From NCBI RefSeq assembly GCF_040938485.1, contig NW_027271421.1, positions 566,567 through 630,566 of the forward strand: a stretch of DNA of 64,000 nt. Direction: 5' to 3'. The stretch is from Diadema antillarum (lineage: Eukaryota). Below are positions 1 through 64,000 of the stretch, piece after piece. The translations under genes were made by a program, and so were the position numbers. Position 1 is the first letter of the stretch. Every line of letters begins with the position of its first letter. The notes beneath the pieces were generated by a model. The model did no database searches, was not told the origin of the DNA, and saw only the letters and a list, made by a program, of their open reading frames with translations.

Positions 1-3000
1 TAGAATCAGAGCCGACACGAGGTTAATACTCATCTTCCTCAAGCTCAACGCAAACTCTGGTCATCTACACTGACTTACCATTTGTACAATAAAATGATTG
101 AAAATGATGACTGTGAGAAGCAATGTTAATCTGTTGTAAGCAGCTGTTAAGTAATCCAAGAAATGATTCGTTTTGGAAAAAGACATGATTAAGCGTAAGC
201 TTATATGATACAGCCTTTTTTCTGCAATTGCTCCCCTTATTGTATCTTTAAATGATTTTTCTTTATTAACAATGTACCGTGTAATTTGTATTGAATAATT
301 GTCAATATTTTGTATTCATGGAGTTTATAAATTCTTCTTTAAAAATCCTACGATTTGTACAAAAGAAAAATGTATTTGTATATTACGCTTGTCGTAAAAT
401 TGCAGAAAAAAATAGATATCAAATATCAAAATTAAAGGTTGATTGACTATGCAAATCTGCTTCATCAACCGACTAAGATACTGAGTGCAGTTAAACAGCG
501 ATAAGATAAGACAAAGTAAGAGACGATTTAATGGACCAAACCATACGAAATCTTTACTCAGTGGGATCTGTCAGGGATCAGTGTTTCAAATTTCAGTAGA
601 AGTATTTACATTTTGTGTCATATTCATACCATTATGCGTGCTTGATGTAAAACACACAAAAATAACTAACTGTAATGAGAATAACTTAGAAAGAAAAAAT
701 TGCCAGGTTCTTTCGTAAATATTTTCTGTGCCCCCACCCAAGGCCTTCCCCGAGCGACCTCCCTGCGAGCCCAAAATTCATCAGGCGGTATTATTTTGTT
801 TTGTTCACTGAAAATTGATTTCAACTGTACTAGCTTCAAAATTCATACATCTAATCTTTGCTTGGGGTATGTCGCTTCCTGTATATAGCAGTTATGTATT
901 CAAGTAGTCCACAATTTCTATTGCTTCTATACTGAACATGCGAATTGCTTTATTTTTTGACCACCTGATTTCTTCTATGTTCACATTCAATTCATTTTGC
1001 CCGTTGCGAATAAAAGTTTCAAATAATCACTAACTACGTTATTGATCGTTGAGCTTTTGTCTTCATTTTGCTACAAATCGTAGCTCTGTCATGAGATTTC
1101 CTGGAAGAACATGTTTTCGAGGAATACATACAGGCATAAACGAAGTCATATAGGAATACACATCACATAATTTATCTAGCTTTTGTGGTAATGCAGGAGT
1201 TTATCAGTACATTGTCACTCATTGGCTGCACTGTGTTACTTATACCATGACTTCACCGAACATTACCACAATTTTCTATCATCCTCCATAGAAGTAATGT
1301 ACATAGATGTATATACATATAATGTATGTGTTATGTGTGAGTGTTGATGAACTCTAACCAAACTGAAACGAACCTTCCTAAATGACTGCAGGATCCCATC
1401 CATGGAATTGATATTTTAGCCTTGTTTCTGTTATTGATATCCAGTTTCATTTGGCACATCAAATCCTTGCTTTCTATAATTTTATGCTACATCCACGTTG
1501 CAATTTTTAGCAGAGCAGATCATACAAATAATTGTATATCATCCTACCCACAGTATCCTCCCTCCTACTTTCATGCTTAACCTGCTGGTACCTTTACGGC
1601 ATGTAGCCAGTTCCATTATTTTTCTCTCATCCATCAAATCCTTTCCAGAGAGTGGGAACCCATTCAATCCATTGCGGTGTTGTGTTTCACGGATTAATTA
1701 GGCAAGAGTATGAGTTTGTCAGATGTCAGATTAATTACGAAAACAGATAAGAGGTAATTGAGAGAAAATGGCGCTGTTTCTATAATTAGCTCGAATGCAC
1801 ATTTCCAGCGACAAAGATTGCAATTGGACATTTAGAGATTACAGAGCCATTTATTACGCCATTAATTTTCAAAAGCACGTTTTTGAAATAGCCACAAATT
1901 GTTAATTTGCCTGCCGACAGAGAGGGGGGTGGGGGGGGGGGGGGAGGGAGGGAGAGAGTAGCGTACTCAGCCAAATTAGAAACATAAATCTCAGGCATCT
2001 ACATTTTCCGTTGTAATAACTAAATTCATGTCTGTACTTCAGGAAACCAAATTTTTAAGCGGTGACAATTCCACTCGATTGAATCAATAAACCCGTTAAT
2101 CTTGTGAAACTTCATTTGATTTGAATTTCACTTTACTTATTTGATTTCAATTCTAATTTATTTGATAAAATGTATATTTTATTGGCTGCTTCAGCTTCTT
2201 TTAAATAACGATCGTCTTCAAATGCCATGGCGAAGAAGACTAATGGTGTATGTTGACTCCCTCCCCCCCCCCCCAAAAAAAAAAATAGTGAAAGGATGAT
2301 AGGCAAAATGCTAGCAATATTTCATTACGCCATACTATTATTGTTGGATTTATCGAGTCGTTCTTATCGCATGAAGATACGACCACAGCTACGCTTTCGT
2401 TGATACGATTTGGATGGGGAAATTAACATTTTACACAAAAAGGAATCAGCAGACTGGATATCTCGATTGAATACAGTCATAAGACTTGAAGAAAACATTA
2501 AAACACTGCCTCACGTAAAAACGAGAATTCTATGAGACAGAAACAAAAGAAATAGTTCAAGTGAAAATTGAATTATATTAGATATTTGCTGGGAATTTAA
2601 GTCAATTCCCCTTTTATTTTTTGTTAAAACAAAAGAAATAAAAAGAAAAAATGGGGGGGGGGGAGTCGTGCGTCCCCTTTAATTTTGTAAAGGCGCCCCC
2701 CTTTTACGGAATTCCTGGATCCGCCCCTGACTCCTAATAATCATGATCAATCTCGTATGCCGTTCAATTGCGAAAAGAAATCTGAATAGATTCCCACTAT
2801 CTGACAATGATAATGTTATTATCATTATAAGAATCATTACTGTCCTTTTTGTTATTTATATCATCGCCATCATCATTTAGCAAAAGGACGACAATGAATA
2901 ATGTGATGTAATATAACTACATCACATTTTTAAAGCAAATTTTACAACTTCTATTGCTTTTGCAGCTTTGATATATGGAAGGCGTTTAGGCGAACCTTAT

Positions 3001-3661
3001 CGTCAATCCTTTCTTTCCCTGGAAGCCAATGCAATGAATATATCAAAGTAATGATGCTAGATAATTACGATGATGTTGATCGAGTAGCTCATACTGTCAT
3101 ACATTATATAAATTGCCCAACTTTGTAAGCTTTGTAATCTTCTTAAATGCATTTTTGACATCTTAGTCAAGAGACCGTTATGTAACAGATATCTAATCGA
3201 GTGATTTGAATAGAGGGGTTATGAGGTAGGAAAGCTGTAACCCTCTTAGCACAGATTTCTACAAGCTGAATGGTGGTTTAAAATCTGTATTTGTTTTCTT
3301 TTTTTTTACTGACTAGTTCTTTTATGGGGTTAATGGAAATAATGGATGGATGAATGGATGGATGAATGAAACGATAGAGGATTGGAAGGGTAGTAGGGTA
3401 GAAATATTATACAAAATATTATACAATCTATATTATACAATAATGTATAGTGTGCGTATTATCAGGTAACATAGCTAAGACTTCTGTTTTCACGTAATTA
3501 TAATGTTCAATTCAATTCAATTCAATTCAGTTTTTATTTTCCATCCAACAAAGAGTGAAACAAAATATACTATAATATCAACCATGCGCAAAATGATCAC
3601 ATTGTTTGATTACTTACAATCAAAGAAGAAAGAAGTTGAGGGTGCAAGGGACTTTTCGCTT

Positions 3662-3878
3662 CAAATTCTTCCAAAAGCACCAAATTTGACAGACATGTAG
3701 CCCAGACAGCACTATTTCAATTTTTGGTGGTCGCTAAGAAGGGCACCCTCTGGGGGGCCATATTGGATTTAACCAATATGGCCGCCCCTGGAAGCGCCAG
3801 TTTAGGCGCCCATTAAAAATCGAAAAAGTATGACATAAATGACCTGTGGGTCAATTTTGGTGCTTTTGGAAGAATTTG
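3662..3878. mobile_element. Small TIR element (~217 bp) with about 29-bp inverted termini and an internal palindrome ggccatattgg...ccaatatggcc.
   Basis: The sequence caaattcttccaaaagcaccaaatttgac at 3662-3690 is the reverse complement of gtcaattttggtgcttttggaagaatttg at 3850-3878. Confidence 0.6.
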
Positions 3879-4441
3879 AACCAAACACCCTATATTATGC
3901 CCTTAGGCCCCGACTAAACGCAATGTGAATCGCAAAGTATATATACTTGTAATATGATATGATATAAGTATAATAACCAATAACACCTGTGCATGCTTTG
4001 AAGGATAACAAAGAAGTAGGTATGGAAAAAGAGCGGTCCACTAAAAAGTAAGGCTCGTAATACATGGATTAATCAAAACTAAATTTTCCATAATTTCTGA
4101 AAGGTTTTGCTAAGATCTCCCTTATTGTGTGTGTGTGTCATTTTATTTTGTAGTTGTTGTTGCTGCAATTACTCGGAAAAAAAAGTTATGTTTGTGTTTT
4201 CACGAATTTTACATGACTATGAAAGGAAACGCTAAAGGTGCTTATGAGCAAGCTGTCACGATACTGACGACTTATATTTAGTCTGAAGGACTGTCGAAGG
4301 CAGCGAGAATAGAGTGAGTGCCTTGACTAGGTCACAGCCGCTGTCATGATGGAGGACGCGAACCAGAGACCCCACGATTTAAGACCCATGCATGGTCTCA
4401 TCTCCATATCCATGAAAACGGCTCAGTACAACCCACTGAGA

Positions 4442-4550
4442 GTTATGTTATGATATGTTATGTTATGTTATGTTATGTTATGTTATGTTATGTTATGTTA
4501 TGTTATGTTATATTATGTTATGTTATGCTATGTTATGCTATGCCATGTTA
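4442..4550. repeat. (ATGTT)n microsatellite, about 20 units.
   Basis: gttatgttatgttatg... seen directly in the sequence. Confidence 0.95.
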
Positions 4551-4818
4551 TTAGTATGCAAGGATGTAAATGTGAGAAAGTATGAAAAAGAGCTGTATGT
4601 AAAAATGATTTACTGAATGAAACTTTCATGGGTAACAATAATTTACTTATATTTTCAAATAATCTTCTTCATTATTTAATTAGTTTCTTCGTGTAAAGTG
4701 GGAAGTGAGGGTAATGCTATGAACATTACTTTGACGAAAATGTTCACAATTTGTGTGTGGTTGGAATAGAGAACGACGGAATGTTGGAACTGATTCTTCG
4801 CATGTTTTTGTTTTTCAG

Positions 4819-4991
4819 GTAAGGAGATGGTTGATTACATCGCTGACTACCTCACGACGATTCGATCAAGACGTACTTTACCTGACGTACAGCCAGGTTA
4901 CTTGAGAAACCTCATTCCAGAAAACGCTCCCATTGAAGGCGACAGATGGAGTGACATCATGTCAGACATCGAGCGGGTGATCATGCCTGGG
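4819..4991 (+). CDS. Hdc: Histidine decarboxylase exon (first coding exon seen). Encodes (G)[57 protein letters not shown]. The exon starts in phase 1 after an acceptor tttttcag.
   Basis: Strong match to the fly Hdc N-terminus ([43 protein letters not shown]...IVMPG) and human HDC ([35 protein letters not shown]). Acceptor cag ends at 4818 and donor gtaagt at 4992. The in-frame GKE immediately 5' of ATG 4827 implies a small upstream coding exon that was not found. Confidence 0.82.
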
Positions 4992-7900
4992 GTAAGTCTC
5001 CAACTAAGGGATGTGATATGTTTTTAATGTGGATGACTGCATGTTGTGCAAGTACATATTATGTCATCACATAAAATATATATGTAATAGGTACACATAT
5101 ATTCCCACATACACAAATAGATATATTGAGCGGATGATTAGAATTTTTAAAATCTGGGACGGTATCATAAATATGCATTCATATACACATTACGATGACA
5201 TTACTCTTACACCTCTCACTCTAATTTCTCTTGGCATCGTTCTACAATCTTAAGGACTACTGTAGTATTACCTTGACATGTACCCATGGGAGTATTTTCT
5301 TTGACTTCCTTAAACGTTTGCCAGGAGAATCATTTCGTGTCATCCCATTACCATGCCCACCCGCCGCGGCTTTTCCTTTATGCCAGGTGGCATTATTTCC
5401 CTTCCATACATAATTTAACGAAAGATGTTTCTTCTTATCTGGCAATAACCCGGCTGTTGGCATCATGCAAGTGGAATTTACCCACCAGCCTTATCATAAA
5501 TCCCCCTTTTGGGAAGAAGTTTGGATCAGTCTGAACTCACTGCAGAAGCCTTCGTCATTCTTGGACGATCAAATCGTCGATGAATCGTGGTCGTTGTGCA
5601 GAGTGCTTCCGCGATAAATTGACGTCAAATTGAGAAGACGAGGATCGGTATGGTATCCAAGTCATCTATCCCTACCGGAGGAAATGCATCTACAGCACGG
5701 ATTAGGGGCGTGATATCGGCGATGGAGGTTAGATTGAAAATATGAAACAATGACGTCATGCCTCAAAACGAGCAAAGTAAAACGGCCTTACAACATCGTC
5801 ACATAACATGAATAGGGGAAGAGGCAATTTAACATTTACCCTACCTTGTGGTCCCTGCCTAAAGGTTGAGTAGCATCTCATGTCGCATCATTTTCATCAC
5901 TTCAACATAGCATGGCTGGAAGAGAAGGATGTCAATGCAAACGAATAATGCTAAAACTTGTGGTAGCATTTAAAGCCTGTTTTCCTCTTAAAAGTGACGA
6001 CAGAATTTAATCTAGTATTTGTTATTTTTGGAAAATTCTTGATGCCATTTTTCTAGATGATGGAAAGTTACCTTTACCCTTTCCTTTCTACTCTATTGGA
6101 GGGAATGGGTTTCCGCGCTGGTTGCAGACACACATAACAGACTTGTCATATTCTTGCGCACAATAATACGTATATCACAGTGCGCGCCTGACATCAGACA
6201 ATTCAGAAATCTATACCAATTTCAACGATATCACTTCATTTATGTCATTCGCTTTCAATTTAGAAGTCGAAAGTCTGAAAGGCAGTAAAGAAAAAAGTGC
6301 AGACAAAAAAATCATTATATCAGTCTCCATGACGTCATTCAAATTGATTCAATCTCACTCTGCTAACGATTATTGAAGCCAAGATTGCTTCAAACACAGC
6401 ATCATTCGGCAGATTGGTCCCGAGAGAACAGAAGAAAACTTTGATAATCTGTCACATAACCAACTGCAGTTTACCCAACAAATTTCTAAAAAGAATTCGT
6501 TCCTCTTCGTACTTTTTATTCTAAATGATGTCCTGCGGATAAGTAGAGGATATGCGGGAGTATCACTAAGATTAAGGTTGTATCGTCGCCAATGGCATGT
6601 GCCCACTGTCCTATTCTTTAGGTAATCTGGAAGATTGGTTTGTAAGTATTCCACTAGAAGATATAAACATAAAATACGAAATATTTGCAGACAACGAACG
6701 GATGTGCGATGGTTTTAAAGTCCACTGACATGCAAAAAGTGCTAGTAGAAAAAATCCCTTTTATCATTAAGTCTAGCATTTATTCATGCATATGTTAACC
6801 AATAATCAAAACATGTATACGTTTATTTGAATTTTCCAATAAATTTTGAATCTTATTCTGAATTTTTATTTTGAATTTTTGAAATCTTATTCTTCATATA
6901 TCTAGGAATCACCAGTCTGCAGAAGAAGAGTATATAATAATAAAGAAAAGGATGGGAAAACTTTAGGAGGAAACAAATAGAAGAAAAGATATATAGAAAG
7001 AGAAGCGGAAAAACTGGCTAATCTGAGAAATGGAAGATAAACATAGAGAGAGAGGAGAGATGAATGCAAGTTTACGAATGTAAACAAAGCGGAAGATGTA
7101 AGAAAAACTTAGGAGAATGATAGACATATAGACAGGAGGTCCTCTAAGAAGTGAACCCTGTTCTTGCTTTGTCAGCCTAGTGATCGCCACGGGTTTCCAT
7201 TTATGGGACCCTGTTACTATTTTGGACGAGATTTTCGACGGTGTATTCTGAGAGACAAAATGGTAATTGACCCCAATCACTATCAGCCTACGAGTCACCT
7301 TTCCTTCTTTCTTTAGCTTTAAGTACTGCCGGGCGTTCCAGCACATTACCGAGCTAATTTCCTGTGGTATCGGGGCTCTGAATCCCATAAGAGGTGCTAC
7401 AATTACTTTGGCTGCCTATAGCAGACATGACGCCAAGAGGTGTAGCAGCCCAGGCATCGAAATGAAGACCATGATAGGAATGCTAACTCCAAAATGTGAG
7501 CCATCTCTTTGCAGGAGCAGTACACTGTCCTGGCGACACTGAGCTTCTAACTCACACCTTACAGTGGCTAATCGTGTTCATTTTGGCCTCATGGTGGCCA
7601 GTACGACAGACCAGAAATCCGTTCACCACCCACCCGGGAGACGTGCCGTTATTCTGGCATTATTCATGGGACAAATTAAGTACATTAGCTACTTTCTTGA
7701 TAAGTTTGTGACAAACATGTACAAAGCTCGTTAGTTTTTGCAACCTCAGTTAAAAAAAAAAACACACCAAGAAACTCAATTTTTGATGATGACGTGAACA
7801 ATGTTAAAAGCATTGATAGAATCATGACTACACACAGGAGGTTCATTTCATCAGTTCATCATTGACTTTATTTGGAAATAACATGTTTATTATGTCTGAC

Positions 7901-8702
7901 ATGTTACAATATAATGCTTAACCCTCTGTGTGAAACGTTTACTTCCGGGTCATAGGTTTGTGTGTGCACGTGTTGTGCACATTTAACTCATCGGCGCAGT
8001 AGAGTTAAAGCTTCTTTGCGGTGAAAGGCGATAAGATGAATATATAATCATACATACATATTAGACGAGACTTTTTCAATTACTGCAAATAGCTATGAAA
8101 GTCATACAGTATACTTAAAAGAAATTTACAAGAGCATTTTATGTGCTTAAACAGATCTGCATAGCACTGTTCTTATTTGGTAATTTTGGACGTATCATCT
8201 AGGTCACGTCGTTGAAGGATTTTTTTTTAATCCTTCCAATTTCGTGCCAATTTTTCTTTCAATAATTAATCTTTTGATGTGTGTGCACACTTTTGGTTTC
8301 TTCTTTTCCGCAACTGCATTATCAAGCTTGTATGCACTATATACTGTACAGTTTTAACTTCACTAAAATCTTTAAGTCAATGAAGAACAGCCTCTGCCGG
8401 ATTTGAGTGGCCGTGTTGAAATAAATAGAATTATATGTATATATATATATATATATGTATATAATATATATATATATATGTATATACATTCATATATATA
8501 TGTGTGATAAAAATGTGATAAAAACTTTAAATGCCATTTTAGGTTTTTATCACACTTTTATCACACATATATACATGTATATATATTAACATACATATAT
8601 GATACATTCATTTACTTGTTTATCTACGAGTATTTATCTGTGTGTAAGCCAGCCTACAGAGTCATCACCTTCCGTGTTTGCTTGCTGTCCACGCCCATCC
8701 AG

Positions 8703-8816
8703 ATTACTCATTGGCAGAGTCCTCACATGCACGCTTACTTCCCTGCTCTGACGTCATATCCGTCCATGCTTGGAGATATGTTGGCTGACGCGATTGGCAA
8801 CTTGGGCTTTACCTGG
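8703..8816 (+). CDS. Hdc: Hdc exon encoding [38 protein letters not shown].
   Basis: Near-identical to [41 protein letters not shown]. Acceptor ...cccatccag and donor gtacgt. Phase 0 to phase 0. Confidence 0.9.
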
Positions 8817-9342
8817 GTACGTATTCAACATTTTTTTTTTTGGTTGATGATTTAATTACACCTTTGAATTAAAAACATCAAGAAGAAATAAGCAGAGAAG
8901 CAAGTGGATGAAATTCGCGGAAGGCCAACAGATCACTGAAAATTACACGACAATGTACAACACTTTGTTGTTACCACATCTTGCCGGTGTAAAGTATAAA
9001 GCATCTGCTGGCCTTCCTTTTCACAATCATGCCGTGTTGCCGTGTTTTTGTGTTTATGTCTATGTCTTTATGGGGTTTTTTTTCTGCCCTGTTTGTTCTA
9101 CAGGGTCTTTATTGTTTTGAATTACCCATATTTTCTTTTCCATAAAAGTCGTTTCACCGTTTTCACGTTGATTGCATGAGATGTCCACAGTATACAAGCA
9201 CTGCTTTAGTGGACCCTCATTTTTTTCCTCAGAAAATGGATACTGTAACAAGTTTGATTTGAAACTACGTAAAGATGCTTTAAATTTGTTAATTAAGTCA
9301 AATTTGCATTATACAGTCAACCATTGTGTACTCATATATATA

Positions 9343-9378
<36 letters not shown>

Positions 9379-9487
9379 CATATAAAGACGATGAAGACAA
9401 ACAAGTTGACATAATGCATTAGATTCCAACTTCATTTATTTGTAAACCAAATTTTCGACCCTTGCACGGGTCTTCCTCAGGGTAACA

Positions 9488-9610
9488 GTGATATTTGTAT
9501 TTGAAGCTCAGCACAGAAAAATAATAATAATAACAAAGAAACGACAACCAGGCGCGTTTCTTTGTTATCATTATTATTTTTCTGTGCTGAGCTTCAAATA
9601 CAAATATCAC
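9488..9610. repeat. Near-perfect 56-bp-arm inverted repeat (hairpin) with an ~11-nt loop, in Hdc intron 2.
   Basis: The left arm is gtgatatttgtatttgaagctcagcacagaaaaataataataataacaaagaaacg. The right arm is its reverse complement with one mismatch. This explains the mirrored ORFs on both strands in the track. Confidence 0.9.
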
Positions 9611-11164
9611 AAGCAGGAAATCCTTTGCCAGAATCCGCACGCGTTACACTTGTTATTAAAAGTCCTTAACGAATTCCGTAGAAGCGTTTGTTTCAACTCA
9701 TTTTTTTTACCTAAAGGAAAGCTAATATAGATTTTGCTGCGTATATCATTACACACATCATTATTCTGGGAAGAACTTCTCACGGTACCCCGGAAAATAG
9801 CGAAAGGAAACTGTTCTCTCAAAGAGCATGTCAAATTCTTATGGCTCCAAGGTTTTTACCCTCCCTGACAGGTGTTATTTGGTAAAAAGGTCAGTTATCC
9901 CGCCAAGTGACTAATGCTGACACAGAAAAGTATATCTCAAACCCTGTTCCAAGATAATTAACGACGGACGTGCCCGTGTGACGTGGAGATGGATGGCTGA
10001 GGGTTATGGAAAGAATAAACCTGATGAATAACTAATGAATCGTAGAGAAATCTTGCCTCTTGTGAGCTCCAGCGGCATCAATAACAGCTCACGTCTTTCC
10101 AACTGTTCTCATCTCATATTTTATGATACTTTATATCATTCGGTGACATAACTTTTGCTCCGGCCTTGCCCCATCCCCCTTTCAACCAATGTCTTTTGAA
10201 ACTGTTGAAATTCATGGTAAATCCTTGCTCGTTTGTGTTTTCTTTGGAGTTATATTGCCATTCCAATACAGAATTTGTGCAAGAAAACACTAAACACGTT
10301 AGTCATAATGGTGGACGGTAACAAGGAAACATATTGCCTAAATGTCTAAAGACATGGCTAAAACTGCCAGTACCTTTGTTTGTTATCGTTAATCAATCCA
10401 TGGAGTTGATACACATATGGACTGTTAACGAATGTCTTTCTTTAGTCCCATCATCACCATCACTACCTGATCAATATGCATCTTAATGAGTATATTCAAA
10501 TGTGTGGACAATGACGATTGTCAATCGTGCATCGTCACTGACAAAAGAACAATTTCCCTCATTTCCATCATTGATTATTTGGCTGAGGTGCCTTTTCAAG
10601 ATCAAATGCTTTCGAATAAATACCAAACCTCAAAACATTACAAATTTTGTGTTACGAAATTGGAAGTTACTAAAATGTACACTTGTCGACACACATGTAA
10701 TGTTGCTTAATGTTAAGACATACATGTCTACGTTTGCTCTGAAACAATGTGCGAAAAATGTCAAAATTAGATCGCAAATTACAATCAACCAGCCAAAATA
10801 TTTGCTTTGTCTTGTAAAGTACGTGTATGTCGCAAATGAGATTGGTTGAGCAATGATTTCCAAATTTATACTTCAACTGCCCATGACTATTTGTGATTTA
10901 AGAAAGTTATCATCTTCTGCGCATGTAGTTTCAGAACTACATGCCGTCTTGTTTCTATCCAGGCATTCTGTCGGCGGTAATGATGAGATCAAAGCAGGAA
11001 AGCATGCTTAAAATTATATAGTGACTCTTTTGACAGAAACAGGTGCATTAATTAATTAACTGAATGTCCATGTAAAATAAGTGCATGGTCAATCATTAAC
11101 ATCTCCAGTTACATAAACGTATCGTCGAGAAAAGGTTGACATAGAAAAATGCGGTTTATTACAG

Positions 11165-11216
11165 GCATCGAGTCCGGCCTGCACGGAGCTGGAGAAGGTG
11201 GTCATGGACTGGCTGG
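11165..11216 (+). CDS. Hdc: Hdc exon encoding ASSPACTELEKVVMDWL plus one nt.
   Basis: Matches HDC ASSPACTELE..VMDWL(GK/AK). Acceptor ttattacag and donor g|gtaagt. The exon ends in phase 1. Confidence 0.8.
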
Positions 11217-12765
11217 GTAAGTACAGGACAGACAAATTCATCAACATATCAGTGGTTTTCTCCACTTCATCTTTACTTTTCCTTGGTTATCTGTATCATA
11301 TACATGCAGCAAAACAGACAGTATCTCTAGCAGTTCCTCATTTCTTCATGATAATATTTCGGATGTTACTTTGCATTGTTAAGACGTTAAATGTTCCGTT
11401 TGGTGGCGGCATAGTTGCAGTTATTCGTGAAAACCCTACCCTCACGCTTTTATCTCAGTTACTGTTACATGAATACATTGATGTCATGTGATACTTGTGT
11501 TTCGCCAAATGTTGGTTTTTAATCGATTGTGCGTTATTTCTCACTAAAGCAGCAGAGAGAACGATAATCGTCTCCTTACGTTCTCTGCATAATTCACATA
11601 ATATGTCTTTAATGGTTATTGCCATGACAATTTCGAATGTTCGAGGGGGCTTTAACCGAATGCTTTACACGCATGCACAGTTTTATAGTATACAGTATTC
11701 TATGCTTAATCGTGAACATTGATGAAAGATGTTAAATTTTTTACACAGGTGTGTTTTGTCACTTCTTAGCTAATTAAAGAATAAAGGACAGGTGGACAGA
11801 GAGCAATGCAAAACAATCATTTCATTAAAACGTATACATTATAGCACGTTTCCCGATCGCCCGCGACATTACCCCCCCCCCCCCCCCCCCCGCCTCAACG
11901 TTAACAACTTGCTTACGGGAACAAGGCGTGTTATGTTTAACCTCTTTGAACAATGATATTAAGTTTAAAAATGAAAATTTTCATGAAGATAAAACCTTAT
12001 ATGCTATCTAAGACTGACGAGAACTTCTTGGCTAAGGAATGCTTGCTATATACCAAGTTGTGATGGAAAAAAAAAGATACGCAACATGTCCACTCAGCGC
12101 CTTTGGGTAATTCGGACAAAAGCAAAGCAGCGTAATTATGCATTATGCAATTACAACGAGTGGACATTATTGGTCAGTTTCACCAGAAATCATGCAATAT
12201 TTCTGAGGTGGATGTGTAAGATGCCCTTAATTGCAAGGCATAATTTGTTCGAATCAAGGTACAAAACAAGACGCGACCAGCTGCTAGCAAATCGTGGGAT
12301 CATGCAGGCAACTCAAGCAAACTAATTTGGCCCGAGATCCTTTGAAAAGTTTAACGTTCAAAAACGTGGCTCCACATTAACATTTCATCATCTCACCGTA
12401 GCATTTTTTCTTTCTTGTTAAACAAGGTTAACGAGTTCACCCAGAGGAATTCGAAAACGTTTCAATTTCTCATTGGTCTGATATAGAAGACAGTCACAAT
12501 ACAAAATTAGAGTAGGCTACATGATGGAAGGCTCTCATTTCTGGAAATCAGTGTATCGCGCTGCATCATTCATTGTCTATACAGGGACTGTTTGCAATCA
12601 ATTTACCTCGGTTTGTCCTCTCCGTGGTCTCCATAGACTGCATTAACAGCAATTTACTTGTCACTAGCACATGACGTATAGCCCCGAGGTTTCGTCCTTT
12701 TCACTTCAGGTTTAGAAACCCTTTTAAACTTACGAAACCTGTATTAATTTCTTACGATTATTTTC

Positions 12766-12851
12766 GTGATTGTGTGTGTATGTGTATGTACGTGTTTGTG
12801 TGTTTGTTTGTCTGTAAGTGTGGTGTGTGTGGTGTGTGTGTGTGGGGGGGG
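12766..12851. repeat. (GT)n / (GTGTGTTT)-like microsatellite ending in a G10 run.
   Basis: Seen directly in the sequence. Confidence 0.9.
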
Positions 12852-13189
12852 GGTGCGCGTCTGCATCTGTGTGAGAGGAGAACGAGAGAGGAATGGGACA
12901 TGCAGAGCGCACAACAATTTTACATATGTGATTGAGGATGCTGTGGAATAGTGGATAAGGTCCTGACTCCCTGGCCAATCGGAGGACCCAAGTTCGATTC
13001 CTTCCCAGTGCTTATATCCTTGGACAAGACGTTTTTACTCCCGACGTCTTTCGACCCAGGTGTTTAGATGGGTAATTACGCCAAAATATATGGCGTAATT
13101 CCGAAAGTTCGTTTTTCTTAAGATGAATTAATCCGAAAATGAAGTAAGGTTCGTTATTCCTGAGGTTCAAAATCTAACTTGATTTCGTT

Positions 13190-13460
13190 TTTTGGGATCA
13201 ACGAACCTTAAAAAAAAAGAAAGATTTGATAAGTCGAGCTGAAAAAACCAGGTTCTATTTGAATATATTATGTATTACATCTGCAAAATAATGTTCCTTA
13301 CACTTCACAATTTGTCAGCAAAGGTTTTTTGGGGATCAACGAACCTTTAAAAAAAAAGATTTGATGAGTCGAGCTGACAAAAAAAAACCAGGTTCTATTG
13401 AATATATGTATTACATCTGCAAAATAATGTTCCTTACACTTCACAATTTGTCAGCAAAGG
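13190..13460 (+). repeat. Tandem duplication, 2 x ~133 bp.
   Basis: The unit caaaggttttttggggatcaacgaaccttaaaaaaaaagatttgat.agtcgagctga.aaaaaaccaggttctatt.gaatatat.tattacatctgcaaaataatgttccttacacttcacaatttgtcagcaaagg is repeated twice. Confidence 0.8.
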
Positions 13461-14048
13461 CTTTTCGTGGAAATAAAACAACCGCACAAGTAAAATGTTT
13501 ACGCAGCGGTGAAAATTGATTATTTGTCCGTTAATGAATCCCACGACGCAGACGAGTATTGACAGAATTTCAAACATCACGGAGACATCGCTGTTTACTC
13601 ACATAAATGTTCTCCCACATAGAAATTGAACGGTCAACTTCATTTAATTTACATCTGTAGGTGGGTATACATTTCCCACCTTATCGGCAAACGTCTGTAT
13701 AAACTATATAAAATGGATTTCATTCTAATCGAATGTGCTTGACTTTCATGATATTTGGCACTTGACACCTTGCATAAAGGGAGTACCAATCTGTTAGTGT
13801 ATCAAATTTAATGCTCTTCATTTCATTTTTAAACTTTTATTTCCACTTTAAATGTATAACGTATGAACATTAATCGAGATGCCATACCATTTAACGCGTA
13901 TCAGTCCTGTCAAAAATAGTGACATAAAAACCGAAATTATGTACAGTATAAAAACAGCAACGTTTGCAATAAACAATATACGACATATCAAAGCTAGTAA
14001 AGTAACATTAGAGAGTCTCCCCATATCACTGTGTGTATAGTCTTTGAT

Positions 14049-14082
14049 ATATATATAAATAAATGAATATATATATATATAT

Positions 14083-14128
<46 letters not shown>
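14049..14128. repeat. (TA)n microsatellite.
   Basis: Seen directly in the sequence. Confidence 0.9.
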
Positions 14129-14130
<2 letters not shown>

Positions 14131-14520
14131 TTAATCATTGTGCAGGTAACAGGTGTTGAGTGATCATGCAGTAACCATGGTAACCATAAAATTTCACACA
14201 GTAAAGAATTAGCTGGGCACCTATAGAGACAAAGAACTAAAACAAGAAATTCTGAAAAGCAAATGATTAAAGAGTCACTGAAAGCCATTAGGGTATGTTT
14301 CTTGAGTGGAATTATCTTTCGTCTAATAGAACATAGAATATGGAGAATTGGATGAATGAATAGTTGCTCTTAAGCAACTATTGTCAAATACTTCTCTGAT
14401 CTTTTACGCCTTATGTTTTCTTATTTGAGACCGTTGTTAAATACTGATAAATTCAAATATATTTTTTAGATAAGTAATTCATGCGCGTCCGTTTTCTACA
14501 ACTGACTTCTAAAATCGTTG

Positions 14521-15056
14521 TACACTGCAAAAAGTCCGGTGTTAAATAGTGAACACCGAGCTGGTGTTAAATTTTCGGTGCTCATTTATGGTGTTAAATT
14601 AACACCCCCGGGTGTCATTTCCAAATTTTAAACTGTTTTTTGAAGAGTTTCTTAGTAACTGCACTTCTTGTGGATTTTTAATTTAAACAAGACGATCAAG
14701 AATTTTACATTAAAATACTAGATTTTTGAAAAAATGTGAAAATGAATTTACACCAAAGTAACACCAGCTGGTGTGGTCTCTTATTGAAGCTGGACGGGTG
14801 TTAAACCATTGATATTAACACCAACAAATATCAAATCAACACCATGTGGTGTCATTTTTGAATTAACACCAGTACAGTGTCAAAATAACACCAGGTACAA
14901 TGTCAAATTAACACCATGAAGTGTCAGGTGAACACTTTTCAACACCATCACAGTGCATTTTTAACACCTGTGGGTGTGGTCCTTTATTGAAGTTTGATCG
15001 GTGTTAGATTTAACACCCGTGGTGTTAAATCTAACACCGATGTTTTTACAGTGTAG
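14521..15056. mobile_element. MITE (~536 bp) with TIR tacactgcaaaaa / tttttacagtgta and an interior built from GGTGTTAA(A)T / AACACC short repeats.
   Basis: The termini are reverse complements with one mismatch. The interior has more than 20 copies of ggtgttaa / ttaacacc motifs in both orientations. It lies in Hdc intron 3. Confidence 0.65.
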
Positions 15057-16989
15057 AAGACAAAACACATAAAATCATGTTGGTATGTTGAATCATTCTC
15101 TTTTTGAAAAATAAATCCCAATCAATAGATGCACAGAACTGTAGTTTTGGTCTCCAGTATCATCATTACAGGAGAAATGCTGCGTTTAGGGAAATTTACC
15201 TACAGTCATTTCAATACTGCTTTGAGATGCAAAAAATATCTTGCGATTGGTTGTATCAAATTTCCTCCCGACTCTTTTAGACAACACGCTCATTTACGTG
15301 TAACTCAAATCTAAAGTGCCTCAGCTCTGTGCGGGATAATTCAGATAGTGAAGCGAAGTTGATGCAGTTTTGTAGTGAAACATGGCGAGAAGACGCCATG
15401 TCATTTTCCAGCTCTGCGACTTAACAAGGTTACGACAGGCCACCGCGTACCCCGTCTGTTGTATGGAGTTATATCTAAGGCCAAAAGCGGCACTGAGTTT
15501 AGTGCGCTCTCGTGTTCAATTGAACTCGACCACTATCCTGTCCTCAATCACCTGCATGCCTACCGAAACAAAAACAACGAGCGCTTGGTATTTATAGACG
15601 GAAATTGTTTCCTCGTCCATAAGTCGATATCAAATTAGGGAAGATAAGATGATGAAATAAAACCTTTCCCTGTGGTCCAGATCTTCTCTTGCATCATAAT
15701 ACAATAGTTTGGCTGCAAGAGTTGAAAATGATTTCCCCTCCATCGACGGGACGGTGAGCTCAAATGGTCTCTCAGCGCCGCATTCATAATGAGCGTGTTC
15801 AAACATGACCACGATGCTATTCTGAAAGGAGTAGAGTTGTGGGACCCAGTAATCGAATAATCTTTGACTGTATACAGACGGGTTATATTTCTTGCAGAAG
15901 AAGAGAAATTAAAACCGGCATTGAGAATTAGGACTGCTCCTTGCTCAGCGCCTCTATTTGTTCTGGGAAAATTTGACTGGGCTAATTATCTTTGTCACTT
16001 TTGAGACTAACTTTAGTCGCAAAAGTCAATAAAGTCAATAAATAGGGAAAGGAAAGGAAAAGAAGGAAAAGGGGAAGAAGAAGGAAGGGAGAGACAGAAA
16101 AAGAAAAGCTTTCCGAGTCCTACCGGTCCACTTTGATGGCAAATATCTTGCCTTTCCCTTCCTGTGCCTATGAGTCAACATATGCACAAGTTTTACACAC
16201 AAACCTATGGACATGAAATCACAGCGGGTTAAGGGATGTCACCGATGGCTAAGGCAGAGGTTTGTCTCTTAACCCATATCAGTTCAGCTCTTTGCAGCCC
16301 TTTGCATCCTTCTTGCGTCATTTACAGTCAGGGGATCTTTTCCTGTCAAAGAATCCTCTTCCAATATAAAGTCGACATGAGGGCAAAATGCCCCATTACT
16401 TTTAGAAACGTTAACAAGGCAACGCACGACTAAACCCGTCGTTAAAAGAATGTTCAGTACTAATCTTCCCGACTGCCGGCATTGCTAGCTCTGTGAGACG
16501 AGTCAGATGCATTTCAAAGATTTTAAGGATTTATCATCATTAAAGTCTTGAAGATGTTAAGAGGGACAAACTATAGTTCAATATAAACTGATGCAATGGT
16601 CCTCCATTGATACCCCTTTCCCAAATGTATCTTAACATCATGCATGAGTGGACACGCTACTAAAAATTGAGTTCACAAACCCTGAAAAAAAAAACACCAA
16701 AAATGCGCACTTTTATTTTTTTTTTTCACAAGGGCCCGTGAAAAGACGCCGATAATCGTCATTTTTACTGCATGGCGTGCATGAAAAGGTGACCTTTTGA
16801 CTGCGCATTGGAAATAATCCGCATTATTTGCATCCACATATTCCAGGTCCGCAATTATGCGGATCGATTGCAGCGTCGAAGTTGTGTGGGTTTTACTCTG
16901 ATCCCACCCCGATTTCACGACCAAATAAAGCGGATACTATCCGCATAACTGAGTTTGTGAAAGATCAGAGTTCTGTAGAAGAGTCCATC

Positions 16990-17960
16990 GATATTCCAGC
17001 CTGTAAGTATTTTCGGATATGGTTCGTTATTCCGAATGCTAGTTAATCCGAAAACGACATATGGTTCGTTATCCCGAAGATTCGTAGTTCCGAAGACTCA
17101 TTAATCCGAAAATGTAATAAGGTTCATATTCCGGTCTTTCGTTAACCCAAAAATAAAACAAGGTTTGTCATTCCGAAGGTTCGTTATTCCGAGGGTTCCC
17201 TCGTTTCCCTCTCTTCCTCCTTCCCTCTACCTCTCTCTCACTTTCTACCCTGAGCTTGACGGCAGGCACCAAATGAATTAATGGCTATACATGTTACTTT
17301 TTGTGTCTTACTGATCATATTCTTGTGATAGTTTTAATGCAACAACAGTTTATAGTGTAAATACCAAAGTAGGCTTTATATACAAATCATGTTCTACTCC
17401 GGAAACCAATGATATCTCTGTCACATTAATGGTTCACATTTTAGTATAGTTGTTTTTCCCTTCTTTTTTTATCACATAGGCATACCCCGCTTTTCTTATT
17501 TGGTACCATTATCTTCTATCCGTTCTCCGTTTCTTTTTCACAAACACTGATTACTCGGGGCTTACAGCCAAACAAGCTAGCTTTCATGTAGGTCCCGTCA
17601 TACTTCTCTTTGTTCAACCCCATTTCGATTTTGACCAGTTATCATTACAATTACTGTGTTATTACCATGTATATTGTTTGTTTTCTGCACATTGTTTACC
17701 AGGTAAAAGAACTTGTATTATTATTTCTGTTGCAAAGTTCATAAATGAGAAGTATGAAAATAAATGAATTGAATTGAATTGAATTGAATTGAATTGAATT
17801 GAAGGTGTATTAAAACGCATCTTCTTTCCATTTTCGGATTAACGAACCTTCGGAATACCGCCATATAATGTTCTGATTAACGAATCATTTTTCATTTTTG
17901 GCTTAACTAACATCTAGATTAGGAATTTATGTGTTTTGGAATAACAAACCTTCCGAATAA
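16990..17960. repeat. Inverted arrays of a ~35-bp unit (GGTTCGTTATTCCGAA...TTAATCCGAAAA). They run forward at 16990-17215 and reversed at 17820-17960, bracketing ~600 bp that contains (CT)n and (GAATT)n runs. A related array lies at 13040-13200.
   Basis: Five tandem units lie on the + strand before 17215. On the other side the sequence cggaataccg / gaataacaaacc / cgaataacc reads as the complement. The structure suggests a foldback-type element with subterminal repeats. Confidence 0.5.
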
Positions 17961-20900
17961 CCAATATATCACCCGCATTTTCAAACAAAAATGGGTCTGA
18001 GTCATAGCACATAGTATGTGTAAAAACTATCAAATCTATGGCGGTAGCACAAGGACACTCCCCGTTTGTTTGAAAACAATTTAAGCAGAATTTATCTTCT
18101 CTTTTCGGTCTTTATAATAATTACTTTTTTTGTTACCATGACAAAATGTGCATTGTTTCTTTTGGTTTTTATTATAATATCATATACTTTTAATTGCGTT
18201 TGATGAACTTTCTTTATCAAATGAATGAAAGTCAATTGACAACTTGTACCGCTTTGAATAATGTTTTTGTTTTCTTTGATGGAAATAAACTATTGAACTG
18301 AATTGAATTGAAGTTATTATCCTTGCGTGCGTGAACACTGACCATTGATTTATTCTATGCTTTAATTAATTTCAAAGTAGCGACACGTTGGTACCAAATA
18401 GTTTTTTCTTCTTTCATGTACATTTGCAATTTTGTCAAATGATGCCATATAGGTAGAATACACTGGTCGAAATCCATTTCTTTTAATACAATGTAGATTT
18501 TAGACATAAGTATGACATCAACCGCTTGTAAAGAAGCTTTTCAAATAGCTTAGAAAATGCAGATGAGATAGAAATATGCCTGTAGTTAGGTGGAATACGA
18601 GTGTCTCCCCTTTTTATGAATAGGAACAATTTCTGCAATCCTCAATTAATCACATAGATAATCACTTTGTTCAAATCAGAGATTAAAAATGCTACACAGA
18701 GGAGTGGTAAGACAATGGACAGATTTTTTAAAAAATCCTTCAGAATCAATGTCATCATAACAACGACGTTTTGCTTGCTTGAAACTCGATAGCAATCTTA
18801 AGGAGCTCGACTGGTTTTGGGGTCTTTGAAAAAAAAAGAATCCGAACAAGTTCTCTTTGGTAAAAAAAAAAAAGAAGCCAAACAAACAAAAGACACGCGC
18901 TTGATGGCTATAAACTTTAAGCAATAGGCCTATAAGCTTTTTTTTTTTTTTTTTGGGGGGGGGGGGATATACGGTGCCGTAACTGTCTGTATAATTTTCC
19001 AAATTATCCATTTTCTTTGAAACAGCATTCAATGTGTTACTCACTTCCTGTTATGCTGAAACTTCCATCACATGTGCCGTACAAGTGTTGCATTTTATGT
19101 AAAATGTAGAAATAAAGGTTAATTGTTAAGGTATACATGTATAATATTGCGTTCATGTTAAAGGGGGGGGGGAGGCGTCGGTGGGGCAGGAGACATTGCT
19201 AATCAAGAGGTGTATGTGTAACATCACACGAAAGACCTGCTGCGTATTACATTCCAGTGTGTCTGTAAGACAGAGCATAGTGCCAGATTAAGAATAACAT
19301 CACGCTAGTTCGGTGCGCTAAACCAGCTGATATCGGACCGTCATGGAAGCCAGGTATTGCGTAGGAAAAGAAAATCCTAATGCGAGAACGCCAACTCCAC
19401 TCAACGCTGCACTACACTACATAGAGAAGAGTCTGCCACCTGTGCGAATGAAATAAATCTGTCTTACCAGTTTCTGAAGTACGATGACTAATCATTTACA
19501 AGACATACCAAAATTCATCTTTATCATTGTTGTCATATTGTAGTTTGAATGAGCTCAACAAAATTACATCTTTTCAGTACACCATCACTTTTCCTTTTTT
19601 TTTACCGCTGGTTATTTTATTTCAACGCTAGGTTTGTAACTTGCCTTCATGCGTATTTCCGAGAAGCCTTTGCTATGACGTAAATATCAACTTTAGTTTG
19701 ATTGGACCGAGTCTGCAGGAGTGACTAAGGACAGCAGATAAGAGGGAGAGAGAGAAGAAGAGACACAGGCAGAGTCAGCGCCTCATCCCTGCAATATCAT
19801 GACGAATATTGTCATTCGCTTAATGCGTACACGGAGACGAGCACTCAACGACCCCCTAATCACATAGAGGCAGCAATTTCGGTCAATCATGATTCACGCT
19901 TCCCATATTTCCTCTCCGTTTACAGGCAGTTTTTGCCTATTTCAAACATGGAGTCAATCGTGGCTATTCCATGCTGGCTTAGAGCAAACATAATAGGATT
20001 ACAAAGCTCAGTGCAAAGCGAGGTGACGTCATAAATTAACTTCATATACGACGGGATAGGACAGGGATCATTTTACACTCAGTCATTCGGAGAAAAACAA
20101 ACAGAATAATCATTTTAGCTCATTTCACAGAAATCACAGTTGGCATCCAGATGTATTAGATATATATTCTGATTTTCACTTTTTTTTTCTGATATAGCAA
20201 TTATAATATTCTATATCGATTATTTGAGAATGATTTCGAAGAAATTTCATATTTTGTAATGCCCAAATATTTTGATTATAGAAGATAAAGAAGGTAATAA
20301 GAACTTGTTGGGTGATATAACTGTAAATCATGATTCAAGATAAAATTGACAAGAGTATATGTTTATGTAGTTATAGTGTAAATTAGCGTTATAACGCATT
20401 CCTGTTACAGCTGAATATGAGAAAACGATGAATGTGTGGTGTGGTGCAACATAAATTGTTGTTGGTTATCTTTTTTTGAGGGGGCCTGTACATTTTCAAT
20501 CTGATCCACATTTGAAACAAAATGATGATGCAGGAGGTATTTCTTTCAATTCTAGAATGGAGCATCATGGCACACACAACGACCTGAATAATATTTCATT
20601 AGATTTATCACTCATAAAATCCTAAGCACAAAGCAATAAAGGTTCCTTATAAATTATAAGTACTCTATAGCACAATAATCTTTCCCATACTTCAACACCA
20701 GCAAATATGAAATTCAGAAAAGCATTCAAAAACTCCAAGCTATAAGACTTTTCTACTCTTCCCTGGCAGTTTTTTGATTCCTAGTGAATCTCATTAAACG
20801 TGTAACATATTTCTTTTCATCACTTTTTGGTATCAAGTTTAAAAGCATGAAACATCAGTTTTGCCAGTTGTTTTACTTACACATTCACGTACACATACAT

Positions 20901-21487
20901 GCACATTCATGAAGGGATGCTACGGTTGAGATAGGGCTTCTGGTTTCCAACTTTTTTATGACAGTTTGCTGAGATAATGAGAAACCTCTTGTGAAACATG
21001 AAAGAGCATATCATTCTAAGAGGAACTCAAAGTTTATTTGATGAAGATTAGTTATGAAATGGCCGAGATATCCAAAACAAAGCGATCTAGATAAAAGGTG
21101 AGTCCCACCTTTTATCAGGATTGCTTGTTTTACATTGTTTTGGGATATTTCAGCCATTTCAAAACCGATTTTCATCAGATAAACTCTTAATTCCTCTTAG
21201 AATTGTATGCTCTTTAGGATTTCATAAAGTGGTTTCTAATTATCTCGCAAAAAGTTCAAAACTTAATCCTCACCTCAAGCAATACTATACCATCCCTTTT
21301 AGACTTGAATGAAATAGGATATGCACTCTGAAATAAATTCTAAACCTTTTTAGTTCAATGAATGAAATCCTAATTTTCTACTTTTGATAGCAGCATTTTT
21401 TTTTACTTCTACTGTATGTAATTTTAATGCTGCTTTAACCTCATGCAATAAAAGCATGGTTGATGCCAAACACAGGCAAACACTCGC

Positions 21488-21536
21488 ACATAAACACTTA
21501 CGCACACACGCGCACACGCGCACACGCGCACACGCA
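21488..21536. repeat. (CACACGCG)n minisatellite, about 6 units.
   Basis: cacacgcgcacacgcgcacacgcg... seen directly in the sequence. Confidence 0.85.
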
Positions 21537-21970
21537 TGTAAACTCGTTTATAACGAATCTTTCTTTTCAATGTCATCCATGATTTCAAAAACAAAGGGTC
21601 TGATGTAATAGTATTCTACCACGCTTCAAAACTACCTGTAATCAGTGTAATGACCATGTTTTCAGACACATTACATAAATGTCTAATTCTAATCAGGTGT
21701 TGTTCTACCAGTCATTTATTTTAAGCTTTCTTATTAGTCAGGTCATTTCCAAGAGACACGTTACGGAGAAATTTGATTACTTATAATTTGTGATGTTGCA
21801 GAGCCTACGTTTTATTGTAAGTTGATCGTCAAAGAGTCTTTGTTGTTTCTGTCATCTATATATTCATGTTTATGGTATCGCGAACCACTGTGAATGTATT
21901 GAGTGTTGCAATAAATTCAAAAGACCCTTGTATGATGCAATATTAGCACAAATTTGTTTGCTCTCTGCAG

Positions 21971-22041
21971 CGGACCTCATCGGATTGCCCAGCATCTTTA
22001 CACATCGTGATACATCTGGACCGGGAGGGGGTGTCATTCAG
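21971..22041 (+). CDS. Hdc: Hdc exon encoding (A)DLIGLPSIFTHRDTSGPGGGVIQ.
   Basis: Matches HDC MLGLPEHFL...QGGGVLQ. Acceptor ctctctgcag and donor cag|gtacag. It completes the phase-1 codon from the previous exon to give GCG (Ala). The intron is 10.7 kb. Confidence 0.78.
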
Positions 22042-22299
22042 GTACAGACATTTAATTATTTTGTCTTCAAAGCTGTTGGTTTTCCACCTGGGAAAAAAAG
22101 AAGGGAAATGCTATCATTTTAAAGACTAGCGAAGGGCTGGACGCTATGCTGTTTGACTTCAACAGGATGTAGTCTCAACATTGATAACATAATATTCTCC
22201 AAGAAATAAGTTTGCGAAATATCTCAATTGTCAATGTTATGTTTCGATTTATTAGAAATAAACGTAATGTTTTCTAGTTTGAAGCATTCTTTTTGTAAG

Positions 22300-22810
22300 A
22301 GAGTCTCATGCACACGTCAGTTTTCGTCACTCTAGCGTGCGCATCGCTGACGTCATAGTACATGACGATGTTCCCTCTCAGCTATCGCATTCCCCAAATC
22401 AGCTGCCGCTCTTACTTGTATCCATTCAATAAATTGAGTCAAGGCACGACAATGCGACAGGATGAGGCAAGAGAGAAAAAAAGCCTTTTACCCCATACAA
22501 CCATCCTCTAGCGGAAATTAACTGCCGAAAGAAACAGTATATAAATACCTTGATATCTTGGCTGGCGAGATTTGTTCATTTAGCCGTGGGAATAGGATAG
22601 AAGTGTATTGCAACGGTTAAAGCCGCGGAGTATAAGAAAGAGTGGGTTAATCTGTAGCAAGGTGTTTCTACGAGGGTATTCGCTTGTGTAATTCCACCAG
22701 CTGATTCTCCGGACATGGAAAGGGCGGCTTGCCCGCAGGCGTACGGGAATGACGCGGCTGCGCACGGTCGATATGTTTAGTGCGGCTCCGCTGGAATCGC
22801 TCCTTCTATA
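22300..22810. promoter_or_regulatory. CpG-enriched block inside Hdc intron 4 carrying a perfect CRE (TGACGTCA, about 22349) and a TATAAATA box (about 22541). Candidate internal promoter or enhancer.
   Basis: Local CpG density and GC content are clearly above the surrounding AT-rich intron. It contains gctgacgtcatagtacatgacg and cagtatataaatacc. A functional role is inference only. Confidence 0.3.
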
Positions 22811-23772
22811 AATTCAACAATAGTCTCATCTCATTTTGTCAAAATTCTATGATGAAATAAATGATGAATACATCACAAATGTTTCGATGTATGCACAGAA
22901 AAAGCAACACGCAGAAAAGCCCATTATCATAAGTGTCCATGGGATATACTGTACATGCATATACCCCGACCGACCGAATGATAAGCGAATATCCTCGCAA
23001 GATACATGGCATCGTTGTGTGGGGATGTTGTTTCCTCTTCTCATTTCAAAATGAGGTCCTCTTACCTGAACATTCAGAGCTATATAGATTTGCTGAAATC
23101 TTCTCCGTATTTCTCTCTACCTATAAACCCATCCATAACTTTTTACAGTCATCTCTCAAGCTATACTAAATAGACGAGTCAGGTAACAGCAACACAGAAT
23201 TCAAAAGGACATTCTTCTCGTGGCTGTTGTACCTACAGCACTCTGCTCTCAAAATATTGAAACCCTTGATTTCTTTTTTCTTTTTGCACATTTTCAATCT
23301 AGATCGTTTCCTCTGCACACAGAACCCAAATCATTCAAACGTAGACTAAGCAATTGGAAAACACCAAGATTTGATACTGCATGAGAGCAGGTGCCGTGCC
23401 ATCTATAGGGTTTACAATACCTGTAATACATGCAATATCAGTGCTTAAGTTATAGTTCAAGGTTGCGTACCACTTATGTCTTGCTTTTTACCAAAGAGCC
23501 CATATGAGGAGAAAAATCTCTTTGCTTTATGCACACTGAATGTTTACAGGGCACCGCGTCAATTGATTAAAGTCATGCGTCGAAAATTACAATCCTTTCA
23601 GCGGGTAGTTAGAAAATGTATAGTGATGGTAGAAACATTATTATGAATAAATGGTGGGGAAAGAGAAGATTGATTGCCTCAGAATCGGAACTTGTCAATT
23701 TGTTAATTATATACTGCTTTATGTACTGTATCATTGAAAGACGATGAATGATGTTTTGCGCATTTTTCCCAG

Positions 23773-23913
23773 GGCACAATGAGCGAGGCAACACTTGTGT
23801 CCATGTTTGCTGCCAGACGAGAAGCGATTACACGGCTCCAAACCCGCCAAGAATACCAAGACATGGAAGAGGCAGTGATATGCTCCAAGCTAGTTGCTTA
23901 CTGCACCGATCAG
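23773..23913 (+). CDS. Hdc: Hdc exon encoding GTMSEATLVSMFAARREAITRLQTRQEYQDMEEAVICSKLVAYCTDQ.
   Basis: Matches fly Hdc TTASEATLVCLLAGRTRAIQRFHERHPGYQDAEINARLVAYCSDQ. Acceptor ttttcccag and donor cag|gtagga. Confidence 0.88.
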
Positions 23914-24912
23914 GTAGGATTCGACACTTTTCCTGTTCCGTTTGTAGTCCCTGCGAGTTTTATCTTATGCCTCCCTCAGAAGTGAAATGAGAAATATGTT
24001 CATAAATATTTATACTGTATGTATCATGTACATATTTCATGTATATACGACATAAATAGGGCCTACATATAGATAATGGGTTTACGTCCATGTACTTGCC
24101 TATAATATGTGATTTTGTGTGTGCGTGTGTGGAGACAGCGAGTTAAAGTGAGGGGAAGAGAGATATAAAGAAAGAAGATGTAGTTCATGTCAATTTAATT
24201 ATCATTTATCACTTTTGTCCCTTTTGTAATCATTGTTAGACGATGTTATCGGTACATTGCACCTATTTCAACTTCCCACCATTTAGTTTCAATCGACTGG
24301 TTATCAAAGTTTGTCAGAGATAACTAATATCGCATATCGTTATCCTCCAAGCTTCATCTTCTTCAGTAGTATTCCTGACCCTGAATTTCCTGCATAGCTA
24401 ATTAAGTTTTTGTTACCGAGCTTTATCATTGCAGCTTTTTTAAACTGTTACATCAATCGTCATGACATATACCATGGAATGTGAGAGTACATTAAAATGT
24501 ACGAGTTTTGATTTGTGTGTTTTTTTCGGGCTTTTGTTTTGCTATACAATGTTAAAAAAAGTAAGTACTTCTTTATCAGTCTATGAGGTCTCCGTCTCCA
24601 TAAAACATCAGGTAAACAAGCTCCATTTTTTTTTTGTAATCCTGTTCATATTTCTTTTTTGTTTTTCGGCGCCCCAACATTCCCCGTCATTTGTCGTTGG
24701 TACTAAGTTAGAGTATAATACTATGTTGTAGTGTATTTGTTATTCTGATGTATCTTCGTAAGAGAAATAATCAATTAAATGAATAGGAATGAGCCAACAT
24801 GTTAGAGATATTGTAAATATGGCATGCTTTTTGAAATTAAAAGTCTTTTTTTCATAATTATTTGATGCATTCAATGACTTCTTAAATAAGTGTGTCCTTC
24901 CCACTACCGCAG

Positions 24913-25056
24913 GCTCACTCCTCTCTAGAGAAGAACGCAGTATTGGCGATGGTCAAACTCCGCCACGTTCCCTCGGACCAAAAACTCAGTCTGCGCGGTG
25001 AAGCGTTACGTGCTGCAATCTCACAGGATCGAGAGCATGGACTCATTCCCTTCTAT
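24913..25056 (+). CDS. Hdc: Hdc exon encoding AHSSLEKNAVLAMVKLRHVPSDQKLSLRGEALRAAISQDREHGLIPFY.
   Basis: Matches HDC [48 protein letters not shown]. Acceptor ccgcag and donor tat|gtgagt. Confidence 0.9.
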
Positions 25057-25834
25057 GTGAGTCGACAAGGCCTTGTCACAATTTTTTTCCCCTTCTCATT
25101 CTAATTTTAACATCAAGGCCCAGCATAGCTTTAATTACAATTGACAAGATACCAAGGCCTCTGACGTCATCTTGGCAGAAAACAACACCGACAACAACAA
25201 CAAATTTCTCTGTATGTAATTAAATGTAGTATTTGGGGTTAATGCTATTCAAGTCTTACGTGAGGTTATGTGCATACAACAATCAGAACTGATTTCTGAA
25301 TGGATAATCTTGAAGGTAAGCAGGAACAATTTCCATCAGAGTTCTAGCTCTTCCATAAGTTCCATTAATTAAAGCAGAGGCAGACACGTAAGGTCAAATT
25401 TTACGCCTTTCATGTAGCGTTACTGAAAATTTGTTGCTTTTCAGCTGTGAAAATGACAGGGTACAGTCACATTATGTTGTATACCTACACGTATTGCCAG
25501 AGACAACAATCCTGTAGAGAGAACTGTGCTCCCATTTCACCTGATTTGAAAGTAGACGTCGTTTAGGTTAATAAGCATGAATCTGGGGTGGGTGAGGCAC
25601 CCTCCTTAGCCTAACCTAACGGACAAGGATGATCTTCACACAAGTAACATAGATTGGCCTAAATTGATTGTAAGTGCTACGTTTGTGATGATGCCTGAAA
25701 TCGCATCTGTGTCATTTTTCGTTATTCGTATCCCATTCTAGTGTGGTGGTCATAGTGAAGGTTATGAGAGGCTTGTAGGGTACATTGATTGGCGATGTCC
25801 ATACCACTTTGGATGCACTCTTTCTCCCCTGTAG

Positions 25835-25901
25835 GTCTGCGCCACGCTGGGGACAACAGGTGCGTGTGCATTCGACAACCTGGAAGAACTTGGGGCAGTC
25901 T
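25835..25901 (+). CDS. Hdc: Hdc exon encoding [22 protein letters not shown] plus one nt.
   Basis: Matches HDC [23 protein letters not shown]. Acceptor ctcccctgtag and donor t|gtgagt. The exon is too short to appear in the ORF track, and its frame was fixed by homology. Confidence 0.82.
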
Positions 25902-26312
25902 GTGAGTATTCGTCTGTTTTGTCCAATTCAGTTAAATGGTTTCTTCTTGTTATTGTGCAAATATGAAATAACAATCCATCAGCTCAAAGGCTGATACGGT
26001 TGCTTTACATCAGACTAATAAATGATATCAAAATAACCCTGATGATATATACCTACATGAGAATAAAATACGTGATATTGATCTTGAACAATCTTTCTTT
26101 ACCTTCCACTTTCAACACGCCTCACTGGATGCATTTTCGTCACTTGCTGATACCTGTATACATTATTTACTTTAAAAACAGTGCATCAGGTACACTATAT
26201 CGCAGAAGATATTTTACAGCACTGTGCTTGAAGGATTTGTGCGACTGATAGAGGTGTTGTAATAATGTACGCTTTTGTAGCAAAAACTGGAAATTGGTTA
26301 TTTTACCGTGCA

Positions 26313-26468
<156 letters not shown>

Positions 26469-26698
26469 GGAAACTTACGTGCCAAAAAAATTCAGTATGT
26501 GCTCCTTCTACTTCCCCCTGGCCCGGCCTCTTACAACGCCTGTGGCTCATACTCCGCCGCCACCCCATCCCCATATCTTGGCACGTTCTTTACTGACCGT
26601 CTTTCCTTAACTTGGCTTGCTTCCCGCGGAGGAAGGTTGTGAACTTGTGAAGTTTTCACCGTACAGATGATTTGGCAAACTCTTTAGTAGTAGCAAAT

Positions 26699-26824
26699 GA
26701 CTGAACTGAACTGAACTGAACTGAACTGAACTGAACTGAACTGAACTGAACTGAACTGACCTGAACTGAACTGAACTGAACTGACGTGACTGAACTGAAC
26801 TGAATTGAACTGACTGAACAGAAC
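26699..26824. repeat. (CTGAA)n microsatellite, about 24 units.
   Basis: ctgaactgaactgaa... seen directly in the sequence. Confidence 0.95.
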
Positions 26825-27419
26825 AGAAGCAACCATGTTCCAATTTATCTTTTCGTAATGTTCATGTTGCGTATTACTTTGGGCAATTAGAGAGAACATT
26901 GGCTGCTAAATTGTTCCTTCGTGTGTTCCGATATTAGGAGTAGGAATATATCAATATGTAATGATATAGTAATAGGCCTATATGAATACAACTATAGGGC
27001 GCAGTTGTAAAACTGAGCTTAAAACATGTGTGTACTGTACGAACGGTCAGGGTTAGATCGTCTAACAGTACAGGCAATTTCATAAAAATGTCAATATTAG
27101 GTTCTAGTCACACATAAACGAATGCCTGTCGCCGACCATTCTCCGACCTCTGAAATCACTGGTTGGGAGTTGGCTGTAGCGCGTCGTATAATTTATCTTT
27201 TTTTTTTTTTGATCTTTTTTTTTAATTGGCAAATGGTTGTCAGCGGTCGGTCGGCGACCGGTTTTGGTCGGCTAGATGTTTTCTATAGGTTTCATCGAAA
27301 ACCTTTGGTCGACAAAAAGTTTTTATGTTCAATTGGGTCGGCAACCGGTCGCTGCCCGGTTGCCAACCTCTTAAAGAAGAAATCCAGTCCAAATATAAGT
27401 TAGTCTGATAAAAAAAAAT

Positions 27420-27900
27420 AGACAGTTTTACGAGTTCAACGGTAAAAATTTGACTGAAATCAGATGAAAATAAGGAAGTTATGACATTTTGAAGTTTTGC
27501 TAATTTTTGCAAAACAATTCTTGTACAATGGATATGAATATGCAAATGAGTGAGCTAGCAATGTCATAACCTCACAATTTTCCATTGACCCTGTACAAAA
27601 AATGACGACAATTCAATGTCATTAAAGTCTGAAACATGACGTTATTCCTGGTTGAATAGGACTTGAGCCTTGGGCATAATTGCTTTTGAATGAAAAACTG
27701 AAAATGTCAAAATCTTATGTACAAACTATATGGTAAGTTGTCAGGGAATGACATACTCACTTTGCCATTTGCATATTCATATTGACTGTTCAAGAACTGT
27801 TTACCTCCAAAATTGCGAAACTTCAAAATGTCATAACTTCCTTATTTTTTATCCGGTTTCGATCAAATTCATACTGTTGAACTCGTAACATTTTACTCTT
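27420..27900. repeat. Large imperfect foldback (arms of ~140 bp) embedded in a 1.4-kb tract (27100-28500) saturated with the motif TTGCCGACC / GGTCGGCAA in both orientations.
   Basis: For example, ggaagttatgacattttgaagttt pairs with aaacttcaaaatgtcataacttcc, and gcatattcatat pairs with atatgaatatgc. More than 15 copies of (g)ttgccgacc(a/g) or its complement occur between 27125 and 28480. Confidence 0.6.
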
Positions 27901-29149
27901 TCTTAGCAGACTAATTTATACTGCCTTTGGATTGGGTTTCCCCTTTAACGACTGGTCTGCAGTGATTTCTATCCCTTGTCATGAAGAGTTGTGGTCGGCA
28001 ACCAGTTGCCGACCAATTGCCGTCCAAATAGAATAATCGCCGACCATTTGCCAAGTATTTGCCAACCAGATTACATGTATGATAATCACTTCTAAAAACA
28101 TTTTTCTATAACAGTGGCTGCATCCACGTGCACACATTTTGTAATCCTGTATCTGTTGCCGCGCTGCAAACGAAAATCAGCAACCAATCGGCTTTCAATT
28201 TCCATTGGTCTTCATTAAGTCGCCAACCAGTTGCCGACCAGTTGCAAATCATTTGCAAACCTTTTTTTGAGCATTTGCCTATTTATTGTACTTTTTAGTT
28301 CGCAAAAAGTTCTCAAAGTGCTCTCCGAACGGCCGTCAAATTGTCTGCAAATGCAACGTTGGGCAACCAGTGGTCATGCAGCAGCCAGTCCCCGATCAAA
28401 AATTAGGAGGTTTGGTCACCGATTGGTTGTCGACGGCCGCCAAAAATTTTTGATTGCTAGAGTTCGGCGACCAGTCCTCGCAAATGTGTGAGCAGGCTCT
28501 TATCTGTGCATAATAGGTGTCGTTAACTTGTTCTCACCATCACAATACTTTAATAGTGAGCTTTGACAGTATAACTCGGAAAGCATTGTGAGGCTAAAGT
28601 TTTACCTAGGATGGGTCATCATCATTTTTTCTTTCTGTCTTTCTCAAGTTGGATCCGGCTCGTCAGGTATATGTAACTCGGTTCTCAAAGACTTTCATTT
28701 TCACCCATTTCCATTGCACTAGTTGTTGCGTTGCCCCTGTTGCGGTTCAGTCGAAAGTGTGGGATTTAAGGGGGACAATGCCGAATACCTATAGATTGAT
28801 ATTCGGTTGTGTGGTGTTCAAAAGTAATGATTGTTATTTGTTTTAATAGTTAGATATATAAAAGATATTGAATATCATAAACGGAGAATTTAATGAGAAA
28901 TGGGGTTTTTGCCGAACAACTGCAAAGGAAACCCGGAATATGAACAAAACCCAGGAATTGTGCTTCCAATGTGAACGCCCCTATTTTGACAACAGTTAAC
29001 AGATGTCTATCATTTCATTGGACACAACAGGTGAAAGTGGAAATGTTCCACTTCTCGAAATTATCCGGGAAACATCGTCTCCTTTTCCATATCCACGACT
29101 GCTTTGTCCTATTTGACATGTCAATTTCCATGCATCCACTTCTATGTAG

Positions 29150-29312
29150 GTGAAGAAGAAAATCTGTGGTTACACGTTGACGCGGCCTACGCCGGGACAG
29201 CGTTCGTCTGCCCGGAGTTCCGGGGCTATCTCCGCGGAGTCGAGAAGGTGCAGTCGTTTGCTTTCAACCCCAGCAAATGGCTAATGGTCCACTTTGACTG
29301 TACAGCGATGTG
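29150..29312 (+). CDS. Hdc: Hdc exon encoding (C)[53 protein letters not shown](W). It carries the PLP-binding lysine in the NPSKW motif.
   Basis: Matches [60 protein letters not shown] is the HDC-type motif, against DDC FNPHKW. Acceptor tctatgtag and donor tg|gtaaat. Confidence 0.9.
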
Positions 29313-29989
29313 GTAAATAACGACTAGACCCGATCAGTGATGCATTGGGTTATGTACTAGACAACTTCCATCTATTTCGAGCTGTTTGAGACACTGGCAT
29401 GAATGAGGTCGAGAATTCAGACGTAGATCGCAACGAAGTTTCATTCATAACGCATTAATCGCTGGTGTCATAATCTTTCCCGTTCCATGAACACGAAAGT
29501 TTCCAATCATGCACTTTTGCCCTGAAGTACTCTAATACCAAATCACTCGATGGGGACAGCTAATCATATTATGTTGATTCTGACATCAATATCCAGCGCT
29601 TATAATAGCGAGTTTTAAATCGGAGACGCGAACGATAAGACGACGCTAATAACATTCGGCCAAAAGTGGTGTTTAGCATATGCGCGAGACAGCTGTTTCC
29701 ATCCCAGGAGGCTGCGTCGACTTAGCGTTCGCGTAGCAGATCTAAAGCTCGCTAATATGGCTGATGCTCAAATTGTGTTGACCAATTCAAACAGAAAGGA
29801 CGGTCCTCGAGTAGGAGGGACTCAAAAACTGATATTGAGATGACGAAACTATTCTATCCTTCCTTTCTTATCAGACTCTATGACTGTATCATACAAAGGA
29901 TTTGGGTTTTGTGGGAAGAGTAAGGGGAATAATGTGAGCCATGATTCGTATCACAGATTGTTTTTTCTCATTATCACGTGACCGTGTAG

Positions 29990-30080
29990 GATTCGTGACG
30001 GAAAGACGCTGGAGAGGGCGTTCTGTGTGAGACCTCTCTACCTCAGACATGACAAGCAGGGTACTGCTATCGACCTCATG
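29990..30080 (+). CDS. Hdc: Hdc exon encoding (W)IRDGKTLERAFCVRPLYLRHDKQGTAIDLM.
   Basis: Matches HDC [30 protein letters not shown]. Acceptor gaccgtgtag and donor atg|gtgaga. Confidence 0.85.
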
Positions 30081-30513
30081 GTGAGAATCACGTTTGCACA
30101 AGCTCTCATTTTATTCATTCCTTATGTAAGGAGTAGTCCTTACAACCTCTCTGCAACTTTTGATATGTCGTCAACAGCCTTTCCGAAAACAAGCGCCTTC
30201 CTGGTTGGAAAGCATCATTATGATAGATACATGTATGGCATTCAATGGGCTGTCTCGAATTCACTGTGAAGCCAAATTCTGCTTCCATACCTGTGAAGTG
30301 CCAGACGTACACGTGATATGTCGAAGTATAAAAGGCAAGACCAAACAGACGCTTGTCTTGTAGGAAACGATCGTTTGTTTGTGCGACAGTCTTTTATGTA
30401 ACATTATATAACGGACTCCGCCTGTCTGTATTTAAATCAGTGTGGCTTGCCATGCAAAATCAGTTTGGACTGCTCTGGATGATTATGAAAACGTATTCTA
30501 ATTCTTTCCTCAG

Positions 30514-30612
30514 CATTGGCAGATACCTCTCAGCCGGAGGTTCCGTTCACTGAAGCTCTGGTTCGTGCTCCGTTCTTTTGGCGTCAAGAAGCTACAGGAA
30601 CACGTCCGCAGG
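30514..30612 (+). CDS. Hdc: Hdc exon encoding [33 protein letters not shown].
   Basis: Near-identical to human [36 protein letters not shown]. Acceptor ctttcctcag and donor agg|gtatgt. Confidence 0.92.
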
Positions 30613-30996
30613 GTATGTAACGAGTCACGGCTTACAATGCGCATCCTATTTCAAGCTGGGCAAAACACAACAAAAAGTTCAACAAAAGTTAGGCAAATAT
30701 GTCAATCCTACGCACCATTCTAGAAATATTTGTACGTTTTGTTTGAGAATGGCCAAATTAGATTTTACTGGTAATAAACCTCACTATTTTAGATGGAAAC
30801 CTCACTATTTAGGACAGTAGAACACCGCATGTCAAGTTGAAGGACACACAGACAATCTGGTCCATCCACCGTAAGAAGAGTGTACTTTTTTTTTTTGCAT
30901 CATCTTCAAAAAACAGCGCGTAAAAGAAGTTAAAAGATTTTATACAAACCATTAATCCGACTCAGTAATTTCTTCTCTCGTTGTTTGATGTGCTAG

Positions 30997-31098
30997 GGTG
31001 TACGAAGGGCGCGCTACTTCGAAGAGCTGGTCTCTAACGATGCTGCGTTCGAGCTTCCTGCGGAGAGAATTCTGGGCTTGGTCGTCTTTCGATTGAAG
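30997..31098 (+). CDS. Hdc: Hdc exon encoding [34 protein letters not shown].
   Basis: Matches [37 protein letters not shown]. Acceptor gatgtgctag and donor aag|gtaaaa. Confidence 0.9.
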
Positions 31099-31508
31099 GT
31101 AAAATGTCTTCTTGTCGGCACATGTAGGACTACTAGCAATCCATCATTTATAAATCTAACGATTATTACGTGGAACAGCGGTAGTTCGGATTCGGGACAA
31201 TCACCTGGGCCCTGTTTCATAAAGCTGTTCGTAAAGTTACGAACGACTTAAGAACGACTGGTGATAGTTGTGATGTGCTATAATTATACTTATTAGAATT
31301 TCCATGTAATTCAGCACAAGAACTGATTAACAGTCGTTCTCAAGTCGTTCGTAACTTTACGAACAGCTTTATGAAACATCCCCAGGTTTGTCAACAGTGT
31401 GATGAAAGTCCTGCCGTAACTCGAGTGTAAATCAAACTTACAATATGTCACACATATCCTATTGAATGTTCATAACGAGTCATAGCGTCTTTACCTCTTG
31501 TCTCAAAG

Positions 31509-31958
31509 GGTCCCAACGCTTTCAGTGAGGAACTCCTTCGGCGCCTGAATCTAAGCGGCAAGATCTACGTGGTTCCTGCCTCCATCAAGGGTCTCTATGT
31601 CATCAGGTTTACAGTCACGTCTACCGAGACCACCGAGGATGATATCTTTAAAGACTGGCGCCTCATCCAAGGCACAGCGCGGGAAATCTTCGTCACCACG
31701 GACATCGTGGCCAACGTGCCTACCCGCATGGCTTCCTGGCCAGGTGCGCTAAATCTCACTGGCGGCCCCAAACAGCCTCGAGTCCAGAAACTGCGCTGGG
31801 AAAATAACAACGAACCAATCGAAAACGATGAAGAGAGGAAAGCGCCCTCGGCGGGTGAAAACGAGGAGGAGGAAGAGGAGGAGAATGAAGAAAGAGCAAG
31901 GAAGGATGTTGGACCAGTTCTCATAAAACCAGGCAAGCTGGAGGCCGTGGTTGCATGA
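31509..31958 (+). CDS. Hdc: Hdc terminal coding exon of 149 aa plus the TGA stop. It begins GPNAFSEELLRRLNLSGKIYVVPASIKGLYVIRFTVTSTETTEDDIFKDWRLIQGTAREI and ends in an acidic low-complexity tail ...ENEEEEEEENEERARKDVGPVLIKPGKLEAVVA.
   Basis: Matches HDC [57 protein letters not shown]. Acceptor tctcaaag. In-frame TGA at 31956-31958. The twelve exon lengths sum to 1659 nt, a multiple of three. Confidence 0.88.
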   Translation, partial: GPNAFSEELLRRLNLSGKIYVVPASIKGLYVIRFTVTSTETTEDDIFKDWRLIQGTAREIFVTTDIVANVPTRMASWPGALNLTGGPKQPRVQKLRWENNNEPIENDEERKAPSAGENEEEEEEENEERARKDVGPVLIKPGKLEAVVA

Positions 31959-33307
31959 AAAAGCATAGTTGCTTTAAAGCAGATGCACCCCATTCCCCGT
32001 ACGTTTTGTTTCATCATTCTACCCGTCAATTTTTACTACTGTCTTGTGCGTAGTACACCTCGTTCTTATTTTGTTTTGTTTTTGGCTACCGGTACAGTCC
32101 TTACAGGAGATTCCTCTGCGTATTTGTGTGCCTAACCTTGCTTAGTAGATTTTTCCCCCTACACATTGTCTGGCTAGAAAGATGTGAAGACGGCCTTGTC
32201 ATAATTACGATTTCCCGTTAGATGTGTGAATATCCGTTCAAGGCAAATGGTCAATTGAATTCTACTTAAGAAATAACAAAATACAATAGACTGCGCTACG
32301 ACGATATGTATTCTGCATAATACCAAATGGCAGTTTGCTGAACACTTATCCGTATCTTAAAAACTGAGATATAGCTATTTTCGTGTGGTACAATACCAGG
32401 TCTGCATTTTATGTTTTCCCCTTTTATGCAACACCCCTAGCACAATGTGTCATTTTAGATGTCAGTTCAGTCTTTCCACCTTTTCTTGCAGAGCAAGTTG
32501 CTTTCAGAACCGTGTGAGACTATTGATTTTATTCATTCATGCGTGTTGGTGCTTTTATTTTCATTTTTCGTGTCTTCTAACTTTCTGAGAGACTGCTCCA
32601 TCAGTCTTTCAGTATATGAATCATTTCTGGACGTGTGAATTTGATTTTTGGAAGACGAAAATGTTCTTCAAGAAAATGCAATAGTACCTATAAACAAGAA
32701 AATAATGCTGCAACAGGAAAATGTGATTCACTTTCAGGTCTTTCTTACTCGCTACTCTTGGCCATATCATATGCACCCAATTTAAAGGTACCTTAAAAGC
32801 AATGAAAAGTGATAAACTGTCTAGAAAGTTAACGCCCCTCATGATAATGGCAATGATAGTGATAATGATAATAGTTCTATAACAATGTATTGAAAAAATG
32901 GTAATAGTGATGATATCGTTTATAGTAATAACATTTTTTTTCAGTTTTCTCATTAAAATGTTGAGTGTTCATGAAATAGATTCGACCACCGATAATTCTC
33001 GTTCTCAGTGTTCATTTCATCCCAACAAAACATTATTTCATTGTTAAACTGACAGGTTTGGGAGATATGCAGCATCATACTTTGTAAAGTTGTTACATTT
33101 TCAGATTTGTATTAAGCACCACTTAATAAGCCAGTTCGTAGTTCCAGTTTGCGCATGAGCAGAAAAAGGTCATTTGTACCAAGAGGCACGTTGGTTTTTA
33201 AATTCACTGAGATAAGCATCTGTCATATAATGATTATTCATGTCACCCTTGTAAATGTTGCTTGTCAGTACATCCACCTAACAGCAAACCTGGTATTTGG
33301 CAATATG

Positions 33308-33313
33308 AATAAA
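33308..33313 (+). promoter_or_regulatory. AATAAA hexamer, a candidate Hdc polyadenylation signal about 1.35 kb after the stop.
   Basis: Sequence gaATAAAaac on the + strand. No closer canonical hexamer was seen after 31958. Usage is not verifiable from sequence. Confidence 0.2.
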
Positions 33314-34050
33314 AACAGTTTTTTAATGCATTCAAAGCAAAACAATGAAATAGATGCTTCCCCGATGGCTGATTGACGGACCATTCTGGTCACCTGGTCT
33401 ATGCAAGTTCATTTATTATTTGAACACGAATTCCATGAATTGTTACGTCTGGTAAGCTTCCCGGTACGAATAATGTCTCTTTGAAAACGAGTAAAGTGCC
33501 TAACCAATTGAGAAAAAAGAAAGGTCATTTGTACAAACGTGCCCATGAGCTAATTACGAACTGGCTTATTGTCTCTGTAAGCACTGCATTGGTGTACCAT
33601 GAAGTTTCGTGGTTGTCGTGTTTGTATCCATGTGATTCTATTTTTTTTTTTTTTTGCTATTACAGAATCCTGCAATATTGACTCATTTATTTTGCAACAC
33701 TGTTTCTTCATCCCATGTGTGCTTTATAGATGTATGAATCTAGATGCTAACCTCGTGATTCGTATGCATTTCGTTGCACTGATTCTTAAATGAAACCTTT
33801 ACAAAACTGAACTGAAACTTATTTGGGGTAGAATCTTTACCCTCTTCAATGAGACTTGTACTGTTGCGGAAAGCGAGGTTATTCAAGATGTAAAAGACCA
33901 CAATCGATTACAAACAAACACACGCGTGTACACACATACTCTCACAAACACGAGATAAAGAACACACACGGAATATCCCTGGAACTATAAGAAGAAATCA
34001 ATTGTCCATCATATTTATACTGTATTGATGTCCTCAATCTTGACGCACAG

Positions 34051-34724
34051 GGCGCGAAAGGAAGGGCTGCCTCACCAAGCTACTCAACTACCGGAAGAAG
34101 ATGGGTCGTCGCGCAATGTCCGAAGAAGCGGAGGGCTATGGCTACCCTTTCAACGCCTACTACAGCTTCGAAGATACCTCAAGTGGTTTGCCGTCCCCCT
34201 GTGAAGATGACCCGGGCTTCGAAGTCGACGATGAGGTGTTTGGGAGCAACAGTCACATCCAGAATGGCTGTACCAGCAGTGAGGAGGCTCAGGAGGAGGA
34301 GGAGGAGGAGGAGGAGGAGGAGGAGGCAGATGCAGATCACAATGAAGAAAACCATGACGAAGAGGCTAAACTACCCACTGGCCCTGAAACAGACGACACC
34401 GGCGACAATGCCACCAAGGACAACGAGAGAGAAGAAACCAATCCTGAGGTGCAAAACACCGACCAGGACATCGACCACAAGCTGCAGCCGAACGACATGG
34501 AGAATACCAACGCACTTCACACCAAGCTAGAATGCGTGACGGCTAACGGCCAAACCCAGCCTGTTTCCATGGGAACGGAGAAACCCGTCAACGTTGGGGT
34601 GGCCAGTAAAGGTCGTTTTGGTGCGTTGAGTCAAACGAAGGAGAGCACATACAACGGTGTGGTTAACATCTGCCACTATCGCTCCACCAAGGGCTCCGTG
34701 GTGAGCCAAGGGGACGGGGAATAG
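34051..34724 (+). CDS. Acidic low-complexity ORF. The ATG-initiated 207 aa span 34101-34724, and the frame stays open back to an acceptor-like cag at 34048-34050. It is either an alternative 3' coding exon of Hdc or an unrelated orphan ORF. Sequence: MGRRAMSEEAEGYGYPFNAYYSFEDTSS...poly-E...GRFGALSQTKESTYNGVVNICHYRSTKGSVVSQGDGE.
   Basis: A 624-nt ORF is unusual in otherwise ORF-poor AT-rich DNA. An upstream polypyrimidine plus cag sits at 34031-34050. The exon would start in phase 1, which fits the in-frame donor cca g|gtgcgc at 31743/31744 inside the last Hdc exon. No homolog is recognised. Confidence 0.3.
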
Positions 34725-36603
34725 TTCTGAATGCAGAAAACATTGCTATCAAAAATCTTAATTTGAAAGGAAAATATTTATAGATAGACATAGAAACTAA
34801 CAAATATTCAATGTGTTACTGTAATCTCTTAGTATATCTACGAGCAAGATTACGAATTTACTTATTGCATGTCAACCCGAATAGTTTGATCATGTTACTA
34901 TTATCAACTTTGTGTCTAGCGGTCCCTCGTGCGCTCCCATAAACATTGATTTTCCTGGCTGTATTACATATCTCTGATGGCCACTGTTGCGTGAAACGTC
35001 TGTTCTTATTTATGAAACGTCGAACAGTCAAATATAACTTGGTTTTGATTAATGAGAATTTAGCACCTAGGGATTAAATTTGATTTCTAAATTTTGAGAT
35101 CAAACTTACTTTTTTCTTTATTCAGCAGGGCCAAACTTATTAATCTATTTACCAATAATCAATTGTTGGTAAGTTTGTCAGTACGTTTATCTGAATGGCG
35201 TCTGTATAGTTTAAATAACTCTGTCACACAGTAACACTTGAACGAGAATAAACTTGGATAGCTTAGACAAATTTGCGATAAAGATATCCTTTAGCTTTAT
35301 AAATAATACGAGATGTTTAGTTGGATGGAAGCACTATAGTCATCCTGTATGTTGAATGTTTTCCTCGGTGAAATGGTGAATGATATCATAATTATTTATT
35401 ACTTACTTTATCGGAGTTATAGCTTAATAGTCACTTCAGCTATCAAACCAGAGTATGTTTACCTTACCAAAGTAAGATTTGAAGCTAACTTATTTCCATT
35501 CTACTTTGTTAAAAAGAAACAAAATAGACGTAATTCAGACCGAGTCGAAGAAATTGAGGAAGATACAATCTAGCTACTCCATACTACCCGACTTTGGCAT
35601 TTTCAGAAGATACATAAAGGCTTAACAACAAAGGTTAAAATAGGCTTCAGATATTTTGGGTTCCACATGAAAATGTGAAATACAGTGCTAACGTTGACAA
35701 ATGCTGATTCAGATATTTGAATGAAACAGAGATACGTCAGTCAAATCAAACATTGGTTGTGGAGGCGAACAAAATTCAAAGTATTTCTCTTCGACTGTCA
35801 CTGGGTTCTGCCGATTCATGTTCTCTTTACGACCGTCGAAGAGCGACTGAGAAAATTCTGTACGTTTTATCTCATCATCAGCGTTAGGTACAACAAAGTA
35901 CATGATAAAGATTGATTGCAAAGAGAACAAAGACTAGTGTAGGACTGACATTGATTTTTTGTTTCCTTACACAAGGTTTGACAAGAGAATTACACGTGGA
36001 ATGGATATTGGGAACTTCGAATCAACTTCACTGTGTGACATGATACCAGAAAAATATATGAAGAGTAATAATTGAGTTCAACATCTCTTTCAAAAAGAGC
36101 GAATACACTGAAGGCCTCATGTTCAATACTTAGAATCATACTTCAATATCATGATTTGTAGTTGTGCTCTGACACTTCAAATTTGTTCAATCTTGTTAAT
36201 AGAAAAAAAATCAGACAAATACAAGTTATCAATTCTGTCGATTATAAGAGACGAAATTCTGGTACACGTGTATTAATAATCTCCTAAGCCAATGGTTACT
36301 CGTAAGCTAAGTAAAGATGTGTGTGTACGAAAGGCATTCAACCACATGGACGTAACCAGAAAAGGGCTAAAATAAAGTTCACTTTAGTACATCAGATATA
36401 TTGGCGCAGTGACGAGTAATTTTTATGGCTAGTTAAATGTACCAATACCTGGAACACTTTACCAAAACTCCGTCTATGTGATACACAAGAAACTTTGAAA
36501 AAAGAACTTCAGGACAAATTGTTCAAATCATGATTGATATGTTATCGTTTATGTTGTAACGACGCTCTGATCAGTTGGCTGTAAGAGCACTTGGTAAGAA
36601 ACA

Positions 36604-36629
36604 GCTTTTTATTGTTATTATCATTATTA

Positions 36630-36702
<73 letters not shown>

Positions 36703-36790
36703 CACTACTACTACTACTACTGCTACTACTATTATTATCATTATTATTATCATCATCATCATCATCATCATCATCAATGGTCGTACTACA
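36604..36790. repeat. (ATT)n of ~100 bp, followed by (CTA)n, (ATT)n and (ATC)n. A compound trinucleotide microsatellite.
   Basis: Seen directly in the sequence. It is the source of the poly-I, poly-L and poly-M ORFs. Confidence 0.95.
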
Positions 36791-38812
36791 ACCAGATAAA
36801 GGGAAGTTGTGGTTGGCCCTAGGGTCAATTCATTATTTACATATATAATATAATATATTCTTTTTTCTTTCTCTTTTTTTTTTAAAAGCAGCGGCATGGT
36901 TGGTCAGGTCAACTAGAGTGAATGACCGAGCCTCTCTCCGTCTACATTTTACCTTCTCAAGGCTGATGACCGAGCCTCTCTCCGTCTACATGTTACCTTC
37001 TCAAGGCTGGTACAATGTCTTCGACTGATATCCCACTCTTCATTCTCTCTCCTCCTCTCACTCTCCTCCTCTGTAACCTTCTTCCCTTTCTCCTCCTTCC
37101 TCTCCCTTACTAGTCATCCTGTCTCTCCTATCCTCAATACATGCACCTTCAAATCTAAACCAAAGACCTATTATTTATCCAGCAACTTTATGAATGATGT
37201 GTGACACATTGTGGGAGCTGGGCGCCTTTGAATGTTTCTGCAGATAAATGCCGCTATATAAATGCCGCTATATAAATGCCGCTATATAAATGTCGTTTCA
37301 TCATCATTATCATCTCACATTCTTCATCTTCTTCCTTTTTGTCACTTCCCTCCTATAACCTTCCTCCTACCACAAGGCAGAAACACAGATACCTACACAA
37401 TGAAAACATTCCGTCAAGCTTGTTTTCCATACACAATTTCTTAGCAGAGAAGGGATGGCACTTTAAAACTCAAATACAGCTTCATGCTGATTACAATAAA
37501 GAACATTTTATTGTCATTCAAAACGTACAACATTGAATTTCCTGTGATAACATAGCATGAATATGAATGATGGCATCTCGAGAAAGAGAAACAATTTTGA
37601 TTTCATCTTTCAATACTTGATGAAATGTGTTTGACAGTACATTAAATCCGTATCGGTTGTGGAAACAAAAGAGACTATACGTATATTGTTCTTATCTTGC
37701 ACACATATTGAAAACTTTTCCAGACCATTTTCCTCAGTATCTGATGTAAAATCTCAAAGACCCAATCAGATTGTTGAAGTAAAAAGGACCTAGGTCTGTG
37801 TATCAGGAATTTGTGGGAATTAGACAAGACTAAAAAAAGAAGATCTCTTGTATTTATATTGCTGTAAAAACAATGAAAAAAAAATAGAAGAACCAAAGCT
37901 ATATGTACCTCAACAATTACATCTGATGTTTTCCATATTTAACTGCAGCATACTTTTACTATCTCGACTTGCTTCCTGTACGTAATTTCTTCTTCTCAGT
38001 TTAGTCATCCCCAGAATGTGAACAAGAAAAGAATGTCATGATGACTGAAGACTCAAAATTAAAGAAAAAAATCCACTGAATTTCAGCAGCACCATGCATG
38101 CACATCATGAACATGGATGGTAGGTACACTTTTTGAGAAGAGACAAAAATAGCAGCTTTATCCTACATTGCCACAGTGACACATTCATTATGACCCTTGA
38201 GTACTGCTACAAGTTTGTTTGTACTGATAATACTTGGCGGCACTGTGTATACTACAGTTACTTGTACTCCAAACATAGCTGCTGATACATGCAATAAGAA
38301 GGAAATATCAATATTACAAAGACTTCAATTGTGCATCTAAAACATGGATTCTATCTTACATAGTTTTGAAAACGAGTAGCTCAATGACCTAAATTCAATG
38401 GGCACTATAACAATCTAGTGAGGAAGATTGATTGGTACTTCCCAAGAGTTGGTTGATATGGCAACACTTACCACCGATATGTATTCAAAATACATTTACC
38501 ATAATGAAGATCAGATGTTGCTAGACTTTGGTTTTCAGCATTGCTGTTTTTCCAAGAGGAAAGAATCGGATCAAGCACAGCATGGCAGCACGCCTGAATA
38601 AAAATGTCTTGTTCATGCACAAAGTGTCTCTCCACTGACCCCTGAGTGTGCTTTCTTTGTGTTTAGGATGATCCCTGGGTAAATAACCATATCATGATAC
38701 TTCATCCTTGTACCAAGACTACTGCACTTGTGAAGGCAACTCTGTGAGGTATCACCCATTATGTATGAAGAATGAAATAAGTAGAGAAGAGACAGAGAAA
38801 ACCCAAAGAACT

Positions 38813-38843
38813 GCGGGGGGGGGGGGGGGGGGGGGGGGGGAGG
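38813..38843. repeat. G27 homopolymer, one of at least 12 G/C runs of 10 bp or more in the window.
   Basis: Seen directly in the sequence. Similar runs occur at about 1921-1950, 2258-2270, 2653-2663, 11866-11892, 18950-18966, 19161-19171, 45516-45529, 53688-53712, 58630-58642, 60337-60350 and 61838-61850. Confidence 0.9.
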
Positions 38844-39656
38844 GGTGTTACGAAAGGAAATGTAAAGAGAATCAAGGGTATTATACACAAATAAATCAAA
38901 CATTTATGGGAATATCCCTTCTCAATCTAAGACTGCAACCACTGCTGACATCTTGTAAACCAGTTAAACCCACTGACAGTGTGACATATACAGTACACAT
39001 CCTATCCCCACTGAAACACATGGCCTCACTGTTTCTTCCATTTCAAATAGTCAACACCTTTTCTGGCACTGCATTTTGTGATATGGCTGTGACATTTGTG
39101 CAACTCTGAGAAATCACATATTTAGCACAGACCTTGGCACATTAATATTGCTGATTTACAAGAAAGCCCAAATTTAACAATGTTTCTGGAATCACCAATT
39201 TGCCCTAGTTACAGTCGCTCTCTCTTGTTCAAGAAAAAGACATTTTCGAAATGTCACATGGGATGAATGGGTGGACAAAGTTATATAGCGGTCACATCAA
39301 GATTGTGAGATCATCATGTGTATCAAGGCATTCATGTCATTAAAAGAATAATGCAAGTGTCTATAAAATTAAGTGAAGAAAAAATACTAAGGGCTTAAAA
39401 TAGGTGTTCTTATTTCCTCTGAACATTTGTTAAATGTATAGTATATAATGTTTGCCTATGAAGGTGTACAGTGGTTAACAGGATTTGAACATTAAAAGTC
39501 TCCTTGTAAAAAATTCACTATCTAATGATACAGTTCAGCAGTTTCTAAAATGAATGACTCTCTAAAGGAATGTGAAAGGCCATACCATAACATTCAGTAC
39601 CACAACCTACACTGACATAAGTGTTTGACACACTTCTTCCCTACTAGATCATTTTA

Positions 39657-40135
39657 TTTAAATTCATGAAATTCTTCCGTCGAGATGTTTTCATTGCAAC
39701 TGATTGACAAATTGCCCTACATCGACGTAAATAAGCACTGAATTGATCAGTGTTATCAGTGTTTTTTTTATCATGGCTACTACTAAAACACTGATCAATT
39801 CAGTGCTTATTTACGTCGATGTAGGGCAATTTGTCAATCAGTTGCAATGAAAACATCTCGACGGAAGAATTTCATGAATTTAAATAACAAAGCAGTACCC
39901 GCTGCATGCTATAAGGATTAGAACCAACACTTGCTGTCGGGCGAAAGCTCGGTGGTCTAGTGGAGATGACGCCTGTCCGGTGATCAGGAGGTCGGTCGTA
40001 GGTTCGAATCCTGCTCGAGTATGTACGCCCATGTTTTTTTTTTTTTTTTTTTTTATCATGGCTACTACTAAAACACTGATCAATTCAGTGCTTATTTACG
40101 TCGATGTAGGGCAATTTGTCAATCAGTTGCAATAG
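39657..40135. mobile_element. Composite foldback element. A near-perfect ~100-bp inverted repeat (arms about 39657-39762 and 39790-39889) is followed by the tRNA-like segment and T-run. A third direct copy of the right-arm proximal part follows at 40037-40133.
   Basis: The sequence attcatgaaattcttccgtcgagatgttttcattgcaactgattgacaaattgccctacatcgacgtaaataagcactgaattgatcagtgtt and its reverse complement are separated by a short loop. The segment tttttatcatggctactactaaaacactgatcaattcagtgcttatttacgtcgatgtagggcaatttgtcaatcagttgcaat occurs twice in direct orientation, flanking the tRNA-like insert. Confidence 0.7.
39946..40022 (+). pseudogene. tRNA-like sequence (Glu/Asp-like), followed 11 nt later by a T21 run at 40034-40054. 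Likely a pseudo-tRNA or tRNA-derived SINE head rather than a functional tRNA.
   Basis: A canonical T-arm GTAGG-TTCGAAT-CCTGC. A D-arm GGTGGTCTAGTGG as in tRNA-Glu. An anticodon region CGCCTGTCC resembling tRNA-Asp (GTC), but the 3' half of the anticodon stem does not pair. The acceptor stem AGCTCGG/TCGAGTA pairs at 6 of 7 positions with two G-U pairs. The downstream oligo-T is a Pol III terminator-like run. Confidence 0.45.
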
Positions 40136-43100
40136 ATCATTTTAATTTAGCTACATTCAGCAATCCAGTCTGCAATGCATGTCAAGCAAAATGTTTTAAG
40201 CTCTGAAGAAATCCAGGCAATAGTGAAACGAGTCTGCAGCTATAACCTCACTACTTGTATACCAAACCAACAAATAAACAAGTGTTGGGGTAGGGTTTAT
40301 GATAATTGAGAATGACCTCACTACAACAGTAATCTTGTTATAGCCATGCTTGCTTAAAGGCGGCTGTTCTGCTGTAGGATAACGCTGCAAAGGTTGGCAA
40401 CATCTTGTTTAAAAGTAACTCAAAAGTGAGCTGATTATAATACAATTGAATTGTAGCACCACCTTTCCACTTTGAAGACACTTCACTCTTTACACGGTCA
40501 GCAAACAAAGAGTGCATAACAAGAACAAATAGCATGATGAAGCATTTCATTTGAGACTACACAGAGAAGAGAACACTGAATTACTGTAGTTATGCTCAAA
40601 CTGCATTAATGTTAGTAATCAAACTGACTTTCGAGTATCATAAGAGGGGAAACCTTATAAAGCACGCTCAGGATTATATCATTCCAACAGGCAGCAAAGC
40701 TCAGCACTGAATATCAACCATGAGCTGGTGAAAGGACCATCAATCATGCGAGAATTCCCTATCATGATATGACAGGATGAAAACAACACTTCCACCTTAT
40801 TGCAGCATTTCCACACTCGGTGCATTGCAAAGCAGTACTATTGCATCTTGTAATCACCTTGTCTACTCCAAAGCCAAACTACAACAACAGCCACTTTGAT
40901 TCTGCAAGTTTCTCAAGTTCACTAAGTTCAGTGAAATCATTCATGAAAATAAGCTAGAAACAGAAAAAGTTATGATCATAATTGCTCAAAGACATTTTAA
41001 CATAACTACAGCAATTCGACTTCAGCAGGCAGTTGACTTGGATGCCTCCACTTTATCACGCATTCACTATAAAGTCATAAGTACATGGCTCTTCATGGCA
41101 TTGAGATGGCAAAACAACAAATCCATATCCAACCTCATTTCCAGTCACTTGAGTTTGAAGTTTCGCAAACCTACAGCTCTTTTTCTGTTTTCGTTCAACA
41201 CTTCATATCATACCCTAGAAGGACCAACAGTAACAGTAATAAAATGCATGTAAATTGATTTCACTAGACCCTTTATTTTTAGAATAATTTGCATTTAATC
41301 ACGTTTTGCTGTCTCAACATAACCACACTATTGCCATTGATACGGCAAAACAATGTAAGTCTCGATCACTGGCACGCGCATAATGTCCTACAACGTAAAT
41401 ACAAAAGTGTATGTGCACCCTTCTGCAGCCGCACGAGGCGCGCAGCCTATTACTGCGTAAACACGTAGGTCTATGGCAAAACAATATATCGCATGCAGAT
41501 ACGTTGTTTTGCCAAGTCCATGCCCGACGTGTGTTGAGCAGGGGCAAGCGTATCGCTGCTTACATTGTTTTGCCAACAGAATTTGAACAATTCCCACTAG
41601 GAGGGATTGTCACATCTCAGTAACGGGACGGGTTCTGATTTCAAGATCTGGTCAAGAGTTAGATACTCAAATGCTAAAATAAGTTGAAATATGTGACTAC
41701 ATCAGTTTTCATGAATTTTCGACATACGTTGTTTTGCGATCTCAAGGCTGTTCATTTGCCTTTGAACAAAGGTCATCCATCTTGATCACTAACCAAGGAT
41801 TGACCCTATCTGCACACATGCAATATTTGCCATCCATTTATGTCCATAAAACAAAAATCACATATCACTGGACTTACAAATAAACAGTTATTGCCAAAGT
41901 ATTACATCTGTAGCCAAACTTGTGTGATGATCTGCTAGTTATCTATATAGTCAATGCATCTACAGCTCATGTAGTATACCAAACCAAATTCTCAGGCAAT
42001 CTACAGAACTGTTCCTCTTGAATCAAAGAAAAGAGACATGGCACAGAGAGACTGACAGACAAGCCACCCCAAAAACATAATAAATGCCTTCAACACTCTT
42101 GGGGCGGGGACATAAGATAGATGCTTAAAAGTATTTACTCATTGTTTATCTCATATTGGCCCCAATCATCATAAAATCATACATAACACATGAGCAACAA
42201 TGCTATCAAATAGGATTTCTTCCAGATTTTTAAATTTTTTTGGGTTAATCTATTGATGCAAAAATTCTATGAACAGAAAAAGAGAAAAACTCTATAGAAT
42301 ATCTGACACCTTGTCTGTAGCTCATATACAGACTACAACATTTTCTTCATCTATATCAATGAAGAAATGACCTCCTACTGCACTTTTTTTTTTTCGAATG
42401 GCACACACACCTTGGTGATGTCTTCATCAACTGGCATAGATAGCCTGGAAAATATTTGTCAATAAACACATATTACTGCTCCCCCACCCCTATTTTGTGG
42501 CCAGAACCTTTCTGTTGGCCTGAGAAACATTGCTACAATTAAATGGGCTCGCTACCTTTACAACTAGGTCCATTTTGGACGGATAACTAAGAAATGCTGA
42601 AAAAGCTGGGGACGCAAAGAGATAATACATTGTTGGGTAGCATAATAATCTACTACATTGGCAATCGGCAGAGTACAGGTATATTTGGAGGTTGAAATTA
42701 CAATGATTTCCTTTCAATGCTTGTGTAATCTGTAAAGAACAATACAGAAGAAATATGTGTTACCAGTACTCAAAAACTTTGCCTGGAACAATTACATGTT
42801 TAAGCTTTGAATATTCGAAAGTCATGTATTAGAACTTTAATACCAACCTGTGTCTTGTAAAAGAGCAAGAGTTCGATAAAGATTGTCCAAACGTGAGAGA
42901 CGTAACAAAAACAAAAAGACACTCAGTAGTAAGTGTAGAATTCCTGATATTCTCATTTGTCTCACAAATTTTGCTGCAAAACATGAAGAGTGAATATGCA
43001 AAAACTGCCAGCTCTAGTACAAAAAGTCTCCACATTAACAGCTGAGCAGCACTCCTATCAAATTCATCAAATTATCCCTCTTTTCTCTTTGTTAATGCCC

Positions 43101-43951
43101 ACGTTACTAGCTGCAATTTGATTGCCACTGCTACTGTACAGTCATAATTTACAGCATGTTGACAAATATTTGTACTACATATGTAAATTTATAATTAAAA
43201 TCACATATTTACAATGCTCTCTGTTTAAGAGCAAGCAAGTAAAACTGGCAACATACTCCCAGGAGTAAAACAACAAAACTCACAAAAATAGATTTCAGAA
43301 AATCGATGGTGAGACTGCATTGATAAAACCCACAAAATATCATACAGTCAAATCAAATTTCCAAAGATAAACCTTTACTTCCAGCAGCTACATTACTTCC
43401 TCCACTTAATATCATTTCCACCGTTGGCTAAATAATGATGATGACATTCTATAAGACATCAGTCTGCACAAACTATACTAACTTTAATTGAATTTTTGTT
43501 CTTCATTGATACCAGTTTATATCAAAATATAAACCAGTAGACCAAAGATTGAAATCACCAAACTGATCATGTGTTGAAGGGCTGTCTACAGTCAAGCTGT
43601 GATACTGATATTGGGAACACACTTGTAACATGAAGTTTATGTAAGAAGACAAGACCAAGTCTTGAAATCAGAGTTAAGTTTCTACTCAGGGCTCCAAACA
43701 TGATGCAAACACATTTGTAAGCTTTGGTAAGCAAGTTTGTCACAGTGCCTTGTCATCCACAGATGTTTGCACTATGAATTCATTTCAATTTCTCCTCTCT
43801 GCTATTAAGATCAGCTCGGCAGTACTAGTTCAGAGTATGACTGTCCCTGGAACTCCAAATCCTCTGTGACTGACAGCTTCCCGTCCACTTGTCATGACAA
43901 ATCATGTTTCTCACCACTCTACGATAAGTGGCCAACATAGAGTCAGGCTAT

Positions 43952-43957
43952 TTTATT
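43952..43957 (-). promoter_or_regulatory. AATAAA on the minus strand, a candidate PDK poly(A) signal about 75 nt after the stop.
   Basis: Plus-strand tttatt gives minus-strand AATAAA, shortly downstream of the PDK stop codon. Confidence 0.3.
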
Positions 43958-44030
43958 TACGTATTTCAGATCCAGTAGAAATCACAGACACCTGAAATTG
44001 AGTTGCGGCAGTGAGAGCACAGGTAGGACC

Positions 44031-44174
44031 CTACTTCCCATATCGTCGAGTTGTGTAGTTTCGGATGAAGTAGCCTGGTGTACTCCAGTCACTGGCTGGT
44101 GTTGGTGTCTTGTAGTATCGTGAGACAGCACTATTATAGATTGGTAGTAGCTCTGATGCCTCACTGGACAGGAC
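44031..44174 (-). CDS. PDK: PDK terminal coding exon encoding VLSSEASELLPIYNSAVSRYYKTPTPASDWSTPGYFIRNYTTRRYGK plus a TAG stop.
   Basis: Matches the PDK C-terminus [34 protein letters not shown] and PDK4 ALSSESIEKLPVFNKSAF. Acceptor tgcaaacccatacag. The stop is the revcomp of cta at 44031-44033. Confidence 0.85.
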   Translation of the reverse strand, partial: VLSSEASELLPIYNSAVSRYYKTPTPASDWSTPGYFIRNYTTRRYGK

Positions 44175-44246
44175 CTGTATGGGTTTGCACACACATAATG
44201 GATCCCTGGTAAAGTATGTCAAGCTAACATTGTAACACTTTGCATA

Positions 44247-44307
<61 letters not shown>

Positions 44308-44310
<3 letters not shown>

Positions 44311-44990
44311 GACCGTGCACCTCAAAACGAACATAAAGTCGCACACACTGATTTTGCGTGAGGACTGAAAATAAGTGAAATGGGTCAATCTAGCCGAACT
44401 TGACTTTTTCATATTTTCTGAAAGAGCGGGTCTTCTTTTACATAATGTTAAAATTTGGTGTCATAAAACGGGCAGGAAAGTGTGTTTTTTAGCAGTTTAT
44501 CTCAAACATTTTTGGTAGAATAGTGTGACTAGGTGTGTCTTTAGAATCCCTTTTTCATTTCTGAAAAACCTTGTCCACACTCTTCACTTTCAACTCTAAT
44601 AACTTTTGAAAGGATAGTGCTACTGCTTTGAAAGTTGGCATTAATTATTGACAGAATGTGTTAATGAGACATGCTCAATTTCAGTTTAATCTAGTAATCC
44701 CTTCATTGTTGTTACTCTGGTGGTTTACTTCCTGTTTTTTGTCCCATTCATCGCACAGCCAGCACGGTTTGGTAAAGCTTAAGCGCTTGAATAGACACTG
44801 TACTTCAGAGCCTCTTTTCTCAGTTCACGCTTTTCCTGAGTTTGTGCTTTCTTTCCAGTATTTAGATAGGTTAGGAGATTCCATTTGATTTGGGTTATAC
44901 ATCATTTTAAAGCTTGAAGTCTGCTCTTTCAGAATATGGTCTTAACTAAAAATTCATGTCTGGCGACTTTTTGTTTGTTTTGAGGTGCAG

Positions 44991-44997
<7 letters not shown>
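44308..44997 (+). mobile_element. MITE family A, copy 1 (~690 bp). A non-autonomous TIR element inserted in a (TA)n microsatellite, within the last PDK intron.
   Basis: About 26-bp TIRs, tgtgaccgtgcacctcaaaacgaaca and tgtttgttttgaggtgcagagtcaca. About 90% identical throughout to the copy at 55872-56569. TA-rich flanks. The internal ORFs are non-coding artefacts. Confidence 0.75.
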
Positions 44998-45043
<46 letters not shown>

Positions 45044-46791
45044 TATGTTGGTGTGTCCCTGGTTTGGCCATTCATGTGCTCTTGCTTAGGACAACTGATG
45101 GTGTACACACCTGTTTTGGATTTAACAAAGACTCACTATGGACAATCTTGAAGGCTGGAAAAGCACAAAGGCTAATGATCATGTAGACATTGGAATGGGT
45201 TGTTAATGTTATAAATTCACAAGGCTAGGCATCAGCACATACACTGTACCTAATTCCCTAGGCTTTATTCAATATGTATCCTTTATGTTCACCATTAGGT
45301 GCTTAGGAACAAAATACATACAAAACTTAACGACAGATCAGTCAAAGCTTAGAACTTTTCAAATATGTGACCACCCAGCTCAAAATTCGCAGAAAGTAAA
45401 CCAAAATTAATTTCTACTCTTCTAGTACATTGTTTTAAAGATTGAGCTCTAAGATTTAAAATGATATACATGTATATCTTTTTTAAAGTGGATCATCCTA
45501 ACTAACAAATTCCCCCCCCCCCCCAAAAAAAAAAAAAAAAAAGTGATCAAAATATAATAGAGTTAGGAGGTGCAATTTCACAGAAGCGGGGGAAAAAAGA
45601 TTTAAAGATTAGGGTCACTCAGGTGTGCTGTGCAGAAGTATCAATGAAAACATGTTCTATTTCACAGTGAAAGCAATTCCTGTATGAAAAGAAAGAAGTA
45701 TATATATGGTATGGACAAGAAAAACTGCTAATATCTTGATGTCAGTTTTACTTTAAGTCACCAAATTTTGACAGTAGGCAGAGAAAAGATCACTCTCCCA
45801 GATAAAGACAAACTTACAAAATCTGCATCAGTCACCCCAAGTGACATATTTTGGTCCATTACAGAGAATCCTTAACATAATTTTTGTGGTTTCGAGCTGG
45901 ATGGTCACATATGCTCATTCTACTGCACATGACTTGATGTGGTTTCTGGTCTTCACATGATTCTATTCATTTGTAATACTTCTCTCTCATTCATGGAGGA
46001 AGTCTTGAGGTAATTTACAGAAGCTGACATCGCACACAAGTACATGAAACAAATAGTTCAATTCATCATGTCGCTTTACAAGGGTTTATACATCGAGTTG
46101 GCAATCATGCTAAAGCGGACTAAGCATTTCATTTATAAAAGCCTACAATACAAACCATTCACCATTTTTTTCCTCTTCTATTATCTCCTAATCAAATGAT
46201 ATTAACAGCAAAATGCTTCCCTCTTTAAAACATATACCACTCACTTTGCCAAGAGTAATGACATGGCACCATTTCAATGAACTTTGCTTATTCATCAATT
46301 CACAAACAAGAGTATCTTTGTACAAACTGTGATATTTCCTCAAATGTTCACATTTTACCATTTCCACAATCGTTCAGCCAAGCGTGAAAAAGTAAGATTT
46401 TTCAAGCTACTAAATATTTCATGTTCACAGTAGATTGTTGCACAAAGTCTGGCTCCTTAAGTTCTGATCCCCATTGCAGCAGCTTTTTTTTTTTTTTTAA
46501 ACCTAAGTAATTACAAAAACATCCTCTTTTCAGAATTCACATGAGTCATGCAAATCATACCAGAAACTTGTAATATCCTAGAGCTGACAAGATGTTCAAT
46601 ATCAACGTCATACGGTAGCAGAATTAAATTTGTATAAGTAACACCATACTAGTCAACATAGGCAAACGTGTAATCACATATCACCGGAGGTAGTTATTGA
46701 ACCCTTCCTAAATCCACAATAAGAACACTTGGTGAAGGGCGAGAGCTGGCCTCGAAGAATTACTATGAAAATCATACAGCTGCATCCTTAC

Positions 46792-46905
46792 CTTGAGGTA
46801 GACCACAGCATCAGTGCCATAGCCATCCATGGAGGAAAGAGTCAGGTCGCCATGGAAATACTTGGCGTACAGTCTTGAGATGGGCAAGCCATATCCATAG
46901 CCAGC
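46792..46905 (-). CDS. PDK: PDK exon encoding [38 protein letters not shown].
   Basis: Near-identical to [41 protein letters not shown]. Acceptor atcttctttttccag and donor aag|gtaagg. Confidence 0.93.
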
Positions 46906-48131
46906 CTGGAAAAAGAAGATTATCCAGGTCAGTCATTCTCAATATCTACACATGGCCTGGTTCTCAATCCAACTTTAATCTATAAATGTGAGGAACAAAC
47001 ATTCCCTGGGAAGATTAGGAGGGTTTAGTGTCTGTTTGATAATTGTTGTCATTTGGCATTATTTTTCTTTACCAGTTTTAATGGATTTTCAACCTTTCAT
47101 TGTGTTTAAAATTAGGGCAGATCTTTTGCTGTCAAGTTATCTGGTCTATGGACTACTAATGTGATTAAGCCATGATACTGTCTTTACTACTTCAACAAAT
47201 TACAACAGATAACAGCTAATTTGTTTGTCTTCCTCTAAGAACCTCTTTAAGACCATAACATTCCAAATACCGTCAAATTCAGCTTCACAAGCATCTCACT
47301 AGGCTGCAAGTTGTCTGTTTAGCTATACCTTCTCAAGTTGTCTGATTGGCTATGGGTGCAGAAATAGCACCAAAAAGCCATTGCCATCAAGTGTGTTTTT
47401 TTTCTTTCTTTCTTTTTTTTTAAAGATGATATCAGATTGCAAGGAGTCCAGTATACAAGACATGCTTCACAGCACTGAGTTACAGTTTGTGTCATAGGTT
47501 CAATAGTAATAATAATCCTTTAATGTATTCATGTACAGATGTTCTTTATGTCTATGGCACATAATCAAGCACATAACTGTTCTGATGTTAGCCCTTAAGG
47601 TATCATTTTTCTTTTTCACTGCCTGTTGTAAACACATACAGAGTGACTATTTGATCGTCATGTGAGTTGTACCTTTATAATACTCTTAAACATATTTTCA
47701 TCTCTCTTTCACTCATAGACCATTTTGGCACCTCCAGTCAAATATAGCACGCAGCAGAATGTGTTGTGCTTTTACAATGAAAATAAGAATACAAAAACAG
47801 CTCAGAATCCTGACTAGGCATGCACTTGCACTACATCTATACGTACATTGTATGCATAGTGCATGACACAGAGTAAAGCTAAAGCAACTATAATGGAGCC
47901 TATAGTTTTCATGTGACCTCAGTGGTGGTATTTACAAACAACAGCAAACCCATTGTGAGAGAAGGCTACGCCTGAATCAGAGTGAAAAGCAGGCATTGTC
48001 ATAAATCTTTTTGAATGCCCATCTCTGCCTATGTTAGTACCAGCTGAAAAGTTCTCAACAGACTATGGGCTAGGGCATGCATCCCCCTAATGAGATATGA
48101 CTGGATAGCTGCCAAACTCTGGGTGACTTAC

Positions 48132-48245
48132 CAGGGGAGGGATAGTGCTAACACCAGGCTTAGGGGGAGTCGGTGCCGTTGAGTACATATAGTTGAAAAG
48201 CTTATCAATCTCACTCTTTGGGATTCCACCCCCTTCATCTGTCAC
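48132..48245 (-). CDS. PDK: PDK exon encoding [38 protein letters not shown]. It contains the G1/G2 ATP-binding boxes.
   Basis: Matches PDK [36 protein letters not shown]. Acceptor cattgtttttggcag and donor ctg|gtaagt. Confidence 0.92.
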
Positions 48246-49052
48246 CTGCCAAAAACAATGACACATCCAAAGATTAAACTGTGTTGACTCAACTTTCCTT
48301 ATAATGAAATGTTTGGCCCTGCATGCAAACAAATTAAAACTTGTTTGTGTACAGTTGTTGCAGGTGCTGTAGTAATGTTTTGACACAAAAGGTAAGACAA
48401 GGATTTGTCTACATCACTAATCTATTCACGTAATCAAAATAACATATAACTTATAAACCTAAAAGTTATCTATGAAAAAAGATAAGAAACAATCTGAAAG
48501 TAGGCAAGTATATACTAGCACAGCACAGTGGAATATTCTCAAAATGTATGTTCCCAACTCACTAAAGTGGCCAACAAATGCACAGTATGGTCATACATGA
48601 CAAGTCATTCAAATAAATCATAACTGAACTTTAATACACGAATGATTCACTTTCAATATGATATGGAACACTGTACTTTCTTAGAATAGCCCTAGAATGA
48701 CCACAGATAGGTTCTCCCATCTCTGTATCTCATTGAAGAAGTAATCTGCATAGTGGAGGAACAGCTATACAGATCTCAGTATCATAATCACAAAAGATGT
48801 GGAGTGGTTGTATAAGAATTGTTTTTTTTAATATGTGTAAGAAAGAGTTAAGGCAAGACTGACAGACATATCAAACTGTGTGCTTCACATTTTGATTTTA
48901 TGTTTTTAATAGCCTGTAAAATCACATATTATATATGTATATATATAATTCAACTTTTGCAACACATGACTTTAGTCAATAAAACCACTTCCACTAAAGT
49001 GTACATACACTTCCATGTATAAACTCTGATAATGCTTTTTTTTTCTACATAC

Positions 49053-49154
49053 CTTGATAGTGACGTCTTCCTTGCCTTTTGTCACCAGTATTCTAATTGC
49101 TGGATACTCGCTGGCTGATGTGCCTCTGTGCTCCATCACTGCACGCATAGCATT
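49053..49154 (-). CDS. PDK: PDK exon encoding NAMRAVMEHRGTSASEYPAIRILVTKGKEDVTIK.
   Basis: Matches PDK NAMRATMEHHADRGVYPPIQVHVTLGNEDLTVK. Acceptor cactttgtcttccag and donor aag|gtatgt. Confidence 0.85.
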
Positions 49155-50449
49155 CTGGAAGACAAAGTGAAGACAGTAGTCTCTAATATTCAGTCTTAAT
49201 AGGGACAGTGATTTTAAAGCATTTTTTTTTCTTGACCATCATCATCATACACAGAAAACAGATTCTCAGCAGGCTTGAAGAGGAAAGCTGTCAAATTTTC
49301 TGAACAAAGGATTATTCTGAAACCACTTCATTATGGTAAAGTCAGTGATATAATTTCCATGCCTTGAACTTGATGTGCACTAAGGAAATTGTTGACAATC
49401 ATGTGCTTTTCTTTCTCATTTTCTGCCACAGTTTTTTTAAGAATCTCCCAATGACAGGCTCATGGTACAGTAAGAGTTTTAACAAACTCACGTTGTCATG
49501 ATCGCAGACAGCCAACATTTAGTTTACATGAGCTATGTCAGGTTATAGTTACGAGACACACCTGCGAAAGACTAAAAATCACTGGTACGTATCTCCATCC
49601 TCTGTGAGCACAATGAACTGATTGGCATCGAAAGATAACCATTTAAAGTACTTGGAGAACGTGTAGTGATTATTAAGTGCAACTATTGCACTTTGCATTG
49701 CAAAAAAAAAAAAGAACAAAGTAATCTGAACAAAATCCAAATATTATGTTAATATTATGCTGCTGTGTACGAAACAGGAATTCTAGTAAAAAATGTGAAA
49801 AAAAAATGGGTACATAGAAAGAATTATCAATTATTGATGTTTTGCGAGTAAGAAAGATGGGAAACTGTGTGATGTGTGTGTTGAGCAGCTCTACATTTTT
49901 TTGAACACAAAAATTTCTTGAATTTTCATTTTCTCACATATTAGAGCACAGAGAAAACTTAGCGGTCGAGATGTGAAAATTTTCCTATGAAGCAAAATTA
50001 AATTAGATTTAAAAAAAAAAATAAAATACAAACTGAATGGAGCTGCTTTACACCTACATAACATTGAGTTGATAATTTGTATTCCTCTCCAAACTTTGGC
50101 AGTTCATAACTTTGTGTGTCTGATTTTACCCCAAATTTTCATTGATCTATTCTATATCAATCACTACATGATAAAATGGAATTTCCCTTCAAATATTATA
50201 CACAAAATGTAAACAGCAGCATATTTCTGTATCTGAGGTAAAGTTTCTGGTTTCTTCGCCCTTACACAGCATTGACTTGACACACAGTCTCATCTCCCAT
50301 GACACATGACTCATGCCAAGTACAGAACCTGCAAAAGCTTTTTGATAATCACATGCCTCTATTATGTGTTAGCTTCAAAATGGGTCAGTCCACTCTTTCA
50401 TATCTCTTATCATTGACCTCAGCCTTGATGTCTGGTTAAATTCTCTTAC

Positions 50450-50526
50450 CTTGAGAAGCTCAAACATGATGTGGTAGAGATGGGAGGGTACATACACCAT
50501 GGTGATATCATCACTCTTGTCCCGAG
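50450..50526 (-). CDS. PDK: PDK exon encoding (A)[25 protein letters not shown].
   Basis: Matches PDK ...[20 protein letters not shown]. Acceptor ttttactttacacag and donor aag|gtaaga. Confidence 0.85.
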
Positions 50527-52055
50527 CTGTGTAAAGTAAAACAAAGACCTTACATTATCAGACTTACTCCATGACACTTCACTCTTACAAGAAGATGGAT
50601 GAAATTATCCAAGTTGAGTATTTTGAGCATCAGTGCTTTAGGAGAAGAGTTTAAGATTCAGAGTTATGCCTTATCATCATCTATATAGGACATTTTAGCG
50701 GCGAATTAAAAATGCGTATTGTTGTCCGCTCAATTTTTATCATTCAATATGAGAGCATATTGAACAAAATGCATAGGCCAACGTATTAATTCTCCATAGG
50801 CTACCATTGTTACTTGCCGTTCAAGATCACACCATATTCAATTCTGTCTCGTCTATTGCGCGAGCGCTTGCTGAATGCACAAACGCTTGCTACTAGTGCG
50901 CATCATTTTGTTACGATTTACAAGCGCGCACACATCTTGCTAGTTGCTTGTTTCATACGCAGTTTTAGGGGCTTCCCCTTTTCAGCGCTGGGATGTGACT
51001 GCCAAGTCAACTTCAAAGACGTGTAGAAGCCCGGTAATTTTGAGCAGTTTATGCTTGCTCTACTTAATTGTATAGATGATAATAATTATATTGGATGGCC
51101 TTGATTCATGGAATACCAGGGAATATTGCACTCGTTAGAGTCAATATTGCACTCATCTTCGATTCGTGTAATATTGGCCTCGTGCAATATTCCCTGGTAT
51201 CTCATTCATAGCCATCCAATATAATATAAATATCTTTATCCATTGGTGTACTCTGGCAAACGTTATATCTATCAACAGCCTTGTCATACCTTGTACCACA
51301 TAAATCCTGATATTCAACTGACAAGACCAACATAGAATTGATTTGAATACTCCTGGGCACCGTTTCACGAAAGTTGTCAGCGCTGAAAAGTTGTCAGCGC
51401 TGACAATCACCATAGTAACAGTCAGTGACAAGAGCGTCTCAGCCAATCAAAACCGAGGATTTTACTGAAATAGTCAGCGCTGACTATTTTGATGAAACTC
51501 CCCCCAGATCCTCCCCAGCTGTATCCCAATCAAATCAATAAATCTAAAATGATGGTATCATAATACTTCATGTTTCACTATGTTTCACAGAGCATTTCAT
51601 CACTATCACCCTTGCAAAACAAACTCAAAGCATATATACGTCTGGGCACGTAGACAAGTGACAAACTTGCAAAACATCAGGCCTTTGGTGCCGTCAATAT
51701 AGAGACCTAAAAAGAATTCACTGTGGGCTCAAGAGAAATTTGACAGGAGCAGATAACAATATATCACACACTCTAGAAAATCTTTCACAATATGTTTCTC
51801 ATGATATGCCTGTCACATGCTGTTAGCACATATTTCATTGCCACATTGCTTGACAAGCTAAAGAGCACTCAAACAGTGAACACATGTTCTCCTATACAAT
51901 TGAAAGAAATACAATCAGTATTTCTATATTGTCACATGACCAAAATGCAAATGTATCACCATTTATGATTTTATGCTACATTAATATGAGTGCTTGCTAT
52001 TGGTAGAAAATAAGAGTAAAAGAGGTAGGAAAGTATCTCTAGGTCATGCACATAC

Positions 52056-52133
52056 CATCAATCCATCTCATGTCGATGTCAGGAGCGGCAAGATAATACT
52101 GATCGCACAAGAATCTGGCACTCTCGTAGGCAT
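52056..52133 (-). CDS. PDK: PDK exon encoding (D)AYESARFLCDQYYLAAPDIDMRWID(A).
   Basis: Matches PDK [27 protein letters not shown]. Acceptor ttggttcttttcacccag and donor g|gtatgt. Confidence 0.82.
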
Positions 52134-53508
52134 CTGGGTGAAAAGAACCAACAATCATCGTATTTGACTCATGACATTTGAACTTGGTACTTGATGTGAC
52201 AGGACAGATTTCACTACAGTCATGGCAAGTTCATAGCTGCATCTCCATGAGTTTATTTTTTGAGATATGAAAAATGTCAGTGTAAACTTACAAATCTATC
52301 CTCAGCATTATCAGGAACTGATTTGCGGAAGAGAATCCGCGGGGGTGAATCCGTCCCCCCTCGATGTTTCGCGCTATAATTCTGTAACGCGAGAAGACCT
52401 CGTCATGAGGCTTCTTGACTTTCTTTGTTCAAGTCTCACGCAACTTTTGAGACCAAATTTGCAACGTCCGCGCATACTTTTACAAAGCCATGCCCATTTT
52501 TTTATTTTGGCATGTCGCCCTAAAGCGGGCACAATTTTGTGATTTTGCGTACATTTCCTATGGAAAACAGTGCTCTGTCATCAAAGTCATTAAAATTTTT
52601 ACAATTGATCACTTTCATTGATTAATCTTATGCTAATTATCGTAGAAAAGTGGTCACTGACAATTTCCAATAAAAAACAAAGAAAAAACAAAGGTTGAAA
52701 AACACAGAAATACATAAGAAATTCTGAAAACAATAAAATTGATAAGAGTTGAAATGACTTTTGGAAGTTTTTGTGATGTACAATTGTTGAATATGCCAAA
52801 ACAGATTTACAAACCACAAAAGTAGGCTCTCAATGCTTTTAATTGGGCTAAAATATGATCTTGAGCTTAATTTACATAATTAATTAACTAAAATTAAAAA
52901 CTGATTGTTTCAAAAAATATTATGGCACAATCTTGTAGATTATGACATGGGGGTCACGCATGCCAAATTTCGTCACGATTGCACCTCTGATGGCCGAGAT
53001 CTCAGGGGAAAGGGCAGAATCCACCCCCCTCCGGTCTTAGCATAGCCAAAAAAGCCCGGCCTGATTAGGGTTAAACAATTTTTTCTTTATTCTCTGAATG
53101 TATCAACACTGAGGACATCAGAGAGACAGTAGCATGACAATCACAGTGAAGCTAAGTCGATGTCATCTGACTATTACACACTGACACTGAGAATGCTATA
53201 TACCGTAGAAAGCTCTTCTCTTCATCCTAACCATGAATGGTTTCTTTTTGAGACTTTTATTTTGTGAATGAGTAGAACAGTGCCTGCATATCACATAATG
53301 ATTTTTTGATACTGGAGGGAAAAGCAGCAATATTGTTCATATGTCAAATGGTATAAAAAGGACCTAAATATACTGATCCGTTGATTCATCTTAACTTCTC
53401 TAATCACAATTATCCAGTGAGTTGTCTACACATGATAGAAAAGGGAACTAGAAGCACAAAAATAAAAGGGCAATTCATACATTAGGGGCAAAACGTGTTG
53501 AGCATTAC

Positions 53509-53595
53509 CTCGTATCACTGCTACGACATCACATCTTGGGTCTATACTGCCTATATGCAGAGGGTGTGTCTTGGGTGACCTCCCAAACATCAGAG
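53509..53595 (-). CDS. PDK: PDK exon encoding (T)LMFGRSPKTHPLHIGSIDPRCDVVAVIR(D).
   Basis: Matches PDK [30 protein letters not shown]. Acceptor tcttttcttccattcctcatccag and donor g|gtaatg. Confidence 0.88.
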
Positions 53596-54624
53596 CTGGA
53601 TGAGGAATGGAAGAAAAGATTGTGTTTATCAAATCTACGGTCCTGTACCGCCATATACCCAACACATACATTGTACCAGTGGTGGATCGGGGGGGGGGGG
53701 GGGGGGGGGTATTTTTCTTTTTAAAAAAAAATGAAATGTAACCAAGAAGTGGCATCCCCGCCCCTTTACAGAATTCCTGGATCCATCCCTGTGTACTTGT
53801 ATTAAACAGTCTTTGCTGCTCATTGCTTGGGCACAATTACAACTTGCTCAAGCATATTACAAGTATTTGTTCCGCAGTTTGGACAGGAATACAACACTTT
53901 TAAAGGATGGACAAATAAAAAGCGAAGGGGGCAGGGGTACCATCACAGTCGATCCCCCTGATTTACCTCAAGCCTACAACTGCAGTCTAACAAGGGGGTG
54001 CTGCATGATATACAGGGTATTTAAAAAACCACAAACAATACTGCTGCTTCACATGTGCATTGAATTTTTGTCCTCTCTTTGACAAACATGCGATGCCAAA
54101 TAACAACCCTTTAAAGATACCTAGTCTGCTGTATGCAGAGCAGTATGATGATTGGTGGAGAAGTTGAATTGATTGTTTGCTAAACCATTCAAACATTGTA
54201 AAAATCCACCATTTCTGCTTCATAGACAATTAGAAAACAGTAAACTACAAACATGTGATCATAGGTCTTGCTTACGTAAAATCTTTTCTGAAAGGATGTT
54301 TCAGCAGTTACACATGTACGTGTCATTTTTAACAAATTGCTAAATACAATGTGGACTTGAATAGCATCAACATTTTACTTTAACACACGATTGTGAGTTG
54401 CTCAAATTAGTTCATTAGCATGGTATCAGTAACTACACTTCTGATCAGTGATTACCCTGTATAACATCAAAATATGATCCAATATTTCTACATGAAATAC
54501 ATCAAAATGGAAATCATGTGTCATCTTGAATGAAAAACTGAAGATGGCAGTGCCTCAAGTCATGACAAGATAAAAGTAGAATTCGAGTGAGAAGTGAAGA
54601 GAGGGAGGACCTGTGTCAACTCAC

Positions 54625-54745
54625 TGTGTTGGTTAATTAGCATCCTGATACCAATACGTGAGATGTAGAACCTGTCTAGGAAGTACTGAATGTTGTTTTC
54701 TTCATGCTGATCCACCTTGTAGCTCTCTCTCATTTCAAGTACACC
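54625..54745 (-). CDS. PDK: PDK exon encoding [40 protein letters not shown](T).
   Basis: Matches [44 protein letters not shown]. Acceptor tccttgacag and donor a|gtgagt. Confidence 0.88.
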
Positions 54746-55668
54746 CTGTCAAGGACAGCACATCTATTAGTACATCAGTTACAACACAACCAATGATGTT
54801 GTCATTTATGATATTTTTCAGAAGGCTTTGTAATGCAATAATCTTAACTACCGGTAAAAATTCTGAGATCAATGCTGGGAGAACAAAGATTTTCAATGCA
54901 GCTTGAATCACCTTGCTTGTCCTACACAAATATATTCATATACACTAAGAAGCCAGTAGAAGTAGCGCAATCATCTAAATCATTTGAAAACTGTGATAGT
55001 ACTTTCTGTCACCACAAATAATGCAGTTACCATGACAACAGCTCACTGGACACTCAAAAAACATTCCTTGCACATAAACCTTCTAAGGTTGCTTATGTGC
55101 CAAGTTCAATTTCATTTCATTTCATTCATTTCCACTTTCATAATTGGTTTACAAACTTTGCATTAAAAACTAACAGACAGACAGACAAACGAACAAACAA
55201 ACAAACAAAAATACATGGTGTCAAATATGATAGCGGCGGAATCATGAGAAGCACAAAGTAGGCTTACTGAAAATGATCCCTTAAGAAAGATCATGCTGTA
55301 AATATGTGTAATCATTTACAATGTACAGCATAATCATTTGTAATTGAACTGAAACAAACATAAATACAAAATGCGAAAGGATTCACAACTTCAAATGAAT
55401 AAAAAAAGCTGGATCCATGTAGATATGAAAGAAAAGAAGAAAACTCCACATTTAACTATTCATCAACTTGTAACTTAATTGCATCAAAAAGATGTTGTTT
55501 ATGTAATCTTTTAAATTGTCTTACAGTCTTACTGATCCTGAAAACTATATTCAAATTATTCCATAAAATAGTACCTTTATATAGTGCTCTGTGAAGTTTT
55601 CTCATGTTGATATTACAATATTGATGACAACAAACAAACAAGAAAAAACATGTAAATAATGTACATAC

Positions 55669-55732
55669 CTGTGCCATTGTCTCAACAACATTCATGTGTC
55701 GGTTTCGTATTGTTACAAGTTGGTCTGTAAAG
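55669..55732 (-). CDS. PDK: PDK exon encoding [21 protein letters not shown].
   Basis: Matches PDK [21 protein letters not shown]. Acceptor ttattctctacag (a second AG 8 nt downstream is an alternative) and donor cag|gtatgt. Confidence 0.85.
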
Positions 55733-55871
55733 CTGTAGAGAATAAACAAGAAATCAAGGTGAAAATAACAGATTTCTATTACAGGTATATTGATTTGTTC
55801 ACGAGAGATGTTTAAATATACTTTTTAGGAAGACATATTTAAAGGACATTGATAGTATAAGTACATGTATA

Positions 55872-56569
55872 TGTGACCGTGCATCACAAAACGAACAAAA
55901 AGTCGCACACACTGATTTTGTGTGAGGACTGAAAATAGGTGAAATGGGTCAACCTAGCTGATCTTGACTTTTTCATATTTTCTGAAAGAGCACGTCTTCT
56001 TCTACATTATGCTAAAATTTGGGATCATAAAACGGGCAGGAAAGTGTGTTTTTTCAGCAGTTTATCTCGAACAGTTTTTTTGTAGAATAGTGTGATAAGG
56101 TGTGTCTTTAGAGTCTTTTTTTTCATTTCTCAAAAACCTTGTACACACTCTCCCTTTTCAACTCAAATAACTTTTGAAAGGATGATGCTAAGTACTGCTT
56201 TGAAAGTTGGCATTAATCATGGTCTGAATGTGTTAATAGAGCATTTTCAATTTCGGCTTAATCTGATAATCTCTTCATTGTTGTTACTCCAGTGGTTTAC
56301 ATCCTATTTTTTGTCCCATTTATCAGACAGCCAGCACGGCTTGGTAAAGATTGAGCGATTGAATAGACCCTGTACTTCAGAGCCTTTTTTCTCAGTTCAC
56401 ACTTTTCCCCGAGTGTGTGCTTCCTTCCAATATATAGATAGGTTAGGAGAGTCCATTTGATTTGAGTTATACATCATTTTAAAGCTTGAAGTCTGCTCTT
56501 TTAGAATATGCTCTTAACTAAAATTTCATGTCTGGCGAGTTTGTGTTCGTTTTGTGATGCAGGGTCACA
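55872..56569 (+). mobile_element. MITE family A, copy 2 (~698 bp), in PDK intron E3/E4.
   Basis: Collinear with 44308-44997 (tgtgaccgtgca...gcagggtcaca), with the same TIRs and a TA flank. Confidence 0.75.
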
Positions 56570-57346
56570 TATGTGTTTATATTTCAGTCATAACTCAACC
56601 AAAGCATGAACTGCATGTGTATCTTTAAACAATTGAAGTAGCGTGCTTTAACATGTGAATTGTGAATCAAGAGGTGCAATGTAAAGTATAAAGTTCAACA
56701 ATGCTATAAATATCTTTATCTGACCTGGCCTTTGGTGTAGGTGTTCAATATACAAATATGTAAATCAATAATTCTCATTAAAAAATAATTTGAACTTGCT
56801 TGTCATGTGTACAGACAAGCACAGCTGAGAGTAAAGGACTTGCTAAATAACACAAGTAAATAGTATGTTGTCAACACGTGATGTTGGTTGGTTCTCATGG
56901 ATAAGACATTTCTCTCTATTTGCTGAAATGCAACAATTCATATCTGGTGCTTTCACTTCAATCACAAACAGTTGAATTGATTATGATTTGTAACATTACC
57001 AGTGAAATACCTGGACATGGATGCATTTTAATAATGAATGTGTTTATTCAACAAGGATGATTGACAGAACTACAGTATGTGAGGCATTGACTTACAGTTT
57101 GGCCATTTTACTCAGAGTTAACCCATTGGAATGGTAACAATTATGCCATCATTGGACGTATATGTTGCATACCATTCAAAGCATTTAATATTATCAGTAA
57201 GCTACACATTTGTATTGATGACTTTCAAATGCATGTAGAAAACAGAGCTGTATTACAATAAGTTAAACATGCTCATACTATAACCTTTTACCACATGAAA
57301 GCACCCATAACACATGAGTTGCAAATTTTCCCATTTTCTCCATTAC

Positions 57347-57418
57347 CTTGATATTTGTGCTTTATCCTCCTCTGACAGGTCGGTGTAGTCAAGCAATTCT
57401 GTGAATGTTTGCTGATAC
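57347..57418 (-). CDS. PDK: PDK exon encoding (W)YQQTFTELLDYTDLSEEDKAQIS(S).
   Basis: Corresponds to PDK [25 protein letters not shown]. Acceptor cttcatacag and donor ag|gtaatg. The phases are consistent with the flanking exons. Confidence 0.72.
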
Positions 57419-58895
57419 CTGTATGAAGATAAACAAATTACAGTACACAAGTTGTTTTAGAGGACCAAAAACACAAAATCATCATTATATTTCTCACCAC
57501 AATAAGAGAGTGGTTTCACTCCTGGATGAAAACAAGAAATATTCATCATTACATATTGCAAAATTTGACATCATTGCAGTCAGCCTGGTTTCAATGAATT
57601 TGCTTGCTTATATTACCAGGGATAAAACTGTAAAGGAGTGTTACATAGTCAAAATGTAGCAAGCAACAAATTTGGAGCATTTTTATTTCATGGCTAGTAT
57701 CATGTCACATGAAATGCACAAAAAATGTTCACATGGCATTCTTCCTAAACTTTTACAGTGTCACAAATTGGAAATACTAACAGCCCTCATCTGTTGGCAA
57801 CTTGCTGCACAATTATCACACAGGATACAACTTCGAACGTCCTTCACACCTCTACACTTTCAAATTGCAAGTGTTCAGCATGCCACAAATAGTTGTGTAC
57901 AATTGGCAATGAAAGGTTATATCAACGTATATGATGTGAGATCACACTGTGATATGTTGCATGCATTGGTACACCCAGTAAGCACTTTTTCCCCCTTTTT
58001 TTTAAATATTGAAGTATTCTTTTCTTTTAAAAATGAAAAAAAAAATGTCTATATGCCTTAAGTTGTACTAGATAAAAACGTCATGCAACCACAGCATGCT
58101 GGTAAAGTTGGCAGAGTATTATGCAACTATCATAGAGGCATTCATTTATTTACACTGTACATACTAGCAGTGCCAGTTTGTAACAAGGACATATAGTTTA
58201 TTGACATTGTGTCATGAGTAATAAATTTAATAGTGCTGACACATGGTTAAAAACAATCAAATGGCCACGTTGGAGGCATACCGCAAGAACAGGACATTTC
58301 ATCTACTTTTGGCCAAGGTCTAGATTTGCTCAGAGATACAGATGTACACTCTAATCACAGATAACAGATAAATGCAGTACAATGGAAGAGTACACTTGAA
58401 TACAGACTTTAATAAGCCAACAAACTTTGGACTCCATATCAATCTGCTCACAGTGACATACATTGCATACTAGAGTTTACACTGTAGTATTAATACTGAG
58501 TGAAATAAGGCCACCAAAGTTTGGTTAAATACAGCTGTACGTATCTTTTAGCATAAAATTGAGGTTCAAGCAGTGTGTCATCAATAAAAGTACTTTGACA
58601 ATGTCACTCTTTATGTCTAGGTCCCTATGGGGGGGGGGGGGAATGAGCTGGAAGCAATGCTTTTCAGAAGCTCAGTTCTCTTAAGACGTGTAGAAAAGCA
58701 TGTCATACAATTTTTTGGAAGTGACATTTCAGGAGCAAATAAACAAGTTCAAAATTACAAGTACCTGCTGTAAAATGATACAATATTTGTTCTTCTGATA
58801 AGAATTCACAAGGTGTTCTTCACCTATCTTTTTAAAGTCATCAAACAAGTCGTACATGGTATTAGACCTCACATTGCCAAATACATATCTTATAT

Positions 58896-59108
58896 TACTG
58901 TAAAAGTGGATATTTTCGCGCAACTAATTTTTCGCGCTTGGCCGGGTAAGAAGAGTTTCGCATGTTTTAAATCCCGCGGAATCAAGACATCACGCACAGG
59001 AATATATGGCGAGCAAAAATATTCGTGTGCATTTATTTTCGCGCTAGTTTCTGGTTGCGCAAAATGCACGAAAACTTCAACACCGCGAAAATTTCCACTT
59101 TTACAGTA
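58896..59108 (+). mobile_element. MITE family B, copy 1 (213 bp). It has a 15-bp perfect TIR tactgtaaaagtgga and lies 38 bp from the PDK exon-2 splice donor.
   Basis: The left end TACTGTAAAAGTGGA and right end TCCACTTTTACAGTA are exact reverse complements. The internal sequence ...ttttcgcgc...ggccgggt.agaag...cgcggaatcaagaca...tttctggttgcgc is shared with the copy at 61105-61285. Confidence 0.75.
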
Positions 59109-59145
59109 TGAGGTACTAAGGGGTGTGAGGGGACTTTCAACTCAC

Positions 59146-59290
59146 CATCCTTGCACAGTCCTGACAGACGGCATCTGTAGGAGTTTCTCTGGTAGAAGAT
59201 TGATTTCCCTCATAATATTAGCTATTCTCACTGGTAGTTCTTGCCGTAGAAATACATACGACTTGGCAGCATCTGAGCTTTGACTTTGAC
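59146..59290 (-). CDS. PDK: PDK exon encoding (G)[47 protein letters not shown](W). This is the most 5' coding exon found.
   Basis: Matches [52 protein letters not shown]. Minus-strand acceptor tttcctttttattcctcatcacag and donor tg|gtgagt. Confidence 0.88.
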
Positions 59291-61104
59291 CTGTGATGAG
59301 GAATAAAAAGGAAACAAAAAATGTGTGAGGTTGATGAAAATTGAGAAAGATCACAGCATTTTGTTTATAATCAATGTTGTTCATAACAATCTTGACAGGA
59401 AATACTTATGGACAAATACTCTTAATTTCTGTAGTGCAACTTAATCCAGCAAGTACGTATAATGTAGCAATGTATATTTTTAATACCATCAGTAATGTAA
59501 CCACTTTGTTTGAAAAAAGGAGAAACTAGTGTCGTCTTCACACCGTAGTTGCAGTTTTCATCCAATAATTTCTTAACCTGAAATGACATGTTTCCATCTC
59601 TGCAGTGAAAGTACCAGCTCAAAGGCCTACTTTGTTATACCAGCAGTTTTAAAGCTTAATCCATATAAGCATGGCATCAAAAGTCACTTGTAGAAAATTA
59701 CATCATTTTCGGCAGATTGTCGCATTGTACAGAAGACCTTTAACATTTTCTTTCTACTTTGCACACTGCCCATACATGACTGTGTTGATACAATGTATTC
59801 TGAATAGCATCACGCGTCCATATTGCCGTATTGCCCATACCACAGGAAGATAATACCAGGTATACAAGCTACAACTTGTTAAGCCAGATGAAATGGACAT
59901 GGTAACATGCCCAATACAAACTTGCTTGCATACAATCTAGTACACTATCACAATTCACACAATGTGAAATGATTACTATTTACCATTCTATATGTACACA
60001 TTAGGTTGTATACCACTAGCAGGGTGTTTACTGCTTCAAGCTGAACTGGTGTACAACTGTACTGCATAATTCGGAGGGCCAGGGAATACAAAAATTGGTA
60101 TCTTGAAGAACTCTTCAAGGACATTCAGTCAATAACCCTATGCAGCAGTCTATACTCTGTACCAGCCATCCACCAACAATTTCTCATTGTACAGGTAGAA
60201 GCCTGTACACACTTTTACCTGCACATCCATAGATTGGTCATAAAAATTATGTACAAAATGTACAATGCAGCGGATACTGTGACAGCCACTGACACTGTAT
60301 TGACAGGTACATCTATTCAACACACTTGGAGTTGGGGGGGGGGGGGCGGGCTTGGGTGTCTGTAAATTGGTCCAAATCCAGGAAACTGAACTACTATTCT
60401 CTTGAGGAAAGTATTGAATGGGAACACCTTGAAAAGCAACTGTTACAAACTGTACCAATACTATAACTGTCACAGCCTGTCCACATGAATACTGATTACC
60501 AGTAGATTCAATAGTGGTACACTGTACAAAAAATAAATGTACACTCAAACACATACCAGTGTAGGCCTACTGTATGCTATAAGCCATTATTTTCGTGTGT
60601 ACAGATATTTTCGCTAATTAGGACGTCACACACATTTTCCTATTGAAGATGCTGTTTTCGCGAATTGACACCAACGTTATCTTTACATGAATTGCTACCC
60701 TAGTGCATGACAACATTTTCGTGTGTACTACTGATAAATCCTTAATCCAACTGTGATTCACAAAATCAACAAAAATTAAACCTTCATGAAAATAACGGCT
60801 TCAGAAGCATACAAGCATATCGTTGCTGGGGTGACAAGACCTTGTACCATATCTGAAATTTTGGTGAAAATGACTTTTTTGGATTAATGGTCAAATAATG
60901 GGTTAAGTGGTATCCTGTCCAAATCCCAACTGTCTCACTCCAAAAATGAAGCCACCACGACATGTCAAAGGAAAGGCTATCCCATTCCCTATAGTGCTTT
61001 GGCTGCCATGTTTTTTGGCTCTCCTGAACATTTGACATTTTATACGAGGTCTTGTCACCTCAGCGACGATATGCACTGCTCCATCAAACACACCTCTAAT
61101 ACTG

Positions 61105-61285
61105 TACTGTAAAAGTGAATATTTTTGCGCTGCTAATTTTTCGCACTTGGCCGGGTGAGAAGATTTTTCGAGTGTTTTTAATTTCGCGGAATCAAGACAG
61201 CAACCACTCGAACATATAGCATGCAAAAATATTCGCATGCTTTTATTTTCACGCTCATTTCTGGTTGCGCGAAACTTTTACAGTA
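61105..61285 (+). mobile_element. MITE family B, copy 2 (181 bp).
   Basis: Termini tactgtaaaagtg...cttttacagta. Internal sequence about 85% identical to 58896-59108. Confidence 0.7.
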
Positions 61286-62439
61286 TGTACATTGCAAACA
61301 CTCACACACTTTTAACGAAAACTTTAAATATCTTTATACCAACTAGTATGCTGTCATATGCCCTACAAGGTGGATATTATTATTCAACAAAGTTATCAAA
61401 AAACTTCGAATGATCAATGTCAAGTTTGCAAGAATGAAATTTGAGACCACTGAAAAAAAAAATGATACTCAGTACTGACACAGCATTAATAAACTTTGCA
61501 CATTGTATGCCTATTACATGTACATGTACTGTAGTACCTAGACGTAGTATTGCAAAACCCAAAATATGATCTGCAAATTGGAGCTGGGCTTCTTTGAATT
61601 GTGGCATAAAATTCCACAAACTGCCACTCAATGCATTGACAGTGTAGACAAGAACATTTGCATGCATAGTTTTGTAAATCTTGCCTCCTTGGGAAATTTA
61701 CGAAAAATTTCAGGTTTTGCACAGAACCTCCTTGGTTGTCCCAACGCTATAGTGACAGTGCAGGGCACAAATTTCAATGGCATTTTACTGGCAGAAAGAC
61801 AGTCATAATCTGTAGAATCATTTGTGTGTGTGTGTGGGGGGGGGGGCATATTACCATCACACAATAGAAGCAATCTGTGGCTTACTTCCTGTTACCTGCC
61901 TCTCCAACACAAAATCAGAACTTTGGGTTTGTTTTGAAAATCAGTTTGGCATGAACTGCACAGCCAAATCATTCAACGTCACCACAAGTGCTGTATCCGG
62001 TACCTCAATACAGTATGTGTGTGTGTTTATAAATCAAATAGCAAATCTGTGTAGGCCTATACATACATGTACATGTACAGTAAATATTATGTACACGGAA
62101 TTGTGTTACCCAGTCTGCATTATGTATGTAGAAACTGTAACGCTACTACATGTGTAGTACACTCGTATCGGGGCAATCTGGTACAATGTGAGAAAGTATG
62201 CTGATCGCGGAACTTGCCACAGTGATGAGTTTACACCCATTCACTAAGTTGAATCATGCTCAGTCATGCATGAGAGTTACATAAACTACGTGGTATCATT
62301 GGACAGAGGACTAATTGGACTATCTAACCATGAAAAAATAATGTGTAAATATTTTAGTTTTCTGAAAATTTGCCGTTGAAGTTGGGTTTACTTTTTTTAG
62401 AGACACACTGTACAACACTTATTTGGAATATAGCTATCT

Positions 62440-62780
62440 GATTGTTGATTGCCCATCACGTGACATTTAATAAAACGTTCCATCGCACGCTCTGGCTGTC
62501 AGCCGTGCAATTTTGTTTGAGCAAAACTGGATAGTGCATGGATGACGTCACCCATTTCCATTGACTCCCGTGTTAAACTCAAGATTGACTCAAAGATTTT
62601 GTTCCATCGCACGGCTTTGATGTCACAATAAACAAACATTTGCCACGCGCACTCAACATTTACAAGCGCGCTTCCAAGTGCGTACTTTTGTCACTCATAT
62701 TTGTGAACAACTTCGTTCCGTGTACGTACGCGACGTGCGGCTACTCATTCGTCTTTCACAGAAAATGGTTGCCATTTCTG
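62440..62780. promoter_or_regulatory. CpG-rich block about 3.2 kb 5' (in minus-strand sense) of the first PDK exon found. It contains E-box CACGTGAC, CRE-like TGACGTCA and a duplicated gttccatcgcacg motif. Candidate PDK promoter / first-exon region.
   Basis: Seen in the sequence: cccatcacgtgacattt, ggatgacgtcaccc, and gttccatcgcacgc twice. The missing PDK 5' exon must lie upstream of 59290, and this is the only CpG-dense block there. Confidence 0.25.
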
Positions 62781-63085
62781 TGCTAAATTCAAGAATCTGT
62801 GCAGACCAAATCTGTTGACGTTCGAGGTGTTGTATAAAACAAATAGTGTATGGTCTTTACTAGTACAATAGAACAAGATTTAACACTCGGTGAAAGATAG
62901 GCTCTCTTTTCAACTCGGCTTTACCTCGTTGAATAGAACGCCTCTATCTTTCACCTCGTGCGAAATCTTGTACCATTGCACTCATGACCATTCACTATTT
63001 GTATACGGGTACTGCAAACATTGTAGTATGTCACACAAAGGTCACTGACAGTTTCCATTTCCCACATACACGCTGGCCATAAGGA

Positions 63086-63826
63086 TACACTGGGTGATTT
63101 CAAGTTTGGTGCTAGTGCTACAAGTATCTCAGCACTAGCATTGGCGATAAAGTCGAACTTGAAATCAGTCGGTGTAGGAGTTCGACCTCAAAGTTATGAT
63201 ATATTTCCGGTTGCTGGTGCTGGGCTCGGTGTTGAATGTCATCTGCTAAACCGAGCTTCACTGTTTGTGTTCAGCGATTTATATGTTTTTTCCCATCGTT
63301 TAACACTAGCCCCACGGAATTATCATTTTTGTCATTTCGGGTTCAGTACTGGTGTTGGCATTGCTGTGCGAGACCCACATTCACTTCCATAATAACGCGC
63401 AAAGTCTATGCTGATGGAATGTTCGCCTACATGGACATAATGCACACGAACACTCCAGACATGGCTATACAAATGTAAATCTAAGCCTGGGAGTGGGAGC
63501 ACAATTAAGATAACTGTGTTTGAAAGAAAGGATGAAATTTGAGGCATTTTGATTAGTCTTCCTCATTACGTGTCTAAAAACTGAGCAGTCATGGCTACAT
63601 CTTTTGATAATGGACTTCACCTCTGCACCATCACTTTATTCATCGCACAATTCCTGCGGACTTCGTGGTGGTACCAAATGCTAGCATCTAGTGTTGGGAT
63701 CAATAATTTTATCGGTATCGCTTCGTTAATCTGACCGTCAGTATTAGAGCTCGATATAAGTCTGTTATTTGGGGGCTTAGCACTAGCACTCCAAATGTAG
63801 CACTGAACTTAAACTCACCCAGTGTA
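63086..63826. mobile_element. TIR element (~741 bp) with TA-flanked ends tacactgggtga...tcacccagtgta.
   Basis: The left sequence tacactgggtgatttcaagtttggtgctagtgcta matches the reverse complement of 63777-63826 (tacactgggtgagtttaagttcagtgcta...gtgctagtgcta). The internal 83-aa ORF has no recognised homolog. Confidence 0.55.
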
Positions 63827-64000
63827 GATCTCATTTCATTACTGTGGTTCTCAAAAAATCTTTGGAATACCACTTGCCAGTTGCCACAATGTCTCAGAAG
63901 TCCAAATTTGTGAATTACAGAGTACTGTATCATCATCACAAAATACATTGTATGTCACATTTAGAATCTAATAGTACAGAAGTATGGACAAGTCTGGGAC

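What the first reader, a model, noticed from the sequence alone, without database searches (positions are those of the whole stretch)
31744..34724. Possible alternative C-terminal exon of Hdc: a phase-matched donor inside the last exon and an acidic 3' ORF
A 624-nt ATG-initiated ORF (34101-34724) sits 2.1 kb past the Hdc stop on the same strand. Its frame stays open upstream to an acceptor-like polypyrimidine plus CAG at 34048-34050. An exon starting at 34051 would be in phase 1. The last Hdc exon contains a donor-like site cca g|gtgcgc at 31743/31744 that is also phase 1. Splicing the two would replace the short acidic tail with a 220-aa acidic, poly-E-containing extension. Long low-complexity C-terminal tails are a known feature of HDC family members (the fly Hdc tail is long). 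The alternative is an unrelated orphan or lineage-specific ORF.
Basis: inference. Interest (0 to 1): 0.55.

Follow-up and report, generated by a model that had tools for sequence, protein, structure and literature searches.

The report
Tail-coding last exon of sea-urchin Hdc

Summary
The ORF at 34101-34724 is the longest in the window. It is coding: GC3 is 0.67, codon use is Hdc-like, and dN/dS is about 0.1 against five echinoid orthologues whose synonymous sites are saturated. Conservation starts at the acceptor (34051), upstream of the ATG, so this is an exon and not an orphan gene.

In a sea cucumber and three unidentified lineages, the same tail is contiguous with the end of the decarboxylase domain in one exon. 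RefSeq models for S. purpuratus, L. variegatus and L. pictus already contain the tail. All of them join it at ...KPG|RERK....

In the window that junction is a GC donor, CCAG|GCAAGC, at 31932/31933. It is phase 1 and conserved in all five echinoid sequences examined.

If the GC donor is not used, translation ends at the conserved ...KPGKLEAVVA*, which is the short isoform. A related species' mRNA contig carries the tail exon downstream of that stop.

This is ordinary gene structure that is already annotated elsewhere. The isoform switch is inferred and has not been shown for this species.

The parts
4819..4991 (+). Hdc coding exon ([12 protein letters not shown]...), the first one found in the window. 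An upstream exon encoding about MDVEEYRRR was not found.
   Evidence: tblastn with the L003 protein; splice refinement; continuous translation
8703..8816 (+). Hdc coding exon
11165..11216 (+). Hdc coding exon, followed by a 10.75-kb intron
21971..22041 (+). Hdc coding exon
23773..23913 (+). Hdc coding exon
24913..25056 (+). Hdc coding exon
25835..25901 (+). Hdc coding exon
29150..29312 (+). Hdc coding exon
29990..30080 (+). Hdc coding exon
30514..30612 (+). Hdc coding exon
30997..31098 (+). Hdc coding exon
31509..31932 (+). Penultimate coding exon, the part common to both isoforms. It covers the end of the decarboxylase fold, the ASWPG motif (31731-31745) and the acidic linker up to ...LIKPG.
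   Evidence: The linker stays in frame in four species despite length differences.
31741..31749 (+). It is probably not the conserved splice site.
   Evidence: Approximate donor weight-matrix (PWM) flank score 3.7, within the range of the gene's real donors. The GT is present only in the window and L. variegatus; L001, L003 and S. purpuratus have G|GC. No RefSeq model uses it.
31930..31938 (+). Proposed 5' splice site of the long isoform, a GC donor CAG|GCAAGC (exon ends at 31932), phase 1
   Evidence: Identical CAG|GCAAGCTG in the window, L001, L003, L009/L010 (S. purpuratus-type) and L014 (L. variegatus). Corresponds to the junction KPG|RERK in XP_789367.3, XP_041458283.1, XP_054749749.1 and XP_063952115.1. 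Best flank score, 7.2.
31933..31958 (+). Short-isoform-specific end, KLEAVVA plus TGA. It is read when the GC donor is not used.
   Evidence: K[PA]GKLxAVxA* is conserved in five echinoid sequences. It is the C-terminus of S. purpuratus XP_030828545.1.
31996..32004 (+). Candidate second donor, CCC|GTACGT, 40 nt after the stop (exon would end at 31998). It would place the tail exon in the 3'UTR of the short-isoform mRNA.
   Evidence: Inferred by analogy with the mRNA contig L003, where the tail exon follows the stop after 34 nt. The flank score is weak, -1.5.
31933..34050 (+). Intron of the long isoform (2118 nt, GC-AG). It holds AATAAA/ATTAAA matches at 32952 and 33308.
   Evidence: Homologous introns are about 1.2 kb (L001, L009) and 878 nt (L014).
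34020..34050 (+). 3' splice site: pyrimidine-rich stretch plus CAG (34048-34050), phase 1
   Evidence: An acceptor at the homologous position and in the same phase is present in L001, L004, L006, L009-L013 and L014.
34051..34724 (+). Terminal coding exon (coding part): 224 codons of conserved HDC tail plus TAG. Motifs: RERKGCLTKLLNYRKK, RRAMSEE, GYGYPFNAYYSFEDTSSGLPSPCED, DDEVF, ANGQ, VASKGRFGALSQTKESTYNGVVNICHY.
   Evidence: (dN/dS about 0.1)
34291..34326 (+). (GAG)12 run encoding the poly-Glu stretch of the tail; a lineage-specific expansion
   Evidence: absent from the orthologous tails (alignment)
35073..35252 (+). Candidate polyadenylation signals (35073, 35247) downstream of the tail stop
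   Evidence: Pattern match only; not tested

Best explanation
The window carries an echinoid histidine decarboxylase gene (coding exons 4819-31932). The ORF at 34051-34724 is the gene's last coding exon. It encodes a disordered, acidic C-terminal tail of about 224 aa that echinoderm HDCs have carried since before sea urchins and sea cucumbers diverged. In a sea cucumber and three other lineages of unidentified origin, the tail is contiguous with the end of the catalytic domain in one long last exon. In sea urchins an intron interrupts it.

The long protein is made by splicing from a GC 5' splice site (CCAG|GCAAGC, exon end 31932, phase 1) to the acceptor at 34050/34051. This gives ...GPVLIKPG-RERKGCLTKLLNYRKKMGRRAMSEE...GDGE*, at least 771 aa in total.

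When that weak GC donor is not used, translation runs 8 more codons to the conserved ...KPGKLEAVVA-TGA. This produces a short enzyme without the tail. The tail exon is then either absent from the mRNA or sits in the 3'UTR, joined through a donor shortly after the stop.

Shown here: coding constraint on the tail, its homology to HDC tails, the conserved acceptor and GC donor, use of that junction in RefSeq models of three species, and the presence of the tail exon on an Hdc mRNA in a relative.

Inferred: that this species uses the same junction, that both isoforms are made, and that the tail is regulatory. The regulatory idea rests on a conserved RRxSE[ED] basophilic-kinase-type site and on analogy with the roughly 20-kDa C-terminal region of mammalian HDC.
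For: Gene identity. The window's model has Pfam Pyridoxal_deC at 519 bits. Its best solved relative is human HDC 4e1o at 689 bits, against 566 for DDC. It is 85-87% identical to S. purpuratus and L. pictus HDC and 68% identical to the sea cucumber protein.

The tail is coding. pN is about 0.25 against pS of 0.73-0.84 versus five urchin tails, and dN/dS is 0.08-0.15 where it can be estimated. Codon log-odds is +0.51, against -0.47 +/- 0.16 for introns, and GC3 is 0.67.

It is an exon, not a stand-alone ORF. Conservation begins at G-RERK, 17 codons upstream of the ATG. L001 lacks that ATG (KTRLGRR). A phase-1 pyrimidine-tract-plus-AG acceptor sits at the same place in L001, L004, L006, L009-13 and L014.

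The tail belongs to HDC. P0005-P0009, genomic L002, L005, L007 and L008, and A. japonicus XP_071826073.1 all carry ...LYVIRFTVTS...ASWP... and ...SKGRFGALS..YNGVVNICH in one uninterrupted exon.

The junction. XP_789367.3 (S. purpuratus), XP_041458283.1 (L. variegatus), and XP_054749749.1 and XP_063952115.1 (L. pictus) all read [FY]KPG|RERKTCL. In the L. variegatus genome this is AAACCAG|GCAAGCTGG ... AACAG|GA, a GC-AG intron of 878 nt. The same 11-mer occurs in the window, L001, L003 and L009/10. It has the best flank score of all phase-1 candidates.

The short isoform. S. purpuratus XP_030828545.1 ends in KPGKLEAVLA, and this ending is conserved in five sequences.

Transcript evidence. The mRNA contig L003 is fully spliced across all the window's intron positions. 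It contains the complete HDC ORF, the stop, 34 nt, and then the tail exon.

Literature. Sutherby et al. report cloning the S. purpuratus HDC cDNA following XP_789367 (PMC3460732).
Against: There are no RNA data for the window's own species, and neither its tail nor its junction is in the protein collection. The RefSeq long models are computed predictions, and I could not inspect their transcript support. The only transcript contig found (L003) shows the short-isoform arrangement, not the KPG|RERK junction. The conservation of CAGGCAAGCTG is confounded with protein-level conservation of KPGKL in the short isoform. The window's acceptor has only a modest pyrimidine tract.
Confidence: 0.8

Rival explanations
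1. The first reader's junction is the real one, or an additional real one, in this species. Splicing 31743^34051 would skip the acidic linker and give ...MASWP-G-RERKGCL....
For: The phases match and the frame stays open. CAG|GTGCGC scores 3.7 with an approximate donor weight matrix (PWM), inside the range of the gene's 11 other donors, 0.8-5.5. A GT is also present at this codon in L. variegatus. The resulting ASWP-to-RRAxSE spacing (19 aa) is not outside the range seen in lineages with a contiguous tail (33 aa in sea cucumber).
Against: The GT is only the third-position state of a Gly codon (GGT versus GGC). L001, L003 and S. purpuratus have G|GCGC[GC]C with poor flanks. The RefSeq L. variegatus model does not use the GT although it is there. 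No protein in the collection has an ASWPG-RERK junction, although the query was built that way.
Confidence: 0.1
2. The tail is reached by translational read-through of the TGA at 31956-31958, after splicing from a donor just past the stop (31998^34051). In the window and in the L003 mRNA that splice leaves the tail in frame with the Hdc ORF.
For: In the L003 transcript the HDC ORF and the tail are in the same frame, separated by a single TGA and 11 sense codons. The window's candidate donor at 31998/9 and L001's at +10 are also phase 1.
Against: S. purpuratus-type contigs and L. variegatus have two consecutive in-frame stops (TGA TAG) yet keep an intact, constrained tail. I chose the donors in the window and L001 by eye, and the window's scores poorly (-1.5). 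There is no conserved read-through context after the stop.
Confidence: 0.03
3. The ORF is an independent gene, either an orphan or a downstream ORF translated from its own ATG at 34101.
For: It starts with ATG and is the longest ORF in the window. Prokaryote-style gene callers report it as a separate protein in metagenome contigs (P0001-P0004).
Against: Amino-acid conservation extends 17 codons upstream of the ATG, exactly to a conserved splice acceptor. L001 lacks the ATG. The same sequence is fused to the HDC domain in one exon in four other lineages. It lies on the Hdc mRNA in L003.
Confidence: 0.03
4. The tail exon is now only 3'UTR, an untranslated relic of the ancestral long last exon, and only the short enzyme is made.
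For: The single transcript contig found (L003) has the stop upstream of the tail. The newest S. purpuratus RefSeq protein in the cluster is the 562-aa short form.
Against: dN/dS is about 0.1 with saturated synonymous sites. There are no frameshifts or stops in six tails, and all indels are in-frame. That pattern is not expected of untranslated sequence over this divergence.
Confidence: 0.04

Closest known systems
RefSeq long HDC models of sea urchins: S. purpuratus XP_789367.3 (759 aa), L. variegatus XP_041458283.1, L. pictus XP_063952115.1 / XP_054749749.1
   Same: Same gene (85-87% identity in the catalytic part). Same tail motifs in the same order. Same acceptor position and phase, and the same CAG|GCAAGCTG site at the KPG codon.
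   Different: The middle of the tail is only about 30-40% alike. The window has its own (GAG)12 poly-Glu expansion. The intron is 2.1 kb instead of 0.9-1.2 kb. For the window the junction is inferred and has not been annotated.
Sea cucumber HDC (Apostichopus japonicus XP_071826073.1, 675 aa) and the unnamed genomic contigs L002/L008 and L007
   Same: ASWP, RRAxSE[ED], (G)YGFPFNAYYS, D[DE]VF and SKGRFGA.S....YNGVVNICH occur in the same order after the decarboxylase fold.
   Different: Domain end and tail lie in one uninterrupted last exon, with no stop, no intron and no KLxAVxA* ending. The intron and the short-isoform ending were seen only in the echinoid sequences.
C-terminal region of mammalian HDC (74-kDa precursor processed to the 53-55-kDa enzyme)
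   Same: A long, non-catalytic, PEST-like or acidic C-terminal extension follows the same fold boundary. Both tailed and tail-less enzyme forms exist (PMC6359378). The mammalian last-exon tails retrieved start at the equivalent position.
   Different: There is no detectable sequence similarity between the tails: mammals, insects, tick and crab lack the echinoderm motifs. In mammals the short form arises by proteolysis. Here it would arise at the RNA level (inferred).
GC-AG introns used as weak, alternatively used 5' splice sites (general knowledge: about 1% of metazoan introns, with strong consensus at the other donor positions)
   Same: GC at +1/+2 with an otherwise near-perfect CAG|G.AAG context. 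A competing outcome (non-use) gives a different C-terminus.
   Different: Actual alternative use has not been shown for this gene in any species I could examine.

Membership tests
Animal PLP-dependent histidine decarboxylase (group II decarboxylase, HDC clade) | Pyridoxal_deC domain covering the full profile | tested here: met
   PF00282 at 519 bits, profile positions 1-375 of 375, on the window's spliced model
Animal PLP-dependent histidine decarboxylase (group II decarboxylase, HDC clade) | Closer to HDC than to DDC/AADC | tested here: met
   Human HDC 4e1o scores 689.5 bits against 566 for the best DDC. Relatives are named histidine decarboxylase by NCBI and JGI.
Animal PLP-dependent histidine decarboxylase (group II decarboxylase, HDC clade) | Histidine decarboxylase activity | not testable with these tools
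   Needs an enzyme assay
Echinoderm HDC C-terminal tail (as in XP_789367.3 / XP_071826073.1) | Motifs RRAxSE[ED], YG[YF]PFNA[YF]YS, [DE]D[DE]VF and SKGRFGA.S....YNGVVNICH, in this order, C-terminal to ASWP | tested here: met
   Alignments. Invariant columns include G187 R188 F189 G190 A191 and Y200 N201 G202 V203 V204 N205.
Echinoderm HDC C-terminal tail (as in XP_789367.3 / XP_071826073.1) | Physically part of the HDC polypeptide | tested here: inconclusive
   Contiguous in one exon in four non-echinoid-type lineages. Joined in RefSeq models of three urchins. On the same mRNA in L003. For the window itself this is only inferred.
GC-AG intron with alternative use of the donor | GC at intron positions +1/+2 with consensus flanks, AG at the 3' end, compatible phases | tested here: met
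   31930-31938 CAG|GCAAGC; 34048-34050 CAG; both phase 1; the open frame is restored
GC-AG intron with alternative use of the donor | Junction observed in transcripts, and both outcomes observed | not testable with these tools
   No RNA data for this species. Support is indirect: RefSeq models and one short-form mRNA contig.
Programmed stop-codon read-through extension | A single leaky stop followed by an open, conserved in-frame extension in all species | tested here: not met
   TGA TAG double stop in S. purpuratus-type contigs and L. variegatus
Independent (orphan) protein-coding gene | Conserved start codon, with conservation confined to the ATG-to-stop ORF | tested here: not met
   The ATG is absent in L001, and conservation extends upstream to the acceptor

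The most novel reading that the evidence does not exclude
Sea urchins may switch between a tailed and a tail-less histidine decarboxylase at the RNA level. The switch would be regulated use of a conserved weak GC 5' splice site created when an intron arose inside the ancestral long last exon. This would be a splicing counterpart of the proteolytic 74-to-53-kDa maturation of mammalian HDC. The echinoderm-specific tail, with its conserved RRxSE site and its SKGRFGALS...YNGVVNICH end, would act as a regulatory or targeting module for histamine synthesis, for example during larval competence.
Probability: 0.4. Interest if true: 0.35.

Novelty: already known. Interest (0 to 1): 0.2.

Why it matters
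The main value is for annotation. In this genome Hdc should be modelled with a terminal coding exon at 34051-34724, joined through a GC-AG intron (31933-34050). Gene finders that allow only GT-AG introns will truncate the protein at 31958 and may call the tail as a separate orphan gene. Prokaryote-style callers did exactly that on metagenome contigs.

Biologically, it marks an echinoderm-specific, strongly constrained but disordered HDC tail of unknown role. It also marks a plausible long/short isoform switch, in a system where histamine controls metamorphic competence in sea urchin larvae. None of this is surprising to a specialist, because the long and short proteins are already in RefSeq for related species.

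Tried and rejected
1. Stop-codon read-through. I considered this seriously because the tail is in frame with the TGA in the L003 mRNA and with my candidate post-stop donors in the window and L001. I rejected it as the conserved mechanism because S. purpuratus-type and L. variegatus sequences have TGA TAG.

2. Skipping exon 31509-31958 altogether. The upstream intron is phase 0 and the tail acceptor is phase 1, so the frame would break.

3. A 66-nt GC-AG mini-intron in L003 (donor at KPG, AG at 2237-38). This is possible. However, the exon start GA AGA GAG aligns exactly with the conserved exon start of the other species, so a normal splice from a donor 34 nt after the stop is the simpler reading. 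It remains unresolved without that species' genome.

4. Searching papers for the run and assembly accessions (SRR6173504, SRR16156407, SRR23999948, ERZ26222911) found nothing.

5. The third word-indexed protein search, with a five-species junction-plus-tail profile, gave no new sequences and no transcript with the KPG|RERK junction. The indexed search also missed the Lytechinus proteins, which only the exhaustive representative search found.

6. AlphaFold2 of the tail gave pLDDT 49 and no secondary structure apart from one 4-residue helix, so there was no fold to search. Pfam gave only sub-threshold low-complexity matches.

7. A regex search for the first coding exon (M..EEYR.R) in window 1-4830 found nothing.

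8. Rfam at gathering thresholds found no RNA in 31-35 kb.
Full report
**Observation.**
- The ORF 34101-34724 (+, 207 aa, ATG start) lies 2143 nt after the Hdc stop (TGA 31956-31958).
- Its frame is open upstream only to 34044, and CAG sits at 34048-34050.
- An exon starting at 34051 is phase 1. So is cca g|gtgcgc at 31743/31744, and joining them keeps one open frame.
- The ORF is the longest in the window on either strand.
- It sits in a GC peak of 0.485 against about 0.36.
- Its GC3 is 0.67, against 0.62 for the Hdc exons and 0.37 GC for the introns.
- Scored with the codon usage of the upstream Hdc exons, it gets +0.51 bits/codon in that frame only. For 500 intron chunks the best frame averaged -0.47 +/- 0.16, with a maximum of -0.06.

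**What the gene is.**
- tblastn with a related full-length protein maps 12 coding exons between 4819 and 31958.
- The spliced model has a complete Pyridoxal_deC domain at 519 bits.
- It matches human histidine decarboxylase (4e1o, 689 bits) better than any DOPA decarboxylase (566 bits).
- It is 85-87% identical to the HDCs of Strongylocentrotus purpuratus and Lytechinus pictus and 68% identical to that of the sea cucumber Apostichopus japonicus. The window therefore comes from a sea urchin, and the gene is Hdc.
- The folded part ends about 15 residues before the motif ASWPG (31731-31745).

**The 3' ORF is a constrained coding exon, not an orphan.** A search with the conceptually spliced C-terminus found two kinds of relatives.
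- Four proteins (P0001-P0004) are tail-only ORFs from genomic contigs of other urchins. Their similarity to the window begins at G-RERK, 17 codons upstream of the ATG and exactly at the acceptor.
- A pyrimidine tract plus AG in phase 1 precedes the tail at the homologous position in L001, L004, L006, L009-L013 and L014.
- Between the window and five other urchin tails, synonymous sites are saturated (pS 0.73-0.84) while pN is about 0.25.
- Where dS can be estimated, dN/dS is 0.08-0.15. All indels are in frame and no tail carries a stop.

**The tail belongs to HDC.** Five other proteins (P0005-P0009) carry both the end of the decarboxylase domain (...LYVIRFTVTS...ASWP...) and the tail motifs.
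- Their contigs (L002, L005, L007, L008) are genomic: intron-like sequence precedes the exon. In each, domain end and tail form one uninterrupted exon.
- The L005 type is A. japonicus HDC (XP_071826073.1, 675 aa).
- The tail motifs are RRAxSE[ED], YG[YF]PFNA[YF]YS, D[DE]VF and SKGRFGA.S....YNGVVNICH.
- The ancestral echinoderm state is therefore a long last exon. That is also the arrangement in insects, ticks, crabs and mammals, whose tails are otherwise unrelated in sequence.
- An exhaustive profile search of 1.84 billion representatives found the tail in only about eight clusters. The motif set is thus restricted to a small group of clusters; the members that carry names are echinoderms.
- AlphaFold2 predicts no structure for the tail (pLDDT 49), and Pfam has no family for it.

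**Where the splice is.** The cluster of P0004 contains two S. purpuratus proteins.
- XP_030828545.1 (562 aa) ends ...IFKPGKLEAVLA.
- XP_789367.3 (759 aa) reads ...IFKPG|RERKTCLKKLMNYRKKMGRR... and continues through the tail.
- RefSeq models of L. variegatus (XP_041458283.1) and L. pictus (XP_054749749.1, XP_063952115.1) have the same ...IYKPG|RERK... junction.
- In the L. variegatus genome (L014) that junction is AAACCAG|GCAAGCTGG ... TTAACAG|GA, a GC-AG intron of 878 nt. If it is left unspliced the frame ends KPGKLGAVLA-TGA-TAG.
- The 11-mer CAG|GCAAGCTG occurs at the same codon, in phase 1, in the window (exon end 31932), L001, L003 and the S. purpuratus-type contigs L009/L010.
It is the Gly codon of ASWPG, which reads G|GT in the window and L. 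variegatus but G|GC with poor flanks in L001, L003 and S. purpuratus. No model uses it.
- I scored the flanks with an approximate donor weight matrix recalled from general knowledge. The gene's 11 other donors score 0.8-5.5.
- The most likely long product is therefore ...GPVLIKPG-RERKGCL.... It keeps the acidic linker 31744-31932 and replaces only the last eight residues of the short form.

**The short form and the one transcript.**
- The ending K[PA]GKLxAVxA-stop is conserved in all five urchin sequences and is an annotated RefSeq C-terminus.
- L003 is a 3.4-kb Logan contig from run SRR6173504. It is continuous across all the window's intron positions, so it is an mRNA.
- L003 carries the complete HDC ORF ending ...KPGKLVAVLA-TGA, then 34 nt, then the tail exon starting at the conserved exon boundary.
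- This shows that the tail exon lies on Hdc transcripts on the same strand. In that molecule, however, it lies downstream of the stop, most simply through a second donor shortly after the stop.
- The window has a candidate for such a donor (CCC|GTACGT, exon end 31998).
- The stop would lie 34-40 nt upstream of the last junction. From the general 50-55-nt rule, that mRNA should escape nonsense-mediated decay (inference).
- In L003 the tail is in frame with the stop, so I tested read-through. It fails as a general mechanism because two species have tandem stops.

**Mechanism, with status of each step.**
- Shown: the tail is under purifying selection; it is homologous to the C-terminus of echinoderm HDC; its acceptor and a GC donor are conserved and phase-compatible; and gene models in three relatives use them.
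- Inferred: this species splices 31932^34051, and use or non-use of the weak GC donor yields long and short enzymes.
- Also inferred: the tail is regulatory. It contains an RRxS motif followed by acidic residues that is conserved from urchins to sea cucumbers, and it is acidic and disordered.
- In mammals the roughly 20-kDa C-terminal region of the 74-kDa HDC directs translocation to the endoplasmic reticulum; a PEST domain makes the 74-kDa form unstable. The C-terminal region is removed to give the 53-55-kDa enzyme (PMC6359378).

**Comparison and novelty.** The feature is the orthologue of an exon already present in RefSeq proteins of S. purpuratus and two Lytechinus species. Sutherby et al. 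state that they cloned the S. purpuratus cDNA after XP_789367 (PMC3460732). I therefore rate it as already known. Two things are not, to my knowledge, written up. One is that the long form depends on a conserved GC-AG intron that seems to have arisen inside the ancestral last exon. The other is that non-use of the donor gives a conserved alternative C-terminus. That is a modest, testable point and not a surprise.

**Limits.**
- There are no transcript data for this species.
- I could not inspect the evidence behind the RefSeq models.
- No transcript with the KPG|RERK junction was found in the searchable collections.
- The first coding exon (about MDVEEYRRR) was not located in the window.
- The donor weight matrix is approximate.

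Noticed in passing
window 31213-31378: Perfectly placed inverted repeat: 53-nt arms, 94% complementary, 60-nt loop. It lies inside the 410-nt intron upstream of exon 31509 and looks like a small foldback or MITE-type insertion.
   Followed up: partly
window 33125-33190 and 33520-33572: Two intron segments share a direct repeat (AAAGGTCATTTGTAC) and an inverted repeat (GCCAGTTCGTA / TACGAACTGGC), seen by eye. This is probably a fragmentary repeat element. The repeat tool did not report it at min_length 20.
   Followed up: no
window 39946-40022 (+): Rfam tRNA match (35.6 bits, gathering score 29), about 5 kb downstream of the Hdc tail exon. It could be a tRNA gene or a tRNA-derived SINE head.
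   Followed up: no
window 36609-36776, 36922-37009, 37244-37292: (TTA)47 and (ATC)13 microsatellites. These are the source of the poly-Ile/poly-Leu 'ORFs' at 36571-36897. There is also a 44-nt x2 and a 14-nt x3.5 tandem repeat.
   Followed up: no
window 1-4818: The first coding exon of Hdc (about 9 codons, MDVEEYRRR in relatives, ending in phase 1) was not found upstream of the acceptor at 4816-4818. It may be divergent or lie beyond the window's 5' end.
   Followed up: partly
window 11217-21970: A very long intron (10.75 kb) sits in an otherwise compact Hdc gene. Its contents were not examined.
   Followed up: no
L003 2196-2232 (Logan SRR6173504_30314): In this related species' mRNA, the tail exon follows the HDC stop after 34 nt and is in frame with it. 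This implies a second 5' splice site just past the stop, so the tail would be 3'UTR in the short-isoform mRNA. Less likely, the genome of that species is contiguous here with a 66-nt GC-AG mini-intron.
   Followed up: partly
L009 / L010 (Logan SRR28370576 / SRR28370571), proteins P0058 and P0060: The collection's gene caller translated the HDC stop TGA as Trp (...KLEAVLAW), apparently using a TGA=Trp code on these urchin contigs. This is an annotation artefact and not a polymorphism.
   Followed up: yes
L014 16223-16644 (L. variegatus CM031017.1): In L. variegatus the next gene, about 2.6 kb downstream of the Hdc tail exon, is a very large protein (2258 aa) on the opposite strand with multiple C-type lectin and PAN domains. 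I did not check whether the window has the same neighbour.
   Followed up: no
L002 10414-12987: A reverse-transcriptase (RVT_1) retroelement ORF of 857 aa lies 3.5 kb downstream of the contiguous HDC last exon in the unidentified echinoderm-like contig.
   Followed up: no

Follow-up and report, generated by a model that had tools for sequence, protein, structure and literature searches.

The 476-bp block at positions 39657–40132 is best explained as one young, lineage-specific retroelement insertion made wholly from one repeat family. It lies within a 64-kb window, by which we mean the whole stretch of DNA analysed (64,000 nucleotides), and carries a perfect hairpin, a tRNA-like unit and a long T run. 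The hairpin is the element's own module, here called b, copied in both orientations, and no separate foldback element or MITE is involved.

The insertion block sits between the facing 3′ ends of two genes. Exons of Hdc (histidine decarboxylase) run on the + strand from 4818 to ~31700, with the final exon ending at 34724, and those of PDK (pyruvate dehydrogenase kinase) run on the − strand from 59300 down to 44076; the Hdc stop is ~4.9 kb and the PDK stop 3.9 kb from the block. A spliced PDK query shared 89% identity with the Diadema setosum protein and 80% with the Lytechinus and Strongylocentrotus proteins. PDK and Hdc are likewise convergent at the D. setosum locus (L002; GCA_964275005.2, OZ188199.1), with which the window aligned over nearly its full length at 80–95% identity, mostly 84–89%. 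Judged from sequence, the window species is a diadematid related to D. setosum yet distinct from it. A second foldback is present within the window at 9488–9610.

Alignment to D. setosum revealed both the borders of the insertion and its empty site. The flanks at 38878–39654 and 40134–41096 aligned at 89% identity with L002 44507–43740 and 43748–42788, respectively. A 12-bp direct repeat, TAGATCATTTTA, which extends to 15 nt with one mismatch, stands on both sides of the whole block, and the corresponding D. setosum site reads ccctac-CAGATCATTTCA-gtttagc, with the target present once and no insert. The insertion at 39657–40132 has a short target-site duplication and a matching empty site in D. 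setosum, in agreement with the proposal in the original prediction that a mobile element lies here. The absence of the block from the orthologous D. setosum site indicates a young insertion that occurred in the lineage of the window after the two species split. Copies of module b within the block are identical to one another (101/101 and 79/79 nt), whereas neutral divergence between the species is 11–13%, indicating that the event was recent and much younger than the species split. The features of the block and its borders, with the evidence for each, are as follows.

39645–39656, no strand: left target-site duplication, TAGATCATTTTA; direct repeat with a single target copy in D. setosum.
39654–39754, − strand: inverted 5′-truncated b (b[118→18]), the left hairpin arm, sharing its outer 3 nt with the target-site duplication; matches the reverse complement of b[18–118] exactly.
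39654–39692, − strand: 39-nt 'tail', b[80–118], at the outer end of the inverted copy; defined by coordinates and missing from the right-hand copy.
39746–39763, + strand: inversion junction, ATCAGTGTT twice (a 9-nt tandem duplication), beside the palindrome CACTGA-n5-TCAGTG of b; read from the sequence.
39762–39769, + strand: T8 tract, a truncated T tract bordering the first direct b copy on its 5′ side; read from the sequence.
39770–39887, + strand: complete module b, 118 nt, with the right hairpin arm at 39787–39887 and the tail at 39849–39887; homologous to D. setosum L002 14898–15010 (nhmmer E = 4e-10).
39888–39937, + strand: u, a unique 50-nt leader between b and the tRNA-like unit; single copy in the window.
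39938–40033, + strand: h, the pseudo-tRNA unit (tRNA-like part 39946–40022, 11-nt trailer 40023–40033); Rfam tRNA, ARAGORN and fold.
40034–40054, + strand: T21 tract, Pol III terminator-like, between the pseudo-tRNA and b; read from the sequence.
40055–40133, + strand: second direct b copy, b[1–79], without the tail, its last T shared with the target-site duplication; exact match to b[1–79].
40133–40144, no strand: right target-site duplication, TAGATCATTTTA; direct repeat.

Read along the + strand, the block consists of inverted b[118→18], T8 and full b, leader u, pseudo-tRNA h, T21 and b[1–79]. All three repeat copies represent the single 118-nt module b: one is inverted and 5′-truncated, and of the two direct copies one is complete and the other lacks the last 39 nt. 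The inverted and the complete copy form the hairpin, with arms at 39654–39754 and 39787–39887 that are 101 nt long, 100% complementary and separated by a 32-nt loop, matching the perfect hairpin with ~100-bp arms that had been described; DNA folding of the block gave −151.8 kcal/mol (z = −23 versus shuffles). The direct repeat (39762–39848 and 40047–40133) is 87 nt long, 100% identical, and consists of T8 plus 79 nt of the arm. It does flank the tRNA-like insert, as the original prediction had it, at this length instead of ~95 bp. The period of the direct repeat is 285 bp, amounting to 1.3 units with arbitrary phase at both ends. The outer block ends fall at b[115–118] and b[79], 39 nt apart, and share microhomology of 3 nt and 1 nt, respectively, with the target. 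The right end, ...CAGTTGCAA|TAGATC, is internal to b, the sense part of the block stopping at b[79], and the left end, ...TTTAAATAA, is in inverted orientation. The two ends of the block, TTTAAATTC... and ...AGTTGCAA, do not form terminal inverted repeats, and no poly(A), A-rich or simple-repeat tail abuts either target-site duplication.

The tRNA-like unit (39946–40022, + strand) scored 35.6 bits against the Rfam tRNA family, for which the gathering score is 29, and was the sole tRNA match in the whole window; ARAGORN called it an odd 79-nt 'tRNA-Thr(GGT)' at 39945–40023. The A box (TGGTCTAGTGG, 39953–39963) is nearly perfect, and the B box (GGTTCGAATCC, 40001–40011) and the T arm are perfect, as expected from the canonical T arm noted earlier. 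In the Rfam alignment the anticodon stem comprises 4 bp plus a U–U mismatch and position 33 is C, not U, confirming a degraded anticodon stem; the D stem contains one mismatch, also U–U, and the variable region is ~10 nt. The anticodon region had been called Asp-like, and 'Thr-like' fits the anticodon arm at least as well. On its sequence, the unit is a pseudo-tRNA with a recognisable but damaged cloverleaf and no working gene, which upholds the view of a Pol III-type pseudo-tRNA with a T run over that of a bona fide, high-scoring tRNA gene. We regard a functional Thr-GGT tRNA gene as extremely improbable. The Rfam score exceeds the gathering threshold, ARAGORN makes a call, the A and B boxes are intact and a terminator is present, but the score is merely 35.6 bits, and genuine eukaryotic tRNAs usually reach ~55–80 bits. 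C33, the U–U pair closing the anticodon stem, the D-stem mismatch and the ~10-nt variable region further argue against it, as does the position of the unit inside a mobile insertion that is missing from the sister species.

The predicted T21 run is present at 40034–40054 and starts 11 nt past the 3′ end of the tRNA-like unit. On its other side, the unit does not follow the hairpin immediately, as had been stated, but is spaced 57–58 nt from it. As both promoter boxes (A and B) lie between the hairpin upstream and T21 downstream, a Pol III RNA would be ~100 nt long and would exclude the hairpin, contrary to the suggestion that Pol III could make a long hairpin RNA here. If transcribed in place by Pol III, the pseudo-tRNA would be predicted to give a tRNA-like RNA of ~100 nt ending at T21, an estimate that takes the start as ~10 nt upstream of the A box and the stop as T21. 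A hairpin RNA would need read-through from Hdc or PDK, which converge on this spacer, a scenario that we offer as speculation.

The original prediction expected copies elsewhere, and one related copy was found in D. setosum. No further copies of any part of the block were found in the 64-kb window. The D. setosum copy lies in a PDK intron (L002 14837–15037) and is an old, diverged relative with 69% identity over 212 columns. A B-box-like sequence comes first, followed by AGTATGTAtcCCaATG, then T8AT6ATT and finally a segment resembling b up to position 118. Its match to b was strong (nhmmer E = 4e-10); for the 3′ part of h, the observed score was reached by 6/2000 shuffles, and for leader u shuffling gave p ~0.04, such that homology of u and the 5′ half of h is not established. 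The D. setosum relative has no hairpin and no inverted or tandem partner, and it is solitary in the 50-kb locus. The shared order of B box, T tract and b marks this arrangement as a feature of the family and the hairpin as a feature of this single insertion. Beyond Diadema, nhmmer found no relatives at the Lytechinus PDK locus, and the Lytechinus and Strongylocentrotus loci yielded no Rfam match at the gathering threshold and no tRNA by ARAGORN. Exact-pattern scans with the pseudo-tRNA and the b core returned nothing in viral contigs or genome contigs, and a single 22-nt chance match in metagenome contigs that could not be extended. The element contains no long ORF; a 67-aa ORF that crosses it gave low-complexity matches only when searched against 1.8 billion representatives, and exact-protein look-ups with this ORF and a neighbouring ORF gave no match. 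No reverse transcriptase (RT) or GIY-YIG ORF was present in the element, the window or the D. setosum locus, and neither the window nor the loci gave a match in a crude tblastn search with a human L1 reverse transcriptase.

We consider it about an even call, from our analysis of the layout, that the block is a non-autonomous insertion of Penelope-like element (PLE) type carrying a tRNA-like passenger. PLE insertions have a published signature comprising a partial tandem ('pseudo-LTR', pLTR), an adjacent head-to-head inverted 5′-truncated copy and a 30–40-bp tail at one end (PMC8557442). A layout in which captured sequence is surrounded by two direct pLTRs and one inverted pLTR has also been described, with 8–10-bp target-site duplications, palindromes where the inverted copy joins, and a tail of 31 bp carried by one inverted pLTR (PMC3846280). 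Each of these structural elements has a counterpart in the block. T8 + b[1–118] (39762–39887) and T21 + b[1–79] (40034–40133), which are identical to each other, flank the cargo as a partial tandem. A head-to-head inverted copy is present at the 5′ side (39654–39754), with its 3′ end outward and its truncated end toward the direct copy. The internal copy and the left outer end both carry the 39 nt of b[80–118], which the right outer end lacks, making this a one-sided tail. Because this layout matches the published signature, a PLE-type reading is favoured. Altogether, four structural characteristics of PLE-type insertions were found and one, the hammerhead ribozyme, was not: no Rfam hammerhead family matched at E ≤ 1 on either strand of 39500–40300, and no CUGANGA...GAAA core occurs inside the block. 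Canonical EN+ PLE pseudo-LTRs and animal retrozymes usually have a hammerhead ribozyme, and Chlamys is without one. The Naiad clade likewise lacks the ribozyme (PMC8557442).

The mechanism that we propose draws on the biochemistry of purified PLE protein, which nicks and extends both target strands; its reverse transcription begins at two positions within a multi-copy RNA, and the stretch between these positions is the tail (PMC11167929). A PLE-type reverse transcriptase/endonuclease would nick the two strands of an AT-rich target with a 12-nt stagger, and a sense RNA comprising several units of the family would template the extension of both target 3′ ends. With internal starts of reverse transcription at b[79] and b[118], the 39-nt tail would result, and the two cDNAs would be joined head to head at the small palindrome to yield the 101-bp hairpin. 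Module b would take the role of the pLTR, with u, h and T21 as cargo; the tRNA-like unit would be a passenger or internal module and not the driver of the mobilised RNA, and the element would be non-autonomous. The insertion itself, its target-site duplication, the modular build, the family-wide order of B box, T tract and b, and the pseudo-tRNA status are shown by the sequence; the machinery of PLE type, the template RNA and the order of events are the parts of this scheme that we infer. The strand relationships at the two ends bear on the template. At the left nick the 3′ end of the + strand (...CATTTTA) runs into the antisense of b, and at the right nick the 3′ end of the − strand (...GATCTA) runs into the antisense of b, T21, h and u. 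As both target 3′ ends continue as antisense, the template RNA would have been in the b/h sense, the only orientation that fits, and the presence of U21 in such a template indicates that it was no Pol III product started at the pseudo-tRNA. Outside the T tract, TTTT does not occur on the sense strand of u, h and b and occurs twice on the antisense strand, giving weak support to a sense template.

Compared with known systems, the block shares with insertions of PLEs (Penelope/Poseidon, Neptune and Naiad) and of their non-autonomous derivatives (sequences captured between pLTRs in Adineta vaga, Chlamydomonas MRC1 and animal non-LTR retrozymes) the partial tandem, the inverted 5′-truncated copy and the tail at one end (39 nt in the block), as well as the short target-site duplication, the palindrome at the inverted junction and the unrelated cargo enclosed by two direct repeats and one inverted repeat. 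It differs in having no RT/GIY-YIG ORF and no hammerhead ribozyme, in a repeated module of just ~80–118 nt, and in the nature of the cargo, which combines a tRNA-like Pol III unit and a long T tract. We know of no published PLE-dependent element or derivative that has a tRNA-like Pol III module and a long T tract. Several observations weigh against the PLE-type reading: the RT/GIY-YIG ORF is missing from the element, the window and the D. setosum locus, the hammerhead ribozyme is absent from the block, and a 12-bp target-site duplication at TTTTA/A would also fit an L1-type endonuclease. The reading also draws on one insertion and one old copy, and it assigns no role to the long internal T tract. 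More tentatively, the family may be a SINE-like non-autonomous partner of PLEs that has no hammerhead, carries an internal tRNA-like Pol III promoter and terminator, and was very recently active in Diadema.

The main rival to the PLE-type reading is a LINE-mobilised, tRNA-derived SINE consisting of head h, a T-rich linker and body b, which we judge unlikely, if less so than the other alternatives. Target-primed reverse transcription with twin or dual priming and an end-to-end template switch would give the inverted 5′ segment and the head-to-tail dimer. Twin and dual priming are documented to yield inverted, truncated inserts within target-site duplications (PMC2837659), and tRNA(Thr)-like heads are known in the sea urchin elements SINE2-1/2_SP of the MetaSINE group (PMC4824008). 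Consistent with such an origin are the A and B boxes of the tRNA-like head, the order of head, T tract and body in common with the D. setosum copy, and the 12-bp target-site duplication, which is of the variable-length type and lies at a TTTTA/A site similar to the consensus of the L1 endonuclease. By description, tRNA-derived SINEs (sea urchin SINE2-n_SP and MetaSINEs) resemble the block in combining a pseudo-tRNA that has A and B boxes with a non-tRNA body, in being short and dispersed, in having a target-site duplication and in the Thr-like anticodon arm, MetaSINE heads being tRNA-Thr-like. However, neither target-site duplication adjoins a tail of poly(A) or simple repeats, the block's right end falls inside b, and Pol III would be stopped by the T8–T21 between head and body without reaching the latter. 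Such an origin would also require twin priming, a template jump and the 39-nt end offset as three separate accidents, and no LINE with a matching 3′ end was seen in ~115 kb. We also set the block against the SINE criteria of SINEBase, which include at least 100 dispersed copies per genome (PMC3531059). Here, the 64-kb window and the 50-kb D. setosum locus each yielded one copy. An A/B-box tRNA-like unit is present as a candidate 5′-terminal head, although in the block it is internal, after u and b; T21 (and T8) separates head from body, where the D. setosum copy has T8AT6ATT, in place of an uninterrupted Pol III unit; and the block has no 3′ tail of poly(A), A-rich or simple-repeat sequence. 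A canonical tRNA-derived SINE is therefore doubtful. The block resembles L1 twin/dual-priming inversions and template-switch chimeric retrocopies in that both target 3′ ends prime cDNA, and in the inverted 5′ segment within one target-site duplication, the junction microhomology and the T-rich target. Unlike these, it has no poly(A) at either end, including beside the 3′ target-site duplication, its sense part ends at b[79], it contains an extra head-to-tail tandem unit, and its priming sites are internal and 39 nt apart.

The remaining explanations are less probable than the SINE. An origin at the DNA level, improbable in our view, would make the block an 'orphon' of a tandem tRNA-like gene array with a 285-bp unit (pseudo-tRNA, terminator and spacer), or a patch templated during double-strand-break repair through microhomology-mediated template switching, with fold-back inversion. 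The 285-bp period with 1.3 units and arbitrary phase at both ends would suit this origin, as would the 1–9 nt of microhomology or duplication at the junctions and the likeness of pseudo-tRNA, 11-nt trailer and T run to a complete Pol III gene with a spacer. Nevertheless, a clean target-site duplication (12 bp here) and a precise empty site are typical of endonuclease-initiated retro-insertion, the D. setosum copy is solitary and not in an array, and no donor array was found in the 64-kb window. The original prediction's own interpretation, a SINE or captured tRNA inserted into or mobilised with a foldback or MITE, retains its co-mobilisation component and loses the independent foldback/MITE, the arms being module b, which recurs past T21. 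A foldback transposon or MITE at 39654–39887 that captured, or was struck by, a tRNA-derived SINE is very improbable and largely refuted. Sea urchins have foldback (TU) elements; the arms are a perfect 101 nt with TA/TTA beside each arm end, and the window contains the further foldback noted above. The long, perfect, hairpin-forming inverted repeat in non-coding DNA is indeed what the block has in common with foldback transposons (sea urchin TU and Drosophila FB) and MITEs. Against this, the arm sequence occurs again in direct orientation past T21 at 100% identity and is linked to a tRNA-like unit in the D. setosum copy, which is independent and has no hairpin. The inverted repeat is not terminal and its arms lack subrepeats; target-site duplication and empty site enclose all 476 bp, an asymmetric composite whose ends are not inverted repeats, and not the hairpin. 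The block thus has neither the terminal inverted repeats nor the superfamily-typical fixed duplication length of such elements, and we know of no DNA transposon with a 12-bp target-site duplication. Only slightly less improbable is that the insertion is real but simpler, and that its palindrome arose as a fold-back chimera in the reads or the assembly. The arms are 100% identical, exact-protein look-ups of two ORFs found no independent assembly of the species, and such structures trouble assemblies according to the PLE literature (PMC8557442). But the left target-site duplication directly abuts the inverted copy, so dropping that copy would destroy the duplication, and the junction has a specific 9-nt duplication and an asymmetric 32-nt loop of genuine element sequence. 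Other candidates were rejected outright. A poly(A)-tailed minus-strand element, with the T runs as inverted A tails, would have the inverted segment on the wrong side and has no A tail at a target-site duplication; a Helitron is ruled out by the target-site duplication, and DIRS by the target-site duplication together with the absence of an internal complementary region. As for a miRNA gene, all Rfam miRNA matches were far below their gathering scores and merely reflect the perfect hairpin.

The block belongs to an uncharacterised small retroelement family whose structure is explicable by known insertion mechanisms, and it is no new kind of system. As a dated pair of filled and empty sites in sister species, it illustrates that a perfect long hairpin can come from a one-step retroelement insertion, with no need for a foldback transposon. 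For annotation, it carries a caution: the weak tRNA call and the miRNA-like hairpin matches here stem from a transposon and not from genes. If the Penelope-type reading is true, tRNA-like Pol III units would be an undescribed class of passenger for PLEs, whose non-autonomous derivatives are a poorly catalogued group, and in this respect the locus is a modest lead on tRNA-like passengers of Penelope-type elements. If the family is a SINE-like partner of PLEs, each insertion would scatter a TFIIIC-binding Pol III unit and a perfect 100-bp hairpin, which would be able to give double-stranded RNA on read-through from convergent genes. These data also flag a recently active element in Diadema genomes.

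A search of public collections with a 22-nt core of module b, the 118-nt repeat of the studied insertion, returned a single match, at positions 6709–6730 of a metagenome contig (L001; Ga0209227_1001679). Similarity is confined to the 22-mer itself and does not extend on either side; the match is due to chance. Several microsatellites occur in the window. The (AT)n tract at 9334–9384 was confirmed with Tandem Repeats Finder, and IYIY-type ORF translations are the sole basis for inferring the other three, at ~13.9 kb, ~26.3–26.6 kb and ~44.2 kb. Some Penelope-like clades are reported to favour simple AT-rich repeats as targets.

A second foldback of the window lies in an Hdc intron, where 56-nt arms (9488–9543 and 9555–9610; 98% complementarity) flank an 11-nt loop. 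It adjoins a hammerhead-core-like string on the reverse strand (9453–9480), CTGAGGA-AGACCC-GTGCAA-GGGTC-GAAA, in which helix II is perfect. At a threshold of E ≤ 1, this string matched none of the Rfam hammerhead families. Across the window, the bare core pattern occurs 10 times versus 5.3 expected, which is no enrichment. An acidic, low-complexity ORF of 207 aa (34101–34724, forward strand) has an end that coincides exactly with that of the Hdc gene model in D. setosum, and probably represents the species-specific C-terminal exon of Hdc.

The corresponding D. setosum locus (L002) carries, at 44510–45989, a ~1.5-kb repeat with terminal inverted repeats of ~50 nt (82%), ~0.8 kb from the site of the studied 476-bp insertion. 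Insertion of this repeat here is specific to D. setosum; window positions 38872–38878 lack it. Partial copies are present in the window:

44290–45045, partial copy, in or near a PDK intron
52341–53075, partial copy, in or near a PDK intron
55868–56583, partial copy, in or near a PDK intron

One of the three shares 95% identity with the D. setosum repeat, compared with an interspecies background of mostly 84–89%, and this suggests that the repeat has been recently active in both species.
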